Shown: in pieces, positions 1 through 64,000 of the stretch
Numbering within the stretch: position 1 is the stretch's first letter
How the letters are laid out: each line of letters begins with the position of its first letter
Assembly: GCA_018303075.1 (NCBI GenBank)
Contig: JAGVYW010000001.1
Coordinates: 7,156 to 71,155 of the forward strand
From: Candidatus Woesearchaeota archaeon
GTDB taxonomy: Archaea > Nanobdellota > Nanobdellia > Woesearchaeales > DSVV01
Length of the DNA stretch: 64,000 nt
Reading direction: 5' to 3'
Translations under genes and position numbers: made by a program
The notes under the pieces: model-generated
What the model saw: the letters and a program-made list of their open reading frames with translations, nothing else
Told to the model about the DNA's origin: nothing
Database searches by the model: none

Positions 1-1
1 A

Positions 2-361
2 ATAAAACCTCTTCGAGTTATCTCAAAGAATATGCTTGCAAAAGGAAAACTTCAAATTACATTATTAGACGGTACTTGTCTATTGCTGCAGCAAAAAGAT
101 GCAGTCAATAAAAATATTGCAGTAGGTGATACTGTAGTCTATAATTATGTTGAAAAAAAGATATCAGATGTTTTAAAATATGATATTGGTAATTATGTTA
201 ATGTTATCGATGGAAAAAATATAGGTTCATGTGGTGTGATTGAATCAATCAAAGACAATACAATCGTGCTGGTTACACCAGATAATAAAAAAATACAAAC
301 ATTAACTGAATATACAATGTTAGTTGGAAAAAAACAGCCAGTTGTCAAATTACAAAAATAA
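2..361 (+). CDS. rps4e: 30S ribosomal protein S4e, C-terminal part (the 5' end lies outside the window)
   Basis: The reading frame is open from position 2 with no start codon. The KOW-like C-terminal motif GNYVNVIDGKNIGSCGVIESI matches the S4e C-terminus. Its position immediately upstream of L5 matches the archaeal operon order L24-S4e-L5. Confidence 0.65.
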   Translation: MKPLRVISKNMLAKGKLQITLLDGTCLLLQQKDAVNKNIAVGDTVVYNYVEKKISDVLKYDIGNYVNVIDGKNIGSCGVIESIKDNTIVLVTPDNKKIQTLTEYTMLVGKKQPVVKLQK

Positions 362-371
362 GGTATGTACA

Positions 372-884
372 ATGAATGTTATGAAAAATATTCGGATTGA
401 GAAAATAACACTTAATGTTGGTGCTGGAAATGATCAAGCAGTGTTGGAAAAAGGACTTAAATTAATTAAGCATATAACTGGAGTAAATCCTGTAAAGACA
501 TTTACAAATAAAAGGATTCCAACATGGGGTTTAAGACCTGGGCTGCCAATAGGATGCAAGTTGACTTTACGAGGAGCAGCAGCAGAGGAATTGTTTGGAA
601 GAATGTTGAAAGCAAGAAATAACAAATTAAATAATAATCATTTTGATCATCATGGTAATGTATCGTTTGGAATTCATGAATATATTGATATTCCTTTGGT
701 TAAATACCTGCCAGAACTTGGATTAATGGGACTGCAAGTCTGTGCAACATTAGAACGTCCAGGATATCGTGTAAAAAAAAGAAAATTACTGCAGCGTAAA
801 ATACCGGGAAAACATATCATTAAACCACAAGAATCAATTGAATTTATGAAACAAAAATATGGTATTTCAATTGAAGAGGATTAA
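372..884 (+). CDS. rpl5: 50S ribosomal protein L5 (uL5)
   Basis: The translated ORF aligns to the uL5 family along its length. The start was chosen at the ATG at 372 (MNVMKN) to avoid overlap with S4e. Confidence 0.9.
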   Translation: MNVMKNIRIEKITLNVGAGNDQAVLEKGLKLIKHITGVNPVKTFTNKRIPTWGLRPGLPIGCKLTLRGAAAEELFGRMLKARNNKLNNNHFDHHGNVSFGIHEYIDIPLVKYLPELGLMGLQVCATLERPGYRVKKRKLLQRKIPGKHIIKPQESIEFMKQKYGISIEED

Positions 885-950
885 GATCAAAATTAACAAA
901 AAAATAAAGAGAAAGAAACAATAAAGATTCATAAAAAATATTCATGGAGG

Positions 951-1187
951 ATGTTTATGACATATAGCGATTATCGAAAACCATTAAAACAGCTTCGAGC
1001 AAAGCCTGCAAAGCTAAAGAAATATCTGAAGCATAACTCTCCAAAAAAAAGGACAACAGGTCTTTCATTGAGGAGATGCAGACGATGCGGCCAGCATGGA
1101 GCTCATATAAGCAAATATAATCTGCACTATTGCAGACATTGTTTTCGAGAAGTTGCAACAAAGATAGGATTTAAAAAATACAGTTAA
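951..1187 (+). CDS. rps14: 30S ribosomal protein S14 type Z (uS14, zinc-binding)
   Basis: The C-terminus carries CRRCGQHGAHISKYNLHYCRHCFRE, the characteristic Zn-ribbon of type-Z S14. The N-terminus is longer than usual, so an alternative start at 957 is possible. Confidence 0.8.
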   Translation: MFMTYSDYRKPLKQLRAKPAKLKKYLKHNSPKKRTTGLSLRRCRRCGQHGAHISKYNLHYCRHCFREVATKIGFKKYS

Positions 1188-1208
1188 AAAATGTAAATAA
1201 ATATTTAT

Positions 1209-1613
1209 TTGGTGGAAACTATGACATTCAATGATCCGTTAGCAAATATGTATTCCCATATCTTAAATAGTGAAAAGATTGGGAAAAAAGAGTGTGTTAT
1301 TAAACCAGTGTCAACTTTTATGAAAGAGAATCTTCGTCTTTTGAAAGAAAAAGGGTATATTGAAGATTACCAAGAAACAGTTGATAATAAAGGAAATGTC
1401 TTAATAATCAAGCTCAATGGAAGAATTAACAAATGCAATGTTATCAAACCACGATTCTCAGTGAAAGTTGATAATTACGAGAAATTTGAGAAAAGATTCC
1501 TTCCAGCAAGAAACTTTGGTATATTATTAGTTTCAACGCCAAAAGGATTAGTGGCACATGAAACAGCAAAAGAACAACATACAGGAGGAAGGCTTGTTGC
1601 ATTTTGTTATTAA
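1209..1613 (+). CDS. rps8: 30S ribosomal protein S8 (uS8)
   Basis: The protein contains the S8 family motif DPLANMYSHILNSE and ends in the conserved C-terminal GGRLVAF. A likely true start is the ATG at 1221. Confidence 0.9.
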   Translation: MVETMTFNDPLANMYSHILNSEKIGKKECVIKPVSTFMKENLRLLKEKGYIEDYQETVDNKGNVLIIKLNGRINKCNVIKPRFSVKVDNYEKFEKRFLPARNFGILLVSTPKGLVAHETAKEQHTGGRLVAFCY

Positions 1614-1658
1614 ATGTTTATTTTTGAAAATAACTTAGATTAAAAGATTGAACAATCC

Positions 1659-2204
1659 GTGATCAATATGAAAATTACACAATATACAGAACAATTGGAA
1701 ATTCCTGAAGGAGTAACTGTGGCACTTAACGAAGGAATTGTTATAGTAAAAGGAAAAAATGGAGAATTACATAGAGAACTATCAAGCAAAAAAATAAATA
1801 TTTCAATTGGCAAGTCTGAGGTTAATTTTTCAATACCTGTTATGGCTAAGGCTGAAAAAATGCTTTTAGGTACATTTAAATCACATATAAAAAATATGAT
1901 AGAAGGTGTGCAGAAAAATTATAAGTATAGCTTGAAAATCTGTTCTGGACACTTTCCAATGAATGCTGCAGTAACTAATAATCAAGTAGTTGTCAAAAAT
2001 TTTATTGGTGAAAAAAAACCAAGAGTATTATCTATTATCAAGGGAGTAACTGTTAAAGTTGACGGAGAAGTTATTACAGTTGAAAGCAATGATATTGAAT
2101 TAGCAGGAATGACTGCTGCAGCAATTGAAAGATTAGTTAGCAGAACTGGATTTGACAAGCGTGTATTTCAGCAAGGTATATATATTACTGAGAAACCTCG
2201 ATAG
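1659..2204 (+). CDS. rpl6: 50S ribosomal protein L6 (uL6)
   Basis: The translated ORF matches the uL6 family, and the gene sits in the expected operon position after S8. Confidence 0.9.
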   Translation: MINMKITQYTEQLEIPEGVTVALNEGIVIVKGKNGELHRELSSKKINISIGKSEVNFSIPVMAKAEKMLLGTFKSHIKNMIEGVQKNYKYSLKICSGHFPMNAAVTNNQVVVKNFIGEKKPRVLSIIKGVTVKVDGEVITVESNDIELAGMTAAAIERLVSRTGFDKRVFQQGIYITEKPR

Positions 2205-2233
2205 AAAAGTGATTATTAAAAGGTGTCATTATC

Positions 2234-2845
2234 ATGAATAAATCATTATTGGAACAAAGAAACAAGATGAAGAGAGAAAAACCTGCGTTTATACGGCAAG
2301 ATGCTTATAAACGAAAAAGGCTGCCAGATACTTGGAGAAGCCCTCGCGGATTACATAGCAAGCTTAGAATCAATAAAAAAGGTAATGCTAAGAAGGTATC
2401 TCCTGGATTTAAGTCACCTGTGGAAGTAAGGGGATTAAGTAGAGAAGGGTATGTTATGCATAATATTTCAACACCATCAGCTTTAACTAATCTGGACAAA
2501 AACACGGATGCTATCATAATTTCAGCAGCAGTTGGAAATAAGAAACGGTTGTTGATATTAGCAGAAGCAATAAAAAAAGGATTACGTGTATTGTTTGTCA
2601 AAGATGCAGAAGCACGCAAGAATGAATTGCAACAGAAATTTATTGATCGTCTTGATAAGAAAAAACAAAGTGCACAGCAAAAAGAGGAAAAAAAGAAAGA
2701 AGCAGAAAAGAAAGCTGAGAAAAAAGGAATTGAAAAGCTGGCAAATGAGAAATCAGCTCAGAAAGCTCCAGAAATGAGTGCAGAAGAAAAGAAAGAAGCA
2801 GAAAATAAAGAAAAAGAGAAGTTGTTGATACAACCTCAACAATAA
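2234..2845 (+). CDS. rpl32e: 50S ribosomal protein L32e (eL32) with a ~70-aa Lys/Glu-rich C-terminal extension
   Basis: The N-terminal ~130 aa match eL32 (PRGLHSKLR... motif). The C-terminal tail KKKQSAQQKEEKKKEAEKKAEKK... is low-complexity. Confidence 0.8.
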   Translation: MNKSLLEQRNKMKREKPAFIRQDAYKRKRLPDTWRSPRGLHSKLRINKKGNAKKVSPGFKSPVEVRGLSREGYVMHNISTPSALTNLDKNTDAIIISAAVGNKKRLLILAEAIKKGLRVLFVKDAEARKNELQQKFIDRLDKKKQSAQQKEEKKKEAEKKAEKKGIEKLANEKSAQKAPEMSAEEKKEAENKEKEKLLIQPQQ

Positions 2846-2869
2846 TCCAAATATTATGAGGTATAAATA

Positions 2870-3334
2870 ATGGATTTACGAAAGAAAAAAATGCTCGCGG
2901 GAAAAGTATTAGGATGTTCACCTTATAGGGTGAGATTTGATATAGAGAGATTAGATGAGATTAAAGAAGCAATCACTAAAAAAGATATTATCTCATTAGT
3001 TAAGGATTATGCTGTCTGGAAAGAAAATGTTCAAGGAATATCAAGAGGAAGAGCTAAAAAAAGACATTTACAGCGAAAAAAAGGTTTACAGAAAGGTTTT
3101 GGAAGTAGAAAAGGCAGTAAAAATGCTAGAAATCCTCAGAAACTTGAATGGAAACGAAGAATACGATTATTACGTGTTTATCTGAAAATATTGCGTGACA
3201 AACAATATATCACTACAACAAATTATCATACATTATACATGAAAGCAAAAGGCGGCTTTTTCAGAAGCTTAAAACATATTAAATTATATGTCAATGAACA
3301 TAAATTGCTTCAGAAACCAATTAATATGCAGTAA
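2870..3334 (+). CDS. rpl19e: 50S ribosomal protein L19e (eL19)
   Basis: The basic protein matches the eL19 family, and the gene occupies the eL19 position in the operon. Confidence 0.85.
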   Translation: MDLRKKKMLAGKVLGCSPYRVRFDIERLDEIKEAITKKDIISLVKDYAVWKENVQGISRGRAKKRHLQRKKGLQKGFGSRKGSKNARNPQKLEWKRRIRLLRVYLKILRDKQYITTTNYHTLYMKAKGGFFRSLKHIKLYVNEHKLLQKPINMQ

Positions 3335-3391
3335 TCAATAAAGTTAATTAAAAAATAAATAACAAATCAAAAAATAAACCAATGATGTATT

Positions 3392-3964
3392 ATGACAAAA
3401 CAAATAAGGGTTATACAGAAGAGAAGAAGAAGAGAAGGAAGAACTAATTATCACAAGCGAATAAAAATGCTGCTTGGAAAAACTCCAAGAGTGATTATTC
3501 GTCTATCAACTAATACAGTGGTTATACAATTAGCAAAGTTCAATGAAAAAGGAGATGCAATACTTGCAGCAGTAAATAGTATTGTATTAGAACAACATGG
3601 TTGGAAATTTAAAAAAAATAATCTACCATCATGTTATCTTACAGGATTATTGTTAGGGAAAAAAGCTAAAGAATTGGGCATAACACAAGCAATTGCTGAT
3701 ATTGGTCTACATACTTCAATCAAAGGAAGCAAGATATATGCAGTAATAAAAGGACTGCTTGATGCAGGATTATCAATACCTGTAAGCAAAGATATCTTGC
3801 CATCAGATGATAGAATTCAAGGAAAACATATTGCAGCTTATTTTGCTCAAAATAAAGTCAAACCTAATAATGAACAACAATTTCATGCGTATAAGCAGCA
3901 GCAATTAGCTGCAGAGAATATATCTGTATCATTTAATGAATTAAAAAAAAAAATTATGGGATGA
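3392..3964 (+). CDS. rpl18: 50S ribosomal protein L18 (uL18)
   Basis: The N-terminus RRRREGRTNYHKRIKML is typical of archaeal L18P. Confidence 0.85.
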   Translation: MTKQIRVIQKRRRREGRTNYHKRIKMLLGKTPRVIIRLSTNTVVIQLAKFNEKGDAILAAVNSIVLEQHGWKFKKNNLPSCYLTGLLLGKKAKELGITQAIADIGLHTSIKGSKIYAVIKGLLDAGLSIPVSKDILPSDDRIQGKHIAAYFAQNKVKPNNEQQFHAYKQQQLAAENISVSFNELKKKIMG

Positions 3965-3971
3965 TTATACT

Positions 3972-4868
3972 ATGAAACAAGAACAGCCTGAACAAAAAGT
4001 GCAAGAAGAAGCAGTTAAAGAGATTGTAAAAGATGTAATAGAAGAAGAACCTATTGTTATTCATCCTGAAACAGCAGGAATTGAAGCACTAAGTGAAGAA
4101 GCTGTTAAAAAGGTTGAAGAAGCTGTTGAAAAAGGACAAACTAAAACAGAATTTGATGCTTCTGCATGGAAACCAAAAACAGATCTTGGTAAAAAAGTCA
4201 AAAATGGAGAAATTACAACTATTGATGAAATATTAAATGCAGGAATTCGTATAATGGAGCCTGAAATCGTTGATTTTCTACTTAAAAATCTTGAATCAGA
4301 TTTGTTAATGATTGGACAAGCAAAAGGTAAATTTGGCGGAGGTCAAAGAAGAGTATTTCGTCAAACACAAAAGAAAACTAAAGAAGGAAATAAACCAAAA
4401 TTCTCAACTTTTGCAATCATTGGAAATAAAGATGGATACATTGGATTAGGGTATGGAAAAGCAAAAGAAACAGTTCCAGCAAGAGAAAAAGCTCTCAGAG
4501 AAGCAAAATTAAATATTATCAAAATCAAAAGAGGAAATGGAAGCTGGCAAGATAAAAGCAAAGAAGCACATTCAATTCCATTTTCAGTAACAGGCAAATG
4601 CGGATCAGTTATACTTAAATTAATGCCGGCACCAAAAGGTACAGGATTATGTGTAGAAAAAGAATGTCAAAAAGTACTAAAACTAGCGGGTGTTAAGAAT
4701 ATCTGGGCAAAATCATTAGGGCATAGATCAACAAAGATGAATATGATTTTAGCATGCTTTGATGCATTGCATAAATTATCAACTACAAAAACATCACCTA
4801 TTGATTATGAAACTTTAGCAATTGTCGAGGGAAGTGTACAAAATGGCACAGCAAAAGCAGAACAATAA
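3972..4868 (+). CDS. rps5: 30S ribosomal protein S5 (uS5) with an acidic N-terminal extension
   Basis: The uS5 core spans GGGQRRVFRQ...GYIGLGYGKAKE. About 80 aa of Glu-rich sequence precede the core. Confidence 0.85.
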   Translation: MKQEQPEQKVQEEAVKEIVKDVIEEEPIVIHPETAGIEALSEEAVKKVEEAVEKGQTKTEFDASAWKPKTDLGKKVKNGEITTIDEILNAGIRIMEPEIVDFLLKNLESDLLMIGQAKGKFGGGQRRVFRQTQKKTKEGNKPKFSTFAIIGNKDGYIGLGYGKAKETVPAREKALREAKLNIIKIKRGNGSWQDKSKEAHSIPFSVTGKCGSVILKLMPAPKGTGLCVEKECQKVLKLAGVKNIWAKSLGHRSTKMNMILACFDALHKLSTTKTSPIDYETLAIVEGSVQNGTAKAEQ

Positions 4869-5310
4869 GCAATCATCAAAGAAAGAAGCAAAAGAATCTA
4901 GTGAATCAGCAGATGCTGTAAAATTCACAGAACAAGATCAATTAGTAGTAGCTGTGCGAATCAGAGGTTTAGTCAGAGTACCAGGTCATATTAAAGATAC
5001 ATTGCAAATGTTAAACTTACATAAGAAAAACTTCTGCTGTGTCTATAAAGATACACCAAGCATCAGAGGAATGCTGCAAAAGGTAAAAGATTATATCACT
5101 TTTGGCACAATTGATTATGCTTTATACACTCAGATTGTTGAAAAACGAGCAGAGAAAGATGTAAAGAAGAATTGTATGAAGAAGTTTTTTAGATTACACC
5201 CACCAAGAAAAGGATATGGAAGAAAAGGTGTAAAAGTACCTTTTGCTAATTCAGGAGCATTAGGAGATAGAAAGAATGAAATGAAAGATCTGTTAATCAG
5301 AATGTTATAA
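4843..5310 (+). CDS. rpl30: 50S ribosomal protein L30 (uL30)
   Basis: The ORF shows the archaeal L30 pattern VVAVRIRGLVRVPGHIKDTLQMLNL. The start is placed at MAQQK; an ATG at 4822 would overlap S5. Confidence 0.8.
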   Translation: MAQQKQNNKQSSKKEAKESSESADAVKFTEQDQLVVAVRIRGLVRVPGHIKDTLQMLNLHKKNFCCVYKDTPSIRGMLQKVKDYITFGTIDYALYTQIVEKRAEKDVKKNCMKKFFRLHPPRKGYGRKGVKVPFANSGALGDRKNEMKDLLIRML

Positions 5311-5332
5311 CTATTATAGTGAGGAATTTATT

Positions 5333-5779
5333 ATGGTTACAAGAAAACGCGGAAAAATGTCAAGACATCGTGGATCACACACTCATGGTTATGGTGCAAT
5401 GAAAAAGCATCGAGGCAGTGGAAACAAAGGAGGAAAAGGAATGGGTGGTTCAGGAAAAAGAGCTGATTCAAAAAAACCTTCTATCTGGAAAAATAAAGAT
5501 TATTTTGGCAAGCATGGATTTGTTAATGCAACAACAAAAAAACAAAATACTATCAATATTCGTGATATTGAAGAAAAACTGGACAGATATGCAGCAGAAC
5601 AAAAAATAACTCTTGCAAATAATATTTATACAGTTGATCTATCATCATGGGGAATTGACAAGCTGTTAGGTACTGGAAAAGCTAAGCATTCTTATATGAT
5701 AACAGTTGCTGCAGCTTCACAGCAAGCAATTGAAAAAATAGAGGCTGCAAGCGGAAAAGTAATATTAATTAAAGTATAG
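5333..5779 (+). CDS. rpl15: 50S ribosomal protein L15 (uL15)
   Basis: The Gly/Lys-rich N-terminus RGSHTHGYGAMKKHRGSGNKGGKGMGG is typical of uL15. Confidence 0.85.
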   Translation: MVTRKRGKMSRHRGSHTHGYGAMKKHRGSGNKGGKGMGGSGKRADSKKPSIWKNKDYFGKHGFVNATTKKQNTINIRDIEEKLDRYAAEQKITLANNIYTVDLSSWGIDKLLGTGKAKHSYMITVAAASQQAIEKIEAASGKVILIKV

Positions 5780-5814
5780 TATTTGCTGAGTGAGCGAAGC
5801 GAACTCGCAAATAC
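5779..5814 (+). repeat. Stop-codon-proximal hairpin with conserved loop GAGCGAAGCGA (copy 1 of 3)
   Basis: The sequence is GTATTTGC-tgagtGAGCGAAGCGAactc-GCAAATAC. It begins on the last base of the L15 stop codon. The loop contains the stable GCGAAGC mini-hairpin. Confidence 0.6.
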
Positions 5815-5866
5815 CTAAGAAGAATAAATTTATAAACTAATAATTGTTAGATTTAAATAAGGGGTA

Positions 5867-7297
5867 TTGTTCATGTCTTTATGGAAAAACTTAATCTATA
5901 ATCTGCCTGAAGTTGCAGGGCCAACACAGCGAAAACTAGGTTTTAAAGAAAAATTAAAATGGACCATGCTGATTCTTGTTCTGTTTTTCGTGCTTGGTGC
6001 AGTCCCTCTTTTTGGTTTAGGTGAAAATGCATTAGCTCAGTTTGAATTCTTATCATTAATCCTTGGAGCTTCTTTTGGAAGCATCATATCATTAGGTATT
6101 GGTCCAATTGTTACTGCATCTATTGTTATGCAATTGTTGAATGGTTCTGGATTAATAAGTTTCAATCTTCAAGAAGCAGAAGGAAAAAAAAGATTCCAAG
6201 GTACTCAAAAATTATTGGCAATTGTCTTTATCGTGTTTGAAGCAGCTGTCTATGTATATATGGGTGGGTTAGCACCAAATGCTGCATTGCAAGGTACAAG
6301 CGCTTATTTTTCTCTCCAACTGATGCTTGTCTTTCAATTAATAATCGGAGGATTTTTGATCTTGTTCATGGATGAGATTGTTAGCAGATGGGGTTTTGGT
6401 TCAGGATTATCATTGTTTATCGCAGCAGGAGTATCAAAATCATTATTCGTTCAAGCATTCTCATGGTTGCCAGCTATAGGTGGAACAACTGAAATAAGTT
6501 ATGCAACTGGAGCTGTGCCTCAATTATTCCAAGCATTTGCTGCAGGAGATTTGCAGACAGCTGTGCTAGCAATATCAGCATTATTATCAACATTTGCAAT
6601 CTTTGCAATTGCAGTATATTCTCAAGCAATGAAAGTTGAGATTCCATTATCCTTTGGAAGAGTTAGAGGGCATGGAATAAGATGGCCATTGAGCTTTATT
6701 TACACCAGTAATATTCCTGTTATCTTGATATCTGCATTATTAGCAAATCTACAATTATGGGCAAGATTACTGCAAAACTGGGGCAGACCTCTTTTAGGAA
6801 CTGTTGATGCATCAGGCAATGCTGTTTCAGGTATTGTTGCATGGTTATCTATTCCTGGAGGAAGGAGAGGTTTGCTTGGTATGATTATCACTCAAGGTGG
6901 ATTTGGTATTGGTTTTAAACCATATATACAAGCAATAGTTTATCTTCTCGTATTAGTGATAGGGTCTATTGTGTTTTCATATTTCTGGGTGCAAACTTCA
7001 GGAATGGATGCAAGATCACAGGCAAAGCAATTATTGAACTCAGGATTGCAAATCCCAGGATTTAGAAGAGATGAAAGAATTCTTGAAAGAATCTTAAGCA
7101 GGTACATTACACCATTAACAATTATGGGTGGATTAACTATTGGATTTTTAGCTGGATTTGCTGATCTGCTTGGGTCATTAGTTAATGGAACATCATTGTT
7201 ATTAACAGTTATGATCATCTATAGATTATATGAAGATATTGCAAAACAACATATGATGGATATGCATCCTATGCTTAGAAAAGTTATGGGAGGATAA
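5867..7297 (+). CDS. secY: preprotein translocase subunit SecY
   Basis: The ORF encodes a 476-aa protein with about 10 transmembrane segments. It follows L15 as in the conserved operon and shows SecY-family motifs. Confidence 0.9.
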   Translation: MFMSLWKNLIYNLPEVAGPTQRKLGFKEKLKWTMLILVLFFVLGAVPLFGLGENALAQFEFLSLILGASFGSIISLGIGPIVTASIVMQLLNGSGLISFNLQEAEGKKRFQGTQKLLAIVFIVFEAAVYVYMGGLAPNAALQGTSAYFSLQLMLVFQLIIGGFLILFMDEIVSRWGFGSGLSLFIAAGVSKSLFVQAFSWLPAIGGTTEISYATGAVPQLFQAFAAGDLQTAVLAISALLSTFAIFAIAVYSQAMKVEIPLSFGRVRGHGIRWPLSFIYTSNIPVILISALLANLQLWARLLQNWGRPLLGTVDASGNAVSGIVAWLSIPGGRRGLLGMIITQGGFGIGFKPYIQAIVYLLVLVIGSIVFSYFWVQTSGMDARSQAKQLLNSGLQIPGFRRDERILERILSRYITPLTIMGGLTIGFLAGFADLLGSLVNGTSLLLTVMIIYRLYEDIAKQHMMDMHPMLRKVMGG

Positions 7298-7332
7298 AAC
7301 ATTCATTCGCTTTGCTCATGATATGTTTTATC
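7293..7332 (+). repeat. Stop-codon-proximal hairpin with conserved loop (copy 2; loop core in opposite orientation)
   Basis: The sequence is GATAAAACAT-tcATTCGCTTTGCTCATgat-ATGTTTTATC, with a perfect 10-bp stem that spans the secY TAA stop. The loop core ATTCGCTTYGCTCAT is the reverse complement of the loop of the other two copies. Confidence 0.6.
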
Positions 7333-7335
7333 AAT

Positions 7336-7467
7336 TTTAAACAAGACGAATTCCACTGGTCTATTTGACAGGTGGTGGAATTCGTAAGCGTCAAGAACCA
7401 CCCTCAATAGACATTTACAGGAACTTCGTTCATGCCACTGGTCTATTGACCAGTGGTTCTTGACAGT
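7336..7467. repeat. MITE-like repeated element, copy A (about 130 bp)
   Basis: About 65 nt at the 5' end are near-identical to positions 14475-14540, and the 3' ends also match (catgccactggt...tgacag). The element has an internal hairpin acgaattccac/gtggaattcgt and imperfect terminal inverted repeats caagacgaattccactggtc / gaccagtggttcttgac. Confidence 0.5.
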
Positions 7468-7512
7468 TAGTGCGATTGAATGTAATGAAATCGCACTAAG
7501 TTTCGCTTTCAA

Positions 7513-8352
7513 TTGGCGAAAGAATTGGAGGAGTTTTTTATGTTAGATTCAATATTTAATCCAATTTTATTTCCTGTCTTAAGATTACACCCTTTTTTAG
7601 CTATTGTAATCATTTCATTTGTTCTATCATTATTGATGACAATTGCATACAAATATCTTACTAACCAAAGTCTTATGAAATCTATGAAAGATGAGATTAA
7701 GGAACTGCAGAATGAAACCAAAACATTGAGAGATAACCCAAAACAGATGATGACTGTACAGAAAAAGGCAATGGAAACAAATATGAAATATTTTATGCAG
7801 TCATTAAAACCAACATTGATCACATTCATTCCAATAATTCTGATATTCTCATGGCTTAATGCACATATGGGATACTTGCCTATCGTAAAAGATACTGAGT
7901 TTAGCGTTGCATTTGAATTTGATGACAGCGGCGGGGTTGTGCAATATTTAGGCGGAGATAGTACTTATAATAATTCAAACAGCAGTTTAAATACTTCTTT
8001 ACTTTTATTAAACAGTTATAATCAAACAGTATTAGATAAAAGCGCAAAATTTGTCTATAAGAGTGGAGTTGGAGATTATACTCTGCGTTACAAGTATAAA
8101 GACAAAGAATACAAACAGCAAGTAATAATAGTTGAGAATATTAAAGATAGAACTTATGCTTTACCTGAACAAACTGTTGGTAAAGAAGGTTTGTCGAGCA
8201 TAAAAACAAGCAATGAAGAGATTAAGCCGCACAAGGATATATTCATTCTTGGTTGGATTCCTTGGATTAAGACTTTTGGTTGGTTGGGAAGTTATGTGCT
8301 GCTGTCAATTGTGTTTAGTTTGATTCTTAGAAAAGTGATGAATGTATATTAA
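7513..8352 (+). CDS. DUF106/EMC3-family membrane protein (archaeal YidC/Oxa1-like insertase homolog) with an Asn/Ser-rich C-terminal extension
   Basis: The protein has a TM1, coiled-coil, TM2-TM3 architecture (KKAMETNMKYFMQSLKPTLITFIPIILIFSWL). A DUF106 gene near secY is typical in archaea; the M. jannaschii homolog Mj0480 sits in the same neighbourhood. An alternative start lies at 7540. Confidence 0.55.
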   Translation: MAKELEEFFMLDSIFNPILFPVLRLHPFLAIVIISFVLSLLMTIAYKYLTNQSLMKSMKDEIKELQNETKTLRDNPKQMMTVQKKAMETNMKYFMQSLKPTLITFIPIILIFSWLNAHMGYLPIVKDTEFSVAFEFDDSGGVVQYLGGDSTYNNSNSSLNTSLLLLNSYNQTVLDKSAKFVYKSGVGDYTLRYKYKDKEYKQQVIIVENIKDRTYALPEQTVGKEGLSSIKTSNEEIKPHKDIFILGWIPWIKTFGWLGSYVLLSIVFSLILRKVMNVY

Positions 8353-8400
8353 TTTTTTCCAAACAGAGTTTGGAAAAAATTAATCTAGTTGGAATTCTGT

Positions 8401-8847
8401 CTATATCAATATATTATATCTTTCTTTTATTGTATTTAATATTAAGATTGTTTCTGTTCTTTCAACAAATTCATAGGTTTGGATCTTTTTTAGAAATATA
8501 TCTAAAGCTTTTCTTGTTTTGAATTTCGCTATTACAATAGAATCAAAATCTCCAATTATATCATATACTGCAGAAACATGCTGATCTATGGCTATCTTTT
8601 TTTCAACTTCAAATAATTTACCCTTTGAAACTCTGATCTTAATGATTATATTCACATCATATCCTAACTTTTCATAATCAATATGCGCTATGTATTCTTT
8701 GATTATTTTTTCTTTTTCTAATTGTTTCATCCTCTTCATTATTGTAACTACTGAATATCCAATTTGTTTGGCTATCTCTCTTAATGAAAGCCTAGCATTT
8801 CCCATCAATACATTCAATATCTTTTTATCAATCTCGTCTATCATCAT
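8401..8847 (-). CDS. lrp: Lrp/AsnC-family transcriptional regulator
   Basis: An N-terminal HTH (ILNVLMGNARLSLREIAKQIGYSVVTIMKRMKQLE) is followed by a C-terminal RAM domain. The gene is transcribed divergently from glnA. Confidence 0.8.
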   Translation of the reverse strand: MMIDEIDKKILNVLMGNARLSLREIAKQIGYSVVTIMKRMKQLEKEKIIKEYIAHIDYEKLGYDVNIIIKIRVSKGKLFEVEKKIAIDQHVSAVYDIIGDFDSIVIAKFKTRKALDIFLKKIQTYEFVERTETILILNTIKERYNILI

Positions 8848-9052
8848 CTTTTATTCCATTAACACTTGTTTATTTTTCTAATTATAATCTAATAAATACT
8901 TTATATTTATAAAGCTTTTTGTTATTGTGGTTAATAAATGTTAACTAAATCTTTAAATAACTTAATATAATGCTAACACTTACTATATGAATTGATAATC
9001 ATTATGTTAATATTAAATGTTAAGTGTGAATAATTAAATGGACTGTTGAAAC

Positions 9053-10375
9053 ATGGAAATTAAAGAGATATATGAGATAATAGCAAAAGAAAATGTTAGA
9101 TTTATAGAAATGGAGTTTACAGATATATTTGGCGTGTTAAAGTCAATAAATATACCTGTGGAATGCATGAAAGATGCAATTGAAAGAGGATTATGGTTTG
9201 ATGGTTCGTCAATAAAAGGTTTTACCAGGATTAAGGAAAGCGATATGTATCTTAAGCCGGATTTAGATACATTTGCAATTATTCCTGATGATAAAGAAGT
9301 AAAGACAGCTAGTTTTTTTTGTGATGTTTATACTTCTGATGATGAATTATTTGCAGGATCGCCACGTACTGTGCTAAAAAAAGTGATTGAAGAAGCAAAG
9401 AAGGAAGGTTATGTCTTTAAAGTAGGTCCAGAGGTTGAATTCTATTTTTTCAAAAAGACAGCAGATGGCAAGATTGTAATTCCTGATTATGATGATGGCA
9501 GTTATTTTGATAGTTCAACAGGTGATATAGGAAGTGAGATCAGAAAAGAAGTAATGCTGAAACTTAAAGCTTATGGAATACACTCAGAAAGAGCGCATCA
9601 TGAAGTTGGACATGGGCAGCATGAAATAGGTTTTAGGTATGATGTTGCATTAGTTACAGCAGAAAGAGTAATTACATTGAAAAAGATAATCAAAATAGTT
9701 GCGCATAAATACGGGTTAATTGCATCATTTATGCCAAAACCTTTGTTTAAAAAACCAGGTAGTGGTATGCATATTCATTTTAGTTTATTTGATCCAGATG
9801 GAAAGCCTTTGTTTTATAACGAAGAAGATAAATATAAATTATCACCATTAGCAAAAAATTTTATTGCAGGGCAATTATCTTACATAAAAGAAATGTCAGC
9901 AATATTAAATCCAACTGTGAACTCATACAAACGATTGGTTTCAGGATATGAAGCTCCTGTTTATATCTGTTGGGGAGGAAAAAACAGATCTGCTCTTATT
10001 AGAATTCCACATTATATGAAAGGAAAAGAAAGCTCTGTTAGAGCGGAGATACGTTGTCCTGATCCAAGCGCATCGCCTTATTTAGTATTTGCAGCTTTGC
10101 TTAAAGTTGGATTGGAGGGTATAAAGAAAAAGAAAAGTTTAATGCCTTCATATGAAGATAACATATTTGAACAATCAAAAGAAGAGCTTGAAAAAATTGG
10201 AATAGAGACTTTGCCAGAAAGCTTAAGTGATGCATTAAAGATTTTCAAGAAAAGCGACCTAATGAAAGAATTGTTAGGGAACAAACTTTTTGGAAATTAT
10301 CTATATGCAAAAGAAAAGGAATGCGAAGAATTCAGAATAGCTGTAACTGATTGGGAAGTTAATACTTATTTATAA
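9053..10375 (+). CDS. glnA: glutamine synthetase type I
   Basis: The 440-aa protein has GS N-terminal beta-grasp and catalytic domain motifs (for example GSGMHIHFSLF and the NPTVNSYKRL region). Confidence 0.9.
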   Translation: MEIKEIYEIIAKENVRFIEMEFTDIFGVLKSINIPVECMKDAIERGLWFDGSSIKGFTRIKESDMYLKPDLDTFAIIPDDKEVKTASFFCDVYTSDDELFAGSPRTVLKKVIEEAKKEGYVFKVGPEVEFYFFKKTADGKIVIPDYDDGSYFDSSTGDIGSEIRKEVMLKLKAYGIHSERAHHEVGHGQHEIGFRYDVALVTAERVITLKKIIKIVAHKYGLIASFMPKPLFKKPGSGMHIHFSLFDPDGKPLFYNEEDKYKLSPLAKNFIAGQLSYIKEMSAILNPTVNSYKRLVSGYEAPVYICWGGKNRSALIRIPHYMKGKESSVRAEIRCPDPSASPYLVFAALLKVGLEGIKKKKSLMPSYEDNIFEQSKEELEKIGIETLPESLSDALKIFKKSDLMKELLGNKLFGNYLYAKEKECEEFRIAVTDWEVNTYL

Positions 10376-10652
10376 TAGTAACAGCTGTTTTTTTTCTATT
10401 TCTTTCTTCTTTTCGTTCAGAAATGATTTGTCCTGTTTACTCCTGATTTTTTTGTTATTTCTCCAGCTAAACTTGAACCTAAATCTAATAATGTCAGATA
10501 TACTCGCGCTTCATTTCCAGCTAATCCTAGTTCACGTATTGGGATGTTTTCATCAACTCCGTCTTACACAAGCAGCATGAGAATGGTGATGTGTGGTATG
10601 AATTTTTTTTGAAGAAGGTTGAGAATGGGAAATTTGTTAAAGTTGATAATAG

Positions 10653-11873
10653 CTAGAATTCAAATAATTTCTTTTGTTTTTTTAGATTGTCCAGCAAAAT
10701 GCTCTGCTTTAATTGTAAACTGCAATCATAATTAAATCTCTTTTTGATAAATGCTAATGTATAATTTAACATTGTTTGTTTATCTTCGAATTCAATAGGT
10801 TGTGCTGCTACTGCTTTTCTTGTTGCTTCTCTTACAACCCAAACACCTAATGGGGCAATATATTCGTTTGGGTCAACAAAACGTAAAGTGAGTATGCTTG
10901 CTTGTTTTTTTGTTTGCTGCAACTTTTCAAGAATTGCTAATCTAGCAGCGTAATAGCCACCAACTGTTGAAGATGCATATTCTTTTCTTCCATAATAATC
11001 TTCATAGTCTGTTGCAAATGATGTTTTTTCTGAGATAATTGTTTCAAATAATTCATACTGCCATTCGTTTGGAAAGAATAAGATCAGATAATAATTTCCA
11101 AGATGCCCTCCAAAATATGCTTTGTAGCAATCAAGTTGGTTGTAATCTTTTATTTGTTTGATTAATGTTTTTCCAATTGTATCATCTGTTAAAGTTATTG
11201 ACCATCTTGTCGGCACTAATTTTCTTTGTGTTTTTACTCCGAGATTTCCTGTACTCACAATTTTTGTTAGATAATGCTCATCGAATCCAGCGGTGTAAAG
11301 CTCCTGCAATGCAGCTACTGCTTTTACATCTGTGTCAGAAACAATCTTATCAACTTTTGTTGGAACTTTGATATTTTCTGTAATTTGCGCTTTTCTTAAT
11401 TCAATATTACAGCCATGAGGAGCTTCTTCTCTGTTGAGTGTAAGGCTGAAGTTTGGTTTTTTTGATAAATTTATCTCTATATCCACTGGTTTTTGCGAAA
11501 GAGAAAGCTCTTGTGATAGCTCTAAGAATTTGTTGGTAGATGAATTATTAGACGGATTGTTTATTGATTTGATATTTGCTTTAAACTGTGCATTGACTAA
11601 CTGTGTTCTTAAATCAATTATTTTAGGAATTGAATAATTTTCTCTGCTCCAAAGCAAAGGCTCATCGTTTTGTCTGTATTCCTCTGTATTAAGAATGCCA
11701 ACATTTATGTTAGGATAACCAAATCTTCCAACAAAGATGTTAGGAGATGCTCCAAAGTAATCCTGCTTTGCTTTTTTGTTGAATTCCTCCTGTGATTGCA
11801 GCTTTATCTTCTTTGGATCTAATGCAGGAAAATGCAATGTTCTGCCTTTGTCTTTGATGTATGATATGTCCAT
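10653..11873 (-). CDS. conserved archaeal protein, possibly Nre-family (DNA-repair-associated)
   Basis: The start was chosen at MDISYIKDKG; the upstream ATG of the 489-aa frame would overlap the divergent DHH gene. The Nre assignment rests on recollection of the family (motif PNIFVGRFGYPNINVG) and is tentative. Confidence 0.35.
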   Translation of the reverse strand: MDISYIKDKGRTLHFPALDPKKIKLQSQEEFNKKAKQDYFGASPNIFVGRFGYPNINVGILNTEEYRQNDEPLLWSRENYSIPKIIDLRTQLVNAQFKANIKSINNPSNNSSTNKFLELSQELSLSQKPVDIEINLSKKPNFSLTLNREEAPHGCNIELRKAQITENIKVPTKVDKIVSDTDVKAVAALQELYTAGFDEHYLTKIVSTGNLGVKTQRKLVPTRWSITLTDDTIGKTLIKQIKDYNQLDCYKAYFGGHLGNYYLILFFPNEWQYELFETIISEKTSFATDYEDYYGRKEYASSTVGGYYAARLAILEKLQQTKKQASILTLRFVDPNEYIAPLGVWVVREATRKAVAAQPIEFEDKQTMLNYTLAFIKKRFNYDCSLQLKQSILLDNLKKQKKLFEF

Positions 11874-11970
11874 GAAATAAAGAAAGTTTTTTTGGATTAA
11901 ATAGTTATTGAAAACAGTGGTGTGCCAGAAAACAATTAAACATATAAATGACTCTTTGTTTTTCAGATTC

Positions 11971-13017
11971 ATGCCAAGTTTACAAGAAGATATTAGTTTT
12001 ATCCGCAAAGAGCTGGAAACTAGCAAAAAACCATTGTTTCTATTTGATGATGATCCAGATGGGTTAACATCTTTTTTGCTGCTATACAGAAAAATACAGC
12101 GTGGAAAAGGGATATTTATCAAAAGCAGCCCGAATATTGAAAAAAAATATCTTAAACAGGTTCAAGAATATGGTCCGGACAAAATCTTTATCTTAGATAT
12201 GCCTATTGTTGAACAAGAGTTCATTGATGGAGCATTACAGTCAGGGGTACAAAAAATATTATGGATTGATCATCATGAACCTCAGAAAAATACAGGTGTT
12301 TATTATTTGAATCCTAGAAATTATATTGATGCTGATAATAGACCGACGAATTATTGGGCATATCTAATCGTACAGCAGGATCAATGGATTGCTATAGTTG
12401 GATGCTTATCTGATTGGTTTCTTCCAGAGTTTGCTGCAGAATTCTCAAGCAAATATCCTGAGATGCTGCCAAGCAATATCACAAAAGTTGACGAAGCATT
12501 GTTTACTACAAAAATAGGTGGTTTGTCCCGTATTTTTTCTTTTATACTTAAAGGAAAGTCAGATGACGCTAAGAAATGCATAAAAATTCTTACAAGATTA
12601 GAGCATTTTGATGAAGTATTACATCAAACAACTGCTCAAGGCAAGTTTGTATATCAAAAATTTGAGGCAATTAATAAGGAATATCTAGAAACATTGGATA
12701 ATACAAAAAATGCTCAGATTGTTGGCAATCTTTTGCTGTACAAATATAGCGAGATGAAAACAAGTTTTACTTCTGATCTGTCTAATGAACTACTATTTAA
12801 GAATCCTGGCAAAGCCATTCTAATCTGCAGAGAGAAATCTGGAGAAATGAAATGCAGCATGCGCGGAGCAAATTATGATCTTCCAACAATAATCCATAAA
12901 TCCCTTGAAGGACTGCAAGGATATGGCGGAGGACATACACATGCATGTGGTGTTTGTGTCAAGCTGAGGGATTGGGATGTTTTTTTGGAGAGGGTTAAAA
13001 AAGAAATCGAATCATAA
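11971..13017 (+). CDS. DHH-DHHA1 family phosphoesterase (RecJ/NrnA-like)
   Basis: The protein has DHH motifs LFLFDDDPDGLTSF and IDHHEP and the C-terminal DHHA1 GGGH motif (GGGHTHACG). The start is placed at MPSLQ; an alternative ATG lies at 11908. Confidence 0.6.
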   Translation: MPSLQEDISFIRKELETSKKPLFLFDDDPDGLTSFLLLYRKIQRGKGIFIKSSPNIEKKYLKQVQEYGPDKIFILDMPIVEQEFIDGALQSGVQKILWIDHHEPQKNTGVYYLNPRNYIDADNRPTNYWAYLIVQQDQWIAIVGCLSDWFLPEFAAEFSSKYPEMLPSNITKVDEALFTTKIGGLSRIFSFILKGKSDDAKKCIKILTRLEHFDEVLHQTTAQGKFVYQKFEAINKEYLETLDNTKNAQIVGNLLLYKYSEMKTSFTSDLSNELLFKNPGKAILICREKSGEMKCSMRGANYDLPTIIHKSLEGLQGYGGGHTHACGVCVKLRDWDVFLERVKKEIES

Positions 13018-13060
13018 AATGAATCGACTATAAAAAATACTTTCTTATTTTAAGTAATAA

Positions 13061-13231
13061 ATGATAATCTATAATCCACATAATGGACAGTTCCTTAATG
13101 AGAGAATTAAAAAAGCAGATGAGTTGTTTAATCAAATCCCCACAAAATATTGTTTTATTACTGGATCTTTTCTCTATAAAGAAAAATACAATGATATAGA
13201 TATCTTTTTAATATCTAGAACTTTTCTATGA
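13061..13231 (+). pseudogene. minimal nucleotidyltransferase (MNT) fragment
   Basis: This 56-aa frame MIIYNPHNGQFLNERIKKADELFNQIPTKYCFITGSFLYKEKYNDIDIFLIS carries the GS...D.D nucleotidyltransferase motif. It is too short for an intact MNT. A following ORF at 13228-13419 is in another frame. Confidence 0.25.
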
Positions 13232-13459
13232 GCTGTGTTTCTAAGAACATGCTTCCTAAAAAGCAATTAAAGGTTACTCTTTCAGATTATTGGCATGTTA
13301 TTAATGAGGGTATTCCAACTTTATTAAACCAAAAAAGTAAATATCATAAAGATGTTCGTTTTCTTATACTCTATACTGAATACTTCAAAACTGGAGAGGG
13401 TGTAAAATTTCCGATTTAAAAGCCAAACATTAATAAATGAACGATATTCTACTATCCCT

Positions 13460-14332
13460 ATGAAGGGTGAAGTTTTTTTTAATCATGAGAAGTTAAAAAT
13501 AATCTGCGAAGATGTACTTTCAACAGATAAAATTCCTAAAAATAGCGTTGATTTAATAGTTACATCTCCTCCTTATAATGTTGATATAAAATATAATTCT
13601 CATAATGACAAAATAAATTATGAAAAATATTTAGAATTTAGTCATAAATGGTTATCCAGATGTTTTGAATGGTTAAAAGATGATGGAAGATTATGTCTAA
13701 ATATTCTCTTAGATAAAAATAAAGATGGTCAGCAGAGTGTTGGTGCAGATTTTACAACTATTGCAAAAAAAATAGGTTATAAGTATCATTCTACAATTAT
13801 CTGGAATGAAGGAAATATTTCAAGAAGAACTGCTTGGGGTTCTTGGCTAAGTGCATCTGCTCCTTATGTAATTGCACCTGTAGAACTAATCCTAATTTTA
13901 TATAAGCAAGATTGGAAAAAGAAAGAGAAGAAAGAGTCAGATATAACACGACAAGAATTTATGGATTGGACTAATGGGTTATGGACTTTTCAAGGGCAAA
14001 GTAAAAAAGGAGCCGGAGGTCATCCTGCACCGTTCCCGATTGAGTTACCTAGAAGATGTATTAAATTATTTAGCTTTGTCGGAGATGTTGTATTAGATCC
14101 TTTTATGGGAAGCGGCTCGACATTAATTGCTGCCGCCAACAATAATAGAAAATCAATAGGAATTGATGTCGATAAAGAATATTGTGCGATAGCAAAAAAA
14201 AGATTAATTGCTGAAGCCAATATTTTTGAAAAGAAATTGCATGAAATGAAAGTCGAGAAAGAAAAACCCATCACTAGAAAAAGAACGGATTCCAATCCTA
14301 CTCAGAAATTGCTCGATGTTACTGTCAATTAA
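13460..14332 (+). CDS. DNA methyltransferase, beta-class (N4-cytosine or N6-adenine)
   Basis: Motif IV (VTSPPYNV) precedes motif I (LDPFMGSGST), which is the beta-class permuted order. SPPY is typical of N4C/N6A methyltransferases. Confidence 0.8.
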   Translation: MKGEVFFNHEKLKIICEDVLSTDKIPKNSVDLIVTSPPYNVDIKYNSHNDKINYEKYLEFSHKWLSRCFEWLKDDGRLCLNILLDKNKDGQQSVGADFTTIAKKIGYKYHSTIIWNEGNISRRTAWGSWLSASAPYVIAPVELILILYKQDWKKKEKKESDITRQEFMDWTNGLWTFQGQSKKGAGGHPAPFPIELPRRCIKLFSFVGDVVLDPFMGSGSTLIAAANNNRKSIGIDVDKEYCAIAKKRLIAEANIFEKKLHEMKVEKEKPITRKRTDSNPTQKLLDVTVN

Positions 14333-14355
14333 ACAAACAATAAGGTATGACAAAA

Positions 14356-14821
14356 ATGGCAAAAACTAAGGAAGAAATGTCGCAAGCTGATTTGATTATG
14401 GAATATTATAAGAAACATCCTAAAAGAGAGATACCTCATCCTGAAATTGTTGACTGGGTTGTTGATGAGTTTAAACAAGACGAATTCCACTTGTCTATTG
14501 ACAGGTGGTGGAATTCGTAAGCGTCAAGAACCACCTTAGGTGTTATCGATAAGCATGCCACTGGTTTGAAAAGTATTTAGAGATCCTGACAGAGCAATTA
14601 GAAAATTATCACAAGAAGGACAACTCATCAAAATAAATAAAGGAGTTTACAAATATGACCCTGATTTCGTACATAATAGAGAACTTGAAGATTTTACACC
14701 TGCACAAAAAGAAGAAATTTTTAAGAGGGATAATTACAGATGTGTAATTTGCGGTAGAGGAAAAGCAGTGTTTGTTCTTGATGTATCGCTTCGCTATTTT
14801 GATGGAACGACGAGCCACTAA
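14356..14821 (+). pseudogene. HNH/Zn-ribbon endonuclease-like gene disrupted by a MITE-like insertion (possible degraded restriction partner of the methyltransferase)
   Basis: The 5' part (MAKTKEEMSQADLIMEYYKKHPKREIPHPEIVDWVVDEFK...) terminates inside the repeat. The 3' part runs in a different frame from 14570 to 14821 with no start codon. It encodes a winged-helix-like segment and a C-x2-C motif (RDNYRCVICGRGK). Confidence 0.4.
14475..14590. repeat. MITE-like repeated element, copy B (inside the HNH-like pseudogene)
   Basis: This is the same element as 7336-7467: the 5' ~65 nt are about 95% identical and the 3' terminal motif is shared. Its length is not a multiple of 3, consistent with the frameshift between the gene halves. 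Confidence 0.5.
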
Positions 14822-14898
14822 AAATTACTTTATTCTAAATTATTCCGAAATCTTTAAGTAGGTGTTTTATAATCATATTTCTTTAAGAGGTTTTGTAA

Positions 14899-15972
14899 AT
14901 GGTATATGTATCTCCATCATTATTAGCTGCTGACTTTTCAAAAATTAAACAAGAACTGCAATCTGTCATAAATGCAGATTATCTGCATATTGATGTTATG
15001 GATGGCAAGTTTGTTGAGCAGAAAACTTTGTTTTTTGATATTGAAAATGTGAAACTAATTAAGAAGTACAGCAAAATTCCGTTTTTATCACATTTGATGG
15101 TTGAGAATCCTTTAGAGTATATCAAAAATTATGCAAAAGCAGGAAGCAGTATTATCTCATTTCATATTGAAGCAAAAGATGATACTTTTGCAGTTATCCA
15201 TGAGATTAAGAAGTATAAATGCAAAGTTTCAATTGCTTTAAATCCTGAAACTCCTGTTGATAGAGTATTACCTTATCTTGCGCTTATTGATCATGTGTTA
15301 GTTATGTCAGTTGTGCCTGGAAAAGGAGGACAGCAATATATTGATAGTACAGATGCTAGAATAAGATTATTAAGACAAATCATTCAGCAAATGGATTTTA
15401 ATATATTAATCGAAATTGACGGCGGAGTTAAACTAGAGAATTGTTTTAAACCAATAATGGCTGGTGCTGATATTCTTGTTTCTGGTACAGGAATTTTTGG
15501 TGCGCAAAATCATAATGAGGTGATTGAGAAAATGAAAGACATTATTTTACTCGGAGCAGATCATGCAGGTTATAAATTAAAAGAATATGTTAAACAATTG
15601 CTTGCTCAGAAAAATATTGCGTATAAAGATTTTGGAACAAATAGCGAAGAATCTGTAGACTATCCAATCTATGCACAAAAGGTTGCCAAACAGATTTCAC
15701 AAGGCAAGGCAAAACGTGGAATCTTGGTTTGTGGGACAGGACAAGGAATGGCGATGGCTGCAAATCGATACAATAATGTAAGGGCAGCACTGTGTTTAGA
15801 TACTTATTTTGCACAACAAGCAAGAGAACATGTGGATAGTAATGTGTTGTGTTTAGCAGGAAGAGTAACAAAACAAGAAGATGCTGAAAATATTGTTGAG
15901 ACTTGGTTAAATACTTCTTTTAGTGGAGAAGATAAAAGGGTTAGAAGATTGAAGCAGATTGAAGATGTATGA
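14899..15972 (+). CDS. bifunctional ribulose-phosphate 3-epimerase / ribose-5-phosphate isomerase B fusion (Rpe-RpiB)
   Basis: The N-terminal ~215 aa match Rpe (SPSLLAADF, HIDVMDG, IDGG). The C-terminal ~140 aa match RpiB/LacAB (GADHAGYKLK, SVDYPIYAQKVA, GILVCGTGQGMAMAANR). Confidence 0.85.
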   Translation: MVYVSPSLLAADFSKIKQELQSVINADYLHIDVMDGKFVEQKTLFFDIENVKLIKKYSKIPFLSHLMVENPLEYIKNYAKAGSSIISFHIEAKDDTFAVIHEIKKYKCKVSIALNPETPVDRVLPYLALIDHVLVMSVVPGKGGQQYIDSTDARIRLLRQIIQQMDFNILIEIDGGVKLENCFKPIMAGADILVSGTGIFGAQNHNEVIEKMKDIILLGADHAGYKLKEYVKQLLAQKNIAYKDFGTNSEESVDYPIYAQKVAKQISQGKAKRGILVCGTGQGMAMAANRYNNVRAALCLDTYFAQQAREHVDSNVLCLAGRVTKQEDAENIVETWLNTSFSGEDKRVRRLKQIEDV

Positions 15973-16048
15973 AAAAGAAGCATGAGAGAAAGCAATTCAG
16001 TAATATTTATAAAGCAATTCTTTTTCTGTTCAGTATATGCGCTGATGG

Positions 16049-16203
16049 TCTAATGGTTACAATCTTTTAGGAAAAGCTTGACCAAAACTTGTGGGTTTCC
16101 TCACTACGTTCGTCAAGCCCACTAAAAAAAGATTGCTGTAAATGACTGTGGCCTTCCAAGCCGCGTATCTGGGTTCGAATCCCAGTCAGCGCATTTCTTT
16201 TCT
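16049..16203 (+). tRNA. tRNA-Gly(UCC) with an ~84-nt intron at a non-canonical position in the D-arm (about positions 21-23); CCA not encoded
   Basis: The acceptor stem pairs GCGCUGA (16049-16055) with UCAGCGC (16196-16202), followed by the discriminator A. The T-arm is CUGGG-UUCGAAU-CCCAG. An intact anticodon arm GUGGC-CUUCCAA-GCCGC gives anticodon UCC at 16165-16167. The 5' exon carries the D-stem and D-loop GUCU-AAUGGUUA. The intron (about 16070-16153) has complementary ends CAAUC/GAUUG and internal helices cttgac/gtcaag and gtggg/cccac. Confidence 0.6.
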
Positions 16204-16237
16204 TTTTTCAAGTAGATTTATATATCTAATAAAATAA

Positions 16238-17920
16238 ATGAGAACGATGATCGTCAAGACATATAACTCATTAAAAAGAAAGAAAAATGAGTTTCTTATA
16301 AATAGAAAACAGAAAAAACAAGTAAAATCATTATATAAGAAAAAACTTGTAATTATTCAAATAGATGGTTTATCGTATGATGATCTTATTTTTTGTATGA
16401 ATGATGGATATGCACCATTTCTTAAAAAACTAATAAATGAACAACAGTACTTTCTGAAGCAATACAATCCAGGATTGGTCAGCACTACTCCTGTAATACA
16501 AGCAGGTATTCTCTATGGGGATAATAATGATGTTGCTGGATTTCGTTTTGTAGACAAAGAGAGAAAAAAAGCAGTTAGCCTTGAAAGTCCATTGGATGCT
16601 TTTTATTTAGAGAATACTTATTATAAAGACAAAAAAGGTTTGCTGGCTGATTATGGCAGCAGTTATTTTAATCATTTTTCAGGAACTGCTGAACGATCAA
16701 TGTTTACAATGTCTACATTGTGGAAGCAAAGCAAACTGCAAAAATTAAAACAAACAGATCTACTGCTTATATTTCTAGCAAATCCATTGCGTATCGTGAA
16801 AGTGGCATATTTAGCAGCATATGAGATAATAATCGAACACCTTGAAGGTGTATGGCGAGGCATCGTTGCGTTTTTTAAATGGAAAAGAGCAAAAATACCT
16901 TTAGTATATTCATTAGTAAGGATGAATATGAATGTCATCTGCAGAGAATTAGCAACACTTGGCACAATAATTGATATGAGCAGAGATACACCAATAATCT
17001 ATACAAATTACATTGGCTATGATGAAGTATCGCATCATCGAGGACCTAGCAATAAAAGTGTTTATCGTATTGTCAGGGCAATCGACAGGAATATAAAAAG
17101 GATATGGAACAAAAAACCATCAGAATATGAAATGATCATCCTTTCAGACCATGGACAGACTGAAGCACTTCCGTTTAAGTGTGTATATAAGCAGTCATTG
17201 GGTGATTTTATACAGCAATTAACAGCAGTTCCAGTTTCATTTGACGAGGAGATTGATACTGAAGAGATTACACTTGAATATATAAAAAGATATCTGGATG
17301 AGGCAAGCAAAAAAAACAAATTTGCAGGACTGCTGACAATATTTGAGAGCAAAAAGTTAGAAAAAGAAAAGAAAAAGAAACTTACTGCAATCAGTATAGC
17401 TACATCCTGCAATCTGGCACAGATATACTTTCTGATTGAGAAAAAAAAGCTGGTCAGAACAGAAATTGACCAATTTTATCCAGATTTTATCTCAGAGCTG
17501 ATCAAACATCATGGGATAGGAGTAGTATTTGGCAGAGGCGAAAATCATTTCTTCATCTTAACGAAAGAAGGAGAGATAACATTCACTGCAACTGGAGAAA
17601 TAAGCACAGATGAAGATAGAAAAAAATTAGCTTACTTATTGAATAATTATAAAATGAATATATCACATGAAATTTTTATAAAACAAATCCTAAAAATGAT
17701 GCAAAAACCATTAGCTGGGGATCTTATTATAATAGGTTCAATGATTAAAGACAAAGATAACAAACAAAAAATGATAAGTTTTGTCGACCACTTTGGCAGC
17801 CATGGAGCATTTGGGGGAAAACAGACAAATGCTTTTATCATAACAAAAGATGAGATCAAAGAAGAAATCTATGATGCTACACAAATTCATAAAATTATTA
17901 AGGAGAGGTATTGCAGATAA
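16238..17920 (+). CDS. alkaline-phosphatase-superfamily enzyme (type I phosphodiesterase/nucleotide pyrophosphatase-like)
   Basis: An N-terminal metal-site motif LVIIQIDGLSYDDL and a later ILSDHGQTE motif are typical of the PF01663/alkaline phosphatase superfamily. Confidence 0.55.
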   Translation: MRTMIVKTYNSLKRKKNEFLINRKQKKQVKSLYKKKLVIIQIDGLSYDDLIFCMNDGYAPFLKKLINEQQYFLKQYNPGLVSTTPVIQAGILYGDNNDVAGFRFVDKERKKAVSLESPLDAFYLENTYYKDKKGLLADYGSSYFNHFSGTAERSMFTMSTLWKQSKLQKLKQTDLLLIFLANPLRIVKVAYLAAYEIIIEHLEGVWRGIVAFFKWKRAKIPLVYSLVRMNMNVICRELATLGTIIDMSRDTPIIYTNYIGYDEVSHHRGPSNKSVYRIVRAIDRNIKRIWNKKPSEYEMIILSDHGQTEALPFKCVYKQSLGDFIQQLTAVPVSFDEEIDTEEITLEYIKRYLDEASKKNKFAGLLTIFESKKLEKEKKKKLTAISIATSCNLAQIYFLIEKKKLVRTEIDQFYPDFISELIKHHGIGVVFGRGENHFFILTKEGEITFTATGEISTDEDRKKLAYLLNNYKMNISHEIFIKQILKMMQKPLAGDLIIIGSMIKDKDNKQKMISFVDHFGSHGAFGGKQTNAFIITKDEIKEEIYDATQIHKIIKERYCR

Positions 17921-17985
17921 TTAATCTTTTTCTATCATAGGAAAATTAATATGATAGGACATCGACTGAGATAATGATAATAAAT

Positions 17986-18927
17986 CTAAAAGCTCCTCAT
18001 CTTCTCAAACTCTTTATACCTAGAATCAATTTCTGCTGAAGTCAATCTTTTCATTCTATTCAAAGAAAAATCCTCTGCATTAAATGAAGCTATTGTTGAG
18101 CCATACACAACTGCTTTTTTGATGTTTGCAAATGACATATCATCTGTTGCAGCTAAGTATCCAATAAATCCCCCTGCAAAACAATCTCCACAGCCTGTTG
18201 GGTCTTTGATTAACTCTAAAGGATACCCTGGAGCATTAAAATGAAGTTCATTGCCTGCTGAATCTTTAGCAAACAACAAAGCACCATGCTCTCCTTTTTT
18301 GATGATGCAATATTGTACACCTAATAATAATGCTTGCCTTGCAGCCTGTACAAGATTGACTGTGTTAAATAACATCCTAGCTTCGCTGTCATTGATTACT
18401 AATGCATCTACTCTTTTGATTACTTTAATCAGGCTTTCCTTTGCTGTTTGTATCCAGAGATTCATTGAATCAAGAACTATAAATTTTGGTTTGGCTAATT
18501 GCTCTATTACCTTTAATTGCAGCATTGGGGGGTTATTTGCAAGCAGTATATACTGAGCATTTTTGTATTCTTCAGGAAGGTCTGCCTCAAAATCTGCTAA
18601 TGAATTAAGCTCTGTTTTCAATGTATGTGCTTGATTCATATCAAATTCATATTTACCTGACCATCGAAAGTTTTTGCCTTGAATTGTTAATCCATTAAGA
18701 TCAATATTTCTTTGCTGCAGTAATTGAAGCTGTTCTTTAGGAAAATCTTCTCCTGCAATTGCTACAATCCCCAGCTTGATTTTAATTTTGTTTTCTACAG
18801 AATTTGTGAAGAATGAAGCAGCATAGCTTGCATATATTGCAGAACCTCCAAGAACAGTTTTAACTTCACCAAAAGGTGTAGAGATATCGTCTAGACCTAT
18901 GCTTCCTATGATTATCATTTGCACCAT
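17986..18927 (-). CDS. PfkB-family carbohydrate/nucleoside kinase (ribokinase-like)
   Basis: The protein has a Gly-rich N-terminus IGSIGLDD and the C-terminal anion-hole motif DPTGCGDCFAGGF. Confidence 0.8.
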   Translation of the reverse strand: MVQMIIIGSIGLDDISTPFGEVKTVLGGSAIYASYAASFFTNSVENKIKIKLGIVAIAGEDFPKEQLQLLQQRNIDLNGLTIQGKNFRWSGKYEFDMNQAHTLKTELNSLADFEADLPEEYKNAQYILLANNPPMLQLKVIEQLAKPKFIVLDSMNLWIQTAKESLIKVIKRVDALVINDSEARMLFNTVNLVQAARQALLLGVQYCIIKKGEHGALLFAKDSAGNELHFNAPGYPLELIKDPTGCGDCFAGGFIGYLAATDDMSFANIKKAVVYGSTIASFNAEDFSLNRMKRLTSAEIDSRYKEFEKMRSF

Positions 18928-19003
18928 CTGATTTTAGAATTATGTTTGATTTAAAAAGTTAATCCAGAAAGATTTATATTATTCACTATTTAACTTCATA
19001 ATT

Positions 19004-19453
19004 ATGGCATTAAAAATAATGGAAAAAGATTGCTGTGATATATATGAGAAGTTTGACAAGAAAAATCTTTTGGTTAAAAGCTATTATTATTGGGACGTGC
19101 TTGCAAGAAACAAACAAGTTACACTTGGATCTTGTGTAATTATCCTTAAACGTCATGTTGAAAACTTTGGGCAAGTTGAACCAGATGAACTAACAGAACT
19201 TTCTGACGCTGTTCAAGAACTAGAAAAAGCTCTAAAAAATACATTTGCCTATGATAAAATCAATTATCTTATGCTAATGATGGCAGATAACCACGTCCAC
19301 TTTCATGTACTTCCTCGTTATCAAAAAGATAAAGAGTTTAATAAGATTAAATTTCAAGATAAATGCTGGCCAAAACTCTCAGATATGCAGTCACAAGAGA
19401 TTTCTAAAGAGACAATTATGAAGATAAAGGAAAAGATAATGTCGGGATACTAA
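19004..19453 (+). CDS. HIT-family (histidine triad) hydrolase
   Basis: The histidine triad HVHFHVLPR is present. Confidence 0.7.
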   Translation: MALKIMEKDCCDIYEKFDKKNLLVKSYYYWDVLARNKQVTLGSCVIILKRHVENFGQVEPDELTELSDAVQELEKALKNTFAYDKINYLMLMMADNHVHFHVLPRYQKDKEFNKIKFQDKCWPKLSDMQSQEISKETIMKIKEKIMSGY

Positions 19454-19635
19454 CAATGAAATAAAGCTTTTTTATTGGAAAAAAAGCCTTGTTTAAGCTT
19501 CTTTATCTGCAGATAAGCTTTAGTAATTGCCTATAAAGCTTTGGAAGAGAGCATAAAGCTTTGAGTGTAATCATTTAGAAAGTATGTTTATAAACAACAT
19601 TGTCTTACTATAATATATCATAATGGAGGGATAAT

Positions 19636-21264
19636 ATGAAACTAAAAAATATAGGCAACAAATTATTTACACTATTTGTGTTATTAGTTTTTGTTTTAGG
19701 CACAATACCATTAGCCTTTGCAAGTGAAGATGAAAATAAAAGTAATTCTGGATTAGGTATAGGATTAGGTGCAATCGCAAATGAAGAAGCTTCTGCAGCA
19801 GTAGATATCCAAATAGATACTCAAATTGAAGCAGCTGTACAAACAGAAGTTGCAGCTGAAACAAATACAGAAGCAGCATCATCTTTTGAAGCAAGAGTAA
19901 AAAACTGTATTGCTAGAGTAACTAAGAATCATCCAAAAGCAGATGAAGCAAGAATTGAAAAATTCTGTAGAAAACACATTGAATTAAAGATGAAGATTAA
20001 TGAAAAGATAGGTGAAAAAAAAGAGAAGATAAAAGAGATCAAAGGAGATATAAAAGAATTAGATGAAAAAAGAAAAGAGAATCTCAGGGAATTCAAGCAA
20101 AAATTGGCAGAGAAGAACAAAGATATTAATGAATATAGGTTAAGAACATTAGCAAAAGTAGCAGAGAAAAATGAGAAGATTGCAAAAATGGCAGAAAACC
20201 TTAATGAAAAAGGATTAGAAGTATACACACATTTGAGTGAAAAAGCTAAGCAATGGTGCAATGATAATGCAGAGCAATGTGAAAAAAGAATAAAAAACTG
20301 GAAGCTTGAAAAAGCTAAAGACAAGCGAAAGATAGCAAAAGAAAAATTGGATAAGATTGAAGAAAGATATATCAAAGCAAAAGAAAAGTTTGAAGATGCT
20401 GAAAAAAAATATAAAGAACAAAAAGATCAATTTTCTGAGGTAAAAGAAAAACTAAAAGCATGCAAAAATGACAATCCTTCTGAAGAATGCAAGCAATTGC
20501 AGCAATTAGCAGTTGAAAAAGCAAAAAGAGTGGTGCAGCATTCAATTGAACTGCTTACAAATCATCTAGAAAAGATCAAAGAAAGGATAAATGAGAATGA
20601 AAATATTGCAGACGAGGAAGTTACAAAAATAACTACAGAGATTGATGCTCAGATTAAATTGTTGTCTGAACTTTCTGCAAGAGTTGAAGCAGCAAAGACA
20701 AAGGATGAAATAAAGTCTCTTGCAAAAGGAATACAGGATATATGGAGAAATTACAAGCACAAAGCTGAATCCCATGCATTAAATGTTGCGAATGCTAAAA
20801 TTTTAGGTGTTGTTGAAAGAAGTGAAAAAGTAGAAGATAAATTTCAATGTGTGTTAAACCAGCTTGAATCAGAAGGAAAAGACACAGCTGAGATTGACGC
20901 ATTAGTTGAAAGATACAACACAATGATTACAAGTGCAAGAGAAAATTACGCAAAAGCAAGAGAATCATTCAAAAATGCAATTGAGCTTCGCACAAGCAAG
21001 AATCTAACTTCAGTAGAGATTGAGCAAGTTATAAAGTTAAACAAAGAAGGAAAAGCAGAGCAAGATTCAGCAAAAGCAGCAGTTAAAAATGCACATGAAG
21101 TTGTAAAAGAAATAGTGAAAGCTATTAAAGAGAATGGAGGAGATTTAGACAGCTGCAGCAAAGCTGTTGATAAAGAACTAGAGAATGAAGATGTGCAGGA
21201 AGTTGTAACAGAGAATAATGTGGCTCTTGATGAAGAGATAACTGCTGAAAATAAAGGTGATTAA
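19636..21264 (+). CDS. secreted/surface coiled-coil protein (Lys/Glu-rich)
   Basis: An N-terminal signal/TM segment (LFTLFVLLVFVLGTIPLAFA) is followed by about 500 aa of heptad-like charged low-complexity sequence with a few Cys. Confidence 0.5.
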   Translation: MKLKNIGNKLFTLFVLLVFVLGTIPLAFASEDENKSNSGLGIGLGAIANEEASAAVDIQIDTQIEAAVQTEVAAETNTEAASSFEARVKNCIARVTKNHPKADEARIEKFCRKHIELKMKINEKIGEKKEKIKEIKGDIKELDEKRKENLREFKQKLAEKNKDINEYRLRTLAKVAEKNEKIAKMAENLNEKGLEVYTHLSEKAKQWCNDNAEQCEKRIKNWKLEKAKDKRKIAKEKLDKIEERYIKAKEKFEDAEKKYKEQKDQFSEVKEKLKACKNDNPSEECKQLQQLAVEKAKRVVQHSIELLTNHLEKIKERINENENIADEEVTKITTEIDAQIKLLSELSARVEAAKTKDEIKSLAKGIQDIWRNYKHKAESHALNVANAKILGVVERSEKVEDKFQCVLNQLESEGKDTAEIDALVERYNTMITSARENYAKARESFKNAIELRTSKNLTSVEIEQVIKLNKEGKAEQDSAKAAVKNAHEVVKEIVKAIKENGGDLDSCSKAVDKELENEDVQEVVTENNVALDEEITAENKGD

Positions 21265-21490
21265 AATGAAAAAAATCATTGCAATCAGCATAATGATGTT
21301 ATTAACAGCATTAATTATTTCAGCTTGCACAAAAACAACACAGACAACACCAACTGTACAGCAGCAACCAGTAGAATCTGGACAAAGCTCTGATGTAACA
21401 GCAGCACAAGATCTGCCAGATGAGAATGAATTTTCTCAACCATCTGTTGACAAATTAGATTCAGATTTTGATTTATTTAATGACTGGTAA
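21257..21490 (+). CDS. small secreted/lipoprotein-like protein
   Basis: The N-terminus ends in a lipobox-like ...LIISAC, followed by an acidic Thr/Gln-rich tail. It overlaps the preceding gene's stop codon. Confidence 0.3.
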   Translation: MIKMKKIIAISIMMLLTALIISACTKTTQTTPTVQQQPVESGQSSDVTAAQDLPDENEFSQPSVDKLDSDFDLFNDW

Positions 21491-21579
21491 AATAATCAGT
21501 TTTATTAGATTTTTTATTTTTTTTTATTAATTCAATTTTTCAACAAGTTTTTTATATACCTACTTCTCCAATAAGCTTA

Positions 21580-22866
21580 ATGAAGATAAACAAAACCAAG
21601 AATAATGAGAATGTAAATGATATACTCAATCAGATATCAAAACAATATGAGATCTCAGACAAAGATAGAAAGCAGACTAGTAAAAGAATAACTGAATTCA
21701 TAACTCAATTAAAACTGCAACTCAAAAAGAATAATATAAACGCAAAAGTCATGCTTGGAGGCAGTGCAGCCAAATCAACTTATATCAAGAATGATTTTGA
21801 CTGCGATATATTTGTGCGGTTTAATTATAATAAATATGCAAAAGAAGAACAGAGTATATCAAAATACTTGCAGAAAGCACTTCAAAAATATAATTTTATA
21901 ACAATTCATGGTTCCAGAGATTATTATCATGTCAAAAAAGATGATGTAAATTATGAAATAGTACCTGTATTAGACATAAAAGATCCAAAAAAAGCAGTAA
22001 ATGTGACAGATATGTCGCCATTGCATGTAGAATGGGTAAAGAAGCATATCAATAATAATCTTCGCGATCAGATAATACTTACAAAAGTATTTCTTAAGAC
22101 AAATAATCTTTATGGCGCTGAATCATATGTAAAAGCATTTTCTGGGCATGTTGTTGATATTTTATTAGTGCAATACAAAACATTTCTTAATCTGCTGAAG
22201 CAGTCGCAGAAGTGGAAATTATTTGAAGTAATTGACGTCGAAAAACACAATACAGCTAAATGGCTGAATGAATCAAAGATCTCTCCGCTGATTGTAATTG
22301 ATCCATTATTGCCAAGCAGAAATGCCTGCGCAGCATTAAGCAAGGAAAAGTTTGTTTTATTCAAAGAAACAGCAAAAAAATTTCTAGACAATCCTGATAA
22401 AGAATTCTTTACCAAAAAAACAATTAGTGCAGAACAACTGCAGCAGCAGTTAAATAAAGAGTATAAGAGCAAAAAGATTATAGTTGTTAAAGTTACTCCA
22501 TTAAATGGAAAAGAAGATATAGTTCTGACAAAAGCATTAAAAGCATTTGAGTATCTAAAAAAAATCATTCTTGAAAATTATTTTTTTCTTTTTGACAGCG
22601 GGGTTGATTTTAGCAATAAGAAACAAGTATCTTATTTTTTTGTCACAAACAAAAAAATATTGGATAAACAAAAACTTATTAAAGGACCAGCTGCTGAATT
22701 TACTGAAGGGTGTAAAGCGTTTGCTGCGAAACATACTTCTGCATTTTTGAGAGGAAAACAGTGGTTTGCATATGAAAAAAGGAAGTATATAACTCTTGCA
22801 CAGCTAATTAAAAAAGAATTAAACAATAAATATATTGCTGAAAGAATAAAATCTGCAGAATTGTAA
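21580..22866 (+). CDS. cca: archaeal CCA-adding enzyme (class I tRNA nucleotidyltransferase)
   Basis: The pol-beta-type nucleotidyltransferase motif VMLGGSAAKSTYIKNDFDCDIFV lies near the N-terminus. The length (428 aa) is typical of archaeal CCA enzymes. Both tRNAs in the window lack an encoded CCA. Confidence 0.65.
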   Translation: MKINKTKNNENVNDILNQISKQYEISDKDRKQTSKRITEFITQLKLQLKKNNINAKVMLGGSAAKSTYIKNDFDCDIFVRFNYNKYAKEEQSISKYLQKALQKYNFITIHGSRDYYHVKKDDVNYEIVPVLDIKDPKKAVNVTDMSPLHVEWVKKHINNNLRDQIILTKVFLKTNNLYGAESYVKAFSGHVVDILLVQYKTFLNLLKQSQKWKLFEVIDVEKHNTAKWLNESKISPLIVIDPLLPSRNACAALSKEKFVLFKETAKKFLDNPDKEFFTKKTISAEQLQQQLNKEYKSKKIIVVKVTPLNGKEDIVLTKALKAFEYLKKIILENYFFLFDSGVDFSNKKQVSYFFVTNKKILDKQKLIKGPAAEFTEGCKAFAAKHTSAFLRGKQWFAYEKRKYITLAQLIKKELNNKYIAERIKSAEL

Positions 22867-23078
22867 AAGAGATTGTGCCAAAAGTAATTAACCACTTTGT
22901 TCTATATAAGAATTAATGGTTGAGATAATTATTTTATGAAATTTATGGTCAACCTTACATAGCTTTTTTGTAACAATTCTTTCATTAATAGTAAAAATGC
23001 GATGGGGTTTAACCCAACTCTCAAATAATAAATTTCCTTCTTCTAAAAGGAAAAGGCATAAGTACAATATCGCATTGA

Positions 23079-23309
23079 TTATACATTATTCCACCGTTCA
23101 TCTGCTTCATTATTCCAATCTTTCTTGAGAATCTGCTCTGAAGCAAGCATTGTCATAATTGACTCTGCATTTGGGTGTTTTTCTAATTTTTCAAGTTCAT
23201 CTAATTTTTTATTGATAATCCTTCTAACATATTCGCTCCATTTTATTTCAGTATGATTTCTCATTCTTTTATATACAGAATACTCAATTGATAAAGTAAT
23301 GTTTGTCAT
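23079..23309 (-). CDS. ribbon-helix-helix (CopG/Arc-like) protein, possible antitoxin or small regulator
   Basis: A beta-strand ITLSI is followed by helices (SVYKRMRNHTEIKWSEYVRRIINKKLDELEK). The start is placed at MTNITLSI. Confidence 0.4.
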   Translation of the reverse strand: MTNITLSIEYSVYKRMRNHTEIKWSEYVRRIINKKLDELEKLEKHPNAESIMTMLASEQILKKDWNNEADERWNNV

Positions 23310-23391
23310 ACCGTATATAAGTGAGCACACTTATTTAAATTTTTTGGAAAATATAAAAAGTTTTATATTGAAGAACATAATAATAACATTT

Positions 23392-24000
23392 ATGCCATTC
23401 AAATTTCACAAAAAGCGATTTATTGAAGAACAAAAGCTTCCATTAATAATAATAACAATTGGTATTCTTATATTATTTGTGAGTATATTTATAGACAATA
23501 GTATTTTACAATCTGCAAAAACAATCAACAATGTTTATATAACATTCTTCTTTCATTGGCTCAGTGATTTTACGCTAATATTTACTATAATTGGTGTTTT
23601 TATATCACTATTGTTTTTTTATGAAGAAAAAAAAGATAGTATTTTTCAGCTATGGCTTATCTTATTGCTGACACTTATTGTAACTGTAATTATCAAAGTT
23701 GCTGTTGCAAGAACACGTCCATCAGAGATTTTATTTGGCTTTTCTGGATTAGATTATTCATTCCCATCACAGCACACTGCATTTGTATTTGCTGTACTTC
23801 CATTACTCTACAAAAGATTAAAAGAACTAAAATGGTATTTTCTTGGATTTGCTATTATTGTTGGTATAAGTAGGATCTATCTTACTGTCCACTACACAAG
23901 TGATGTAATTGCTGGTGCATTAATTGGCTATATTATCGGTTGGTGTGTTGTCACATTTAGAGAGAAATATAGATATTTGCAGGATTATACAATAAACTAA
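23392..24000 (+). CDS. PAP2-family membrane phosphatase
   Basis: All three PAP2 motifs are present: KVAVARTRP, PSQH, and SRIYLTVHYTSD. Confidence 0.7.
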   Translation: MPFKFHKKRFIEEQKLPLIIITIGILILFVSIFIDNSILQSAKTINNVYITFFFHWLSDFTLIFTIIGVFISLLFFYEEKKDSIFQLWLILLLTLIVTVIIKVAVARTRPSEILFGFSGLDYSFPSQHTAFVFAVLPLLYKRLKELKWYFLGFAIIVGISRIYLTVHYTSDVIAGALIGYIIGWCVVTFREKYRYLQDYTIN

Positions 24001-24033
24001 TAGGATAGGAATGATATTTATCTTGGTGTAAAC

Positions 24034-24612
24034 ATGAACCAATACTTTGAAATAAAAAGAAAACTGCTTCATATCCTATTAGGAATCATCTTAATTGTTC
24101 TTCTATATTATGATATTCTTACTGCAATAATTCTGATAATAACAATAGTAATTGGATTAATTGCTGCGTATAGTGCAAAACATTGTACTCTGCCAATTAT
24201 TTCATGGTGTCTAGATAAATTTGAAAGAAGAAATGTATTTCCTGGCAAAGGTGTTTTTACTTTTTTAATAGGAACAACAATAGTAATAGCTGTATTTCAA
24301 AAAGAGATTGCATTGGCAGCAATTGCAATTCTCACCTTTGGCGATTCATTCTCACATCTGATTGGAAGATACTATGGCAATATAAAACATCCTTTAAACA
24401 ATGAAAAACTAATAGAAGGCACAATTGCGGGCATTGTTATTGGATTTGCATCAGCACTCTTTTTTGTCTCTCCTATAGAAGCATTCTCAGCAGCTCTTTT
24501 TGCAATCAGTTTTGAATCTTTTGAAATAAGAATAAAACAATATATCATTGATGATAATATAAGCATACCTGTTATTGCAGGAGTTGTTATATTTGTTTTA
24601 CGGTTACTCTAA
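24034..24612 (+). CDS. polytopic membrane protein, CTP-transferase/dolichol-kinase-like
   Basis: Six transmembrane segments and an FGDSFSHLIGRYYG motif resemble CdsA/dolichol kinase C-terminal motifs. The assignment is tentative. Confidence 0.35.
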   Translation: MNQYFEIKRKLLHILLGIILIVLLYYDILTAIILIITIVIGLIAAYSAKHCTLPIISWCLDKFERRNVFPGKGVFTFLIGTTIVIAVFQKEIALAAIAILTFGDSFSHLIGRYYGNIKHPLNNEKLIEGTIAGIVIGFASALFFVSPIEAFSAALFAISFESFEIRIKQYIIDDNISIPVIAGVVIFVLRLL

Positions 24613-24743
24613 ATCAACATGAATTATATTTGTTTAGTTTGTTCAATTTTTCGAAATTTTACAGAATTATTACGCAAAGCTTTATATATTAGTATAACCA
24701 AAATTACATAAATTAAATTAAAATCAAAAGGAGTGAGATTTTT

Positions 24744-25598
24744 ATGAATAAAAAAGGTGTTTATTCTTTATTAATTGTAGTACTTGTAGTTGTAATAGGC
24801 GCATTAGCATTACTGAGCATAAACGATACAGGCAATGTACTTACTGGAAGTGTTGTATTAGAGATTGATGAGAAAACATTTTCAGATTGTATGAATGTAG
24901 AAGCAAATAGATTAGGAGAATATGATAATATTGAAACTTACTGCAAATGTAAAGCAGAAGAAAAAAAAGGCTGTAACCTATACTTAAAGAAGAAAAACAG
25001 CAAGATGTGTGAAGCGGGATATCTGCCTGAATTCCAATGTGAAAAAAATTCACGGCAAAAAGATATCCAATATCAGAAATATCAATTTGCAGATTGCAAA
25101 AGTAAAATGGTTCCTGTCAAAGAATGTGACTCTGGTTGTGCTGGAGATATCTGTGCAAATCAAGCGTGCACTGATACAGACGGCGGAAATAAACCATATA
25201 TTGGTGGAACTGTTAAAGGAAACAACAAGTTTGACCAGATGACTGAGTTAAGTGATATTTGCACATCTTCTGATACATTAAGAGAATTCTATTGCAAAAA
25301 TGATGTTATTTCAGATATGTACACATCATGTTCTTTTGGCTGTGACAAAGCAAAAGCAGAATGCATTGTTGCTCCTTGTACTGACACAGATGAAGGTCAA
25401 GCAATCTATAAAGCAGGCAAAACAACAGGTGCAGTATTTGGCGAGTCAATTGATGTAAAGACAGTAAAAGATGATGTATGTGTTAACAGCAAACAATTAA
25501 AAGAATATTATTGCCATTTAACTGGAGCTGTTTCATCAGTAACAGTAGATTGCACATATGGCTGTAATGAAGGAAAGTGTACTGCTCCGACTGGATAA
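24744..25598 (+). CDS. Cys-rich secreted repeat protein (N-terminal TM anchor)
   Basis: A signal/anchor segment is followed by repeated modules containing CTDTDGG / CTDTDEG and many paired Cys. Confidence 0.5.
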   Translation: MNKKGVYSLLIVVLVVVIGALALLSINDTGNVLTGSVVLEIDEKTFSDCMNVEANRLGEYDNIETYCKCKAEEKKGCNLYLKKKNSKMCEAGYLPEFQCEKNSRQKDIQYQKYQFADCKSKMVPVKECDSGCAGDICANQACTDTDGGNKPYIGGTVKGNNKFDQMTELSDICTSSDTLREFYCKNDVISDMYTSCSFGCDKAKAECIVAPCTDTDEGQAIYKAGKTTGAVFGESIDVKTVKDDVCVNSKQLKEYYCHLTGAVSSVTVDCTYGCNEGKCTAPTG

Positions 25599-25628
25599 AA
25601 ACAATTATAAAAATAGAGGTGTATAAGT

Positions 25629-27059
25629 ATGTTAAAAAAGGCAAATAATTATAGTTTAGTTATAGTTGGTATTGTTGCAGTTGTTGCGGTTGTTGCATTG
25701 TTTAAGATGTCAGGCAGTAGTTCTTCGATAGAAGTTGAACAAGAATTTGTAACTGAAGATATAACAGGAAATGCAGTTGCAACAGTAAATAATATGCAAG
25801 TTAAAGGAGCAACTTGTAATGTTTTAAAAAGTGGTTCAATTAATTACACAACTTATGGTAGTAGTTATCCTATACGGGTAAATCCAAAGCAATCTTACTG
25901 TGGTACTTCTGAAATCACTGTACCAAAAACAGATGTAGTAAGTTATTCATATAGATGCCAAAATGGCAAATTATACAATGGAACAGTTGTTTGCTCAAAT
26001 GGTTGTGATTCAGCAACAGGAAAATGTAAAACAACAGTTGTACCATCCTCCTCCTTATCTCAACAGATACAATGTTCTGGATTCAAAAATGCAACAAAAA
26101 CAATGATAAATCTTTCTTTTCCTATTAATACTTTTGATGGTTATACATCATCTGTTATTCAAGAGAAATCTATTATTCAAGAGAATAAGACTTTTTGCAG
26201 TTCTACCATTGGTGGATATGATATAACTAGCCTTTCATGTGAAAATGGAATCTTAAAGAATAAAACTATATCATGTAAGCAATATGATTGTGTTGATGGA
26301 GTGTGTCTTAAACCAAGCTGCAAAGAATACAAAGCTTCAAATGGTACAATGATGGTGAACTATTTAGAAATGGATAAGGGTAAATATTCTTGGGGTTATG
26401 GAAAATCTAAAAACATATCAAAACAAATGTGTAATGGTAATAATTTAATCGTATACTCTTGTTATAAACAAAATAATACTTTACAGAAACAATATATTAA
26501 TTGTGAAAATGGATGTAATCTTAATACAGATGTATGCAACCAAAATTATTGCTCTGAATTCAAAAATGTAACAAATGGAGAAATATATATTAATGCAACT
26601 TTGTATTTGAAGAATTATAATAATAATGATTATTTTACTAGTTATTATGGAACTTATGCAAAGGAAAAACCTTATTGTTTGAATTCAAATGAATCAGCTA
26701 TTTATAGATGTACTAGTGGTCTATTAAATACAGAGAAAATAAAATGTAAAGATGGTTGTAATTGGTCAACAGGAGGGTGTAAAACAACAACAATACAAAC
26801 TTCTTCGCTGGTTGTTCAGGATTTTAGCTGTAATTTAATAAATGAAACCCACTTTAATATGACTTATCCAGATGGAGACATATATCCAACTAAAATAGGT
26901 GAATCTAATTGTGGTAATTATATTTATGGCCAATCAAGTTATCAACCAACAAATGCAACATTAATGTATTCTTATAACTGCAGTGGCAGTAAACTTTATA
27001 ATATAACCCAAAAATGTCCAAAAGGATGTGTTATATCTGCAGGAACATGTAAAGAATAA
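25629..27059 (+). CDS. Cys-rich secreted repeat protein (paralogous architecture)
   Basis: An N-terminal TM anchor is followed by at least six repeated modules of the type Y.C.NG.L.N....C..GC......C, which are Asn-rich. Confidence 0.5.
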   Translation: MLKKANNYSLVIVGIVAVVAVVALFKMSGSSSSIEVEQEFVTEDITGNAVATVNNMQVKGATCNVLKSGSINYTTYGSSYPIRVNPKQSYCGTSEITVPKTDVVSYSYRCQNGKLYNGTVVCSNGCDSATGKCKTTVVPSSSLSQQIQCSGFKNATKTMINLSFPINTFDGYTSSVIQEKSIIQENKTFCSSTIGGYDITSLSCENGILKNKTISCKQYDCVDGVCLKPSCKEYKASNGTMMVNYLEMDKGKYSWGYGKSKNISKQMCNGNNLIVYSCYKQNNTLQKQYINCENGCNLNTDVCNQNYCSEFKNVTNGEIYINATLYLKNYNNNDYFTSYYGTYAKEKPYCLNSNESAIYRCTSGLLNTEKIKCKDGCNWSTGGCKTTTIQTSSLVVQDFSCNLINETHFNMTYPDGDIYPTKIGESNCGNYIYGQSSYQPTNATLMYSYNCSGSKLYNITQKCPKGCVISAGTCKE

Positions 27060-27078
27060 TTTTTTTATTTTTTTTTAT

Positions 27079-28338
27079 TTACAAATTTTTCTTAAGAAAG
27101 AATAAATATGCTGGTAAGACTGTAATGGTATTGCCTTTCTGTTGTATCTTTTCTTGTTTTGCTTTTGAAACAACAACACCTTCTTTACAATTAAATTGCT
27201 GCATAAAAGCAAGTAATCCATTTATCTCAATCTTCCCATATTTTATTTCAATAGGGATAATTTTCTCTTTTGTAATTATAGCATCAACCTCATTCTTGTA
27301 AGAATCTCTCCAAAAAAATTCTGCTTTGAGTTTATTTATAATTACTGATTCAAATACTTTTGATTTTGAATAGTCATCTTCTCTAAATAAAATATCTCCT
27401 GAAATAATAGTTGGATAATATTTTTTTAACTTTCGCTCTATTTTCCTTCTATTTCTTGAATAATTGTATAACTTTCGTAAAAGAAACGATTCTTCAAGAT
27501 ATGAAAGATACAAAGATAATGTTTGCCGTGCAATATTTAATTCTTTTGCAAGATCATCTAATTGAATTATCTGTCCAGGCTCTTCCATAATTATATTTAC
27601 AAGCGATTGTATAAGAGAAATATCTTTAATTGCAAAAAGAATCGGAATATCACTATAAATTGTTTTTTCAATAATATTTTCTCTAATATATTTTTTAATC
27701 AGCTCTTTATCCTGCAGATCGATTATTTCTGGAAATCCTTGCGTAATAATAAATTGCTGAAATAATTGAGAAAGCTCTTTTTCATACAATTTCTCGTTTT
27801 TTATTTTAATTCCTTTAAATGCTAGATACTCTAAAAATGTTAATGGTTCAATCTTAAACTCAAATATTCTTCCAGCAAGCGACTCTTTTGATTTTCTTCT
27901 GATAAACAATGATTCAGAACCAGAAATAATAATCTTAACGTTTTTAGAGTAATTGTCATAAATCCTCTTAATCTGTTCTTCCCAATTCCTTACTTTTTGT
28001 ATTTCATCAAATAAAAATAGATATTTCCCTTGATTTAACTGTTTATTCATCAGTTGCTCATATTCCTTGATAATCTCTCGTATTTCTTTATCTCTAAATT
28101 CGTCAAACGAAAAATACATGATATTCTCAGGATTTATTCCTTGTTTGATATAATCATCAACTATTTTAAACATTAATGTAGTTTTACCTACTCTTCGTAA
28201 GCCAGTCAAGGAAATAATCTGCTTCTGGGTGATACACTTGTTTATTATTGTATAAATCTCTCTATCTTTATACTCTAATTCTAACTTTTCTTTCCACCAT
28301 TTGTTTGATTCTTGAAGTACATCTTTAATTTGCGGCAT
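27079..28338 (-). CDS. AAA+ ATPase, archaeal AAA_14/DUF4143 family
   Basis: The Walker A site is GLRRVGKTT and Walker B is LFLFDE, with a C-terminal DUF4143-like region. Confidence 0.7.
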   Translation of the reverse strand: MPQIKDVLQESNKWWKEKLELEYKDREIYTIINKCITQKQIISLTGLRRVGKTTLMFKIVDDYIKQGINPENIMYFSFDEFRDKEIREIIKEYEQLMNKQLNQGKYLFLFDEIQKVRNWEEQIKRIYDNYSKNVKIIISGSESLFIRRKSKESLAGRIFEFKIEPLTFLEYLAFKGIKIKNEKLYEKELSQLFQQFIITQGFPEIIDLQDKELIKKYIRENIIEKTIYSDIPILFAIKDISLIQSLVNIIMEEPGQIIQLDDLAKELNIARQTLSLYLSYLEESFLLRKLYNYSRNRRKIERKLKKYYPTIISGDILFREDDYSKSKVFESVIINKLKAEFFWRDSYKNEVDAIITKEKIIPIEIKYGKIEINGLLAFMQQFNCKEGVVVSKAKQEKIQQKGNTITVLPAYLFFLKKNL

Positions 28339-28608
28339 GTTGAACTAACCCTAAATCGATTTTATGTTAGTCATAACTAACGTAGATTTATAAATGTTTT
28401 GGGTGAGAGTAGTTAATAATTGTGCTGTGCTCATAAATAATAAGAAAATACATTCAGCAATGTACCCAAAAAATTATTTATTTTGCTATATTCCACAATA
28501 AGTTAAATTTGTATCTCTAAATTTCTTCTTGCCTGTTGTTACAAGGATTTTTTCTTTGATGTTTTTAAATTTGATTAATAATTTGTTTAGAACAAACTGC
28601 TGTGATAA

Positions 28609-29145
28609 TCAAGGTAATCTATCCAATTGTTTTACTTGATAATTCTCTTCTTCTATAGTAATTACTTCCTCTTCCTGTTTCTTATGTTCTTCTGCTTTCT
28701 TTGGCTCTTTTTTCTCTTTTTCATGATGCTCTGCTATGAATGCCTTATCTCTTATCTTGCTCTGCACAGCATCCATCTCTTCCGGCTGCAATTGTTTAGG
28801 CTTCCATTGAAAGTTAATGCCATCATCTTCTCGTCTAGATAACACCATACAAACAAGATGTGGATATGGATTATTAGTATTGTCACCATTAAACATAACA
28901 ATATTTGTGCCTTGCGCTCCAGAAGCTTCAAACAATGCAGATGCAGTTGTATTTGCTACAGTAAACAATTGCTGAACAACTATATCCTGCAATGCTTCAA
29001 TTGTATCAACATGCTGTTTAGAAAAAATTTCAACATGACCAAGTGCTGCTGGATATTCACTTAACATAGCTAGAACTATTGCATCCTCATAAACAATCTT
29101 TGCTTTTAATTTTCCTTCTTTTATTTTACAAAGTTTACATTCCAA
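28609..29145 (-). CDS. HIT-like protein with a degenerate histidine triad and a charged C-terminal tail
   Basis: An N-terminal C-x2-C (MECKLCKI) and GHVEIFSKQH match the HIT fold. The triad position reads PHLVCMV, so only one His remains. Confidence 0.45.
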   Translation of the reverse strand: MECKLCKIKEGKLKAKIVYEDAIVLAMLSEYPAALGHVEIFSKQHVDTIEALQDIVVQQLFTVANTTASALFEASGAQGTNIVMFNGDNTNNPYPHLVCMVLSRREDDGINFQWKPKQLQPEEMDAVQSKIRDKAFIAEHHEKEKKEPKKAEEHKKQEEEVITIEEENYQVKQLDRLP

Positions 29146-29171
29146 AAAAACTCACTTCGTTCGTTTTTTTA

Positions 29172-30320
29172 TCATCCAATTCTTGAGATAAGGTCATCTT
29201 CATTGTTTTGCTCTTTATCTTCTTTATTTTTATCTTCGTTATATTCCTCTACTTCTTTTTTCTCGACGTATTCTTTCAATTTTGATAAATCTACATCCTT
29301 GAAAATCTCCTGCAATTCTGCTATTTTTGAAATCTTCTCTTTTAGCAATGGCAGATCATGCAATAAAAGATACTTAAGCTTAGGATTAATCGCAAGCACT
29401 TCCATAAAATCTTCATAAATCTCTTCTTCAGCCAATTTCTCTGACAATTGTTGTTTTTTAAAGTTCTCCTCTAATTCCTTAAATACATCAATCTGCACAG
29501 GTTTTTGCTGTATAATTGATGGCTGTGAGAATTGTGATTGTTGCTGTTGTACAACTTCAGCTTCTTTGATTATTGGTTTTGATTGTTTTTGCACAACACT
29601 TTGTCTATCTTCACCTAATTCTTTCTTTCGTATAACTGATATAATCTCATCAATCTGAATATTCTTGAGAAGCATCTGTAATTGTGGATTAGTCTGAGCT
29701 AATGCTTTAAATTGTTCAGAATTCTCAACAATAAGCCGTTTTAATGGTATATTTTTGTCAATTATTGCAAAAGCTTCTTCTTTTGTATATGATGTTGATG
29801 GTAAAGAACTTGTTTTCTGCTGTTGCTGTATTGGAAATTTAGCATACGCATTCTTCAGCATTAATGGCAGATTCTGTTTTAGCACTTTGTACAATTCTTC
29901 CTCTTTTATTTTATCAATATCTCCTTTTTTAAACTCAAACACGTCAATGCCATCATTTTTTTCTCGAGGAATAATATGCAATAAGAAATGCTGGCTTTGC
30001 TGTCCTGCAACAACTCCATTTGCAACAAAAATTATATCACCAAACACTAAAACACCTTCTTTGACAGCTTTTGAGATTTCTTTTATCTTTACACTCAAAT
30101 GCTGAAATGTTTCAGGAGGCAATAATGGAAGAATGGGGTAATGTTCTTTTGGCATTACTAGTGTATGCCCTTTAAATGCTGGATTGATATCAAGAACAGC
30201 AATTATCTTATCATCTTCATATATTTTCTTAGATGGAATCTCTCCTTTAACTATTTTACAAAAAGGACAATTTGCTTTCTGTGCTTCTAATGCTTGCTGT
30301 TGTTCTGGAGTAAGCTGCAT
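29172..30320 (-). CDS. HIT-domain protein with a ~250-aa Gln/Lys/Glu-rich C-terminal extension
   Basis: The HIT fold is supported by CPFCKIV...GHTLVMPKEH and QSQHFLLHIIPR. The remainder is low-complexity. Confidence 0.55.
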   Translation of the reverse strand: MQLTPEQQQALEAQKANCPFCKIVKGEIPSKKIYEDDKIIAVLDINPAFKGHTLVMPKEHYPILPLLPPETFQHLSVKIKEISKAVKEGVLVFGDIIFVANGVVAGQQSQHFLLHIIPREKNDGIDVFEFKKGDIDKIKEEELYKVLKQNLPLMLKNAYAKFPIQQQQKTSSLPSTSYTKEEAFAIIDKNIPLKRLIVENSEQFKALAQTNPQLQMLLKNIQIDEIISVIRKKELGEDRQSVVQKQSKPIIKEAEVVQQQQSQFSQPSIIQQKPVQIDVFKELEENFKKQQLSEKLAEEEIYEDFMEVLAINPKLKYLLLHDLPLLKEKISKIAELQEIFKDVDLSKLKEYVEKKEVEEYNEDKNKEDKEQNNEDDLISRIG

Positions 30321-30393
30321 GGAGGATAAAAAGATGAGAGACTTAATAAAGTTTAGTATTTTCTGAATTCACTTCGTTCATTCAGAAAAATAC

Positions 30394-30732
30394 TTACTTG
30401 ACTTCTTCAGCAATTATAGAATATCCATCATTTGTCTTTATTACTTTTCCTGTAACTGTAATATTCTGTCCTTCAACGAAGCTAAGATTCTCAGCGCCAA
30501 AAAGCGAGACATTAACAAAACACTGCTGAGCTATTGTTAAAAAGTAATTATTGCTTATTTCTCGTGCATTAACAATTGTTCCTTTTACAGCAATTGTTTT
30601 GTCAATATCTTTATCAGAGATTGTTGATATGCTTCTTTCGTCAAGCTTTGCAGTCTTTAGAAAAGCAAATAACAAAATAATACCTATAAAAAAAGTAACA
30701 ATAGCAATTTTAGTTATTGTTGATTCCTGCAT
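30394..30732 (-). CDS. membrane-anchored OB-fold protein
   Basis: An N-terminal TM segment precedes a beta-rich segment IAVKGTIVNAREI...ITVTGKV, typical of tRNA_anti-like OB folds. Confidence 0.35.
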   Translation of the reverse strand: MQESTITKIAIVTFFIGIILLFAFLKTAKLDERSISTISDKDIDKTIAVKGTIVNAREISNNYFLTIAQQCFVNVSLFGAENLSFVEGQNITVTGKVIKTNDGYSIIAEEVK

Positions 30733-30799
30733 CTATCTGATGTTGTTTTATTATATAAATAGTTATTTGTTTTTTGAGCTGTTTTTAGTATAAAGAGAA

Positions 30800-32062
30800 T
30801 TATAATACATCTCCATATAAAGAATATTCATCAACTTTTACTATTTTCACTTTTGGCATCTCTCCTAGTTTAAAATCCCCTTTTACAACAACTTGTTTAT
30901 AAGTATAATTCCTTCCCAACATTGTTTGCGTTCCTTTTTTGCCATAATCATCGATTATAATAATACCCTGCCAACCTATCCATTTCTGATTAATTGATGG
31001 CAATAGTGATTCAAATAATTGCGTAAGTCTTTTTGAACGTCCAGCGATAATCCTTCCATTGTGTTGAGGGAATGCTGCTGCTAATGTTTTTGGACGTGCA
31101 GAATAACGAGAGATATTGATCACATCAAACTGCAATTGTTTGACAACGTCTAATGTTTCATTAAACTGTTCATCTGTCTCATATGGAAACCCACAAATAA
31201 TATCAGTTGCAATAGTTATCTCAGATATTTTCTTCCTTAATTTCTGGACGATTTCAAAAAACTCTTCTTTTGTATAATTTCTTTTCATTGCATTTAATAC
31301 TGCATTATTTCCCGCTTGAATTGGTATATGCAAAAACTTGAACATTTTGGGATGCCTAAATATTTCAGCAAGTTCATTGATATAAAGCTTGAAATGATCA
31401 GGATTACCCATACCTAATCTAACCATAAATGTTCCATCTAATGCTAAAATCTTCTGCAGCAGGATAGGCAATGTACAGCCAATATCTAATCCATAAACAG
31501 CAGTGTCCTGAGAAGTCAGCCAGATTTCTTTGATACCTTGATTAACTGCTGTTTTTATTTGCTGCAATATTGCTTCAGTTTCAAAAGACAGCAGATTAAA
31601 TCGCGCAGCTTTTGTCTTGCAGAAAGTGCAGCTGCCTAAACATCCACGATTAATTGGGATAATTTCAATAATTGGATTTTTTCTTATTTTTGGAAGATTC
31701 AATCGTTGATTGTTTTCTTTCTTTGTTAATATTATTCTATTGCCTTGCAGTGTCTGTTCAACAACATAAGTGATATTATTGATTTGAGTAGTTCCAAGCA
31801 GTGATACTTCCGGCAGCTTTTCTGGATCTGTCTGCGCAATACATCCAGCAATAACAATTGGCTTTTTTGGCAAGGCTTTTAAGCATCTGAAGAAATCTTT
31901 TTCAGTAGCATTTTTTACTGTGCAACTATTTATAACAATCAAATCAGCTTGTTCTGCTGTCTGCACTATCCCATAACCCTCTTTCTGCAATATCCCCTGC
32001 ATAGTTTCAGTATCAGCAACATTGTTTGAACAACCTTGAGTAATAAAAAATATTTTGTGCAT
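30800..32062 (-). CDS. radical-SAM methylthiotransferase, MiaB/MtaB family (archaeal e-MtaB-like)
   Basis: An N-terminal UPF0004/MTTase domain with Cys (FITQGCSNN, VINSCTV) is followed by the radical-SAM motif CLGSCTFC and a C-terminal TRAM-like domain. Confidence 0.75.
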   Translation of the reverse strand: MHKIFFITQGCSNNVADTETMQGILQKEGYGIVQTAEQADLIVINSCTVKNATEKDFFRCLKALPKKPIVIAGCIAQTDPEKLPEVSLLGTTQINNITYVVEQTLQGNRIILTKKENNQRLNLPKIRKNPIIEIIPINRGCLGSCTFCKTKAARFNLLSFETEAILQQIKTAVNQGIKEIWLTSQDTAVYGLDIGCTLPILLQKILALDGTFMVRLGMGNPDHFKLYINELAEIFRHPKMFKFLHIPIQAGNNAVLNAMKRNYTKEEFFEIVQKLRKKISEITIATDIICGFPYETDEQFNETLDVVKQLQFDVINISRYSARPKTLAAAFPQHNGRIIAGRSKRLTQLFESLLPSINQKWIGWQGIIIIDDYGKKGTQTMLGRNYTYKQVVVKGDFKLGEMPKVKIVKVDEYSLYGDVL

Positions 32063-32093
32063 AATCAGTAGTAACTTTAGTTGTTTTTTTAAT

Positions 32094-32285
32094 CTATTCC
32101 TTCTTTACATTAACTGCTTTTGGACCTCTGTCCCCTTGTTCTACATCATATGTAACTGAATCATTATCTTGTAAAGTTACGCCTTCTGCTAAAGCTGTTT
32201 GATGTACAAAAACTTCTTTTCCGTCTTCGCCTGCAATAAATCCAAATCCTTTCATCTGGTTAAAAAATTTTACTGTTCCTTTCAT
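32094..32285 (-). CDS. csp: cold-shock protein (CspA family)
   Basis: The 63-aa protein MKGTVKFFNQMKGFGFI...FVHQTAL carries RNP1/RNP2-like motifs. Confidence 0.85.
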   Translation of the reverse strand: MKGTVKFFNQMKGFGFIAGEDGKEVFVHQTALAEGVTLQDNDSVTYDVEQGDRGPKAVNVKKE

Positions 32286-32401
32286 GTTTAATCCCCATAT
32301 TTAATTTAATCTAATCTTCAGAAACAACTCGACATAGTCAAAAAGCTCTGATTACTCCCTAGAAAAGAGGGTTCCTTTTTAAATGCTTCTGTTTATTGTA
32401 T

Positions 32402-32522
32402 GTGTTTAGCACAATAAGGTCTAAATTCAATCGATTTCTAGACGAGAGCCACGAGAGGATACTCCATCCTGGAACGCAGCTCCTAAGGAAATCTCGTCGA
32501 GAATTTCGAAGGTGCTAAACAC
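32402..32522. ncRNA. candidate structured RNA, 121 nt, closed by an 11-bp terminal helix; 5S-rRNA-sized with a loop-C-like motif (family unassigned)
   Basis: GTGTTTAGCAC at the 5' end is perfectly complementary to GTGCTAAACAC at the 3' end. An internal helix pairs CUAGACGAGA with UCUCGUCGAG. The motif CCAUCCUGGAACGCAG resembles 5S loop C (CCCAUCCCGAACACGG). The overall topology does not fit 5S cleanly, and the element could instead be a structured 5' UTR of the minus-strand csp gene. Confidence 0.3.
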
Positions 32523-32551
32523 ATACCGTGAATCAAAAGCATTTATAAATT

Positions 32552-33010
32552 ATGAATTCTTCCAAAATATTCGGAGTTGATACTATGGCAGTAAAACAAG
32601 GAGATACAGTAAAAGTAGAATATACTGGAACATTTGAGAATGGAGAAATGTTTGATTCTTCAAAAGGCAATGGACCATTGCAGTTTAAAGTTGGCGGGCA
32701 TGAAGTGATAAAAGGTTTTGATGATGCTGTTCTTGGTATGGAAGTAAACCAAGAAAAAAGCATAATAGTCGAACCAAAAGACGGTTATGGAGAACCAAGA
32801 GAAGAATTAAAGCACAGAGTGCCGAAAAATAAAATTCCTGCAGATGTTACTCCACAAGTTGGTCAAACACTTGGCTTGCAAGATCCACAAGAAAGAGTGT
32901 TTCCAATAAAGATTGTTGCTGTTGATGCAGACTCAATCACAATTGATGCAAACCATCCACTGGCTGGTAAAACACTGCATTTTAAGATTAAATTATTGGA
33001 GATTTTGTAA
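32552..33010 (+). CDS. FKBP-type peptidyl-prolyl cis-trans isomerase (short archaeal FKBP/SlyD-like)
   Basis: The FKBP fold is supported by GDTVKVEYTGTFENGEMFDSS...GFDDAVLGMEVNQEK with an insert-in-flap region. Confidence 0.8.
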   Translation: MNSSKIFGVDTMAVKQGDTVKVEYTGTFENGEMFDSSKGNGPLQFKVGGHEVIKGFDDAVLGMEVNQEKSIIVEPKDGYGEPREELKHRVPKNKIPADVTPQVGQTLGLQDPQERVFPIKIVAVDADSITIDANHPLAGKTLHFKIKLLEIL

Positions 33011-33475
33011 TAAGATTTTATTTCTCTTTTTTATTATTGTCTTTTTTATCTTTTCTTTGTTCTCTTTGACTTTTTTTCCAATTTCTAACAAAGGAATAAC
33101 AACAAAATCTCTATTAGACAACCTTGGATGAGGTATTGTCAACTTGCTTGTTTTTATCCTTTTGTTTCCAAAGAATAAGATATCAATATCGATTGTTCGC
33201 GGGCCATTTTTGATTATCTTCTTTCGCTTCATTTTCTTCTCAATAGTCTTAACAAATAATAATAATCTTTGTGGGCTTAGACTTGTTTTTGCTTTTAGTA
33301 CGCAATTATAGAAATTTCTCTGATTAATATAGCCAACTGGTTTTGTTTCATAGAGAGAAGATACTTTTTTAACGACTATCTTCTCATCAAGCAATCTAAT
33401 TGCTTTCAATAGGTTTTTTTTTCTATTGCCAATATTTGAGCCAAGAGCAAGATAAATAATTACCATTTTATTCAC
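32993..33475 (-). CDS. folK: 2-amino-4-hydroxy-6-hydroxymethyldihydropteridine pyrophosphokinase (HPPK)
   Basis: The protein has the HPPK signatures YLALGSNIG, GPRTIDIDILF, and IPHPRLSNRDFVVIPL. Confidence 0.8.
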   Translation of the reverse strand: MNKMVIIYLALGSNIGNRKKNLLKAIRLLDEKIVVKKVSSLYETKPVGYINQRNFYNCVLKAKTSLSPQRLLLFVKTIEKKMKRKKIIKNGPRTIDIDILFFGNKRIKTSKLTIPHPRLSNRDFVVIPLLEIGKKVKENKEKIKKTIIKKRNKILLQNLQ

Positions 33476-34352
33476 TTTTACTGTATTCTTCTAACAGTTG
33501 CACAACTTGCTTATGTTCTTTTATATCGTGTACCCGTAGATAAGAAATTCCTTTAAGCAATGCAATTGTATTCATTGCAATTGTTCCTGGCAATCTCTCC
33601 TGCACATCTGCTCCTGTTATCCTGCCTATAAATGATTTTCTTGATGTACCTAATAATATTGGATAATCTAATGAAATAAAGGCATCAAGATTGCGAATTA
33701 TCTCAAGATTATGTTCAACTGTTTTTCCAAATCCAATCCCTGGGTCTAAAATAATATTCTGCTGTTTGATCCCTGCTTTTTTTGCAAACATTGCTCTTTC
33801 TGCCAGAAATCGTTTAATCTCTGCAATCACATTTTCATATTTTGGTTCATGCTGCATTGTTTGAGAAGTTCCCTGCATATGCATAATAATAACAGTTGCA
33901 TTATATTTTGCAATTACTTTTGTCATTGCTGAATCAGATAATCCTGTGATATCATTAATAATATTTGCTCCTAATTTCAAGCATTCTTCAGCAACAACTG
34001 TTTTATAAGTATCAACAGATATCAAAACAGGCAGATGATTGTCAGCAATATATTGTTTCATTGCTTTTACTACTGGCAATAATCTTTCTAATTCTTGCTC
34101 AGCACTGATTGATACAGCTCCTGGTCTTGAACTTTCTGCGCCAAAATCAAGAATATCAGCTCCATCCTCAATCAACTGAATTGCGTGTTCTATGGCACTT
34201 TCTACTGAAAGATATTTTCCACCGTCATAAAAAGAATCATCAGTAAGATTAATGATTCCAATTAATCTAATTTTTTTTTCTTTTTCTGTTTTTTTTTCCT
34301 TTCTTAGAATTTTTCCCATAATATCCCTGAATAAATTCTTTAAAATCAACAT
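33468..34352 (-). CDS. folP: dihydropteroate synthase
   Basis: The pterin-binding domain shows GIINLTDDSFYDGG and DILDFGAESSRPG. Its 5' end overlaps the upstream gene's 3' end; an internal start such as MGKILRK is likely. Confidence 0.85.
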   Translation of the reverse strand: MLILKNLFRDIMGKILRKEKKTEKEKKIRLIGIINLTDDSFYDGGKYLSVESAIEHAIQLIEDGADILDFGAESSRPGAVSISAEQELERLLPVVKAMKQYIADNHLPVLISVDTYKTVVAEECLKLGANIINDITGLSDSAMTKVIAKYNATVIIMHMQGTSQTMQHEPKYENVIAEIKRFLAERAMFAKKAGIKQQNIILDPGIGFGKTVEHNLEIIRNLDAFISLDYPILLGTSRKSFIGRITGADVQERLPGTIAMNTIALLKGISYLRVHDIKEHKQVVQLLEEYSKSE

Positions 34353-35133
34353 GCAGCTGCTTTGTTATCTTACCAGCCTTGCCTTTACCAACAATAATTG
34401 CATCAATTTTTACAATAGGCACTATTTCCATTGTAGTATTAGTTAAGAAACACTCATCACAACCAATAAGGTCATTCTTCGTCAGTTTTCTTATCTCAAC
34501 TTTAAGATATTTCTCAGCAAGTTTGAGAACAATACTCCTTGTAATACCATCTAATACACGAGGCGAGGTCAATAACTTGCCGTTTTTGATGATATAAAAA
34601 TTACTTGTTGTACATTCTGTAATCTCTTCACCATGAGAAAATAATGCATCAAATGCTTTCTTCTCCTTTGCTTCTCGTGCTGCAAGGATATTAGCCAGAA
34701 AGTTTATTGACTTTATTTTAGGCAATGTTCTAGAATATTTTGAGATTATTAATTCTACACCATTATATAGAGAAACATCATAAGCAATAAATTCTTTTGC
34801 AATAATAAAAAATTGTGATTTGCAATCTTTAACTAATCCCATCTCGCCAATACCGCGAGTAACAGTTAACCTGATATATGCTTCAACAAGCTTATTCTTT
34901 TTGATTGTCTTCTCAATTTCTGTTTTCATCTGCTGTTTTGTTATAGGAATAACTAACTGCATCTGCTTTGCAGAGAGGTATAACCTATTAAGATGTTCAT
35001 CAGCCATAAAGAGTTTGCCATTATAAGTTCTTAGAGTTTCAAACACGCCATCGCCATACAGCAAACCATGATCAAATACAGAAATGCATGCTTTTTCTTT
35101 TGGGATTAGTTTGCCGTTGATGTTTATGTACAT
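34267..35133 (-). CDS. class IV aminotransferase-fold protein, probably 4-amino-4-deoxychorismate lyase (PabC) or branched-chain aminotransferase
   Basis: The fold is supported by GLLYGDGVFETLRTYNGK, EHLNRL, and the folate-gene context. A Lys-rich C-terminal tail overlaps the folP start. Confidence 0.55.
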   Translation of the reverse strand: MYININGKLIPKEKACISVFDHGLLYGDGVFETLRTYNGKLFMADEHLNRLYLSAKQMQLVIPITKQQMKTEIEKTIKKNKLVEAYIRLTVTRGIGEMGLVKDCKSQFFIIAKEFIAYDVSLYNGVELIISKYSRTLPKIKSINFLANILAAREAKEKKAFDALFSHGEEITECTTSNFYIIKNGKLLTSPRVLDGITRSIVLKLAEKYLKVEIRKLTKNDLIGCDECFLTNTTMEIVPIVKIDAIIVGKGKAGKITKQLHVDFKEFIQGYYGKNSKKGKKNRKRKKN

Positions 35134-35211
35134 GATTAAGAAGAGGATTTATTGACTATATAAATTTTTGCTCCATAAGTTTTATTAACCCAAAATAAAA
35201 AACAAGAGAAT

Positions 35212-36354
35212 ATGTGTGAAAAACTTATCTCAATAAGAAACAAATTTATAAAAATCATCTATAAAGGAATATGCAGGCCTATCTTCTTTCGTATTGATCC
35301 AGAGGCTATCCATGATACAATGATTAAAAGAGGAAAGTTTCTTGGGAATTACTCACTAACAAAGAAAATAACAGGATTCTTCTTCTCTTACAAAAACAAA
35401 AAACTGCAGCAAACAATCGCTGGTGTTACATTTCCAAATCCAATTGGATTAGCTGCTGGATTTGATAAGAATGCTGAGCTAACGCAGATTCTTCCTCATG
35501 TATGTTTTGGGCATGTTGAAGTTGGCTCAATTACTGGAGAATCATGCTTTGGCAATCCAAAACCAAGATTATGGAGACTGCCAAAATCACAATCACTCAT
35601 TGTTTATTATGGACTGAAAAACAAAGGCGCAGAAATTATAGCAAAAGAATTAGAACTGCTTAAGCAAAAAGAAAAAAGACTGGTTCCATTAGGGATTAGC
35701 ATCGCAAAAACAAACTGCAAAGAAACTGCTGAAACTTCTGCAGCAATTGCTGATTACTGTAAAGCATATTCATTATTAGAACCACTCTCGGATTATATAA
35801 CTATAAACATCAGCTGCCCAAATGCTTATGGCGGCCAGCCGTTTACAAATGTACATGATTTAGACAAACTTTTGAAAGAAATAGCTAAAATAAAGACAAG
35901 AAATGATATGCCTACTTTTTTAAAACTTTCTCCTGATCTTGCAGATGAAGAACTTGATAAGATAATCGAGGTTTCAAGAAAATATAAGATAACAGGATTT
36001 ATCTGTTCAAACCTGACAAAAAGCAGAGATAATCAAAAAATAATTGAAAAGAATATTCAAACAGCAGGCGGATTATCTGGCAAGATTGTTCAAGACTTAG
36101 CAGACAAACAAATAAGCTATATTTATAAAAAGACAGGCAAAGAGTTTGTTATCATCGGCTGCGGCGGGGTGTTCACAGCAGAAGATGCATACAGAAAAAT
36201 AAAGTTAGGAGCTTCATTGATTCATCTTATTACAGGAATGATATATGAAGGGCCGCAATCAATCAGTGAGATAAATCAAGGTTTAGTAAGATTATTGGAA
36301 AAAGATGGATTAAATAATATTTCTGAGGCTATTGGAAAGGAAATATCATATTAA
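35212..36354 (+). CDS. pyrD: dihydroorotate dehydrogenase, class 2 (quinone-type, bacterial/eukaryotic-like)
   Basis: DPEAIH, FPNPIGLAAGFDKNAE, PRLWRL, and GGLSG match class-2 PyrD along the protein, including the N-terminal extension. Confidence 0.8.
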   Translation: MCEKLISIRNKFIKIIYKGICRPIFFRIDPEAIHDTMIKRGKFLGNYSLTKKITGFFFSYKNKKLQQTIAGVTFPNPIGLAAGFDKNAELTQILPHVCFGHVEVGSITGESCFGNPKPRLWRLPKSQSLIVYYGLKNKGAEIIAKELELLKQKEKRLVPLGISIAKTNCKETAETSAAIADYCKAYSLLEPLSDYITINISCPNAYGGQPFTNVHDLDKLLKEIAKIKTRNDMPTFLKLSPDLADEELDKIIEVSRKYKITGFICSNLTKSRDNQKIIEKNIQTAGGLSGKIVQDLADKQISYIYKKTGKEFVIIGCGGVFTAEDAYRKIKLGASLIHLITGMIYEGPQSISEINQGLVRLLEKDGLNNISEAIGKEISY

Positions 36355-36428
36355 TGACATCACTAAAACTTTCTTTTGATTCTAAATCCTACGGTAATCT
36401 TTATTAACTATAACATTATATAATCTAT

Positions 36429-38738
36429 ATGCGAGGCTTTGTTGTTTATCCAACATATAGAATCATTGAAAATAAAGCATATGTCTACTTATTTGGAAAA
36501 CTAGAAAACGGAGAAAGTTTTTTGGCAATAAATCTTTTTCAACCTTATTTTTATATAAAAGAATCAGATCAAAAAAAAGCAACAGAGATTCAAAAAACAG
36601 AGAAATTTATAATAGAATCAACTAACTTCTCTAATTTCAAAAAAGAACCTATTATCAGGATAATTATTGATGTTCCAAACCAAGTGCCGCCATTAAGAAA
36701 ATTATTTGAGGATAATAAGATCATTACCTATGAAGCAGATATTCGTTTTGCATATAGATTTATGTTTGACCATGATATAAAAGGGTCATTGACTATAAAA
36801 GGAGAATATAAAAAAGGAAACTTTGTGGATAGGATATACGAAAATCCTGAACTTTCAGCTGCAGATGTCTATGAGGCAGAGCTTAAGGTTGTTTCATTAG
36901 ATATTGAGACTAACAGTAGTGCAACTGAAATCTATTGTATTGCATTATCCACAAATAATCATACTGAAGCATATATTACAAGTGAAAAAGAAGTTGATAA
37001 TAAATATACAAAGATATTCAAGGATGAAAAAGCAATGCTTGAATATTTCAAAGAAAGAATACAAGCACTTGACCCAGATATAATTACAGGTTGGAATGTA
37101 ATAGATTTTGATCTGCACGTTTTAAAAGAAAGAATGAAATACTACAAAATACAATTTGTTATAGGCAGGGCAGATTGGGAATGTAAAATACGAATTGAAT
37201 CTGATTTTATGCGCGAATCTTCTGCAGATATTGCAGGAAGACAAGTTTTAGATGGTATTGCGTTATTAAAAAACAATTTTGTTAAACTCAATGATTACAA
37301 ACTTGATACAGCAAGCCAAGAAATCCTTGGCAAGAAGAAAGCAATAGAATTTATAGATAAAAGAGCAGAGATAGAAGCATTTTATAAAATTGACAAGAAA
37401 ACATTGATTGAATATAATATTATTGATACGAAACTAGTGCTGCAGATACTAGACAAAAAGAACTTGATCAATATCACAATCCAACGCTCAATGCTTACAG
37501 GCATGCAGTTAGAGAGAGTTTCTTCATCAATTGCTTCATTAGATTCATTATATCTAAGGGAAACAAAAAAACGAGAAATTGTATGCCCAACTGCGCATAT
37601 TGATGATTCAACAGAAAGAATTAAAGGAGGTTATGTCAGAGATTCTTCACCAGGAATTTATGATTATGTATTAGTGCTTGATTTCAAGAGTCTATATCCA
37701 AGCATTGTTCGTACATTTAATATTGATCCAATCACATTTGATAAAGATGGAGAAATTGAAACTCCGAATGGAGCAAGATTTAGAAATGAAGTAGCAATTC
37801 TGCCTGAACTAATCCAGCATCTCTGGCAGATGAGAGATGCAGCAAAGAAAAAGAAAGATGATGTTGCAAGTTATGCGATTAAAATTACAATGAATAGTTT
37901 CTTTGGGGTTCTGGCCAACCCTGCATGTAGGTTTTATAGTTTAGATGTAGCAAATGCAATTACATCATCTGGAAGACATATTGTGCAGGAAACAGCTGAA
38001 ATGATTGAAAAAAAAGGTTTTCCAGTAATATATGGCGATACTGATTCAACTTTTGTTTTATCAGGAAAAAAGAATGAAAAAGAAACAGAACTTCTTGGCG
38101 AACAGCTGCAGAAAGAGATAAATCATTACTATACACAGCTTGTTAAAGAAAAATATAATAGAACATCTTATTTAGAGCTTGAATTTGATAAAGTATACAA
38201 AAAGTTCATCCTGCCAAAGATTAGAGGCCAGGAAACAGGAGCAAAAAAAAGATATGCTGGATTATTGGTAGAAGATGGAAAGGAAGAAGTTGATATTGTA
38301 GGTCTAGAATTTGTTAGGCGAGACTGGACAGAACTTGCAAAAGTATTCCAGATGGAGCTGCTTAACAGAATATTTAACAATAAAGAAGTGCAGGAATATA
38401 TCAAACAATTTACAAAAGAGGTATTAGCTGGGCAGCATGATGATTTATTAGTATACCGAAAAGCAATCAGAAAAGAAGTTGCTGAGTATACTAAAACAAC
38501 TCCACCTCATGTAAAAGCAGCAAGATTGCTTGGGGATGATTTAGATTCAAATATTATAGAATATGTAATCACAATTGAAGGTCCTGAACCAATACAGAAA
38601 AAACGCCATAAGATAGATTATCAGCATTATATTGACAAGCAGATGAAACCAATTGCAGATTCTATACTCTGTTTCTTTAAAACGTCATTTGATGAATTGA
38701 CAGCGTCAAAGAAGCAGAAAACGCTGTTTAATTATTAG
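36429..38738 (+). CDS. polB: family B DNA polymerase
   Basis: The exonuclease motif LDIETN, the polymerase motif B KITMNSFFG, and motif C YGDTDS are all present in a 769-aa protein. Confidence 0.85.
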   Translation: MRGFVVYPTYRIIENKAYVYLFGKLENGESFLAINLFQPYFYIKESDQKKATEIQKTEKFIIESTNFSNFKKEPIIRIIIDVPNQVPPLRKLFEDNKIITYEADIRFAYRFMFDHDIKGSLTIKGEYKKGNFVDRIYENPELSAADVYEAELKVVSLDIETNSSATEIYCIALSTNNHTEAYITSEKEVDNKYTKIFKDEKAMLEYFKERIQALDPDIITGWNVIDFDLHVLKERMKYYKIQFVIGRADWECKIRIESDFMRESSADIAGRQVLDGIALLKNNFVKLNDYKLDTASQEILGKKKAIEFIDKRAEIEAFYKIDKKTLIEYNIIDTKLVLQILDKKNLINITIQRSMLTGMQLERVSSSIASLDSLYLRETKKREIVCPTAHIDDSTERIKGGYVRDSSPGIYDYVLVLDFKSLYPSIVRTFNIDPITFDKDGEIETPNGARFRNEVAILPELIQHLWQMRDAAKKKKDDVASYAIKITMNSFFGVLANPACRFYSLDVANAITSSGRHIVQETAEMIEKKGFPVIYGDTDSTFVLSGKKNEKETELLGEQLQKEINHYYTQLVKEKYNRTSYLELEFDKVYKKFILPKIRGQETGAKKRYAGLLVEDGKEEVDIVGLEFVRRDWTELAKVFQMELLNRIFNNKEVQEYIKQFTKEVLAGQHDDLLVYRKAIRKEVAEYTKTTPPHVKAARLLGDDLDSNIIEYVITIEGPEPIQKKRHKIDYQHYIDKQMKPIADSILCFFKTSFDELTASKKQKTLFNY

Positions 38739-38762
38739 TATTTGCTTGTTCACTTTGTTCAC
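38736..38762. repeat. 26-nt repeat TAGTATTTGCTTGTTCACTT[T/C]GTTCA (copy 1; second copy at 47466-47492)
   Basis: This is a near-identical 26-mer containing tandem TGTTCAC half-sites. It lies between the convergent polB and alaS 3' ends. Confidence 0.5.
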
Positions 38763-38765
38763 AAT

Positions 38766-41300
38766 TCAAATATTAGTAATATCACAAAGATCAAATAATT
38801 CTCTCTTAAATCGTTCAATTGTTTTCGCTGCATGTTCTGGTTGAGTTCTTAGAATAGAGCACGTTTTTGCAATTACATCACCCACATATTCTTCAGTTGA
38901 AGTAAGTTTTGTCATACTATATTCTATTTTCTCTCCTTTTTCATCCATCTTTTTTGCTTTTTTCCATTTATCAAATAATTCCTGCGTTCTTGCTGGAATT
39001 TGCTGCACTTCACATTGCAAGAGTTTTGCTATAACATCTGCAGCTTTACTCTCGTCACTTTCTTCTTGAACTGCAGCATTTCCTGCTGTAAATGTTATTC
39101 GCACAATTCCATCCTGTATCTTTGCAGTTTTGATTATCTTAATCTTATCAACTTCTTGAGTATTGTCCAGATGTGTTCCACCGCAGCATTCAACATCTGT
39201 ATTAATAATATTCACAATTCTCAGTTCTTTTCCAGGCACAACTCCTCCTTGATAAATATTCAAACCAAACAATTTTTCAGCTTCATCACGAGGATAGAAT
39301 TTTTTAACTATTGGAATCCTTGCTTCAATTATCCTATTTGCTTCTTGCTCTATCTTTCTAACCTCATCTTCAGTAAGGTTTGAAAAATGGGTTATATCAA
39401 TATGTGCTTTTTCCAATGTTTTCTTTGCTCCAGCTTGATTGATATGGTTTCCTAAGATAGTTCGTGCAGCTGCATTTGTGATATGCGTAGCTGTATGATG
39501 TTGAGCAAGCTGCATTCTTCTCTTAAAATCAATTTTGCATTCAACAGCTTCTCCTTCTGGAATTTTATGTTCAGCAGTTAATTCATGAACAATAACATGT
39601 TTGTACTTAAACACATTAACTACTGGTTCATTTTGAATAGTTCCGCAGTCATGCAGCTGTCCGCCTGACGTAGGATAGAAATAAGTCTGATCAAGAATTA
39701 TATATCTGCCAATTATCTTTAAAACATGCGCTTTGAACTCTATTTTCTTCCAATCATTAAAATATAATATATTTGTTGCAGGAACATCAGCAATATCAAG
39801 TACTATGTCTACTTTTGTTTCATGTTCCTGCTTTTCTTTGTCATGCTGGCTGGCGACAAGTGCATAAAAATTATCAGGAACTCGAACATTTTTTCCAAGT
39901 TTTTTTGCTTCTTCTGCAATAAGTTCAGGAGCTATTCCATTGCTGTCATATAGTTTAACAAGAACAGCAGGAGTTACCTCTTCTTTAACAATTCTTTGCG
40001 CTATAGCTTTTGATTTATCAACAGTTTGTATATATTTATGTCTTTCAACATCTAATATTTTTTGTACATTTGCAATATTTTCTTTTAATTCTGGAAACAA
40101 TGGCTTCAAATAATCTGCATGCTCCTCTGCAATATCCCTAAGATCAAGATTCCAATTATATTTATCATTGAAGTACAATGCTCTTCTTAAAATTACTCTT
40201 AAATTATATCCTCCACCTACATTGCTTGGCAGTCCACCATCTGCTAATGCAAAAAGCAGAGAACGTGTATGCTCAGCAATTGAAAAAAGAGCTGATAAAG
40301 GAATAACATTTGATTTCAAGAAAGAAACATCAACTTTTAATTGATCTGCAATCTTTTGCCACATCTTCTGAAGATCATCGACTTCATCTGTATTTAGATA
40401 AGAACTAAAAGGTAAGAATTGCTGCATTAAATGCTTGTCGACTTTTATGCCTGTTTGATGAAACAGTTTTTTGCATACTGCAGGGAATGTTGTTTCATAG
40501 CTAGTTGCAGCTGCCTGAGTAAACCAAGCATTTCTCTCATGTCCCATACCCATGTCTAACACATTTAGATTTAATTCTTTTTTTATTCCCTGTTGTGTTA
40601 CTTCATATAACATATAAACTTGATTGCCTAGTTCAAGTCCTCGAGAAAAGAATTCCATACATGGTCCAAAGTTTCCTCCTCCTGTCCATGCATCTTCATG
40701 AAATGTAATCTCTTCATTTGGAAGACCTAAACCTTTGCTCAACCAAGAATGTATATCTGCAAAATATTTTTTCTGATTGAATTCTTTTGGAGGAGTAAAA
40801 GCATGCTGTCCTATCATTACAAAACCAGTATAATGTGCTCCAGTAATCCCAACATTATCAATATCATTAAATCTTAAGCAGAACTGCGGTACAACTAACG
40901 GATTTGCAGGAGGCTTTACTTCTCCTGAAACAACATAAGGCTGAAAATCATAGATGCTTGCTTGTACAAACTCAGTATCTTCTCTCCAACGTGCTATTAC
41001 TGGATAACGTTTTATTGGTGTATAACCCAATTTCTGGAAATGTTTAGCAAATTCCTGCCATACTTCAATGTAATCTAATTTTTTCTTTGCAGGAGGATTT
41101 TCAAAAAATCTGAATCCTCCTGAGCAGCTTGGATCTCCACAATTATGCTGGTCATTGTTAACTGTCCAAAAGAATGTTCCGCATGTTTTACATTGCTTTC
41201 TCAAAAAACCTTGCTCTTGCAATACAGAAATAGCATAATATTTCTCTGGATTCTTGCTTGCGATTGTTTTAAACTCTCTTTTGATTTGTTTAATATCCAT
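38766..41300 (-). CDS. alaS: alanyl-tRNA synthetase (archaeal type)
   Basis: The 844-aa protein has a class II core, an editing domain, and a C-terminal DHHA1-like domain, with an archaeal-type N-terminus. Confidence 0.9.
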   Translation of the reverse strand: MDIKQIKREFKTIASKNPEKYYAISVLQEQGFLRKQCKTCGTFFWTVNNDQHNCGDPSCSGGFRFFENPPAKKKLDYIEVWQEFAKHFQKLGYTPIKRYPVIARWREDTEFVQASIYDFQPYVVSGEVKPPANPLVVPQFCLRFNDIDNVGITGAHYTGFVMIGQHAFTPPKEFNQKKYFADIHSWLSKGLGLPNEEITFHEDAWTGGGNFGPCMEFFSRGLELGNQVYMLYEVTQQGIKKELNLNVLDMGMGHERNAWFTQAAATSYETTFPAVCKKLFHQTGIKVDKHLMQQFLPFSSYLNTDEVDDLQKMWQKIADQLKVDVSFLKSNVIPLSALFSIAEHTRSLLFALADGGLPSNVGGGYNLRVILRRALYFNDKYNWNLDLRDIAEEHADYLKPLFPELKENIANVQKILDVERHKYIQTVDKSKAIAQRIVKEEVTPAVLVKLYDSNGIAPELIAEEAKKLGKNVRVPDNFYALVASQHDKEKQEHETKVDIVLDIADVPATNILYFNDWKKIEFKAHVLKIIGRYIILDQTYFYPTSGGQLHDCGTIQNEPVVNVFKYKHVIVHELTAEHKIPEGEAVECKIDFKRRMQLAQHHTATHITNAAARTILGNHINQAGAKKTLEKAHIDITHFSNLTEDEVRKIEQEANRIIEARIPIVKKFYPRDEAEKLFGLNIYQGGVVPGKELRIVNIINTDVECCGGTHLDNTQEVDKIKIIKTAKIQDGIVRITFTAGNAAVQEESDESKAADVIAKLLQCEVQQIPARTQELFDKWKKAKKMDEKGEKIEYSMTKLTSTEEYVGDVIAKTCSILRTQPEHAAKTIERFKRELFDLCDITNI

Positions 41301-41666
41301 ATAACAAAAGTAAGTTAAGTTTAGGTATATAAAAGTATCTCTGAAGAATTGTTACTGTACAATTTCATAATTAGTACAGAGAACTTTGCAAAATTCTTTG
41401 CAAAGTTCTTCGTAAACATTCTCAATTATACCTGTATCCTGCATAGTAATATAAGGTATATTACATCCAATTTATTAACGTTGATTCTGACTGTGTAATA
41501 TACTGTATAATACGGTGTTTATTAGTTATATACTGTAAGATACATGTAATGACAGACTCGAGAAAAGAAATCATAAAAACAGACAACACTACCTCGCTGT
41601 GATTACTAAACCGAAACCTTTAAAGACTGCCTCAGTTTTACCTATTAAAAGTTATACATTTTACAA

Positions 41667-42527
41667 TTGAGGTCGCTTAAAATGTCACAAATTGTGCAAA
41701 TAAAATCCCTTGTACTCGCAGCAGTTACAGATAAGATTGGCTATGTAAAGGCTCGAAAAGAGGCCGATAAATTAGCTTCAGAACATGGCTTGAGAGTAGC
41801 TGATACGCCGATGGCAATACAAGCTATGGCTAATCATCCTGAAGTTCGTGAAGCAATAAGGCCAGGATGGATAGACACAATCACTGGCGAATATCATGGC
41901 CAACGAGATGGCGATAGTTCTTATGAAACATGGCATTCCGTAGGTTCTTTGGCAACTGCAAAAGGATTGGAAAAAGTATTTTCCAAAGTTGGAGAATATG
42001 CATTTATGCAGATTGCTGATGACGAATGGATTGCTGTCGGAAAAGGCAATTACAACGGTCAGGATGTTGCAAGAATCCATCTTGATGATGTTAAGAAAGG
42101 CAGTGTGCCTGCAGCAGGAACTCCTTATACTGTTTTTATACGATTGGGCAAGGACAAAGCCAACATCAATGACAGAGGTCAATTAACGTATGATACTTTC
42201 ATGAGTGATGACAGAGTGCTTATGATTGCAGGTTCTCCTGATAACAGGGAAGCACTGGCTAAAATGCTCTTTGGCAGAAAAGAATATGGCGGAGAAGGCT
42301 GGAGCAATATTGGAAGCTATCATAGAATAAATGAAGTTGGCTTTGACGCTCAAGCTAAGGGGCGCCTGGTGTACCTCAACAACAATAGTGTTGGCCTCGT
42401 TGGCGACGGCAACATCAACAACCTTTATGGGCGTTTCGTCGTGGTAGGCGCAGTTGCGCGCGAAAAATCAGCTCCTCTGAGCATCGTGCAGCCAACTCTC
42501 GAGCAGACACTGGCAGTTATCAAATAA
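41667..42527 (+). CDS. hypothetical protein encoded by a GC-rich, compositionally atypical ORF (probably foreign)
   Basis: GC content is visibly higher than in the flanks (for example ggcgcctggtgtacctcaac...gtggtaggcgcagttgcgcgcg). No recognisable family was found. The likely start is MSQIVQ at 41682. Confidence 0.4.
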   Translation: MRSLKMSQIVQIKSLVLAAVTDKIGYVKARKEADKLASEHGLRVADTPMAIQAMANHPEVREAIRPGWIDTITGEYHGQRDGDSSYETWHSVGSLATAKGLEKVFSKVGEYAFMQIADDEWIAVGKGNYNGQDVARIHLDDVKKGSVPAAGTPYTVFIRLGKDKANINDRGQLTYDTFMSDDRVLMIAGSPDNREALAKMLFGRKEYGGEGWSNIGSYHRINEVGFDAQAKGRLVYLNNNSVGLVGDGNINNLYGRFVVVGAVAREKSAPLSIVQPTLEQTLAVIK

Positions 42528-43405
42528 TCCAGACCTGAACAAAGAAGGCATGTTAAAAGCCGTATCTCAGCTGTATAAACATTAAATTACCGATATTTTT
42601 TTATATTCTTCTTGTTATTTCTATTTTTGTCCCAGTTGCTTCGTCAACTTTGATGAAGTTATGAAGTAGCTTGGAACTACACGCCATTTCACTATGGCAA
42701 CATCGCTGTTATAAAATACAACCACGACAGCTAACGTCTGAAGTGGTGGTGGCTTTCAGGAAAGTGAAATGGCTACTATAGTGGCGCCTGGTGTACCTCA
42801 ACAACAATAATAATGGCCTCGTGTCATCTTTAAGTTGCTTTGCTCCTTTTCGAGCCATGATTCCGTTACGTATGGAAATCTTGGTTGCTGCAAGAAGGTC
42901 CTCGCTCACAGTATTGGTCAATTGTGATGCTCTCAAATCAAGTGCCCTGATGGCTTGCTCATTGATTGTACTCTTGACTTTGATTCCTGCAACCTGAGGA
43001 TAATTCTTTTTGATGAAGTTCTCTCCAAGCTTTATTCCTTGCTTGAATTTCTTTTTTGAATCGAGAAAGATTGCTGCAAGAAAGAGGTTCTTTGGATGAA
43101 AATAGTCATAGACTCTAATATTATATTCTTTGCTTTAATAACAGATTCTGTAAAAAGAAGATTAATCCTACAATATAAAGGGAAATTTTTATTTCCATCA
43201 TATGAAATAGACAAACATAAGCAATTATTGTGTCTTTATTGCATGTGCTTTAGCATTTCAAGAAAGCGTAATTTGGTCAGATGATAAAAAATTAAAAGAA
43301 CAGCAGAAAATAACTATTCTCAACACAGAAGAGATTATGGATATTATTTTCTAATTCTTTTTTTTAAACAAAAACTTTATATAACACCTCAGCATATATT
43401 TTATC

Positions 43406-43825
43406 ATGGATGAAGCAATAATTGAACAAGAAGTTTCTTTTGAAGAAACATCAGAGATTATACAATATGTAGGTTTAGATCAATTAGATGATAAAGAAAG
43501 AGAAACACTAAACAAATTATCAACAGAATATCACCCTAAAGTAAAGCGTTTATTGCATAACAATACTTCTTTAACAATACATATTAAAAAACTTAGAAAT
43601 AATTCCAAAAACGAAAAAAAGCGGCATAAATATAGCATTACAGTAAAGACAGTATCTCCAACAAAACCATTCCGAGCAGCATCTAATGATTGGAACTTAA
43701 ACACAGCAATACATGATGCATTTATGAATCTAGAAAAAGAATTAGAAAGAGTATACAAGAAAAATGATATTCATAAGAATCATATAAAGTTCTCAACAAG
43801 TAATAAAACTAAAAAGAAGAAATGA
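43406..43825 (+). CDS. hypothetical protein
   Basis: A 139-aa charged protein with no recognised motifs. Confidence 0.3.
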   Translation: MDEAIIEQEVSFEETSEIIQYVGLDQLDDKERETLNKLSTEYHPKVKRLLHNNTSLTIHIKKLRNNSKNEKKRHKYSITVKTVSPTKPFRAASNDWNLNTAIHDAFMNLEKELERVYKKNDIHKNHIKFSTSNKTKKKK

Positions 43826-43834
43826 TAATGAATT

Positions 43835-46183
43835 CTATTTTTCAGAATTGTCTTCTTTGTTATCACTTTCTTCCTTATTACTATCTTCTTGCTTAGGTTC
43901 ATTTTCAGGTTCTCCTTCTTGATCATCTCTTTCCTGATTTTCTGGTTTTTTATCTTCTTCTCTTTCCATTTCTCTGTTATCTCTTTCTCTTCCATCACCA
44001 ATATGTTCTCGATCCTGTTCAAGTTGTTCTATCTCTTTTTGCAATCGTTGTACATCAGTAAAATCTGGAGCTTCTGGACTTGCTTGTTTTGCATCATGGA
44101 GCAACTGTTTTATCTCTTCAGGACTTAAGCTTTCAAAAGAACGGTCACCAATATTGATTTTTCCTTCTTTCTGCATCCTTCTGAGATCCTCCATGAAATT
44201 GAACTGTTGCTGTCCATGCTGTTGCTGACCGTAGTTTTCTCCAATAGGGAATCCTTGTAGCATTGTTGGAATCTCAACTTTTCTTATGACGCCGCCAATA
44301 GCTTCTTCCCTCTTATTTTCATACATCTCTTGATACTTTGCTTGTCCAGTTCCTTCTGTCATCTTTTGCGTGATTATTTCTTTACATGCATCCATTCCAA
44401 TAAATTCGCCATCTTTTATGCATTCTTGGGGAGTTCTTCCTTGACCACCTGGACTTCCACTGCCAAATTCAGGGAAATCACCTTCACCAAATTCTCCTCC
44501 AGAAAATCCTTGACCTTGTCCTTCTCCTTGCTGATATTTATCTTTCATAATTGTTTCACATGCTTCTTGACCTATAAATTCTCCATCCTTCATACATTCT
44601 TGGGGAGTTCTCCCTTGACCTTCACCACCTTCACTACCCATGCCCTGTCCTTGACCTTTAAACTTTTCTTCGCATGCTTCTCGACCAATAAATTTATCAC
44701 CATCAAAACATTCTTTTGGTATTTTTCCTGCATCACGCATTTTTCCAATGCATTCTTTTTCACCAATTGGCTTTCCACCTTCAATGCATTCTTCAGGGAT
44801 ATTTCCTGTTGCCATCATCTTTTCTTCGCATGCTTCCCTGCCTATGAAATCGTCACCATCAAAACATTCTTTTGGTATTTTCCCTGCTTCTTTCATCTTT
44901 TCCAGACATGCGTTTTCTCCAATAGGTCTTCCTTTTTCAACACATTCTTCTGGAATATCACCTGAATCCATTATCTTCTGTTCGCATTCCTCTCGCCCAA
45001 TAAACTTGCCATTTTCCATGCATTGCTTTGGCATTTTCCCAGAATCAACCATTTTCTTGGTGCATTGTTTCTCTCCGATAAACTTGCCATCTGCAACACA
45101 TTCTTCAGGCATTTCACCAGATTCAATCATCTTTTTTGTGCATTGTTTCTCTCCGATAAACTTGCCATCTTTCATACATTCTTCAGGAGGTTCGCCGTGT
45201 TTTTCAATCATTATCTTCTTGCAATCTTCTCTTGTTTTGACACCTGCATCTTTGCATTCTTGTGGTGCAAACTTGTCAAACATCATATCTTCTGACTCAT
45301 CCATAATCTTTCTAAATTCTTCTCGCATAAATTCTGGTAATAGTTCTTCACCTGCATATTCTCCTTCAGAATCAAGCTCTTGGCAGGCTTCTTCGTTTTC
45401 TTCAAACTCACAAAGTATAATCAATTTTTTTTCTTTTTCACAATATGTCTTCATCTTCTGCACAGGAATATCTTGGCATTGACAATTCTGTATATCTTGG
45501 ACGCATGATCTCAATACTTCTACAAATTTATCTGTTGCTTGCCCCTGCATCTTTCTTATATCTGTTTCAATATATTCTTTTAACCAAGCTGGAGCTGTAT
45601 CAGGATTGCATTTTTCTTCTTGCTCCATGAGTGTATAATCGATGCTTGCCAATTGTTCACAGAGGGAGACAATTTTGCCTGCTAATTCTCCTGCAATCTT
45701 ATTTTTTTCTACCTGGCTGGAAAGAGAATCATATAACTCATGGATCTTTTCTTCATCAGGCAATTGTTCTTGCAATTGTTTAAGAATGTCTTGTATCTCT
45801 TTGCTGTCAGCTTCAACCTGTCTTTTTAATTCTGGAGAGATCTCATCTTCAATCAATGCTGAGATATTCTTTGCATTTACTAATGCAACTGTCAAGGCAG
45901 CTGTTTTGTTCTCGGCAGCCATCTGCTGCGCTTCAGCTGCTTTTTCCTTGACAATCTCTAATGCATATTCCACCTTTTCATCTCCATCTTTTGTTGCCAG
46001 TTTTACCTCTTCAACAACCTCATCAATAAAATAAAATGGACTATCTGGAGTAATTCCTGCTTTTGGCGCTTCGATGACAACTTCCTCTTCCTCTACTGCA
46101 GCAGCAAGAATGCCGAGCATAAAAATACTGATTAATGATAGAAATAATAAACTTACTATCTGTCTTACTCTTTTTTTTTGCAT
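43835..46183 (-). CDS. large secreted Cys-rich protein with at least eight tandem ~24-aa repeats (DGKFIGEKQCTKKM..SG.MPEEC)
   Basis: An N-terminal signal peptide precedes an acidic coiled region and then tandem repeats, which are also visible at the DNA level around 44430-45300. The C-terminus is an acidic Glu/Asp/Lys tail. Confidence 0.6.
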   Translation of the reverse strand: MQKKRVRQIVSLLFLSLISIFMLGILAAAVEEEEVVIEAPKAGITPDSPFYFIDEVVEEVKLATKDGDEKVEYALEIVKEKAAEAQQMAAENKTAALTVALVNAKNISALIEDEISPELKRQVEADSKEIQDILKQLQEQLPDEEKIHELYDSLSSQVEKNKIAGELAGKIVSLCEQLASIDYTLMEQEEKCNPDTAPAWLKEYIETDIRKMQGQATDKFVEVLRSCVQDIQNCQCQDIPVQKMKTYCEKEKKLIILCEFEENEEACQELDSEGEYAGEELLPEFMREEFRKIMDESEDMMFDKFAPQECKDAGVKTREDCKKIMIEKHGEPPEECMKDGKFIGEKQCTKKMIESGEMPEECVADGKFIGEKQCTKKMVDSGKMPKQCMENGKFIGREECEQKIMDSGDIPEECVEKGRPIGENACLEKMKEAGKIPKECFDGDDFIGREACEEKMMATGNIPEECIEGGKPIGEKECIGKMRDAGKIPKECFDGDKFIGREACEEKFKGQGQGMGSEGGEGQGRTPQECMKDGEFIGQEACETIMKDKYQQGEGQGQGFSGGEFGEGDFPEFGSGSPGGQGRTPQECIKDGEFIGMDACKEIITQKMTEGTGQAKYQEMYENKREEAIGGVIRKVEIPTMLQGFPIGENYGQQQHGQQQFNFMEDLRRMQKEGKINIGDRSFESLSPEEIKQLLHDAKQASPEAPDFTDVQRLQKEIEQLEQDREHIGDGRERDNREMEREEDKKPENQERDDQEGEPENEPKQEDSNKEESDNKEDNSEK

Positions 46184-46229
46184 AAGAATCCCCTCTTCTT
46201 GGAATTATAACATCTATCTGTTTATAATC

Positions 46230-47429
46230 TTATTCTTTTAGGCTTTGCTCTTTTAATATTGTATCCTCTTTCTTAAGCTTATACTGTTGATACCATGTAT
46301 AGCAATCATGATCGTACATTTTTTCATACCACTTGCATTGCAGAGCAATACATTGATGATTCTCAAGCTTTTCATCCTCTTTACAAATAATCTTTTCGCA
46401 TTGATGGTTCTTAACAATCTCATCAAATTCACATTCAAGTTTCTGACAGCTATGGTTGATTGTAATCTCATCATCCATACAATTCAGACTTTCGCAGGAA
46501 TGATCTTTTATGATCTCATTATCTAAACATTCAAATTTCTGGCAGCTATTATTGTTGCAGATCTCATCATTGCCACATTCATCATCCCCGCAGCATTGAT
46601 ATTTCTTACATTGATGGGATTCAAGAGGATCAATATATTCGCATGTATTGCAATCTAATTTTTGGCAGATGCTGTTTTCACAGATCTCATCAGCCATGCA
46701 TTCATTGTTTTTTTCGCACAATGGAAGTTCACTGCATTCTTTAGCAATTGAAAATCCTGATTTTTCACATTGGTAGTAGACCATAAATTCCTTGATCTTT
46801 TTGTCAGTATCCCATTTTAATGTAAATCTATTGCCATCATTCTTTCGTTTCATTGTGATTGTGAAATTTTCAAATCCTTCGCTTGTAACAACAGGAGTGT
46901 GCCGTATCACTCTATTTGTATCTAGCTTTGCATTGTAATTCAGCGAATAAGGATTAGCAAAACGGAACTCTTTATTTTTGCTGATCGAAAGGTCATTGAT
47001 AAGAAATTTGCCTACAAATGTGTCATTTCTCATATAACAGGATTCAACAAATGATTGATTCAGCATTCTGCAGCTAAAACTAAATATTGGGCATTTGGCA
47101 GTATACCTTTTCTTTCCAATCTTGATGTAATATGAGGTTGGTTCACCTGCAACAAAGATGCCATCTTGTGATTCATATGTATAATAGGTTACTTTTTTCT
47201 TACCTTCTGTTTTCTCTCTGCTACTCCATGCTCCTTTGACAGGAAAATAATTATCTTCTGCTTTAACTAGCCTAGCTGTAACATCATTTCGTATCAATGA
47301 ATCATCAATCTTCAGCGAGCCATCGTCCTTGCATTCGATTTTTGTTGCTGAAACAAATGAGAGGGAAAGAAGGCTGCAAAAGACTAACACCAAAATGATT
47401 CTATTAGAACGTCTGTTCAATGATGCCAT
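46230..47429 (-). CDS. secreted protein with C-terminal Cys-rich repeats (C.x.EI...H.C..L.C modules)
   Basis: A signal peptide is followed by a beta-rich domain and then about seven short Cys repeats (CQKLDC, CQKFEC, CESLNC, CQKLEC...). Confidence 0.55.
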   Translation of the reverse strand: MASLNRRSNRIILVLVFCSLLSLSFVSATKIECKDDGSLKIDDSLIRNDVTARLVKAEDNYFPVKGAWSSREKTEGKKKVTYYTYESQDGIFVAGEPTSYYIKIGKKRYTAKCPIFSFSCRMLNQSFVESCYMRNDTFVGKFLINDLSISKNKEFRFANPYSLNYNAKLDTNRVIRHTPVVTSEGFENFTITMKRKNDGNRFTLKWDTDKKIKEFMVYYQCEKSGFSIAKECSELPLCEKNNECMADEICENSICQKLDCNTCEYIDPLESHQCKKYQCCGDDECGNDEICNNNSCQKFECLDNEIIKDHSCESLNCMDDEITINHSCQKLECEFDEIVKNHQCEKIICKEDEKLENHQCIALQCKWYEKMYDHDCYTWYQQYKLKKEDTILKEQSLKE

Positions 47430-47465
47430 TTTCTTGTTTTTATGTGGTTAAGGAATATAAATGTT

Positions 47466-47492
47466 TAGTATTTGCTTGTTCACTTCGTTCAT
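47466..47492. repeat. 26-nt repeat, copy 2 (just upstream of the TATA-like box of the minus-strand gene that starts at 47429)
   Basis: One mismatch relative to 38736-38762. On the minus strand it reads TGAACgaagTGAACaagcaaatacta, directly upstream of aaacatttatatt (BRE/TATA-like), about 30 nt before the ATG. Confidence 0.5.
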
Positions 47493-47694
47493 ACATGATA
47501 AAGATATTGATTATATTATGAATTCTCTGCAATTGAAAGTAAAAGCAAGATTAGAAAAGAGAATTATAGATGGTTATAAAGGAATCAATCTAAGCCTTGT
47601 AGAACCATTTGTAGTTGATGCCTTAAAAGAACTAAAAGTGATTTAGTTTCTAGTAATCAAAAATCATATAAACACAAACAATTCTAAATATGGA

Positions 47695-48219
47695 ATGCCA
47701 ACAAAAAAAGCATCTATCCATATCATTCTTACAGGTGGAACAATTGATTCGTATTGGAATGGCACCATTGATACTGCTACGCCATTAAAAGAATCTTCTA
47801 TTCCTCTATTTATCTAATCGTTAAAACTCTATGATAAGGTAATGTTCACAACTATTTGTATGAAAGACAGTAGACAATTAGTACAATCTGACAGAAAAAA
47901 GATTTTGATTGCAACTGAACAAAGTCCATGCAAAAAGATAATTATTACGCATGGAACATATACAATACCCGATACAGCTAAGTTTCTGCAGACTAATTTA
48001 CAGCGAAAAGACCAAACAATTATCTTGACAGGTTCAATGATTCCATTAACTGGATTTTCTCCATCAGATGCTCCTTTTAATTTAGGTTTTTCATTTGCAA
48101 AACTGCCAGAATTATCTGCTGGAGTTTACATCTGCATGAACGGAAGAATCTTCACAGCAGATGAAACTATTAAGCTCTTATTTGAAGGAAGGTTTGCGTC
48201 TGTGTTTGGGGAAAAGTGA
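47695..48219 (+). pseudogene. L-asparaginase N-terminal-domain gene carrying an in-frame TAA stop (codon 41)
   Basis: Asparaginase motifs occur in order and with correct spacing: ILTGGTIDS, IIITHGTYT (the HGTDT equivalent), and ILTGSMIPLTGFSPSDAPFNLGFSFA. A single TAA at 47815-47817 interrupts an otherwise continuous frame. No C-terminal asparaginase domain is present. Confidence 0.5.
48127..48219 (+). repeat. ~90-bp direct repeat, left copy (3' end of the asparaginase-like gene)
   Basis: About 90% identical to 48933-49025. The two copies flank the MNT-HEPN cassette. Confidence 0.7.
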
Positions 48220-48260
48220 TCTTAATAACATTTATATATCTGCAATGCATATTATATTTT

Positions 48261-48554
48261 ATGGTGCGAGACAGACTGCAAATACTAAAACTAAAAAAGA
48301 AGATTCTTCCAGTCTTAAGAAAATATCATATTAAAAGAGCGGGTATTTTTGGAAGCTATGCACGTGGAGAACAAAAGAAAAAGAGCGATGTAGATATCCT
48401 AATACTGCCTCCACATGGGCTTGGTCTTGGTTTTATAAGAATTGAATCTGAATTAGAAAAAGTTTTAGATACAAAAGTTGACTTACTTTCATATAATGGG
48501 ATTAATCCTCGCCTAAAAAATAAAATTTTAAAAGATGAGGTCAGAATACTTTGA
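48261..48554 (+). CDS. minimal nucleotidyltransferase (MntA-like antitoxin)
   Basis: The nucleotidyltransferase motif is GIFGSYARGEQKKKSDVDIL, in a protein of about 100 aa. Confidence 0.75.
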   Translation: MVRDRLQILKLKKKILPVLRKYHIKRAGIFGSYARGEQKKKSDVDILILPPHGLGLGFIRIESELEKVLDTKVDLLSYNGINPRLKNKILKDEVRIL

Positions 48555-48898
48555 ATAGAGACTCAATTATCTTCTTAGAGCATATGCTTGATGCAATTAA
48601 TAATATTGACAAGTTTATGTTAACTGTTACTAAACAAGAATTCTTTACTAATGTTGAGAAACATAGCGCAGTAGTTCGCCAACTTGAGATTCTCGGTGAA
48701 GCTGCTAAGAACCTAAAACATTCTTTTATATCGAAATATCAATCTATTCCTTGGAAAGAAATAATCGGTTTGAGAGATAAAGTTATACATCATTATTTTG
48801 GACTTGATATGGAGATAATATTTGATATCGTAAACAAAGAATTACCTCCTTTGAAAAAAAATCTTCAAAAGATAATCAAAATAGAGAATGAGAAATAA
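48551..48898 (+). CDS. HEPN-domain protein (HepT-like toxin, DUF86)
   Basis: The R-x4-HxY HEPN motif is RDKVIHHY. The start overlaps the MNT stop (ATGA), which is the typical MNT-HEPN pair organisation. Confidence 0.75.
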   Translation: MNRDSIIFLEHMLDAINNIDKFMLTVTKQEFFTNVEKHSAVVRQLEILGEAAKNLKHSFISKYQSIPWKEIIGLRDKVIHHYFGLDMEIIFDIVNKELPPLKKNLQKIIKIENEK

Positions 48899-48932
48899 TA
48901 TGCACTCATGTTTGACACTTCTTAATCAACCA

Positions 48933-49025
48933 TACATCTGCATGAACGGAAGAATCTTCACAGCAGATGAAACTATCAAGATCCTATCAGAAGGAAGGTT
49001 TGCGTCTGTGTTTGGAGAGAGATAA
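48933..49025 (+). repeat. ~90-bp direct repeat, right copy: an orphan duplicate of the asparaginase-like gene's 3' end
   Basis: It encodes YICMNGRIFTADETIKILSEGRFASVFGER*, compared with ...YICMNGRIFTADETIKLLFEGRFASVFGEK* in the left copy. Confidence 0.7.
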
Positions 49026-49183
49026 GTATTAAACAATATATTTTTTTAAAATTATGTATTCCATACATGCTATCCAACTGGTTCTTTATTTCATCCTATA
49101 TTACAAAAACATAACATAAAATCCATTAAATATGTAAAATAAGATAAAATATATAAACTCTGCCTCCATGTATTAAATAATCC

Positions 49184-49324
49184 ATGAAGAAACCAATATC
49201 TGCAACCATTGATGAAACTCTGATAAAATGGATAGATAAAAAGCTCAAAGATTCTACAGCATATCGCAATAAATCACATTTGATAGAAATAGCACTGCAA
49301 AATATGAAGAAAGATGAGAAATAA
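49184..49324 (+). CDS. ribbon-helix-helix (CopG-family) small protein
   Basis: The 46-aa protein MKKPISATIDETLIKWIDKKLKDSTAYRNKSHLIEIALQNMKKDEK has beta-alpha-alpha RHH topology. It lies immediately upstream of the secretion ATPase and is not in the supplied ORF track because it is under 60 aa. Confidence 0.5.
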   Translation: MKKPISATIDETLIKWIDKKLKDSTAYRNKSHLIEIALQNMKKDEK

Positions 49325-49391
49325 CGTTAGTTGGTAGCAATTAGTTTGTAGTTATCAACTAATAAAAAATCGAACGGAGTGAAGATTTTTT

Positions 49392-52300
49392 ATGCAACAA
49401 AAAAAAGACTGGGATTTTGAAGTGATTAAAGAAGGAGAAGAAAATATATTGTACATATATTGTGAAGGGGTAAGCATATCGCCTTTAGTTGAAGATTCAA
49501 GTATTGTGATGATTAGAACAATCGATATTCTTTCTCAAGTATCCGGTATAAGCAAGATAATATTCAATCAAAAAAGAGATTATGAGTATGATTTCAAACA
49601 AACACAGATTCTTGCAGAGATTGCAGAACTTTATAAAAAACTAATAAAAGAAAAGAATTATTTCAATTATCCTACTGCTGGTAATTACGATAATAGGATT
49701 ATCAATCAGAAATATAATGAATTGCGAGAAATTATATTTAAACATATGAAAGGAGATCCTATTGGCGCATATATTGAATTAACAAGAATAATGCGAAGAG
49801 AAAAGATTGATCTTGAAAAAGTAGTTGAACAGATACAACAGGATATTACAAAAAGGTATATAGCAATAATAAGCTACGTTACAAGCCTTCTTGAAAAGAC
49901 AAGAATGCTAATACTTGCAAAACCATACATTGCTGGCTATAAAATTGGAGATAGAAGCGTTTACAAATACATTTTCACTCCGTCAATAAAGCCAGATTTT
50001 ATGTTTACAAAATTAATGGCTAATTTTCCAAGCAATGCTGAAGAGATTGATTCATACATAATTGGCGACGATACAGATGTTACTATCTTTCGTCTGCCTG
50101 ATTCAACAATAATACTCTATCATATTGTACCGCCTGAATTCAAGCTTCCTGAAGAAAAATATGAATTATTAGATATGGCAAGAAAAATTCTTGCAGAACA
50201 CAAGCCAAAACAAGAAGAGTTTACAGATCCAGAAAGGATGCGCGAGGTATTTTCTAATATTGGCAAGGACTTGCTTGAAGAGATTGCAACATCGAAGAAT
50301 ATTATGTTGAGAGAGAAAGAGCTGCAAAAATTAACGCAAATCTTAGTGCGATACACTATTGGTTTTGGGTTGATTGAAGTGTTATTGCAGGATGATGATA
50401 TGCAAGATATCTCAATCAACAGTCCATTGGGAAAGATACCTATATTCATTGTGCATGGAAAATATGGCGATTGCACAACAAATATTATCCCGACAAAATC
50501 AGAATCTGAAAGCTGGGCGTCAAAATTGAGATTAATCTCTGCCCGTCCATTAGACGAAGCAAATCCAATATTAGATACAGAATTAGAACTGCCTGGTGCA
50601 TCTACAAGAGTTTCTGTAATTACACGGCCATTAAATCCAACAGGACTAGCATTTTCTTTTAGAAAACATAGAGATAAACCCTGGACGTTACCATTGTTCA
50701 TTAAATTCAAAATGTTGAATCCTATTGCAGCTGGTTTAATCAGTTTCCTTGTTGATGGAACGCGGACAATTTTAATTGCAGGAACAAGAAGTGCAGGAAA
50801 ATCATCTTTTTTGACAGGGGTGCTTGTTGAGATTATGAGAAAGTATAGGATAATAACAGTAGAAGACAGCGTTGCAGGTGATTCTGAGATATTAATCAGA
50901 AATAATAATAAATGGCAAAGAACAACAATAGGGAATCTTATTGATAAACAGCTAGAGAAACAAGTTTCATTACAGACATTTTCTGGACATGAGGTTGCAG
51001 AAAATACTGAAGATATTGAAATTTTTGCAATGAACAAAAAAGGAAAGATCGTAGTCACAAAACCTTCTGTATTTATTCGACATAAAGTAACAAAACCAAT
51101 CTATGAGATAAAAACAAGAACAGGAAAGATATTGAAAGTAACAGGAGATCATTCTCTATTTGCAATTGGAGAAAACGCAGAGATTTCAGAGGCAAAAGTG
51201 AATAATCTAAACATCGGAAACAAAATAGCTGTAGCAAGAAAACTACCGTTAATCAATCAAGAAAAAGAATTTATGAACATATTATACGATGTAATTGAAA
51301 GAACAGATTCATTTATTACAGGTTTAACAACAAACTATTGCTTAGAACATCATTTTAATGATATATTATCATTTGGTTCAGCAAGAAATGTTAGCTCTGC
51401 AACAATAAAAAGTTGGAGAAGAAACAAAGTTCTTCCTGGATATATTGCTAAAGATCTTATGACACTCCATCAAACACTTGACTTTTCAACAGATAAATTC
51501 AGAATCAATAATTCACAGAAATTGATATCATTAAAGATACAATTGAATGAAGATTTTATGACATTTATTGGATTATGGATTGCAGATGGGTGTTATGATA
51601 AAAAATCAATTATCATATCCTGCAATGATCCAGAAGACAGAGCAGTTGTAGAAAAAGTTGGAAAAAGCTTTGGAATACAATACAAGATGCATAGTGATGG
51701 CATTTCATATATGCTCAATTCCAAAACATTGAAAGTGGTATTGCAGGATATTCTTTCATGCACTGGGGATTCATACACTAAAAGAGTTCCTGGATGGATA
51801 TACACACTCTCCCCGCAGCAAATTGCTGCATTTTTACGAGGAGTATTTACTGGCGATGGCTGCGCTACAGACAAAGAAATAGTAATCAATCTTTGTAGCA
51901 GGCATCTTCTCTCTGATATGCAAACATTACTCTTGATTTTCAATATTAGTCTGAGAATAGGGAATTTTATTCCAAGAGATAAAACAATACGAGCTGCTAT
52001 CTCTGGAAACGAATATCTAACAAGTTTTGCAAAATATATTGGATTTCTACAACCATATAAAAACAATGTTCTTTCAAGACTTTGTGAGAAAAAGATAACT
52101 CATGATACAACAGATACATTTGATTTAAGAATAAATACAAAAATAGAACTTGCTAACTTATTTGGCAAGAGATTCAATAAAAATGATTACATAAACAGAA
52201 ATAACAGCATAGGAAGAAGAAAACTTACATCATTATTGCAAGTACAATCGCAAACACAGATGCTAGAGTTACAGCATCAAATACTAGAAAACTTAAAGCA

Positions 52301-53234
52301 ATTGCTTGAATCAGATATATATTGGGATGAGATAATTGAGATAGAAAAAATGGAGAATTTTGAAGGATATGTCTATGACCTTTCTGTACCTGATTATGAA
52401 AGCTTTATCTGTAGAAATATTATAGCACACAATACGTTAGAGTTGCCTAACAAAGCTTTTCGTGATCTTGGATTTAACATACAATCAATGAAAGTTGCAA
52501 GCGCATTGGCCCATGATTCAACAGAAGTTTCTGCTGAAATTGGAATCAGAACAACACTTCGTCTAGGAGATTCAGCATTGATTGTAGGAGAAGTTAGAAG
52601 TAAAGAAGCAGTTGCATTGTACGAAGCAATGCGTGTTGGCGCTGCTGCAAATGTTGTTGCAGGAACAATTCACGGCGATTCTCCTTATGGGGTATATGAC
52701 AGAGTTGTAAATGATATTGGCATTCCCAAGACATCATTCAAAGCAACAGACATCATCATTGTTACAAATCCAATAAAATCAGCAGATGGTATGCATAAAT
52801 ACAAGAGAGTTACACAGATAACAGAAGTGCGAAAGCGCTGGGAAAATGATCCAATGGAGGAAAAAGCATTTGTTGATCTGATGAAATATGAGCCAAAAAC
52901 AGATGAATTATTGATCACTCCTGACCTAAAAAATGGCGATTCAGAAATTCTCAAAGCAATTGCAGGAAATGTCAAGGAATTTGCTGGCAGCTGGGATGCA
53001 GTATGGGATAATATCCTTTTACGTGGAACAATTAAAGAGAATATAGTGAAGATGGCAGAACAAACAAAAAATGACGAATTATTGGAGGCTCCATTTGTGA
53101 CAAAAGCTAATGACATGTTCCACATAATATCTGAAAAAGTAAAAGAAGAAGTTGGTTTTTTAGACAGTAAAAAGATACTCTTTCAATGGAATGATTGGTT
53201 GAGTAGAGAAGTAAGAAAGACGCAGAAAAGTTGA
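49392..53234 (+). CDS. type II/IV secretion-family ATPase (FlaI/GspE/VirB11-like) containing a large intein
   Basis: The Walker A site is AGTRSAGKSS. The Asp box RIITVED|TLEL is split by the intein. Downstream motifs are LIVGEVRSKEA and TIHGDSP (the His box). The extein is about 758 aa with a long N-terminal domain. Confidence 0.85.
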   Translation: MQQKKDWDFEVIKEGEENILYIYCEGVSISPLVEDSSIVMIRTIDILSQVSGISKIIFNQKRDYEYDFKQTQILAEIAELYKKLIKEKNYFNYPTAGNYDNRIINQKYNELREIIFKHMKGDPIGAYIELTRIMRREKIDLEKVVEQIQQDITKRYIAIISYVTSLLEKTRMLILAKPYIAGYKIGDRSVYKYIFTPSIKPDFMFTKLMANFPSNAEEIDSYIIGDDTDVTIFRLPDSTIILYHIVPPEFKLPEEKYELLDMARKILAEHKPKQEEFTDPERMREVFSNIGKDLLEEIATSKNIMLREKELQKLTQILVRYTIGFGLIEVLLQDDDMQDISINSPLGKIPIFIVHGKYGDCTTNIIPTKSESESWASKLRLISARPLDEANPILDTELELPGASTRVSVITRPLNPTGLAFSFRKHRDKPWTLPLFIKFKMLNPIAAGLISFLVDGTRTILIAGTRSAGKSSFLTGVLVEIMRKYRIITVEDSVAGDSEILIRNNNKWQRTTIGNLIDKQLEKQVSLQTFSGHEVAENTEDIEIFAMNKKGKIVVTKPSVFIRHKVTKPIYEIKTRTGKILKVTGDHSLFAIGENAEISEAKVNNLNIGNKIAVARKLPLINQEKEFMNILYDVIERTDSFITGLTTNYCLEHHFNDILSFGSARNVSSATIKSWRRNKVLPGYIAKDLMTLHQTLDFSTDKFRINNSQKLISLKIQLNEDFMTFIGLWIADGCYDKKSIIISCNDPEDRAVVEKVGKSFGIQYKMHSDGISYMLNSKTLKVVLQDILSCTGDSYTKRVPGWIYTLSPQQIAAFLRGVFTGDGCATDKEIVINLCSRHLLSDMQTLLLIFNISLRIGNFIPRDKTIRAAISGNEYLTSFAKYIGFLQPYKNNVLSRLCEKKITHDTTDTFDLRINTKIELANLFGKRFNKNDYINRNNSIGRRKLTSLLQVQSQTQMLELQHQILENLKQLLESDIYWDEIIEIEKMENFEGYVYDLSVPDYESFICRNIIAHNTLELPNKAFRDLGFNIQSMKVASALAHDSTEVSAEIGIRTTLRLGDSALIVGEVRSKEAVALYEAMRVGAAANVVAGTIHGDSPYGVYDRVVNDIGIPKTSFKATDIIIVTNPIKSADGMHKYKRVTQITEVRKRWENDPMEEKAFVDLMKYEPKTDELLITPDLKNGDSEILKAIAGNVKEFAGSWDAVWDNILLRGTIKENIVKMAEQTKNDELLEAPFVTKANDMFHIISEKVKEEVGFLDSKKILFQWNDWLSREVRKTQKS
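50868..52433 (+). mobile_element. intein (522 aa) with a LAGLIDADG homing-endonuclease domain, inserted in the Asp box of the secretion ATPase
   Basis: Block A begins with Ser: SVAGDSEILI. The LAGLIDADG motifs are FIGLWIADG and FLRGVFTGDG. The C-terminal block is VYDLSVPDYESFICRNIIAHN followed by the +1 Thr. Removing the intein restores RIITVEDTLELP. Confidence 0.8.
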
Positions 53235-53271
53235 TAATTATTATTTGGTCAATAGAATAATCAGAATGTGA

Positions 53272-55485
53272 ATGATAATGGCAGACAAAGAAGAAGAAAT
53301 GAGAAGATTAATGGAAAAGTATAAGAAGAAGATGAATCAGCAGTTTGGAGAATCTTCTTTTGAGGAATATACACCTGAAAAGATAACAAGTGTTGAGTAT
53401 GAAAAATTCAAGAAAGAGCGTATGCCAAAGATATTGACATGGTATGAAAAAACATGTAATTTCTGCGGTAATATCTTAAAATTAAAACCAGGAAAAGAAG
53501 ATGAAGCAGATATAATTGAATCATTAAGAATTGCGCACATTGAAACAACACCAGAGGGCGTAACTCGTTTTTCTATACTTATTCCATTCTTATTAATTGT
53601 AGGTGGTGTATTACTAAGCATTGTAATACCTGGAATCTTTGGCGGCAGTCCAAGCACATTTTTTATAATGATATTTATTTTTATTGGATTAGTTATGATG
53701 TTTTCTCTAAAATCATTGCCGCGATTTTTTGCTGATCATTACAGATTAGAAGCAAGCAATGAGATGGTTTTGTCCATATTTTATATTGTAACATATATGA
53801 GACACACATCAAACCTAGAGCTTGCTGTTCGTTTTGCATCTGATCATTTAACAGGACAATTAGCATTAGATTTAAAGAAAGTACTATGGGATGTTGAAAC
53901 AGAGAAATATGGCAATATTAAAGAATCAATTGATAATTACTTAGAAACTTGGAGAAAGTGGAACATGGAATATATTGAAGCATTCCATTTAATTGAATCT
54001 TCATTATACGAAACATCTGAACCTAGAAGAATTGAGATGTTAGAAAAAAGCCTTAATTTAATTCTTAGTGAAACATATGAAAAGATGCTGCATTATGCAC
54101 ATAATCTAAAATCTCCAATTACAATGCTTCACATGTTAGGAATAATCCTGCCAGTCTTAGGATTAGTTATGCTGCCATTAATTGTAAGTTTCATGGGTAA
54201 TGTAAAATGGTATTATATAGCAACTATCTATAACATTATTCTTCCAATTGGTGTATATTATCTTGGAAAAAATATACTCTCACAACGTCCAACTGGCTAT
54301 GGTGATACTGATGTCAGCGATGAAGTACCAAGCTTAAAAAAATATAAGAATATCAATTTTAAGTTAGGAGCTGTTGAATATTCAATAAATCCTGCGTATA
54401 TGTGTATAGGTATTGGAATACTATTTTTACTTATTGCATTATTACCTATAATGCTGCATGTAGTAGGTTTTCCAGATCTTGGTTTTGGTGAAGAGGATAA
54501 AGGAACAGGTTGTATGAAAACATTTTGTTTATTGGATTATAGAGAAGTAACAACTGCAGAAGAAACATTTATTGTTGGTCCATTTGGATTTATTGCCTCA
54601 ATTCTTAGTTTGTTCTTTCCATTAGCAATTGCTTTCTCACTTGGATTGTACTACAAGATGAGCAGTCAAAATATTATCAAAATTCGAGAAGATACAAAAA
54701 AGCTTGAGAATGAATTTGCATCTGGTTTATTTCAGTTAGGCAACAGATTAGGAGATGGAATTCCAGCTGAAAGTGCATTTGGAAAGGTTGCAGAAGTTAT
54801 GCAGAATAATGAAGCAGGAAAATTTTTTTCAATAGTTAATCAAAATATCCTAAAATTAGGGATGGATGTAGAAACAGCAATATTTAACAGTAAAACTGGA
54901 GCAATTGTTTCATTTCCATCACAAATGATTAATAGTTCTATGAAAGTATTAATTCAATCAGTAGAAAAAGGTCCAAAGATTGCTGCACAATCTCTAGTAA
55001 ATGTTTCTAGGTATATTAAAGAAATGCATCGTGTTAATGAACGATTAAAAGATCTTTTGGCAGATGTTATTTCTTCAATGAAGTCACAAATAAGTATTAT
55101 GACACCAGCAATCGCTGGAATAGTTGTAGGCATTACATCAATGATTGTTAATATATTGGGAAAACTTGGTCCAATGTTAAAAGCAAAACAAGCAGAACAA
55201 TCAGGAGTAGCCGGGGCATTCCAAGGGGTTGATTTCTTTAATGTTGGCATACCTGTATATTACTTTCAACTTGTTGTAGGAATCTATGTTGTACAAATAA
55301 TCTATATCCTAACTATTTTAGTAAATGGAATTGAAAATGGCACTGACAAACTGCAAGAAAATTACTTACTAGGAAAAAACCTTATAAGAAGCACAATAAT
55401 CTATGTAGGAATATCATTAGTAGTAATGATTGCATTCAACTTAATAGCTAATGCAGTCATTGGTGGAGTGTTGGGTGCGGGATAG
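53272..55485 (+). CDS. FlaJ/TadC-like polytopic membrane platform protein of an archaeal type IV pilus/archaellum-like system
   Basis: The 737-aa protein has two blocks of transmembrane helices separated by cytoplasmic domains, and it lies immediately downstream of the FlaI-like ATPase, as in flaI-flaJ and tadA-tadBC pairs. Confidence 0.6.
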   Translation: MIMADKEEEMRRLMEKYKKKMNQQFGESSFEEYTPEKITSVEYEKFKKERMPKILTWYEKTCNFCGNILKLKPGKEDEADIIESLRIAHIETTPEGVTRFSILIPFLLIVGGVLLSIVIPGIFGGSPSTFFIMIFIFIGLVMMFSLKSLPRFFADHYRLEASNEMVLSIFYIVTYMRHTSNLELAVRFASDHLTGQLALDLKKVLWDVETEKYGNIKESIDNYLETWRKWNMEYIEAFHLIESSLYETSEPRRIEMLEKSLNLILSETYEKMLHYAHNLKSPITMLHMLGIILPVLGLVMLPLIVSFMGNVKWYYIATIYNIILPIGVYYLGKNILSQRPTGYGDTDVSDEVPSLKKYKNINFKLGAVEYSINPAYMCIGIGILFLLIALLPIMLHVVGFPDLGFGEEDKGTGCMKTFCLLDYREVTTAEETFIVGPFGFIASILSLFFPLAIAFSLGLYYKMSSQNIIKIREDTKKLENEFASGLFQLGNRLGDGIPAESAFGKVAEVMQNNEAGKFFSIVNQNILKLGMDVETAIFNSKTGAIVSFPSQMINSSMKVLIQSVEKGPKIAAQSLVNVSRYIKEMHRVNERLKDLLADVISSMKSQISIMTPAIAGIVVGITSMIVNILGKLGPMLKAKQAEQSGVAGAFQGVDFFNVGIPVYYFQLVVGIYVVQIIYILTILVNGIENGTDKLQENYLLGKNLIRSTIIYVGISLVVMIAFNLIANAVIGGVLGAG

Positions 55486-55582
55486 ATGAGAATAAGAAAG
55501 GAGTAGGTAAGAAACTAAAAAGTCTTGTTCTTGATCATTGTAATTATTCTGTATAAAATTGCTAAACGCCATTTTAATCACC

Positions 55583-55879
55583 TCACTGCTCTTCAGTTGC
55601 TTCATCAAGATAACCTTGCATGAAACTTTCTTCCCAAGCTTTTAATTCATCATTAATGCAAAATTCTTCTAGATGATCTTTTGAATAGATGTCAGCATCA
55701 TTGTTATCAGCAAACTCTTGTTCGAGCTTTTCAAATGCAATTCTTGCTGAAATCATTCGTCTTTTGTTTCTATTCCTTTTTGCTTCTTGATTAGAATCTT
55801 GAAAGTCAAAGTATACATAATTATCTTGTTCTTGTTCATATCCCTGATTAACTAATTGTATTGTATTCATATTGCTCAC
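55583..55879 (-). CDS. small acidic hypothetical protein
   Basis: A 98-aa Glu/Asp-rich protein with no recognised motif. Confidence 0.3.
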   Translation of the reverse strand: MSNMNTIQLVNQGYEQEQDNYVYFDFQDSNQEAKRNRNKRRMISARIAFEKLEQEFADNNDADIYSKDHLEEFCINDELKAWEESFMQGYLDEATEEQ

Positions 55880-56411
55880 CTCTTTATACCAAAAATCTTT
55901 ATAAAATAATTTACTGCTGTAAATTATTTTTTAATTATAAAACTACGATTTTGTTATTTTACATCTTAACTATACTACATTTCTTGCTGCTTTCTTGGAA
56001 AGCATTGTTATTCTTTCAACAAACAAGCCATGGATTGTATCATAACTCATATCATTGCAAGTATATTGTTCATCAAGCCTATACATCATAATCACCTCTG
56101 TTATTTTTTTCATATCTTCTATTGTAGGACTTAGTAAAATAATAAGACAAAGGGCTTTAGGGGTTGAATCGCCCTTGTCAAAGTCAAACAAAATAAGTAT
56201 TATAGTAGAATAAGTCCTTTATATACTTCACAGCTCCATGTCCAGTGACCAGTGCAGAGTGTTTATAGTGGCCAGTGGACATCAGTTTCACAGTGCTCAG
56301 CTATTATTCGCTCAATTGAAATCGCTCAATTTAAAAAATAGACTTTTCCAAATTAAATCAGAACAACATTTATAAATCTTCAATTACTCCAGCAATTAAG
56401 GTGAGAATATT

Positions 56412-56852
56412 ATGCAAATTAAAGATTTACAGCCAAAACAAGGAAAAGTTGATATTACTGTTGATGTTGTTGAAAAAGCAGCTCCTAAGGAATTTCAAAA
56501 ATTTGGGAATCCTGGGAAATTATGTAATATAAAAATAAAAGATGAAACTGGGCAGACAACAATGACATTGTGGAATGAACAAGTTGAAAAAATAAACATT
56601 GGTGACAAAATAAAAATTACTAATGGTTATGTCAATGAGTGGCAGGGTGAGCTACAATTATCAACTGGTAAATTTGGAAAATTAGAGGTTGTTGGCAAAG
56701 CTGTTCTAAATGAGAAATCAAATAATTCTCCAAAACCAATTGGGGTTGAAGAAGAAGAAGAGATTGACGATACAACAGAAAAAGAATCTGAAGAAGCAGA
56801 TGAAGAAGAATCAGACAGCCATGACAATATTGAAGAAGAAGAGATAAACTAA
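56412..56852 (+). CDS. ssb: single-stranded DNA-binding protein (single OB-fold archaeal SSB with acidic C-terminal tail)
   Basis: The OB-fold pattern matches Sulfolobus-type SSB (VDITVDVVE...DETGQTTMTLWNE...GELQLSTGKFGKLE). The C-terminal tail is EEEEIDDTTEKESEEADEEESD. Confidence 0.65.
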   Translation: MQIKDLQPKQGKVDITVDVVEKAAPKEFQKFGNPGKLCNIKIKDETGQTTMTLWNEQVEKINIGDKIKITNGYVNEWQGELQLSTGKFGKLEVVGKAVLNEKSNNSPKPIGVEEEEEIDDTTEKESEEADEEESDSHDNIEEEEIN

Positions 56853-56911
56853 TAATTTTGAGAAATAGCAATTTCTCAAAATTATTATTCTTAAACCAAC
56901 AAGAGATTTTT

Positions 56912-57463
56912 ATGAAAGAGATTGAAGTAAAGGTACTTGAAATTAATCAACAAGAGATAATAAAAAGATTAGAATCTCTTGGCGCAAAAAGAATTCTAAG
57001 CAATGCTTTGATTGAAGATTGCAGATTTGATTTTCGGGATAATCTTCTTAAGAAAAAGAAAGAATTGCTGAGACTAAGAAAGATTGAGAAAGATGCTTAC
57101 CTTACATATAAAAACAACTATTCTGTACAAAATAATGTCCGCAACCAAGATGAATTCGAAACAAAAGTTGGAGATTCTGAACAGATGAAAAATATTTTAT
57201 TAGGATTGGGTTTGCAAGTTAAAAGTATTCGCCAAAAACGAAGAACATCTTATTTATATCAAGATATAAGAATAGAAATTGATAATTTCCCAAAAATTCC
57301 AGTATTTCTTGAGATTGAAGCGCCATCTGAACAGAAAATCAGACAAATGCTTGAAATATTAGATATACCTTTAGAAAAAGCAATCCCTTTAACAAGCGGG
57401 GAAGTACTAAAGAAATATTGTAAAGATGACAAACATCTAATTTTTCCAAATTCTAATACATAA
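56912..57463 (+). CDS. CYTH-domain protein (CyaB/thiamine-triphosphatase-like triphosphate tunnel metalloenzyme)
   Basis: The N-terminus carries the ExExK motif (MKEIEVKVLE). The length (~180 aa) and charged beta-barrel pattern fit the family. An alternative start lies at 56858. Confidence 0.6.
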   Translation: MKEIEVKVLEINQQEIIKRLESLGAKRILSNALIEDCRFDFRDNLLKKKKELLRLRKIEKDAYLTYKNNYSVQNNVRNQDEFETKVGDSEQMKNILLGLGLQVKSIRQKRRTSYLYQDIRIEIDNFPKIPVFLEIEAPSEQKIRQMLEILDIPLEKAIPLTSGEVLKKYCKDDKHLIFPNSNT

Positions 57464-57498
57464 ACTATATAAATAATTCAATAAACTCAATAATTAAT

Positions 57499-57572
57499 GG
57501 GTCGGTAGCTCAGCCTGGGAGAGCACACGGCTGAAGACCGTGGCGTCATGGATTCAAATTCCATCCGGCCCA
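57499..57572 (+). tRNA. tRNA-Phe(GAA), no encoded CCA
   Basis: The acceptor stem pairs GGGUCGG with CCGGCCC, followed by the discriminator A. The D-arm is GCUC-AGCCUGGGA-GAGC. The anticodon arm CACGG-CUGAAGA-CCGUG gives anticodon GAA. The T-arm is AUGGA-UUCAAAU-UCCAU. Confidence 0.85.
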
Positions 57573-57894
57573 TTCATTCTTCTTAATATTAATAAATTAT
57601 TAAGTTCAAACTTAACAATTTATACTTTATATAAAATATAAGCAATAATTATATATAAACTACACACCTAACATTATCATTGGTTATAAAACTATGGAGA
57701 AAAGTTGGGTGTGAGATGAAAAGATTATAATCATAGTGATAGAGATATCACAGCTATTAACTACCAAAAATCCACAAACAAAGATATTCTCTACAATAGA
57801 AATATTGTAGAGAAGTCTTTTTTTATTAGTTGGAACTAAGAAAAGAAAGAATTTACATATCTGTATGTGATTCTATAATCTGAATTAATACTTA

Positions 57895-58098
57895 TTGGTG
57901 AGAACAATGTCATTTAAACAATTATTTGGATTAGAAGCAACAGAATTAACTGATGCTGAAATATTAAACAAGATCAACGAAGCAGAATCAAAGAATTTAG
58001 ATAAAGTTAGTTTTCTTCTCCCAAATGGTACTTCAATTGAAATAAAATTGCAGCATTCAGATTATTTTGAATGCGGTATTAAAGATGGCAATTCATAG
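57895..58098 (+). CDS. hypothetical small protein
   Basis: A 67-aa ORF preceded by a palindrome-rich AT region. It has no recognised motif. Confidence 0.2.
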   Translation: MVRTMSFKQLFGLEATELTDAEILNKINEAESKNLDKVSFLLPNGTSIEIKLQHSDYFECGIKDGNS

Positions 58099-58123
58099 AA
58101 AGAATTTCATTATTTAGCCAATA

Positions 58124-59686
58124 CTATTTCTCATTAACTTTCACAACAACCTTCTTATAATGCTTTTCCAATTCCTTAAAAGTTACTTTGCAAGAAACTA
58201 ATCTTGATAGAATAGAGTATAATTCATCAATCTTTACTCTAATCTGAGAGGTAGTATCTCTATCACGAACAGTAACAGATTTATCCTCTAAGCTGTCAAA
58301 ATCAAATGTTATACAATAAGGAATACCTATCTCATCAGCACGAGCATATCTACGTCCAACACTGCCGCTGCGATCATATTGACAGACAAAATCATCTTTT
58401 AATAATTGATAGACTTCTTTTGTCTGTTCTTCTAATTTATTAACCAATGGAAATACTCCAACTTTAATCGGAGCTAATTTAGGATGCAATTTCAGCAGAA
58501 TATTTCCTCGTTTTTTATCATCATGATATGCGTCAAACAAAAATACCAGCATTGCTCTTTCTACTCCTAAAGCTGGCTCTGCAACTACATGAGGTATAAC
58601 TTTTTGTTTGGTTTCTTCATCAAAGATGCTCAAATCTTTGCCAGAATGCTTCATATGCTGATGCAGATCAAAATCTGTTCGATTAGCAAAGCCTTGCAGT
58701 TCTTTCCATCCCATAGGAAAATGATACTCTAAGTCCCATGTATCAAGCGCATAATGGCTTTTTTCGTCTTTAACGTGTTGTCGTATCCGCAAATGCTCTG
58801 GATTAACACCAAGTCCAACAAACCATTGGTGAAATTGTGCTAACCAATAACCATGCCATTGTGTTTTTATAATATTCTGTTTTAATGTATCTTTGATAGT
58901 CATTTCCTTTTCTTTATTTTTTTTATGCTGCATTTCTTCAGAATATACTTTTAACGAATAATCCATAACATCTGCAATAAACGAACAATCATTTGCTTTT
59001 AATGGATGTATAAAATATTCCATCTCCATCTGCTCAAATTCTCTGCAGCGAAAAATAAAATCTCTAGGAGAAATCTCATTTCTGAATGCTTTGCCTTGCT
59101 GTGCAATACCAAAAGGCAGTTTTAATCTTGCTGTTTCAACAACTAACTTAAAATTGGTAAATATCAACTGTGCTGTTTCTGGTCTTAAATATGCTGTATT
59201 GCCTTCAACAGGTCCAACATTTGTTGCAAACATAAGATTAAATTGTTTAGCATCTGCTAATTCTCCTTTACAATTCGGACATTTAATGCTATTTTCTTGA
59301 ACAAGTTTGTTGATAGCATCTTTTTTTAAACCATCTGCAGTAATCTTAAGTACATCTTCAACAAGATGATCTCCCCTAAATCGCTGCTTGCATTTCTTGC
59401 ATTCTAAAAGAATATCTTCAAAATTATCAACATGACCAGAAGCTTTCCATATTTTTGCATGCGATACAATTGCTCCGTCAATGCCAACAATATCCGGTCT
59501 ATTATTAACAAAAGTATTCCACCACTGCTGTTTGATATTATTCTTAAAATTAACACCCAATGGACCATAATCAAATATTCCAGATAATCCACCATAAAGT
59601 TCAGAGCTTTGAAAAACAAAGCCTTTTTGCTTGCAGAATATTGCAAGCTGTTCTGTTGTGATTGATGTTTGGTGTGTATGTGTCAT
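58124..59686 (-). CDS. glyS: glycyl-tRNA synthetase (archaeal/eukaryotic-type class II)
   Basis: The N-terminal signature is FVFQSSELYGGLSGIFDYGPLG. Class II motifs and a C-terminal anticodon-binding domain are present. Confidence 0.85.
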   Translation of the reverse strand: MTHTHQTSITTEQLAIFCKQKGFVFQSSELYGGLSGIFDYGPLGVNFKNNIKQQWWNTFVNNRPDIVGIDGAIVSHAKIWKASGHVDNFEDILLECKKCKQRFRGDHLVEDVLKITADGLKKDAINKLVQENSIKCPNCKGELADAKQFNLMFATNVGPVEGNTAYLRPETAQLIFTNFKLVVETARLKLPFGIAQQGKAFRNEISPRDFIFRCREFEQMEMEYFIHPLKANDCSFIADVMDYSLKVYSEEMQHKKNKEKEMTIKDTLKQNIIKTQWHGYWLAQFHQWFVGLGVNPEHLRIRQHVKDEKSHYALDTWDLEYHFPMGWKELQGFANRTDFDLHQHMKHSGKDLSIFDEETKQKVIPHVVAEPALGVERAMLVFLFDAYHDDKKRGNILLKLHPKLAPIKVGVFPLVNKLEEQTKEVYQLLKDDFVCQYDRSGSVGRRYARADEIGIPYCITFDFDSLEDKSVTVRDRDTTSQIRVKIDELYSILSRLVSCKVTFKELEKHYKKVVVKVNEK

Positions 59687-59742
59687 TTTATTGTGTTTGT
59701 GAGTAAAGATTTATATAGTTTATCTATTATTTTGTTCTAACT

Positions 59743-60522
59743 ATGGAAAGCAAAATAACAAACAATAAAAAATGGAAAACATCTATAGCAAACTCAACTG
59801 ATAAACAAACTCTTGTAAGAGGGTATCCTTTAGAAGATTTAATACAAAACTTAAATTTTACCCAAGCTATTTACTTAATTCTTAAAGGAGAGCTGCCAAC
59901 AAAGCAAGAAGAGCAAATGCTAAACGCTATTTTTGTTGCAGCTATTGACCACGGCATTGCTTCACCATCATCGCAAGTTGCAAGAATTGTTTTTTCTGGA
60001 GGAAACTCGTTAAACACAGCAGTTGGTGCAGGAATTTTGACATTAGGAGATTCACATGGCGGCGCAATTGAGCAATGCGCAAAACTATTGCAGGAAAACA
60101 AGGACAAACCAGCAAAAGAGATTGTTGCGGAGATTCTGCAGCAAAAGAAAGTCTTGCCTGGTCTTGGCCATAAAATTTACAAAGATGAGGATCCGCGAAC
60201 AATACAATTATTTTCTATTGCAAAAAAACTAAGATTATATGGCAATTATTGCAAATTAACAGAAGAGATACAAAAAGAGATTGAAAAACAAAAAGGAAAA
60301 AAGCTTTGCATAAACATCGACGGTGCAATCGCCGCAATAATGTCAGAGATGCAGTTTGACTGGAGACTCGGCAAAGGTCTGTTTATCATCCCTAGAACAG
60401 CTGGTTTAGTTGCACATGCTCATGAAGAATGGTGCAGAGAAAAACCATTCAGAAGATTGGATGAAGATGAATATTGCTATGATGGAAAAGATGAACGAAA
60501 ATTGCCGAAAAAAATAGAATAA
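59743..60522 (+). CDS. citrate-synthase-family protein, short form (citryl-CoA lyase-like)
   Basis: The citrate synthase signature is LPGLGHKIYKDEDPR. At 259 aa it corresponds only to the small/C-terminal catalytic part of the fold. Confidence 0.55.
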   Translation: MESKITNNKKWKTSIANSTDKQTLVRGYPLEDLIQNLNFTQAIYLILKGELPTKQEEQMLNAIFVAAIDHGIASPSSQVARIVFSGGNSLNTAVGAGILTLGDSHGGAIEQCAKLLQENKDKPAKEIVAEILQQKKVLPGLGHKIYKDEDPRTIQLFSIAKKLRLYGNYCKLTEEIQKEIEKQKGKKLCINIDGAIAAIMSEMQFDWRLGKGLFIIPRTAGLVAHAHEEWCREKPFRRLDEDEYCYDGKDERKLPKKIE

Positions 60523-60555
60523 TTAATCATTTATTAAGATCAACTTGTTGTGATT

Positions 60556-60939
60556 CTAACAATTCAATTTTTGCATAAATTCATCAAGAGAAAGATGATG
60601 TCTAAGATAAATTCTATCATTAAAACGCAGCAATGACATCGACACTGTAAAATCATAAGCAGTTGGAACATCCACTTCTCTATTAAAATAGATCTCATCT
60701 AAACCTTTCAGAAAGTCTATTGTCGGATAACCTTGAAAGAATCCTTCAGGTGCAACTGCAATAGTTCTTGATTCAATCGCTTGCTGTATTAAAGCATGTG
60801 GAGTAATAATTGGAGCTCTAACTCCAGCTAAAATTGTTGCAAGCATAAATGAATAAGGTGAACATGATATATTAGCCTCTGTTACCTCTCGCATACTGCC
60901 TTGATCAATAAGAGTTTGTAAATCAATATCTACTGCCAT
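60556..60939 (-). CDS. hypothetical protein (possibly the sensor/ligand-binding part of a split regulator)
   Basis: A 127-aa protein immediately downstream of, and co-oriented with, the HTH_10 ORF. Confidence 0.3.
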   Translation of the reverse strand: MAVDIDLQTLIDQGSMREVTEANISCSPYSFMLATILAGVRAPIITPHALIQQAIESRTIAVAPEGFFQGYPTIDFLKGLDEIYFNREVDVPTAYDFTVSMSLLRFNDRIYLRHHLSLDEFMQKLNC

Positions 60940-61012
60940 ATAAAACAGAAGACAAAACGAGTATAACTAATTTATACCAGATATATCAGGTAATAGAAAA
61001 AGAGGTTTATAA

Positions 61013-61276
61013 TCAGATTTTCGCTGCAATTCCGCACAATAACTTATTCTCTGCTTTCAATAAATGTTCTCCAGCAGTTGCAGAACTCAATTGCAACGCT
61101 TTTGCAATCTCAACTATTGTTGTCTTTCTTGGCAGTTCATAATATCCTTGTTGGACTGCATATGAGAAAATCTTTTTTTGTTGTTTTGATAACAATGGCT
61201 GTGAAAAATCAACATCGCCGATAAAAAGAGTCTTGAAACTGCCAATTTTTTTTAGTTCTTTGATCATCAGCTGCAT
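61013..61276 (-). CDS. HTH_10 (Bat-type) helix-turn-helix DNA-binding protein
   Basis: The HTH_10 pattern is LSKQQKKIFSYAVQQGYYELPRKTTIVEIAKALQLSSATAGEHLLKAENKLL. Confidence 0.5.
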   Translation of the reverse strand: MQLMIKELKKIGSFKTLFIGDVDFSQPLLSKQQKKIFSYAVQQGYYELPRKTTIVEIAKALQLSSATAGEHLLKAENKLLCGIAAKI

Positions 61277-61395
61277 AATTGTTATACAGAATTATTACTA
61301 TAATAATTTATTGATTTGCTGATTCTTTTCACAGTTACATCCTGTCCTAGTTAATCTCTGTCGTAGTTAACATCTGTCCGGATTACAGAGCTTTA

Positions 61396-61432
61396 GTATT
61401 TTCTGAATGAGCGAAGCGAATTCAGAAAATAC
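61396..61432 (+). repeat. Hairpin with conserved loop GAGCGAAGCGA (copy 3)
   Basis: The sequence is GTATTTTCTGAAT-GAGCGAAGCGA-ATTCAGAAAATAC, with a perfect 13-bp stem. The loop is identical to the copy at 5779-5814, and the 5' stem is related to it (GTATTTNCTGA). Confidence 0.6.
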
Positions 61433-61475
61433 TATTAGCATAAACAATATAAACTAAAACTAATTTAAATAGTTT

Positions 61476-62024
61476 ATGGTAACTCTTAAGACACAGCGAT
61501 TGATTCTTCATCCTGTCAAGATTTCTGATGCAGAAGCAATTTACAATCTGACACGAGATGAAGAGATTCTAAAATACACACAAGTGCCAAGAGATTATTC
61601 TATCAAAAAAGCAAGAGAACACATTACTAAAGAAAACAAGAAAGTAAAACAAGGAAAAGCATTGCATCTTGCAATTACTCTCAAAGAAAACAAGAAAATC
61701 AATAAACAGATGATTGGTATTATCAGCTTAAACAGCATCAACAAACAACATAAAAGGGCTGCAATTGGCTATTGGCTTGGCAAGCAATACAGAAACAAAG
61801 GATACATAAAAGAAGCATGCAAAGTTTTACTAAGTTTTTGTTTTAATCAATTAAAACTCAACAGAATTCAGTTCTCTTGTTCTACAGAGAATAAAGCATC
61901 ACAAAAAGTAATTGAATCACTCAACGCAGTATTTGAAGGCATACAGCGCCAGAAAACATATAAAGACTGCAGGTTTCACGATAAACGAGTATATGCAATA
62001 TTAAAAGAAGAATACAGTCGATAA
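61476..62024 (+). CDS. GNAT-family N-acetyltransferase (RimJ/RimL-like)
   Basis: The acetyl-CoA binding region is IGYWLGKQYRNKGYIKEACKVLLSFCF. Confidence 0.7.
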   Translation: MVTLKTQRLILHPVKISDAEAIYNLTRDEEILKYTQVPRDYSIKKAREHITKENKKVKQGKALHLAITLKENKKINKQMIGIISLNSINKQHKRAAIGYWLGKQYRNKGYIKEACKVLLSFCFNQLKLNRIQFSCSTENKASQKVIESLNAVFEGIQRQKTYKDCRFHDKRVYAILKEEYSR

Positions 62025-62026
62025 AA

Positions 62027-62821
62027 ATGAATGAAAAATTACTAAACAAACAATTTTCTGTTGGATTGCAAGCAGTGAAAGAAGCATCAAAGATAGCAAT
62101 GCAATATTACAAAAATTTGCCAAATATACAAAGAAAAGCTTCTGGCAGTGTTGTTACATTAGCTGATTTTGCAGCTGAGGATAAGATGTTCTCAATAATT
62201 GAAAGAAATTTTCCATATGACTCTTTGCATGGCGAAGAATCTGGACTGCAAAAAAAGAAAACAAAATATACATGGGTAGCTGATCCAATAGATGGCACAT
62301 CAAATTACATGCATGGTCTGCCTATGTTTGGAGTATCGCTTGCATTGCTTGAAAACAACAAACCAATCATTGGATTTGTATCATTGCCTTTTTACCAAGA
62401 GATATTTTATGGGATAAAGAGAAAAGGCTCTTACTTAATAAAAAACAAAAAGAAATTTCTTTTAAGTGTTTCAAAGACAAAGGAATTCAAAGATTCATTG
62501 CTAATAATAAGTGCAAGGGCAAGAAGCGATTATGCAACTTTGGAGAAACTAATAAGAATCTTTATTCCATATTGTAATTATCGCAGTTTTGGTTCTGTTG
62601 TCTTTAATCTTATGCAGCTTGCAAAAGGAAATGTACAAGCTGTAATCAGCCACGGTCTTCATCCATGGGATAATGCAGCATCATTTGTTATAACAGAAGA
62701 AGCAGGTGCAAAAATAACAAACTTTCAAGGAAAGAAATGGAATCTCAATGAAAAAAGCTTTTTGATAACAAATAATATACTTCATAAAGAATTTTTAGAT
62801 ATAATCAAGAAGAATATGTGA
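62027..62821 (+). CDS. suhB: inositol monophosphatase-family phosphatase (IMPase/FBPase-like)
   Basis: The family motifs are WVADPIDGTSNYMHGLPMFGVSLAL and HPWDNAAS. Confidence 0.8.
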   Translation: MNEKLLNKQFSVGLQAVKEASKIAMQYYKNLPNIQRKASGSVVTLADFAAEDKMFSIIERNFPYDSLHGEESGLQKKKTKYTWVADPIDGTSNYMHGLPMFGVSLALLENNKPIIGFVSLPFYQEIFYGIKRKGSYLIKNKKKFLLSVSKTKEFKDSLLIISARARSDYATLEKLIRIFIPYCNYRSFGSVVFNLMQLAKGNVQAVISHGLHPWDNAASFVITEEAGAKITNFQGKKWNLNEKSFLITNNILHKEFLDIIKKNM

Positions 62822-62857
62822 GAATCAGTCTTATCGAAGAAGATAACTAAAAGATAA

Positions 62858-63979
62858 TTAATACCTTTCCAATGTTTCAACAATATCTTTTGTCATCTTA
62901 TCTAATGAGAATCTCTTAACAGCTGTTTCGCGTGCATGTTTTCCTAATTTCTCACGCAATTCATGGCTTTTAAGCAATTGATCAAGCTTAAGCGATAATA
63001 CTAAAGAGTTTCTAAATGGAAACAGCATTCCATTATATTTTTCAAGAACATAATACTTGACATAACCAACAGGGGTTGTTACAACAGGAATGCCGCATGC
63101 CATTGCTTCAACTGTACTTAATGAAGTAGTTTCTGTTAATGAAGGCAGTACATAAATATCCATTGCCTGAAGATACTGCAAAACATTATCAGTTGCACCT
63201 GCCATAATAATATTTCTATCTGATCTAAACTCGTCTTCCAGATCCTTGATGCCCTTTCCGACAATCAGCAGTCTTATGTTTTCATGTTTTTTCTCGATGA
63301 TTCTAAATGCTCTATAAAGTGTGATTATATTTTTTTCTCGTGCTAATCTTCCGACAAATCCAATAACAAAAGTATCTTTTTTCAGGCCAAGTTTTTGTTT
63401 TGCTTCTTCTTTATTATGCGTAGGTCTAAAATGCGCAGTATCAGTGCCTAGAAAAATTATTTTTGATTTTGTATGAATTCCATTCTTTATAAATAATTCT
63501 TTGAGTTCAGGAAAAGGCATCAGCAATAGGTCGCATTTTCTATAGATAAAACGAGCAAGCATCTTTGTCATTACATTAATCAGATGTTTGAACTTTCCGA
63601 TACTTTTGGTAGTCAACTCCCATTCAATAGAATGTATATAGCTAATGATAGGTTTTTTAAGTCTTTTTCCTGCTAAAACAGCGCTTATTCCAATAGGTCC
63701 GATTGTTTGTGTAAAAAGAATATCATGTTCTCTCATAATCTTCTTGACTGCAAAATAATGAAAGTTTGAAAAAGAAATATCACCTAACTGAATATTAATA
63801 ATTGGAAACCTTATAATATTTACTCCCTCTAATTCCGGCATTTTTCCAGGAAAATCTGGAGCAATGATTGTTATAGAGAATGATTCTTGTAATGCTGGAA
63901 GCAGTTGAGTAAGAAATCTAGTAATACCATCCCAACGCGGCAGAAAGCAATCTGTTGCAATCAACAATTTCTTTTTCAC
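62858..63979 (-). CDS. glycosyltransferase family 4 (GT-B fold)
   Basis: A C-terminal GT4 domain carries GFVGRLAREKNIITLYRAF and the ...TSLSTVEAMACGIPVV motif (E-x7-E region). Confidence 0.75.
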   Translation of the reverse strand: MKKKLLIATDCFLPRWDGITRFLTQLLPALQESFSITIIAPDFPGKMPELEGVNIIRFPIINIQLGDISFSNFHYFAVKKIMREHDILFTQTIGPIGISAVLAGKRLKKPIISYIHSIEWELTTKSIGKFKHLINVMTKMLARFIYRKCDLLLMPFPELKELFIKNGIHTKSKIIFLGTDTAHFRPTHNKEEAKQKLGLKKDTFVIGFVGRLAREKNIITLYRAFRIIEKKHENIRLLIVGKGIKDLEDEFRSDRNIIMAGATDNVLQYLQAMDIYVLPSLTETTSLSTVEAMACGIPVVTTPVGYVKYYVLEKYNGMLFPFRNSLVLSLKLDQLLKSHELREKLGKHARETAVKRFSLDKMTKDIVETLERY

Positions 63980-64000
63980 ATTTTTTTCATGTTTATCTTC

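Follow-up and report, generated by a model that had tools for sequence, protein, structure and literature searches.

The locus examined here raises the question of what two adjacent genes for large Cys-rich repeat proteins encode, and whether the two are a functional pair or unrelated neighbors. The window is a stretch of 64,000 nucleotides from a Candidatus Woesearchaeota archaeon, and all coordinates are positions within it. Gene B (46230..47429) encodes 399 aa, is the first of the pair, and probably specifies a secreted Cys-rich protein. Gene A (43835..46183) encodes an acidic protein of 782 aa (pI about 4.5) with a DUF5667 domain and a predicted Cys-stapled repeat rod. Both open reading frames were recovered with the coordinates and lengths given in the initial annotation. 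The two genes and each of their features described below are located on the minus strand.

Domain Anatomy of Protein A

Protein A begins with a signal-peptide-like segment (residues 1-29; 46097..46183) comprised of KKRVR, a hydrophobic core of 21 aa, and AAA/VEEE (the slash marks the putative cleavage position); its homologs carry canonical cleavage motifs. Residues 43-144 (45752..46057) are a DUF5667 domain (Pfam PF18915), matched at E=9.5e-14 and 52.1 bits against a curated threshold of 27 and over the full length of the model (profile 1-99/99). Most A homologs carry DUF5667 as a precomputed domain. The family has no assigned function, and a full-text literature search for DUF5667 returned no paper mentioning it. 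Residues 145-305 (45269..45751) form a helical domain with eight family-invariant Cys, identified as invariant alignment columns (175, 192, 227, 234, 236, 248, 258, and 267).

The AF2 model of A had a mean pLDDT of 72 and was ordered as follows: signal peptide, DUF5667 helical head, Cys-containing helical domain, hairpin-and-helix beads, coiled coil, and acidic tail. Block means in the head were 70-95, with values above 90 at residues 70-180. The DUF5667 region was modeled as helices (block means 70-94, exceeding 90 from about residue 70 onward), and block means for residues 145-305 were 74-95. The C-terminal module (residues 663-743; 43955..44197) contained short helices and a long helix at 709-743, and a similar segment was seen by eye to recur in longer homologs. 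An acidic low-complexity tail (residues 744-782; 43838..43954) is predicted to be disordered (pLDDT <50).

Between these regions lies the repeat array (residues 306-612; 44348..45268), with 10 units of the form P-x-E-C, beta-hairpin, C, alpha-helix. Each unit was modeled as a hairpin and a helix at a pLDDT of about 75-85. The previously described motif DGKFIGEKQC..KM..SG..PEEC was present and detectable as tandem repeats in the DNA, with a period of 26 aa (78 nt) rather than the 24 aa proposed. Tandem Repeats Finder (TRF) reported 3.2 copies of the 78-nt period (score 262) and 2.2 copies of a double unit of 156 nt (score 388), at 75-76% matches. Seven units were found at exact 26-aa spacing (residues 337-518; nt 44630-45187), preceded by a degenerate first unit (residues 311-336) and followed by two last units set apart by G/Q-rich inserts. 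In total, the array contained nine Cys-x11-Cys units and one Cys-x10-Cys unit, and a unit HMM counted nine. The Cys spacing far exceeds chance: C-x11-C-x13-C occurred six times, against a mean of 0.03 and a maximum of 2 in 5000 shuffles, and C-x11-C occurred 10 times against a shuffle mean of 0.95.

Apart from DUF5667, no part of A (Cys-containing helical domain, 26-aa repeats, C-terminal module) matched a Pfam or NCBIfam model, and neither A nor B had an NCBIfam match. Foldseek searches of the PDB with the A and B models returned nothing at E<0.05, and profile searches of PDB sequences returned nothing meaningful; no relative of known function was found for either protein in these sequence and structure searches.

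Protein B and Relatives of Its Hairpin Module

Protein B contains four regions. A signal-peptide-like segment (residues 1-28; 47346..47429) with RRSNR, a hydrophobic core, and VSA/TK was recognized from a Kyte-Doolittle scan and from homolog N-termini. A beta-rich N-terminal domain (residues 29-220; 46770..47345) follows, in which four Cys and the N-x-S sequon at N124 are invariant; this head was poorly modeled by AF2 (pLDDT <50). The Cys-rich region (residues 221-378; 46296..46769) consists of three variant and five canonical 16-aa beta-hairpin modules, and residues 379-399 (46233..46295) form a charged C-terminal helix (379-398 in the AF2 model). The initial annotation had listed seven C-terminal modules, and its repeat type was recovered (canonical form C..DE....(N)H.C..L.) with a different count. 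The modules were modeled as regular two-strand hairpins (pLDDT about 75-89, and about 85 for the C-terminal hairpin stack), and each 16-aa unit carries a conserved Glu and His besides its Cys. C-x10-C-x4-C was found eight times in B against a shuffle mean of 0.13.

No Pfam match to B was obtained at E<=1. Homologs of B were 38-79% identical, and those with a named source were Woesearchaeota. The hairpin module itself, for which Pfam has no model, was found in 499 protein clusters (about 500 at 50% identity). These clusters were reached by an index-free profile search; a word-indexed profile search gave no new members. Relatives of the module matched the B profile only at positions about 220-373. 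The 10 relatives included in a cluster look-up were all singletons from metagenomes, one of them labeled only "bacterium."

Five of these relatives (P0042, P0054, P0057, P0060, and P0091) resemble B in having a signal peptide, an N-terminal beta-rich head, and the repeat module preceded by CxxC..H.C..Y.CC (E values against the B profile reach 1e-84). They differ from B at the C-terminus, where a transmembrane helix and basic tail take the place of its short charged helix, and their head domains are not homologous to that of B. Read by analogy with this order of head, repeats, transmembrane helix, and basic tail, B may be a head on a hairpin stalk. The neighborhood was checked for one relative, P0042 (locus L035): its gene was located within a cluster of other surface-type proteins, and no A-like flanking gene was seen by eye.

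Pairing of B and A Across Loci

The gap between B and A in the window was 46 nt. A Shine-Dalgarno-like GAGGGG (46190..46195) was present 6 nt upstream of the A start, and a TATA-box-like TTTATAT (47455..47461) was read from the sequence about 29 nt before the start codon of B. The latter is a candidate archaeal promoter that would give a near-leaderless transcript, and B and A are probably co-transcribed.

In 12 of the 20 species-level loci, B adjoined A in either the same or the divergent orientation, and this held for homologs as distant as about 30-38% identity; the genome scan for A was run with a trimmed A alignment. On the same strand, B directly preceded A in metagenome loci L001, L002, L003/4, L005/6, L009, and L011, and in species-level loci L012, L014, L016, L017, L018, and L028. 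In L015, B was about 2 kb upstream of A. Divergent B genes were found next to A in L023-L026 and L031. Adjacency at this frequency and in both orientations argues for a functional pair.

Alternatively, A and B could be unrelated surface proteins that remain neighbors through inherited synteny, without a joint function. Six to eight of the 20 A loci (Pacearchaeota and long-form A proteins) had no B nearby; A can thus operate with no B next to it, and these loci would fit such an explanation. So would the HPF-like gene downstream of A, which is also syntenic in the closer clade and shows that passive synteny exists at this locus. However, the adjacency of B and A holds where B is inverted with respect to A (L023-26, L031) and persists to the lowest identities while all other neighbors change. 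Inherited synteny as the whole explanation was therefore judged unlikely.

Genomic Neighborhood

An intein-containing T2SSE ATPase (49392-53234) and a polytopic membrane protein of 737 aa (53272-55485) are encoded near the pair, and A and B might be components or substrates of this type IV pilus-like machine. Both genes were located 2-6 kb from B-A in the window and in L001/L028, L002, L003/L012, L005, L011, L014, and L018, oriented divergently from the pair in some loci and co-directionally in others, which would fit such a link. The N-termini of A and B look Sec-type, however, and not class III (pilin-type), so that neither protein could be classed as a type IV pilin or archaellin. Moreover, the ATPase was missing from the 8-kb flanks of the distant pairs (L009, L015, L023-L026, and L031), and its linkage to B-A may thus be clade-level synteny. 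Membership of A and B in the pilus-like machine is accordingly a poor prospect.

Two other features of the window named in the initial annotation were also found: a second Cys-rich pair at 24744-27059, with 22 and 30 Cys and an N-terminal hydrophobic segment in each protein, and a protein of 542 aa at 19636. None of the three had a Pfam domain. The Cys-rich pair was set aside as a relative of A and B, as its CTDTDGG modules look by eye like a different repeat type. The 542-aa protein was rejected as an A paralog (hhalign probability 0.6%, no profile similarity).

A decayed diversity-generating retroelement (DGR) with an RT-16 RNA was observed 1 kb away from the A-B pair. No ORF of at least 110 aa with a YxDD-type reverse transcriptase motif was found in the window. 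A repeat search of 41400-43450, a range outside which genes A and B lie, gave a single TR-like/VR pair, and this involved ORF 41682-42527. A and B were rejected as DGR targets on the grounds that the TR-like sequence in the searched range was confined to this ORF and that substitutions at the strain-level hotspot in A (described below) are not adenine-specific.

Export and Cysteine State

The claim that both proteins are secreted agreed with heuristic features of their sequences. Kyte-Doolittle scans showed a single N-terminal hydrophobic segment in each protein, the N-termini were positively charged, and small-residue cleavage motifs followed (B, ...FVSA/TK; A, ...LAAA/VEEE). Homologs of A and B bear the classic sites VFA/QD, TTA/QE, and ASA/QA. 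Visual inspection and a hydropathy scan showed these Sec features in A and B as well as in their homologs; the h-region of A is long (about 21 aa). Judged by these heuristics, A and B are probably exported, and the 21-residue hydrophobic core of A could instead be an uncleaved anchor.

Mature A and mature B contain 28 Cys each, an even number. The Cys of B were kept in 18-19 of 19 homologs, and those of A were invariant or nearly so where units align, with the last four varying with unit number. Even numbers of conserved Cys at a fixed spacing per repeat are typical of disulfide-rich extracellular repeat proteins. In A, the interval from the Cys of PxEC to the Cys of the helix was constant at 11, and all length variation and G/Q inserts fell in the other interval, which supports one disulfide pairing per unit. 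A and B are most likely stapled by disulfides, and in the anoxic groundwater from which these organisms come, extracellular disulfide formation is not guaranteed.

The probably reducing source environments, together with the conserved Glu and His in every 16-aa unit of B, would suit a quite different role, in which the Cys (with Glu and His in B) bind metals and A and B act as redox or metal-binding proteins, perhaps inside the cell, instead of disulfide-stapled surface proteins. Such a role was considered very improbable. The N-termini of A and B, like those of homologs, resemble export signals; hardly any CxxC motif is present; the even Cys numbers and their spacing are compatible with one bridge per hairpin; the glycosylation sequon N124 (N-x-S/T) of B is conserved in 19 of 19 homologs; and the relatives end in a membrane anchor whose non-basic side bears the repeats.

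Stability of the Repeat Array

The initial annotation described at least eight near-identical units in A that would be liable to expand, contract, or collapse in assembly. Nine Cys-x11-Cys units were counted, and near-identity and instability were not supported. Pairwise identity among the regular units was 35-73% (aa) and 56-79% (nt), and the top values of 73% and 79% were reached by one pair only, so the units are not near-identical. The same 2349-nt gene A was present in three independent assemblies (the window, L011, and L034). An ortholog, P0002 (77% identical), matched the window unit for unit: all nine were present, in unchanged order and each orthologous to its counterpart by position. 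Equal gene length and positional orthology show that the array is old and not an artifact. By HMM count, the number of units ranged from three to nine across lineages and differed only between distant ones; copy number was equal between close strains.

Change at finer scale was also seen. Eight of the nine nucleotide differences between the window and L011 were clustered within 25 nt, in codons 437-445 of A (44849..44875), which encode the hairpin of unit 6 and form a strain-level hotspot. Units 1 and 2 were 81% identical over a 21-aa core, exceeding the identity of unit 2 to its own positional ortholog and pointing to local homogenization. For all that these two signals and the tandem repeats detectable in the DNA might suggest an assembly artifact, or a fast contingency locus that changes copy number by slippage or recombination, next to no credence can be given to either with DNA units this diverged, one gene length in three different assemblies, the unit order kept in P0002, and copy-number change confined to distant lineages.

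Taxonomic Distribution and Comparison With Known Systems

An origin in a DPANN archaeon, as first supposed, agreed with the named sources. Nearly all relatives named by a source were DPANN archaea: Woesearchaeota, Pacearchaeota, Nanoarchaeota, or Nanobdellati, with the exception of one MAG titled Methanosarcinales. A and B were not assigned to phage or defense proteins: neither had a PHROGs match, and IMG/VR scans returned no relatives.

EGF-like repeats (for example Teneurin EGF, PF25024), a eukaryotic type of Cys-rich extracellular repeat, share with the modules described here the dense, regular Cys, the short beta-hairpins, and probably the build of rigid extracellular stalks. B was nonetheless not assigned to them: it had no Pfam match, and two module relatives scored below threshold for EGF_TEN (P0183, 34.4 bits; P0149, 20.2 bits; cut-off 65).

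Bacterial adhesins with Rib/alpha-like repeats or Sdr B-repeats are exported proteins with near-identical tandem repeats whose unit number varies between lineages. A resembles these adhesins as a probably exported repeat rod with unit numbers that differ between lineages. Unlike theirs, the units of A have diverged (56-79% nt), correspond position by position between species, and do not vary between strains; a wall-anchor motif is lacking, as is any similarity to the adhesins in sequence or fold.

For many unannotated lineage-specific families of DPANN archaea, a location in the membrane or outside the cell has been predicted (Castelle et al., 2021; PMC8204110). A and B share with these families, as described there, the same organisms, the lack of annotation, lineage specificity, and predicted export. 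The passages of that paper on these families treat them in bulk and contain neither the A-B pair nor its repeat anatomy or linkage.

A Putative Two-Gene Surface Cassette

Taken over the alternatives set out above, the pairing, anatomy, and cysteine patterns make it somewhat probable that B-A is a conserved two-gene cassette of Woesearchaeota-type DPANN archaea, encoding Sec-exported, disulfide-stapled proteins that cooperate at the cell surface. B and A would be made from one transcript, exported by Sec, and work together outside the cell, where they may have a structural or adhesive role, cell-cell attachment being the candidate named in the initial annotation. The anatomy, conservation, gene pairing, confinement to DPANN archaea, and stable repeat array are direct results, and export, the disulfide pairs, contact between A and B, and the surface role are inferred. 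A would be elongated and acidic: a cleavable signal peptide, a helical head, a rod of ten beads, a coiled-coil-like helix, and a disordered acidic tail. In each bead, a beta-hairpin would sit between two Cys (11-residue spacing) ahead of an alpha-helix, and rod length would depend on the number of beads. B would carry a beta-rich head on a stack of eight 16-aa beta-hairpins. In the sampled relatives, the same stack is flanked by a head domain and, where B has its charged C-terminal helix, by a membrane anchor, and B would have lost this anchor. As B is anchorless and always beside A, it may be retained by binding A, and a physical interaction between the two proteins would follow.

A bolder and rather doubtful proposal is that A and B are subunits of an undescribed DPANN-specific extracellular structure, a host-contact or envelope fiber, built from two new cystine-stapled mini-folds, with the 16-aa rung defining a family of stalks. 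The mini-folds would then be the 26-aa hairpin-helix bead and the 16-aa hairpin rung. The rung family, with about 500 clusters and neither a Pfam model nor a solved structure, would provide membrane-proximal stalks of archaeal surface receptors.

The value of these findings is descriptive, as the abundance of unannotated exported proteins in DPANN archaea had already been reported in general terms (PMC8204110). The present pair adds a defined repeat anatomy at a conserved locus. DPANN archaea are believed to rely on direct contact with their hosts, and to our knowledge almost none of their surface proteins has been characterized. The conserved B-A pair is a concrete target for metaproteomics, cryo-ET labeling, and structural work, and the 16-aa hairpin module is a candidate new domain family covering hundreds of unannotated metagenome proteins.

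Two Adjacent Genes Encoding Cysteine-Rich Repeat Proteins

Gene A (43835..46183, 782 aa) and gene B (46230..47429, 399 aa) are neighboring (-) strand ORFs, with exactly the coordinates and lengths that an initial annotation had given them. A gap of 46 nt separates the two; GAGGGG precedes the A start by 6 nt, and TTTATAT precedes the B start by about 29 nt.

The repeats of A were detectable in the DNA, as had been claimed: Tandem Repeats Finder reported a 78-nt period at 44942-45187 (3.2 copies, 76% matches) and a 156-nt double unit at 44663-45004 (75% matches). The period at the protein level is 26 residues, not 24 as first described. Cutting after each P-x-E/Q-C gave seven 26-aa segments at A residues 311-492, the first of which (311-336) is degenerate. 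An eighth unit begins at 493 and continues into a G/Q-rich insert, and two further units lie beyond it with G/Q-rich inserts between (segments of 38 and 58 aa). Previously called near-identical, the units are clearly related yet diverged: pairwise identity between regular units is 35-73% in aa and 56-79% in nt, the top values (73% aa and 79% nt) being attained by units 1 and 2 alone.

At the end of B, where seven CxxxxEIxxxHxCxxLxC modules had been proposed, 16-aa modules are indeed present, as three variant modules followed by five canonical ones (C..DE....NH.C..L.). Relative to the means of 5000 shuffles, C-x11-C-x13-C occurred six times in A (0.03 expected), C-x11-C 10 times in A (0.95), and C-x10-C-x4-C eight times in B (0.13). 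Chance cannot account for the Cys pattern of either protein. The repeats are real; their quantitative description needs correction to a 26-aa period and diverged units.

Architecture of A and B

Both N-termini resemble signal peptides. In A, a charged KKRVR precedes the sole hydrophobic segment, which ends AAA↓VEEE, and A homologs carry textbook cleavage motifs (VFA↓QD, TTA↓QE, ASA↓QA). In B, RRSNR is followed by a hydrophobic core and VSA↓TK. Together with the conserved Cys, these features lend indirect support to the original reading of both proteins as secreted and Cys-rich.

DUF5667 (A residues 43-144, E 9.5e-14) was the sole Pfam match in A; NCBIfam gave no match, and a full-text search of one literature library found no mention of DUF5667. 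The AF2 model of A was built on a 27-sequence alignment (mean pLDDT 72). It contained a helical domain at residues about 50-305 (block-mean pLDDT 70-95; >90 for 70-180), in which eight Cys are invariant family-wide, as are most alignable repeat Cys. Each repeat was modeled (pLDDT about 75-85) as a short turn at PxEC, a two-stranded beta-hairpin (x-D-G-K-F), and an 11-residue helix. Residues 709-743 formed a long helix. Disorder was seen in the G/Q inserts, in residues 626-685, and over the acidic tail (744-782). Mature A is strongly acidic (pI about 4.5). The spacing from PxEC Cys to helix Cys is always 11, and all inserts fall in the interval after the helix Cys (13, 25, or 45 residues), from which we infer one disulfide per hairpin, closing it.

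Many long A homologs (P0004, P0019-P0021, P0028, P0033, and the homolog at 7452-10142 of locus L024) end in ‘(I/V)TG..(I/V)’ with an amphipathic or hydrophobic tail behind it; the A protein studied here lacks the motif. Small pilin-like proteins of locus L035 carry a similar ITGQA motif after a signal anchor. The motif may be a sorting or processing signal.

In the AF2 model of B, residues 29-220 were predicted to be beta-rich (pLDDT <50). Beta-hairpins succeed one another regularly over residues about 240-378 (pLDDT 75-89), and a helix follows at the C-terminus. Alignment of 19 sequences showed each of the 28 Cys of mature B kept in 18-19 of them; a 29th, in the signal peptide, is unconserved. 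A sequon at N124 is present in 19/19 sequences, and B is probably N-glycosylated. Neither A nor B had a match in a PDB comparison, and profile searches of PDB sequences returned nothing meaningful for either.

When 1.84 billion cluster representatives were searched index-free with a profile, the B module turned up in 499 clusters at E<=1e-3, 184 at E<=1e-10, and 68 at E<=1e-30. Roughly a dozen of the matches extend over the full length of B. Most of the matches listed were 330-460-aa proteins that had only the repeat region in common (profile positions about 220-373). Five sampled relatives (P0042, P0054, P0057, P0060, P0091) share the order signal peptide, 140-aa beta-rich head with sequons, repeats, C-terminal transmembrane helix, and basic tail. 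This order suggests that the hairpin stack serves as an extracellular stalk close to the membrane, and B is an anchor-less version of the same architecture. The gene for P0042 is clustered with those of other exported, sequon-rich proteins. In P0149 the module precedes a large polytopic membrane domain, and P0188 bears a NosD beta-helix. Pfam searches of ten module relatives gave nothing for the module except sub-threshold Teneurin-EGF matches.

Age and Stability of the Repeat Array

The worry that the array might be unstable or an assembly artifact was refuted. Gene A is 2349 nt also in two separate assemblies (L011, ENA ERZ27254754; L034, ERZ27254745), and its ortholog P0002 (77% identity, from a groundwater Woesearchaeota MAG) has nine HMM-detectable units. 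Unit by unit, A is most similar to the positionally equivalent unit of P0002 (76-95% across a 21-aa core). Units are closer to these counterparts than to their own paralogs, with the exception of unit 2, which looks homogenized with unit 1. The constant gene length and positional orthology of units indicate that the array is older than the split of these species and slow to change. More distant A homologs have 3-9 units by HMM.

Compared with L011, the window has no differences in gene B, one in a 1245-nt flank, and nine in gene A. Eight of these nine fall within 25 nt (44849-44875, codons 437-445) in the unit 6 hairpin, reading KECFDGDDF in the window and EECFDDNKF in L011. The window allele is ancestral, being common to P0002 and L034. 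The changes show no adenine specificity, and no donor unit accounts for them fully.

A Decayed Retroelement Downstream of Gene A

A decayed diversity-generating retroelement (DGR) lies about 1 kb past the 3' end of gene A. A full-length Rfam RT-16 motif (42630-42781, 84 bits) is placed between the Asn-rich C-terminal variable region (VR, from about 42358) of a 281-aa target ORF (41682-42527) and a truncated, 43-nt copy of the template repeat (TR, 42780-42822). The paper that described RT-16 counts it among reverse-transcriptase-associated motifs and speculates that some of them are parts of retrons or DGRs (PMC5737381). In L032, a near-identical contig of a different sample, the TR at this place is complete, with a length of about 90 nt (7099-7190), and most of its mismatches to the window VR are at TR adenines. 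No reverse transcriptase ORF was found within the window. The DGR is probably inactive here, as the 281-aa target protein does not vary among four contigs that come from three samples.

L034 matches the window at 99.98% over 41528 to 46183, and its first 899 nt match nothing in the window, which suggests that the breakpoint of a strain-specific rearrangement lies just upstream of the target gene. Contigs L011, L032, and L033 likewise terminate in or near the RT-16/TR region.

Conservation of the B-A Gene Pair

Window proteins were compared by phmmer with every ORF of the loci retrieved. Metagenome loci L001, L002, L003/4, L005/6, L009, and L011 and species-level loci L012, L014, L016, L017, L018, and L028 have a B homolog immediately upstream of A and co-oriented with it. 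In L015, B is about 2 kb upstream; in L023, L024, L025, L026, and L031, it is directly adjacent and divergent. Altogether, the pairing was found in 12/20 species-level loci, and in two of the other eight the upstream sequence was too short to judge. Pacearchaeota-type and ‘long-form’ (900-1000 aa) A homologs had no adjacent B. All neighbors other than B-A are entirely different in L009 and L024. That the two stay adjacent despite an inversion, and even where identity has fallen to about 30-38%, is good evidence, from gene order, for a functional link between A and B.

A pilus connection of the two proteins is a minor possibility. Genes for a T2SSE-family ATPase and for a roughly 730-aa polytopic membrane protein are syntenic with B-A in the closer Woesearchaeota clade, 2-6 kb away and in an orientation relative to B-A that differs among loci. 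In the window these are a PilB/FlaI-like ATPase (49392-53234, (+), 1280 aa with an intein bearing a LAGLIDADG domain; intein-less orthologs are about 763 aa) and a 737-aa protein with no Pfam match (53272-55485, (+)). However, the ATPase linkage is gone in the distant pairs (L009, L015, L023-26, L031), and the N-termini of A and B are Sec-type, not pilin-type.

Convergent with A and just downstream is a gene for a 139-aa HPF/YfiA-like protein (43406-43825, (+); Ribosomal_S30AE 26.7 bits, cut-off 23.7; NCBIfam match below cut-off), an arrangement shared by L001-L006, L011, L012, L014, L016, L018, and L028. For an archaeon, a ribosome hibernation factor of this bacterial type is unusual. On the other side are an ORF that matches only a portion of the asparaginase N-terminal domain (47842-48219, (+), 125 aa, profile 50-161 of 193), which may be a truncated gene or have a mis-called start (its L001 equivalent is 174 aa), and overlapping nucleotidyltransferase (MNT/Polbeta) and HepT-like (HEPN) genes (48216-48898, (+); also in L011), a typical toxin-antitoxin module. 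A thioredoxin gene is near B-A in L003-L006. A second exported Cys-rich pair (24744-27059, (+); 284 aa with 22 Cys and 476 aa with 30 Cys) is built on modules of another type (C.DTDGG...C..GC...C) and appears by eye to be unrelated to A/B. An AAA_14/DUF4143 ATPase (27079-28338, (-)) adjoins this pair, and an AAA_14 ATPase also flanks B-A in L003-L006.

The window is chromosomal and includes housekeeping genes (family B DNA polymerase, AlaRS, glutamine synthetase, CCA-adding enzyme, SSB-like OB-fold protein, class II aminoacyl-tRNA synthetase); it has a GC content of 27-39% over 2-kb windows, mostly 30-34%. In a 5.8-billion-protein set, A had 33 detectable relatives, the named ones from Woesearchaeota, Pacearchaeota, or Nanoarchaeota, and B had nine, the named ones from Woesearchaeota. 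Scanning GTDB species representatives with a trimmed A alignment gave 20 A loci, all DPANN except one MAG titled Methanosarcinales, which we suspect is mis-binned. No relatives of A or B were found on IMG/VR viral contigs or in PHROGs.

Significance of the Pair

The best-supported reading is that A and B form a co-functional exported, cystine-stapled pair specific to Woesearchaeota-type DPANN. A would be an elongated acidic rod, longer or shorter according to bead number, and B a head-on-stalk protein whose own anchor was lost. New here are the conserved A-B pairing and two repeat modules without a Pfam model or solved structure. Many DPANN-specific families that lack annotation have been predicted to be membrane-bound or extracellular (PMC8204110). 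Given the lifestyle of the organism and the fit with those families, a structural or adhesive role for A and B at the cell surface is plausible.

Follow-up and report, generated by a model that had tools for sequence, protein, structure and literature searches.

A toxin-antitoxin cassette stands between two copies of one gene end in the 64,000-nucleotide stretch of woesearchaeal DNA analyzed here (the window), and the locus raises the question of which copy is native to the gene and how the cassette and the other copy came to be there. A repeat search returned a direct repeat of 86 nt (48127-48212 and 48933-49018) with 93% identity and a spacing of 806, and no second repeat of this kind was found in the 64-kb window. 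The alignment could be extended through both stop codons to 93 nt with 10 differences (89% identity). Copy A (48127-48219, + strand; attL-like) now completes the 3′ end of an asparaginase-like gene and stops at TGA, and copy B (48933-49025, + strand; attR-like) is an orphan that stops at TAA. Between them lie 713 nt (48220-48932), so that the whole insert unit measures 806 bp. The first-pass annotation, which had described diverged direct repeats of ~90 bp around an MNT-HEPN cassette of ~715 bp, was accurate on both points; the repeat pair is unique in the window, and the cassette matches PF18765/PF01909 and PF01934.

All 10 differences between the copies fall within the 3′ 49 nt, and none falls in the first 44 nt (P = 0.0016 under a uniform spread). 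The identical tract (48127-48170, + strand), which we take as the probable crossover region, holds a 7-nt inverted repeat, CATCTGC...GCAGATG, as read in the sequence. Because the same 44 nt differ at 8 positions from L001, a syntenic locus in the closest relative, the identity of A and B here is not due to constraint. This pattern bears on whether the repeats are a long target-site duplication left by a transposase-like staggered cut. A short insert between direct repeats would fit such an event, as would the heptamer TCTTAAT on either side of the cassette (48220-48226 and 48920-48926), for which a rough estimate gives a chance probability of ~0.09. However, the two halves of a target-site duplication start out identical, yet the differences here are clustered in one half, and 93 nt is far above known lengths. 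Also, in contrast to transposons and insertion sequences, the insert has neither terminal inverted repeats nor a transposase, and related cassettes occur without duplications. Because the divergence is mosaic, this explanation is effectively refuted and we regard it as very improbable, as the first-pass annotation had already argued from the length of the repeat.

We then considered whether the duplication, or the in-frame TAA of the asparaginase-like gene described below, could be an assembly or sequencing artefact. Repeats can mislead assemblers, and several short contigs break in or near the repeat. Nevertheless, MEGAHIT k141, MEGAHIT k127, IDBA-style scaffolds, Logan k31, and the NCBI MAG all gave one and the same sequence, with more than 10 samples represented. 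Five separately assembled contigs were 100% identical over positions 47400-49400 of the window, with the same structure and TAA (L007 only from 47462), and more short contigs from other assemblers showed both features as well. Furthermore, a Logan contig extends exactly 30 nt past the start of the repeat and no further, which is where a k = 31 graph should break if the 44-nt repeat is genuine. An artefact is therefore scarcely credible.

The cassette consists of two adjacent, co-oriented genes that are intact and, by their overlap, translationally coupled. The first, mntA (48261-48554, + strand), encodes a minimal nucleotidyltransferase antitoxin of 97 aa that passes the cut-offs of two Pfam models, PF18765 (E = 1.2e-15) and PF01909 (E = 6.1e-14), and its translation contains GSYARGE...DVDILI, the GS...DxD catalytic motif. 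The second, hepT (48551-48898, + strand), starts with TTG, overlaps the mntA stop by 4 nt, and encodes a HEPN RNase toxin of 115 aa that matches PF01934 (E = 1.9e-25) and contains RDKVIH, the Rx4H RNase motif. Against the NCBIfam models, MntA scored 53.9 bits (NF047752) and HepT 42.4 bits (NF047751), each below the cut-off of 60. In described MntA/HepT systems, the MNT gene lies upstream of and overlaps the HEPN (DUF86) RNase gene, with GSx(n)DxD and Rx4H motifs, and MNT/HEPN pairs are the commonest and most mobile class of toxin-antitoxin systems in archaea (PMC7641770, PMC2701414). In such systems, MntA neutralizes HepT by (poly)adenylylation, that is, AMPylation (PMC7641770). The present pair has the same gene order, overlap, and motifs, whereas its scores lie under the equivalog cut-offs. 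By domains and architecture, then, it is a diverged type VII MntA/HepT pair below equivalog level, and it is predicted to have toxin-antitoxin activity. A HepT cluster member, P0167, is the same protein, the sole difference being the residue assigned to the TTG start.

The limits of the cassette are visible from its relatives. A related cassette at L010/L011 shares 82% nucleotide identity, and the similarity runs only from ~48227 (AACATTTATATAT) to the hepT stop, which indicates that the cassette is a self-contained unit. Ahead of mntA, positions 48220-48260 (+ strand) hold the left junction, TCTTAAT, and the upstream region of the cassette, which includes a TATA-like TTTATATA at 48231-48238 and may serve as a promoter. 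Downstream, 34 nt of filler (48899-48932, + strand) separate the hepT stop from copy B; neither elsewhere in the window nor among the fetched loci was a match to them found. Reading the filler as a diverged piece of asparaginase coding sequence was rejected, because the in-frame translation does not align to the family consensus. Apart from mntA/hepT and the upstream region, just 7 nt and 34 nt (41 nt) of the insert are unaccounted for. The cassette has a GC content of 0.30 compared with 0.32 for the window; because it shows no compositional anomaly, composition is uninformative about the donor. No flanking duplications were found around the L010/L011 cassettes or around a second, more distant set (L093-L100, 56% amino acid identity). 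These were the other contexts in which, following the first-pass annotation, similar duplications were sought. Its suggestion of a novel compact cassette-type mobile unit is not sustained by these two related cassettes, by the searches for orphan gene ends elsewhere, or by the lack of a recombinase.

We next asked which copy is native. From ~24 nt past the copy B stop, the window aligns with the L001 region upstream of a 46-aa gene. This gene (49184-49324, + strand) is the native downstream neighbour; it occupies the same position in L001 and precedes an intein-containing T2SSE-type ATPase gene. In addition, one contig from the same groundwater population, L105, joins positions 48069-48126 of the window straight to 48933-50848 with 100% identity and lacks the cassette. 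Because copy B is contiguous with the intergenic region conserved in L001 and forms the gene end in L105, copy B is the displaced native 3′ end of the asparaginase-like gene. These observations uphold the earlier proposal that the cassette brought a replacement 3′ end and left the displaced original behind. The evidence for an empty allele is this one 1,974-nt contig from a low-coverage sample, in which a chimeric path through the 44-nt exact repeat is possible. A protein search for further empty-site contigs with the hypothetical B-type C-terminal product gave no 100% match, and no circular or attP-type junction was present in any fetched contig. The population appears to retain an uninterrupted allele, representing either the pre-insertion state or a pop-out between the repeats, and the best reading is that the insertion is still polymorphic in the population.

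With L001 as the reference, the differences between the copies were polarized into 7 A-specific and 3 B-specific changes, a split that is not statistically significant alone. The A-specific changes comprise 4 synonymous changes, 1 stop-to-stop change, and one two-base change from Ser to Phe, and copy A looks like coding sequence that evolved elsewhere. In a second strain (L108, ~94% identical), the strain's own chromosomal end is an A-like allele; it follows the same filler, the last 15 nt of which are identical. The switch from identity to ~20% divergence lies at offset 44 in two strains (copy B of the window and L108).

These data also bear on an explanation without any foreign gene end, namely that the gene end was duplicated locally, either beforehand or in the course of cassette capture, through break repair or template switching, and that the copies diverged and then underwent a 44-nt gene conversion. 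Gene conversion can act on repeats spaced 806 bp apart and would produce a mosaic pattern, and the A-like orphan copy in L108 could be a conversion tract. However, more changes are found in copy A, on which selection acted until recently, than in the unconstrained copy B (7 versus 3), and those in copy A are mostly synonymous. Moreover, the population is otherwise clonal (100% over 2 kb), yet the 3′ halves are 20% apart, which is hard to reach by drift in situ. Local duplication is decidedly unlikely in our judgement.

We favour instead a single-crossover (Campbell-type) integration of an 806-bp piece within the last 93 bp of the asparaginase-like gene as the probable, though by no means certain, origin of the locus. 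In Campbell pop-in/pop-out, a circle with one homologous segment integrates by a single crossover, leaving direct repeats around the insert, and the reversal removes the insert. Here, the donor piece, presumably circular, would have carried a diverged version of the final ~93 nt of the gene, the MntA/HepT pair with its upstream region, and the 34-nt filler. One reciprocal crossover (the pop-in) would have fallen in the 44 nt that A and B share exactly. The gene would consequently have acquired the imported 3′ half as its end (copy A, ...LLFEGRFASVFGEK, TGA), and the native 3′ half (copy B, ...ILSEGRFASVFGER, TAA) would remain as an orphan beside the native downstream DNA. Because the insert encodes no recombinase, the crossover would have been made by the host homologous recombination machinery or by an integrase acting in trans. 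Under Campbell integration, both repeat copies should be chimeric, and an empty allele should end in B-type sequence, as L105 does. Against it stand the single contig behind the empty allele, the absence of a circular or attP-type junction from the fetched contigs, and the failure of the searches described below to turn up a donor genome. Furthermore, a homology of 93 nt, 44 of them perfect, is short for homologous recombination, whereas the Campbell method is a laboratory design that uses hundreds of base pairs and the present case is natural. In addition, gene conversion between the copies could likewise yield a 44-nt tract of identity.

The arrangement has a close parallel at Escherichia coli icd, where e14 and phage 21 bring a slightly diverged gene 3′ end that completes the reading frame, and the native icd end is left on the far side as the C-terminal pseudogene fragment icdC (PMC13626634). 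Recombination between the icd and icdC copies yields a chimeric or an intact gene again (PMC13626634). Here too, the upstream copy completes the frame, synteny with L001 identifies the downstream copy as the original end, now displaced, and the single contig L105 apparently represents an uninterrupted allele. In contrast to e14, which spans ~15 kb and has its own integrase and excisionase, the present unit is 806 bp long, carries only a toxin-antitoxin pair and no recombinase, and resides in a DPANN archaeon. Streptococcal CIMEs (cis-mobilizable elements), which are att-flanked inserts at the 3′ ends of protein genes, have lost recombination and transfer genes but kept cargo; they range in size from 13 kb to 1.2 kb, with "microCIMEs" of 130-220 bp (PMC7563491). 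The present insert is likewise att-flanked and devoid of recombination and transfer genes, a likeness in form only: CIMEs are defined by descent from ICEs or IMEs and by mobilization through accretion, whereas the searches here yielded neither a parent nor a partner, and the insert has an archaeal host.

These parallels suggest the main rival to Campbell-type integration, in which the insert is the integrase-less remnant of a larger site-specific element (a provirus or plasmid) that had entered the gene 3′ end with a substitute end. An internal deletion would then have left only the toxin-antitoxin pair and 34 nt by attR, making the locus an archaeal counterpart of a bacterial CIME. Elements of this sort, such as e14 at icd/icdC (PMC13626634) and ICEs, IMEs, and CIMEs at gene 3′ ends (PMC7563491), are characterized by just such an att-like layout and replacement gene end. 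The sharp switch in divergence at offset 44 in both copy B and L108 would fit a fixed crossover site, the inverted repeat lies inside the 44-nt core, and toxin-antitoxin pairs are expected to outlast the decay of an element. On the other hand, the 41 nt outside the pair and its upstream region hold no integrase fragment or other element gene, and no intact related element was found. A scan of 28 ORFs between 27 and 64 kb gave no recombinase, and the insert has none either. By tblastn and self-blastn, an orphan C-terminal fragment at the gene was present in none of 80 GTDB family genomes. No integrase family appeared among the Pfam families matched by at least two of 139 ORFs downstream of family genes. 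Viral contigs scanned with a degenerate DNA pattern (a conserved 26-mer of the gene end) and with HepT gave no match. The same pattern found only a chance match in JGI metagenome contigs, in an ion-channel gene (L012), and the searches did not find a donor genome with the cassette directly 3′ of an A-type gene end. The search for a parent element drew on limited sampling. We consider a remnant unlikely, while ranking it first among the alternatives to Campbell-type integration.

A bolder version of the integration model would make the 806-bp unit an active, recombinase-free mini-element of the Rifle Woesearchaeota that passes between integrated and excised states through the 44-nt core, with the help of an integrase in trans or RadA, and spreads the toxin-antitoxin pair between strains. 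This is a speculative extension to which we give little credence. If true, it would provide DPANN archaea with a natural pop-in/pop-out vehicle for toxin-antitoxin modules that carries a working end of the target gene. At its simplest, the insertion adds a small case without an integrase to a familiar pattern, and it leaves current views of integrative elements and toxin-antitoxin systems as they were. Movement of MNT/HEPN pairs between archaeal genomes is poorly documented, and the locus is a clean, base-resolved case, offering filled and apparently empty alleles in one natural groundwater population, together with an imported gene end and a probable crossover tract of 44 nt. The locus suggests that a piece of DNA bearing its own copy of a gene end can bring in a toxin-antitoxin pair by recombination through that copy, even though the insert has no integrase, and that the reading frame is not truncated in the process.

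The asparaginase-like gene itself (47695-48219, + strand) comprises 174 codons, the last 49 nt being insert-derived, and is now a pseudogene. Its product matches the Pfam asparaginase N-terminal domain (PF00710, E = 5.5e-21) and conserves the TGGTIDS and THGTYT motifs. The best score against an NCBIfam asparaginase/GatD subfamily was 43 bits, below the cut-off of 314, and family members are 170-180 aa long with the N-domain only, in contrast to the full two-domain enzyme of ~330 aa. Such N-domain-only genes occur in CPR bacteria and DPANN archaea and make up a distinct family. The search for an uninterrupted relative, another check raised by the first-pass annotation, returned P0001, an intact 174-aa orthologue in L001 that is 82% identical, with a dN/dS of 0.156.

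As the first-pass annotation had noted, the gene has a single in-frame TAA at codon 41 (47815-47817, + strand), between the TGGT and HGT motifs. The same TAA was found in at least 10 contigs from several assemblers (L003-L007, L113-L116, and L119). The corresponding codon is CAA in the L001 orthologue and encodes Lys, Gln, or Glu in other family members, and none of 80 family loci contained an in-frame stop. Because every contig covering the position has TAA, the orthologue has CAA, the dN/dS is 0.16, and stops are absent from the 80 loci, the TAA is a genuine recent nonsense mutation, fixed in all sampled contigs; the fixation marks the gene as a young pseudogene. Codon 41 would have changed recently from CAA or AAA to TAA, separately from the insertion. 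Of the three explanations first offered for the TAA, only the nonsense mutation stood. Sequencing error is excluded by its presence in every covering contig. Programmed readthrough or recoding was rejected as unlikely, since TAA serves as a normal stop nearby, ending hepT and the orphan, and the context here is TAA-T; moreover, recoding of TAA is not known in archaea. A functional split gene was also judged unlikely, as the 40-aa N-terminal piece would hold the catalytic TGGT apart from the remainder. For annotation, the locus carries a warning: the 45-codon orphan and the 125-aa "asparaginase" called in public records are by-products of the insertion and the nonsense mutation.

Directly upstream of the asparaginase-like gene lies a further trace of rearrangement. 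A 61-aa ORF (47461-47646, + strand) preserves the C-terminal part of a gene that is whole in the relative, where it encodes 119 aa; 49 aa are 86% identical to L001 9618-9974. The intact 119-aa gene in L001 stands after a 267-aa gene with an NTP_transf_2 domain. Judged by this comparison, the 61-aa ORF marks a deletion of ~1 kb.

The window is an AT-rich chromosomal segment (32% GC); its exact-match proteins, encoded on a 115-kb MAG contig, are named Candidatus Woesearchaeota archaeon at NCBI, and groundwater metagenomes (PRJNA268031; "ANAN16" scaffolds) are the source of the matching contigs. All features described in the first-pass annotation were found at their coordinates. The asparaginase-like gene of 174 codons (47695-48219; Pfam asparaginase N-terminal domain, E = 5.5e-21) contains a single in-frame TAA at codon 41 (47815-47817), and a two-gene module starts 7 bases 3' of its TGA. 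The module consists of mntA (48261-48554; PF18765/PF01909) and hepT (48551-48898; PF01934, E = 1.9e-25), which overlap by 4 nt. The hepT stop is followed by 34 further bases (the filler) and then by an orphan second copy of the terminal 93 nt of the asparaginase-like gene, ending in TAA (copy B, 48933-49025).

Copy B and the end of the asparaginase-like gene (copy A, 48127-48219) were 93% identical over 86 nt and 89% identical over 93 nt through both stop codons. Intragenic tandem repeats excepted, no comparable repeat was found elsewhere in the 64 kb. Five contigs, separately assembled from different samples, were 100% identical to window 47400-49400 (one of them, L007, from 47462), and shorter contigs (MEGAHIT k127, IDBA-style scaffolds, and Logan) were concordant. 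One Logan contig, L113, ends exactly 30 nt inside the repeat, as explained by k = 31 graph behavior at a genuine 44-nt exact repeat. These results exclude an assembly error as the source of the repeat. The first 44 nt of A and B (48127-48170 in A) are identical, and all 10 differences lie within the last 49 nt (P = 0.0016 for such clustering if differences were uniformly spread). The orthologue in the closest relative (syntenic locus L001) differs at 8 of these 44 positions, showing that the tract is not especially conserved. The clustering and the lack of constraint together define a boundary at ~48170/48976 between a shared segment and two diverged segments, and this boundary carries the signature of a crossover or conversion tract. 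A target-site duplication whose copies drifted apart does not fit such a mosaic.

Synteny, a cassette-free contig, and the pattern of change all point to copy B as the native gene end. In L001 (GCA_016219865.1), which encodes an 82% identical asparaginase-like protein, the gene order is that of the window (AlaRS, S30AE-like, DUF5667, 394-aa gene, asparaginase-like, 46-aa gene, and intein-bearing T2SSE ATPase), and the window from ~24 nt past the stop of B aligns with the L001 region upstream of the 46-aa gene. The cassette-free contig, L105 (ERZ27254836, 1,974 nt), consists of window 48069-48126 joined directly to 48933-50848 with zero mismatches; the gene there passes directly into a B-type end and native downstream DNA. 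L105 is an apparent empty site: it is a single short contig, and low coverage of its sample may have allowed a chimeric path via the 44-nt exact repeat. With L001 as the outgroup, seven changes are specific to A (four synonymous, one stop-to-stop, and one two-base Ser-to-Phe) and three to B, and copy A looks like coding sequence shaped by selection while diverging in a different lineage. These three lines support the core of the earlier interpretation, namely an insertion that brought a substitute 3' end and displaced the native one. The insert therefore spans 806 bp: the 3' half of A, then the 7-nt junction, cassette, and filler, plus a single copy of the 44-nt tract.

The structure is most simply explained by a single reciprocal crossover that joined the chromosome to a circular molecule carrying a homologous copy of the gene end. 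Such a crossover would leave two chimeric direct repeats flanking the insert, the upstream one ending in the imported 3' half and the downstream one in the native 3' half, and predicts an empty allele with a B-type end. Either homologous recombination or a trans-acting integrase could have produced the crossover. No integrase was found in the insert, nor did the 28 ORFs scanned in window 27-64 kb include one, and integrase families were absent among the Pfam families matched by at least two of 139 downstream ORFs in 80 representative genomes. The main rival, a CIME-like remnant of a larger element (PMC7563491), would need only a single internal deletion, but a search for the parent element found none. 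Duplication followed by conversion, the latter being one reading of the mosaic boundary, is less likely than a single crossover, as is transposition. The crossover follows the same logic as e14/phage 21 at icd/icdC of E. coli (PMC13626634). The locus is a small, integrase-less archaeal example of a known pattern, apparently still polymorphic. The recombinase-free form of the e14-type logic is the "pop-in/pop-out" of archaeal genetics.

A contig of a second strain, L108, was obtained from another sample and is ~94% identical to the window. The contig opens on the final 15 nt of the filler, unchanged from the window. In the repeat that follows, the first 44 nt contain one difference and the 3' half is A-like (ATT AAA CTC TTA TTT ... 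GAG AAG TAG); the native downstream region comes next, in a markedly diverged form. These results indicate that the filler-repeat junction is present in a diverged strain and that A-like alleles are found as chromosomal gene ends in the population. Between L108 and the window, near-identity gives way to strain-specific sequence at ~offset 44, as between A and B. This pattern agrees with passage of the unit from strain to strain via recombination in the 44-nt tract and is also compatible with gene conversion. Two short repeats, each with a roughly estimated chance probability of 5-10%, were also observed: a 7-nt inverted repeat within the 44-nt tract (CATCTGC...GCAGATG, 48129-48135/48157-48163), absent from the L001 orthologue, and a 7-nt direct repeat (TCTTAAT, 48220-48226/48920-48926) bracketing the cassette and most of the filler.

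An 82% nucleotide-identical cassette occurs in an unrelated context (L010/L011), with similarity confined to the stretch from ~48227 (TATA-like box AACATTTATATAT, ~25 nt upstream of the ATG) through the hepT stop, and a more distant relative lies downstream of an AI-2E transporter gene (L093-L100). Neither is surrounded by flanking repeats. The earlier suggestion of a compact cassette-type mobile unit may still hold but finds no support in the comparisons made here. The asparaginase-like family has >1,500 matches, mostly of 170-180 aa, in CPR bacteria and DPANN archaea, and no orphan C-terminal fragment was found among the 80 representative genomes. The duplication is thus a one-off of the window lineage and, on these comparisons, is not a general property of the cassette or the target gene.

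The codon 41 TAA was present in all contigs covering it (L003-L007, L113-L116, and L119; L105 starts downstream), so a sequencing error, one of the causes proposed in the first-pass annotation, was rejected. Recoding or readthrough was likewise rejected, since TAA is the ordinary stop of hepT and the orphan and the base following codon 41 is T. The aligned codon is CAA (Gln) in the orthologue, so that a single base change accounts for the TAA; Lys, Gln, or Glu occupies this position in the other family members, and in-frame stops are absent from all 80 family loci compared. The near-invariant residues of the family are all kept and dN/dS against L001 is 0.156, indicating purifying selection over almost the entire history of the gene. 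The best reading is a recent nonsense mutation, fixed in the population, and this part of the earlier interpretation is supported as well. The gene is decaying in the window lineage. In L115, a scaffold from a further sample (SAMN03202999; 1470-1510, ~window 47684-47730), the first ~45 nt including the start codon are swapped for unrelated sequence and a run of N lies further along; this variant is either further pseudogene decay in a strain variant or a scaffolding artifact.

Upstream of the asparaginase-like gene, all that is left of a 119-aa gene is its C-terminal part, a 61-aa ORF (47461-47646; 49 aa, 86% identical), and ~1 kb has been lost there in the window lineage. In L001 (8828-9977), the 119-aa gene follows and overlaps a 267-aa NTP_transf_2-domain gene, and the two may form another nucleotidyltransferase-type two-gene module. 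L001 also has a different insertion at nearly the same spot, an AAA_14/ATPase_2/DUF234 ATPase gene on the opposite strand (10541-11923), which lies in the short spacer that separates the asparaginase stop from a conserved palindromic motif (ATTATGTATTSCATACATRCTAT) and is flanked by no duplication. The upstream remnant and this downstream insertion place the asparaginase-like gene in a small variable spot collecting selfish or defense-type genes. A similar AAA_14/DUF4143 ATPase gene lies at window 27079-28338. A palindrome-containing motif (ATGTAT-TCC-ATACAT, 49047-49071), upstream of the 46-aa gene preceding the ATPase operon, is conserved in L001 and L108 amid diverged intergenic DNA and may be an operator or promoter element.

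Window 41300-43400 has features suggestive of a diversity-generating retroelement. The 3' end of ORF 41667-42527 is repeated as a 43-nt copy (42358-42400 and 42780-42822), and an RT-16 RNA (RF03019, 84 bits, Rfam match 42630-42781) lies directly upstream of the second copy. The copies differ at four positions, the downstream, template-like one having A at three (AATAATAATGG versus AATAGTGTTGG) and T versus G at the fourth. No reverse-transcriptase ORF was found near this region, and L001 lacks the entire 2-kb segment between AlaRS and the S30AE-like gene. The T2SSE/FlaI-type ATPase gene (49392-53234) contains an intein with a LAGLIDADG homing-endonuclease domain (PF14890, PF14528), kept in L001. 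A ~67-nt intergenic element without an Rfam match occurs twice, 7.1 kb apart (7336-7402 and 14470-14535; 97-100% identical). Both copies contain a strong hairpin (ACGAATTCCAC...GTGGAATTCGT; -19.6 kcal/mol, z = -2.3), and each copy is followed ~30 nt later by another short conserved block (CATGCCACTGGT). They may mark the att-like ends of a 7-kb island or represent a small RNA gene present twice. Finally, an intergenic motif starting TAGTATTTGCT recurs just past gene ends (5777-5840, 61394-61457, 38730-38761, and 47460-47491), with a palindromic extension (GTATTTGC...GCAAATAC) in two copies; it is possibly a terminator or regulatory motif specific to the lineage.

What the first reader, a model, noticed from the sequence alone, without database searches (positions are those of the whole stretch)
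49184..55485. Pilus/archaellum-type secretion module (RHH, FlaI-like ATPase, FlaJ-like platform) whose ATPase is split by a 522-aa LAGLIDADG intein in the Asp box
The three co-oriented genes form a minimal archaeal type-IV-filament or conjugation-like ATPase/platform pair with a small RHH regulator. No pilin or Fla accessory genes are adjacent, so this is not a canonical archaellum locus, and its function (adhesion pilus, DNA transfer, or host interaction in a DPANN-type symbiont) is open. The intein begins with Ser rather than Cys and ends HN|T. It sits between the conserved ED and TLEL residues of the Asp box, so the ATPase must splice to function. The homing endonuclease appears intact, with both LAGLIDADG motifs present. 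The N-terminal domain is unusually long, about 480 aa before Walker A.
Basis: partly seen in the sequence, partly recalled or inferred. Interest (0 to 1): 0.7.

Follow-up and report, generated by a model that had tools for sequence, protein, structure and literature searches.

The report
Intein-split pilus-type ATPase operon, Woesearchaeota
A DPANN (Woesearchaeota) archaeon carries a three-gene operon for a small regulator-like protein, a pilus/secretion-type motor ATPase and its membrane platform. The ATPase gene is interrupted by a self-splicing, mobile intein, which is a real but fairly ordinary example of a known phenomenon.

Summary
Three co-oriented ORFs are present: 49184-49324, 49392-53234 and 53272-55485. 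A 522-aa intein (50868-52433; Ser1, His-Asn, Thr+1) sits between D492 and T493 of the ATPase Asp box.

- **Intein:** excising it restores one contiguous T2SSE/GspE-type ATPase. All splicing blocks and both LAGLIDADG motifs are intact.
- **Small ORF:** probably ribbon-helix-helix, on weak evidence.
- **Distribution:** the ATPase-platform pair is chromosomal and 60-83% conserved. It occurs at no fewer than 593 loci in species-representative Woesearchaeota/Nanoarchaeota genomes.
- **Intein mobility:** the intein is sporadic (8 of the best 120 homologs). It occupies two alternative sites, the Asp box or just after Walker B, and nearly identical exteins can carry different inteins.

Inteins in archaeal VirB11/CpaF-type ATPases are already catalogued, so this is a new member of a known kind. 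The module is not a FlaI/FlaJ archaellum orthologue or a VirB11 conjugation system. Its filament or substrate remains unidentified.

The parts
49184..49324 (+). Small conserved ORF (46 aa), probable ribbon-helix-helix protein. It is the first gene of the operon.
   Evidence: ORF. The same ORF (MKKPISATI..LI.WI...YRNKSHLIEIAL) lies directly upstream of the ATPase in L001, L002, L083 and L084 and in 28 of 75 assessable GTDB loci by the strict adjacency script; its sequence motif occurs in 37 of 82 loci. 12 of 23 family members hit Pfam RHH_1 (best E 0.001) and 7 of 23 hit ParD_antitoxin. The profile aligns end to end with CopG 1b01/2cpg at E about 0.7-0.9. The window copy alone has no Pfam hit.
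49392..53234 (+). Precursor ORF (1280 aa) of a T2SSE/GspE/FlaI-superfamily ATPase containing one intein
   Evidence: The exact sequence is in NCBI, named 'Flp pilus assembly complex ATPase component TadA [Candidatus Woesearchaeota archaeon]'.
49392..50096 (+). Lineage-specific N-terminal extension of the ATPase (aa 1-235). It comprises a small alpha/beta unit plus a helical bundle and has no counterpart in afGspE, FlaI or CpaF.
49392..50867 (+). N-extein (aa 1-492), containing Walker A (GTRSAGKS, nt 50781-50804) and the first half of the Asp box (RIITVED, nt 50847-50867)
50868..52433 (+). Class-1 intein, 522 aa (Ser1 ... His-Asn, followed by Thr+1), with an embedded LAGLIDADG homing endonuclease
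   Evidence: Pfam Intein_splicing 1.9e-27 and LAGLIDADG_3 2.5e-14; TIGR01445/01443. The closest solved structure is PI-PkoII 2cw7, 1.3e-18. Blocks: A SVAGDS 50868-50885; B KVTGDHSLF 51135-51161; DOD1 GLWIADGCYDK 51570-51602; DOD2 FLRGVFTGDGC 51831-51863; F YVYDLSVPDYESFIC 52368-52412; G NIIAHN 52416-52433.
52434..53234 (+). C-extein (aa 1015-1280). It contains Thr+1 and the second half of the Asp box (TLELP, 52434-52448), Walker B (SALIVGEVR, 52572-52598) and a variant His box (AMRVGAAANVVAGTIHG, 52626-52676).
53272..55485 (+). Polytopic membrane platform protein (737 aa), a divergent GspF/PilC/FlaJ/TadC (T2SSF) type. It has two cytoplasmic helical domains (about aa 147-288, nt 53710-54135; about aa 460-606, nt 54649-55089), about 8-9 TM helices, and a beta-rich loop with a conserved Cys pair (about aa 340-440).

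Best explanation
This is a chromosomal, vertically inherited operon that is typical of Woesearchaeota (class Nanoarchaeia). It encodes the core motor of a type-IV-filament-superfamily machine.

**Components**
1. A small, probably ribbon-helix-helix, DNA-binding protein.
2. A GspE/FlaI/CpaF-superfamily hexameric ATPase with a lineage-specific N-terminal extension of about 190-230 aa.
3. A polytopic platform protein with two GspF/PilC-like cytoplasmic domains.

**Intein**
- The ATPase is translated as a 1280-aa precursor, because a canonical class-1 intein is inserted between Asp492 and Thr493 of the catalytic Asp box.
- The intein has Ser1, a TxxH block B, a terminal His-Asn, and uses the invariant Asp-box Thr as the +1 nucleophile.
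- Protein splicing must rejoin ...RIITVED-TLELP... before the nucleotide-binding site can form.
- The intein carries an apparently intact two-motif LAGLIDADG homing endonuclease.
- It behaves as a selfish mobile element: its distribution is sporadic, there is a second allelic site after Walker B, and near-identical exteins carry different inteins.

**Shown:** gene structure, intein boundaries and motifs, extein contiguity, superfamily membership of the ATPase and platform, conservation, and intein sporadicity.

**Inferred:** that splicing occurs, and that the spliced hexamer drives the platform to assemble (or retract) a filament of class-III-signal-peptide subunits encoded elsewhere. It is also inferred that the small protein regulates the operon. 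The biological role is not known; adhesion or host contact are only conjecture.
For: - **Boundaries and motifs:**
- **Extein contiguity:** after excision, a single T2SSE hit spans 376-597 (50.9 bits against a cut-off of 24.9). The best PDB matches are afGspE 2oap 1.1e-27, CpaF 2e-23 and FlaI 4e-15, with the alignment running straight through 'iitvedtlelp'.
- **+1 residue:** T493 is invariant in 24 family members.
- **Platform:**
- **Operon conservation:** the small ORF, ATPase and platform occur together in L001, L002, L083 and L084. The platform lies downstream in 55 of 71 loci. Gaps between the small ORF and the ATPase are often -1 to +4 nt.
- **Distribution:** at least 593 loci in species-representative genomes, with titles naming Woesearchaeota/Nanoarchaeota.
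- **Housekeeping context:** flanks carry an OB-fold Ssb-like gene and GlyRS, which are syntenic in distant relatives, so this is not a mobile element.
- **Intein mobility:** 8 of the best 120 homologs carry an intein. There are two insertion sites. P0010 (site a) and P0009 (site b) have exteins 96.5% identical. For P0009 against P0034, the inteins are 73% identical and the exteins 69%. The closest relative, L084, has the same 522-aa intein at 84% identity while its exteins are 95.5% identical. The 83%-identical relative L083 is intein-free and matches the spliced junction in frame at 50 of 66 junction nucleotides. A Micrarchaeota homologue has a mini-intein of about 160 aa at the same site.
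Against: - No filament subunit, prepilin peptidase or other type IV pilus/archaellum accessory gene is adjacent. Only two class-III-signal-like ORFs lie about 24 kb upstream, and they are unverified.
- The platform protein itself fails every Pfam and NCBIfam model. It also fails sequence-profile searches of the PDB.
- The family's His box lacks the first conserved His (AMRVGAAAN instead of AM.TGH). This is invariant in the family, so its enzymology may differ from studied relatives.
- In most relatives the pair is linked to non-pilin partners: two coiled-coil proteins and 2-3 tandem 5-TM proteins. These do not resemble known type IV pilus accessories and are absent from this window.
- RHH evidence is weak.
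- Splicing and endonuclease activity are untested.
Confidence: 0.75

Rival explanations
1. The pair is the core of a lineage-specific machine of the type-IV-filament superfamily that does not build a conventional pilus. It would work with the conserved coiled-coil and 5-TM proteins seen next to it in most Woesearchaeota, for example as a cell-cell contact, translocation or host-interaction apparatus of DPANN archaea.
For: - A coiled-coil protein is present in 54 of 82 loci, a UBA/HTH-like plus coiled-coil protein in 44 of 82, and 2-3 tandem 5-TM proteins of about 190 aa in 36 of 82 loci. All lack Pfam hits.
- No pilins are adjacent in any locus inspected.
- The N-terminal extension is unique, the His box is variant, and the platform has an extra beta-rich loop with a conserved Cys pair.
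- Conservation is very high, at 60-83% identity across the order.
Against: - The partners are absent from the whole 64-kb window and from the closest relatives' loci, so linkage is not obligatory.
- Archaeal pilins are commonly encoded away from their ATPase/TadC operon (PMC4858521).
- Woesearchaeota express archaellin/pilin-type genes highly (PMC11606122).
- There is no positive evidence for any alternative substrate.
Confidence: 0.2
2. It is the archaellum motor core (FlaI/FlaJ) of a motile Woesearchaeon.
For: JGI labels family members 'archaeal flagellar protein FlaI'. The best NCBIfam hit is the FlaI equivalog NF058587 at 4.6e-36. Woesearchaeota MAGs are reported to carry flaB/H/I/J/K (PMC11606122).
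Against: - The FlaI equivalog scores 124.6 bits against a cut-off of 550, and TadA scores almost the same at 108 bits.
- Solved FlaI (58 bits) is a weaker match than afGspE (99.8) or CpaF (85.5).
- No FlaH, FlaF/G, FlaB or FlaC/D/E gene is in the operon or within 10 kb in five loci. All archaellated archaea keep these seven components (PMC4858521).
- The platform is not recognised by any FlaJ/T2SSF model directly.
Confidence: 0.05
3. It is a VirB11/TrbB-type ATPase of a conjugative or DNA-transfer (type IV secretion-like) element, and the RHH protein is a plasmid-style regulator or antitoxin.
For: There are weak hits to TrbB (3.3e-17) and VirB11 (2.2e-16). The small ORF gives weak ParD/CopG-like hits. 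An MNT/HEPN toxin-antitoxin pair lies immediately upstream.
Against: - Scores are far below the cut-offs: 62.7 against 304 for TrbB and 59.8 against 250 for VirB11.
- There is no VirB4, coupling protein, relaxase or integrase nearby.
- The locus is chromosomal, sits among housekeeping genes, and is syntenic in at least 593 loci.
- The partner is a GspF/PilC-type platform, which type IV secretion systems lack.
- The MNT/HEPN pair is a local insertion bounded by an 86-nt duplication and is absent from relatives.
Confidence: 0.04
4. The intein is a decayed remnant that no longer splices, so this ATPase copy is a pseudogene.
For: Thr+1 and Ser1 are weaker nucleophiles than Cys. The intein evolves faster than its host: 84% against 95.5% identity with L084.
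Against: - The 1280-codon frame is uninterrupted.
- All splicing blocks and both endonuclease motifs are intact and conserved among four allelic inteins.
- The exteins remain 60-83% identical to intein-free orthologues.
- There is no second copy in the window.
- Ser1/Thr+1 class-1 inteins are common.
Confidence: 0.05

Closest known systems
Inteins of archaeal secretion ATPases: VirB11 (COG0630, 21 inteins) and CpaF (COG4962, 5 inteins) in Novikova et al. 2016 (PMC4760082), and the KlbA inteins of Methanococcus/Pyrococcus (PMC2807308)
   Same: An intein interrupts a conserved catalytic motif of an archaeal VirB11/GspE-superfamily P-loop ATPase. The distribution is sporadic and mobile.
   Different: KlbA inteins are class 2 (Ala1, Cys+1) mini-inteins. 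This one is a standard class 1 intein (Ser1, Thr+1) with a full LAGLIDADG endonuclease. No KlbA chain appeared among PDB sequence matches to this intein. The host is a DPANN-specific ATPase family. I could not check whether the published survey lists the Asp-box and post-Walker-B sites, because its supplement is not held.
afGspE (Archaeoglobus fulgidus, PDB 2OAP), CpaF (8RKD/9E24) and FlaI (4II7) secretion/assembly ATPases
   Same: The N2 and C-terminal ATPase domains align over about 420 residues, with Walker A, Asp box and Walker B conserved. The protein passes the Pfam T2SSE gathering score.
   Different: There are about 190-230 extra N-terminal residues of unknown fold affinity. The first His of the His box is replaced (VGAAAN). 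The protein does not reach any equivalog cut-off for FlaI, TadA, TrbB or VirB11. It carries an intein.
GspF/PilC/TcpE/FlaJ/TadC platform proteins (Pfam T2SSF PF00482) and SpoIIIAB
   Different: The window protein itself has no significant hit to any model. It is larger (737 aa), with a cytoplasmic N-terminal extension of about 95 aa and a beta-rich loop containing a conserved Cys pair.
PI-PkoII (Thermococcus kodakarensis Pol intein-2, PDB 2CW7) and the RpoA'' intein covered by NCBIfam PRK14898
   Same: They share the Hint splicing domain plus LAGLIDADG endonuclease architecture. These are the best solved and profile matches (1.3e-18; 3.1e-46).
   Different: The host proteins and insertion sites differ, and identity is low. 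The nearest relatives of this intein (38-56% identity) are all at the same site of the same ATPase family.
CopG/Arc/MetJ ribbon-helix-helix repressors (Pfam RHH_1; PDB 1B01/2CPG)
   Same: The size is the same (45-46 aa). The alignment is end to end. The sequence follows a beta-strand (KPISATI), helix, helix pattern.
   Different: The match is not statistically significant for the window copy. The ORF is present upstream of the ATPase in only about 45% of family loci. DNA binding is untested.

Membership tests
Class 1 (standard) intein | N-terminal Cys/Ser nucleophile (block A) | tested here: met
   Ser1 (SVAGDS) at nt 50868; conserved as S in 4 of 4 allelic inteins
Class 1 (standard) intein | Block B TxxH | tested here: met
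   KVTGDHSLF, nt 51135-51161; T..DH is conserved in all four
Class 1 (standard) intein | C-terminal His-Asn and a +1 Cys/Ser/Thr (block G), with a block F Asp | tested here: met
   NIIAHN|T. Block F is VYDLSVP..ESFIC. Thr+1 equals T493, which is invariant in the family.
Class 1 (standard) intein | Removal restores a contiguous, conserved host protein | tested here: met
   A single T2SSE stretch and contiguous alignments to 2oap and CpaF. Intein-free orthologues read IEDTLE(L/I)P.
Class 1 (standard) intein | Curated HMMs for the splicing domain | tested here: met
   PF14890 93.7 bits (cut-off 35.8); TIGR01445 47.4 (24.5); TIGR01443 19.5 (15.6)
Class 1 (standard) intein | Actual protein splicing | not testable with these tools
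   Needs expression and mass spectrometry
Class 2 (KlbA-type) intein | Ala1 with Cys+1 attacking the N-terminal junction directly | tested here: not met
   Ser1 and Thr+1; definition from PMC2807308
LAGLIDADG homing endonuclease (two-motif, intein-borne) | Two LAGLIDADG motifs, each with the catalytic acidic residue; Pfam model | tested here: met
   GLWIADGCYDK and FLRGVFTGDGC, conserved in 4 of 4 alleles. PF14528 53.7 bits against 22.5, two stretches.
LAGLIDADG homing endonuclease (two-motif, intein-borne) | Cleavage of the intein-free allele (homing) | not testable with these tools
   There is only indirect support: sporadic distribution and different site occupancy in exteins that are 96.5% identical.
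T2SSE / GspE-FlaI-CpaF-VirB11 secretion ATPase superfamily | Walker A, Asp box and Walker B in order; Pfam PF00437 above threshold | tested here: met
   GTRSAGKS, RIITVED-TLEL, SALIVGEVR. The spliced protein scores 50.9 bits against 24.9.
T2SSE / GspE-FlaI-CpaF-VirB11 secretion ATPase superfamily | His box with two conserved His (AM.TGH...T.H) | tested here: not met
   It reads AMRVGAAANVVAGTIHG. The first His is absent and only the second is kept. This is invariant across 24 family members.
FlaI (archaellum motor ATPase, NCBIfam NF058587 equivalog) | Score above the equivalog cut-off | tested here: not met
   124.6 bits against 550
FlaI (archaellum motor ATPase, NCBIfam NF058587 equivalog) | Operon context with FlaH, FlaJ, FlaF/G and archaellins | tested here: not met
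   None found in the window flanks or in four related loci with 10-kb flanks
TadA/CpaF and VirB11/TrbB equivalogs | Score above the equivalog cut-off | tested here: not met
   TIGR03819 108.3 against 373; TIGR02782 62.7 against 304.6; TIGR02788 59.8 against 250
T2SSF platform protein (GspF/PilC/FlaJ/TadC) | Pfam PF00482 hit on the protein itself | tested here: not met
   No hit at E<=0.1
T2SSF platform protein (GspF/PilC/FlaJ/TadC) | Homology to proteins that pass PF00482 | tested here: met
   23 of 42 family representatives hit T2SSF. P0302 scores 40.5 bits and P0390 32.8 bits against a cut-off of 25.2. The window protein against P0302 gives 6e-106 over the full length.
T2SSF platform protein (GspF/PilC/FlaJ/TadC) | Cytoplasmic helical-bundle domain fold | tested here: met
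T2SSF platform protein (GspF/PilC/FlaJ/TadC) | Two such domains alternating with TM helices, encoded next to the ATPase | tested here: met
   Helical domains at about 147-288 and 460-606, with about 8-9 hydrophobic helices. The second domain matches EpsF/Spore_III_AB weakly. Adjacency holds in 55 of 71 loci.
Ribbon-helix-helix (CopG/Arc/MetJ) DNA-binding proteins | Significant match to RHH models or structures | tested here: inconclusive
   The window copy has no Pfam hit, and ParD TIGR02606 gives E 0.046. 12 of 23 relatives hit RHH_1 (best E 0.001). CopG aligns over the full length at E 0.7-0.9.

The most novel reading that the evidence does not exclude
The Woesearchaeota-wide ATPase/platform pair would not be the motor of an ordinary adhesion pilus or archaellum. 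It has a unique N-terminal domain, a His box lacking its first His, and an enlarged platform. In most genomes it has dedicated coiled-coil and 5-TM partners. On this reading it is the core of a distinct, undescribed DPANN machine of the type-IV-filament superfamily, for example for host attachment or exchange. The two intein sites in catalytic motifs would then gate its activity post-translationally.
Probability: 0.15. Interest if true: 0.65.

Novelty: new member of a known kind. Interest (0 to 1): 0.35.

Why it matters
The intein itself adds one or two insertion sites to a known pattern, in which inteins target catalytic motifs of P-loop ATPases, archaeal secretion ATPases included. It offers a natural Ser1/Thr+1 intein pair for splicing studies.

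The context is more useful. The ATPase/platform pair is one of the most conserved membrane-associated systems of Woesearchaeota, with at least 593 loci at about 60% identity or more. Its platform protein is annotated everywhere as 'hypothetical' with no domain. Recognising it as a GspF/PilC/FlaJ-type platform would improve annotation of thousands of DPANN proteins. It also points to candidate partner proteins for the surface apparatus that these host-dependent archaea are thought to use.

Tried and rejected
- **Foldseek against AFDB50:** the library was not available.
- **Foldseek against PDB, whole platform model:** the top-ranked hits were meaningless transporters. Only the domain-level OutF and PilC hits were informative.
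- **Sequence profiles of the platform family against PDB:** the narrow family profile found nothing. The diverse profile found only EpsF at E 0.37.
- **Sigma-70 promoter and terminator scan:** counts equalled the shuffled expectation, and the scan is inappropriate for an archaeon.
- **Internal-repeat BLAST between the two halves of the platform:** no significant similarity.
- **Cluster look-up of distant platform homologues:** no organism names returned.
- **Supplement of the intein survey:** not held, so I could not compare its VirB11 insertion sites.
- **Pfam on the conserved coiled-coil and 5-TM neighbour proteins:** only noise.
- **Toxin-antitoxin reading of the small ORF:** considered and rejected. 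There is no adjacent toxin, and the ORF is tightly coupled to the ATPase start in many genomes.
- **Mobile-element or plasmid origin of the module:** considered and rejected, given housekeeping synteny across many species.

Full report
**1. Observation**

The three ORFs exist as described: 49184-49324 (46 aa), 49392-53234 (1280 aa) and 53272-55485 (737 aa), all on the + strand. In the long ORF, RIITVED ends at aa 492 and IIAHN ends at aa 1014. The proposed intein is therefore nt 50868-52433, 522 aa, exactly as reported, beginning with Ser and followed by Thr.

HMM evidence for the intein is strong: Pfam Intein_splicing (1.3e-26), LAGLIDADG_3 (2.7e-13), and the TIGR intein N- and C-terminal models above their cut-offs. 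The T2SSE match of the precursor is broken into two stretches. After conceptual excision it becomes one stretch, 376-597, at 50.9 bits against a cut-off of 24.9.

The spliced protein aligns without a gap across 'iitvedtlelp' to the Archaeoglobus GspE structure 2OAP ('vvsiedtrei', 1.1e-27). It also aligns to CpaF (2e-23) and FlaI (4e-15). The second, missing splicing blocks, is not met either.

**2. The intein**

Four allelic inteins at this site were aligned: the window copy, P0010, P0020 and P0110. The alignment shows conserved block A (SV.GD), block B (T.DH), two LAGLIDADG motifs with their acidic residues (GLW.ADGCYDK and FL.G.F.GDGC), block F (VYD.SVP..ESFIC) and block G (NI.AHN). The +1 Thr is the invariant Thr of the Asp box (T493), so the intein exploits a residue the host cannot change.

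- The closest solved relative is PI-PkoII.
- The closest profile is the intein-containing RpoA'' model.
- The nearest sequences (38-56% identity) are all inteins at the same site of the same ATPase family in Nanoarchaeota/Woesearchaeota.
- A Micrarchaeota homologue carries a mini-intein of about 160 aa there.

**3. Mobility of the intein**

Only 8 of the 120 best ATPase homologues carry an intein, and they use two different sites. Site a is the Asp box (ED|S...AHN|TLELP). Site b is just after Walker B (GEVRS|SLRG...LLHN|TEA, where intein-free proteins read GEVRSKEA).

| Comparison | Extein identity | Intein identity | Note |
|---|---|---|---|
| P0010 (site a) vs P0009 (site b) | 96.5% | 29.8% | Different sites |
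| P0009 vs P0034 (both site b) | 69% | 73% | Inteins more alike than their hosts |
| Site-a vs site-b inteins overall | not applicable | 26-31% | |
| Window vs L084 (nearest genome) | 95.5% | 84% | Same 522-aa intein |

The L084 comparison is. The 83%-identical relative L083 is intein-free and matches the spliced junction in frame. This is the signature of a homing, selfish element with vertical persistence and occasional gain or loss.

Inteins in archaeal VirB11 (21 cases) and CpaF (5 cases) ATPases were already tabulated by Novikova et al. (PMC4760082). The KlbA inteins of a VirB11-like archaeal protein define class 2 inteins (PMC2807308). The present intein is class 1, not KlbA-like.

**4. 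The ATPase**

The exact protein is in NCBI as 'Flp pilus assembly complex ATPase component TadA [Candidatus Woesearchaeota archaeon]'. The intein-free form is about 762 aa and is 60-83% identical across Woesearchaeota.

Their titles name Woesearchaeota, Nanoarchaeota or Nanobdellota, apart from evidently mislabelled bins.

The protein does not reach any equivalog threshold: FlaI 124.6 against 550, TadA 108 against 373, TrbB 63 against 305, VirB11 60 against 250. It is therefore a superfamily member, not an orthologue of a named system.

Two family traits stand out.

- **N-terminal extension.** An extension of about 190-230 residues folds confidently (pLDDT 86) into a small alpha/beta unit plus a helical bundle, but has no specific structural neighbour.
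- **Variant His box.** The motif reads AMRVGAAANVVAGTIHG. It lacks the first canonical His and is invariant in the family.

**5. The membrane protein**

It has no Pfam or NCBIfam hit and is annotated 'hypothetical' throughout. It is nevertheless 57-65% conserved across the order.

- An exhaustive profile search found 1258 cluster representatives.
- In a diverse sample 24-48% identical to the window protein, 23 of 42 hit Pfam T2SSF (best 3.2e-10) and 4 hit Spore_III_AB.
- P0302 and P0390 exceed the T2SSF gathering score, with full-length matches to the model at about residues 140-300.
- The window protein aligns over its full length to P0302 at 6e-106.
- The AlphaFold model (pLDDT 76) has two cytoplasmic helical domains separated by TM helices.

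The third refutation criterion, no FlaJ/TadC homology, is therefore not met. The protein is a divergent platform protein.

**6. The small ORF**

Its sequence is strongly conserved (MKKPISATI..LI.WI...YRNKSHLIEIAL). It sits directly upstream of the ATPase, often overlapping or abutting it, in L001, L002, L083 and L084 and in 28 of 75 assessable loci by the strict adjacency script. Its sequence motif occurs in 37 of 82 loci.

RHH membership is suggested but not proven. 12 of 23 members hit RHH_1 (best E 0.001) and 7 hit ParD. The family profile aligns end to end with CopG at E about 0.7-0.9.

**7. Context**

The window is chromosomal. It carries a ribosomal-protein/SecY cluster, aminoacyl-tRNA synthetases and DNA polymerase B. 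Downstream of the module lie an OB-fold Ssb-like gene, a CYTH gene and GlyRS. The OB-fold gene and GlyRS are also near the module in distant relatives.

No pilin, archaellin, FlaH or peptidase is adjacent. Two ORFs with class-III-like signal peptides lie at 24744-27059.

In most other Woesearchaeota the ATPase is preceded, divergently, by two proteins. One is a coiled-coil protein of about 150 aa (54 of 82 loci). The other is a UBA/HTH-like plus coiled-coil protein of about 225 aa (44 of 82). Further upstream lie 2-3 tandem 5-TM proteins of about 190 aa (36 of 82). None has a Pfam assignment, and none is present anywhere in this window. Here the upstream flank holds an MNT/HEPN pair bounded by an 86-nt direct repeat derived from an asparaginase gene. 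The related genome L084 has a different insertion at the same place.

**8. Mechanism and verdict**

Shown:
- an operon for a secretion-superfamily ATPase and a GspF/PilC-type platform, widely conserved in a DPANN order;
- an intact class-1 intein with a LAGLIDADG endonuclease in the Asp box.

Inferred:
- the precursor splices to give an active hexameric ATPase;
- that ATPase powers the platform to assemble a filament from subunits encoded elsewhere;
- the small protein regulates transcription.

The archaellum, conjugation and pseudogene readings are poorly supported. A lineage-specific non-pilus machine remains possible, at about 0.15-0.2.

The most useful by-products are the recognition of the unannotated platform family, the second intein site, and the conserved uncharacterised partner genes.

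Noticed in passing
P0009, P0011, P0034, P0116 (homologues; corresponds to window aa 1069/1070 of the precursor, about nt 52598): There is a second, unrelated intein allele in the same ATPase family, inserted just after Walker B (GEVRS|SLRG...LLHN|TEA). It is also Ser1/Thr+1 with a LAGLIDADG endonuclease. Intein-free proteins have Lys where these have Thr+1. P0009 (site b) and P0010 (site a) have exteins 96.5% identical.
   Followed up: partly
P0415 (Ca. Micrarchaeota ATPase homologue): A mini-intein of about 160 aa without an endonuclease sits at the same Asp-box site (ILAQED|SVTGDS...NIIAHN|TQEIP). The site is therefore used beyond Woesearchaeota, and endonuclease loss has occurred.
   Followed up: no
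window 52626-52676: The His box of the ATPase reads AMRVGAAANVVAGTIHG. The first canonical His (AM.TGH) is replaced, and this is invariant in 24 family members. The enzymatic consequence is unknown.
   Followed up: partly
L001:6555-9601 and 36-54 of loci L003-L082 (upstream of the ATPase): A conserved neighbourhood is absent from this window. It comprises 2-3 tandem 5-TM proteins of about 190 aa, a protein of about 225 aa with an N-terminal 'QGLSNNQIIQxLQRxGY..QIFxAMNQA' domain plus coiled coil, and a coiled-coil protein of about 150 aa (RLRxLEERYxNLRKK). None has a Pfam hit. These are candidate partners of the machine.
   Followed up: partly
window 47842-49025: An MNT (nucleotidyltransferase)/HEPN toxin-antitoxin-like gene pair (48216-48898) is bracketed by an 86-nt direct repeat (48127-48212 and 48933-49018, 93% identical). 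The repeat duplicates the 3' end of a truncated asparaginase-like ORF and looks like an insertion with target duplication. The related genome L084 has an AAA_14/DUF234 gene at this position instead.
   Followed up: partly
window 24744-25598 and 25629-27059: Two adjacent ORFs (284 and 476 aa) have short charged N-termini followed by a strongly hydrophobic helix (MNKKG|VYSLLIVVLVVVIGALALL; MLKKA|NNYSLVIVGIVAVVAVVALF). This resembles class III (prepilin-like) signal peptides. Neither has a Pfam hit. They are possible filament subunits about 24 kb from the ATPase.
   Followed up: partly
window 43835-47429 (- strand): Two large secreted proteins lie upstream. One is 782 aa with DUF5667 and many Cys-containing 'ECxxxGKFIGExxC' repeats plus an acidic tail. 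The other is a 399-aa Cys-rich protein. Both are also present upstream in L084.
   Followed up: no
window 54289-54591 (platform aa about 340-440): The platform protein has a beta-strand-rich loop between TM helices, with two nearly invariant Cys (C414, C419). Among the solved platform structures matched here, only cytoplasmic domains were available for comparison. The loop is possibly an extracellular, disulfide-bonded element.
   Followed up: no
L004, L013, L015, L017, L020 and others (record titles): Many GTDB species-representative bins that carry this Woesearchaeota-specific gene are titled 'uncultured Methanosarcinales archaeon', and one 'Armatimonadota bacterium'. These are likely placeholder names or mis-binned contigs.
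   Followed up: no
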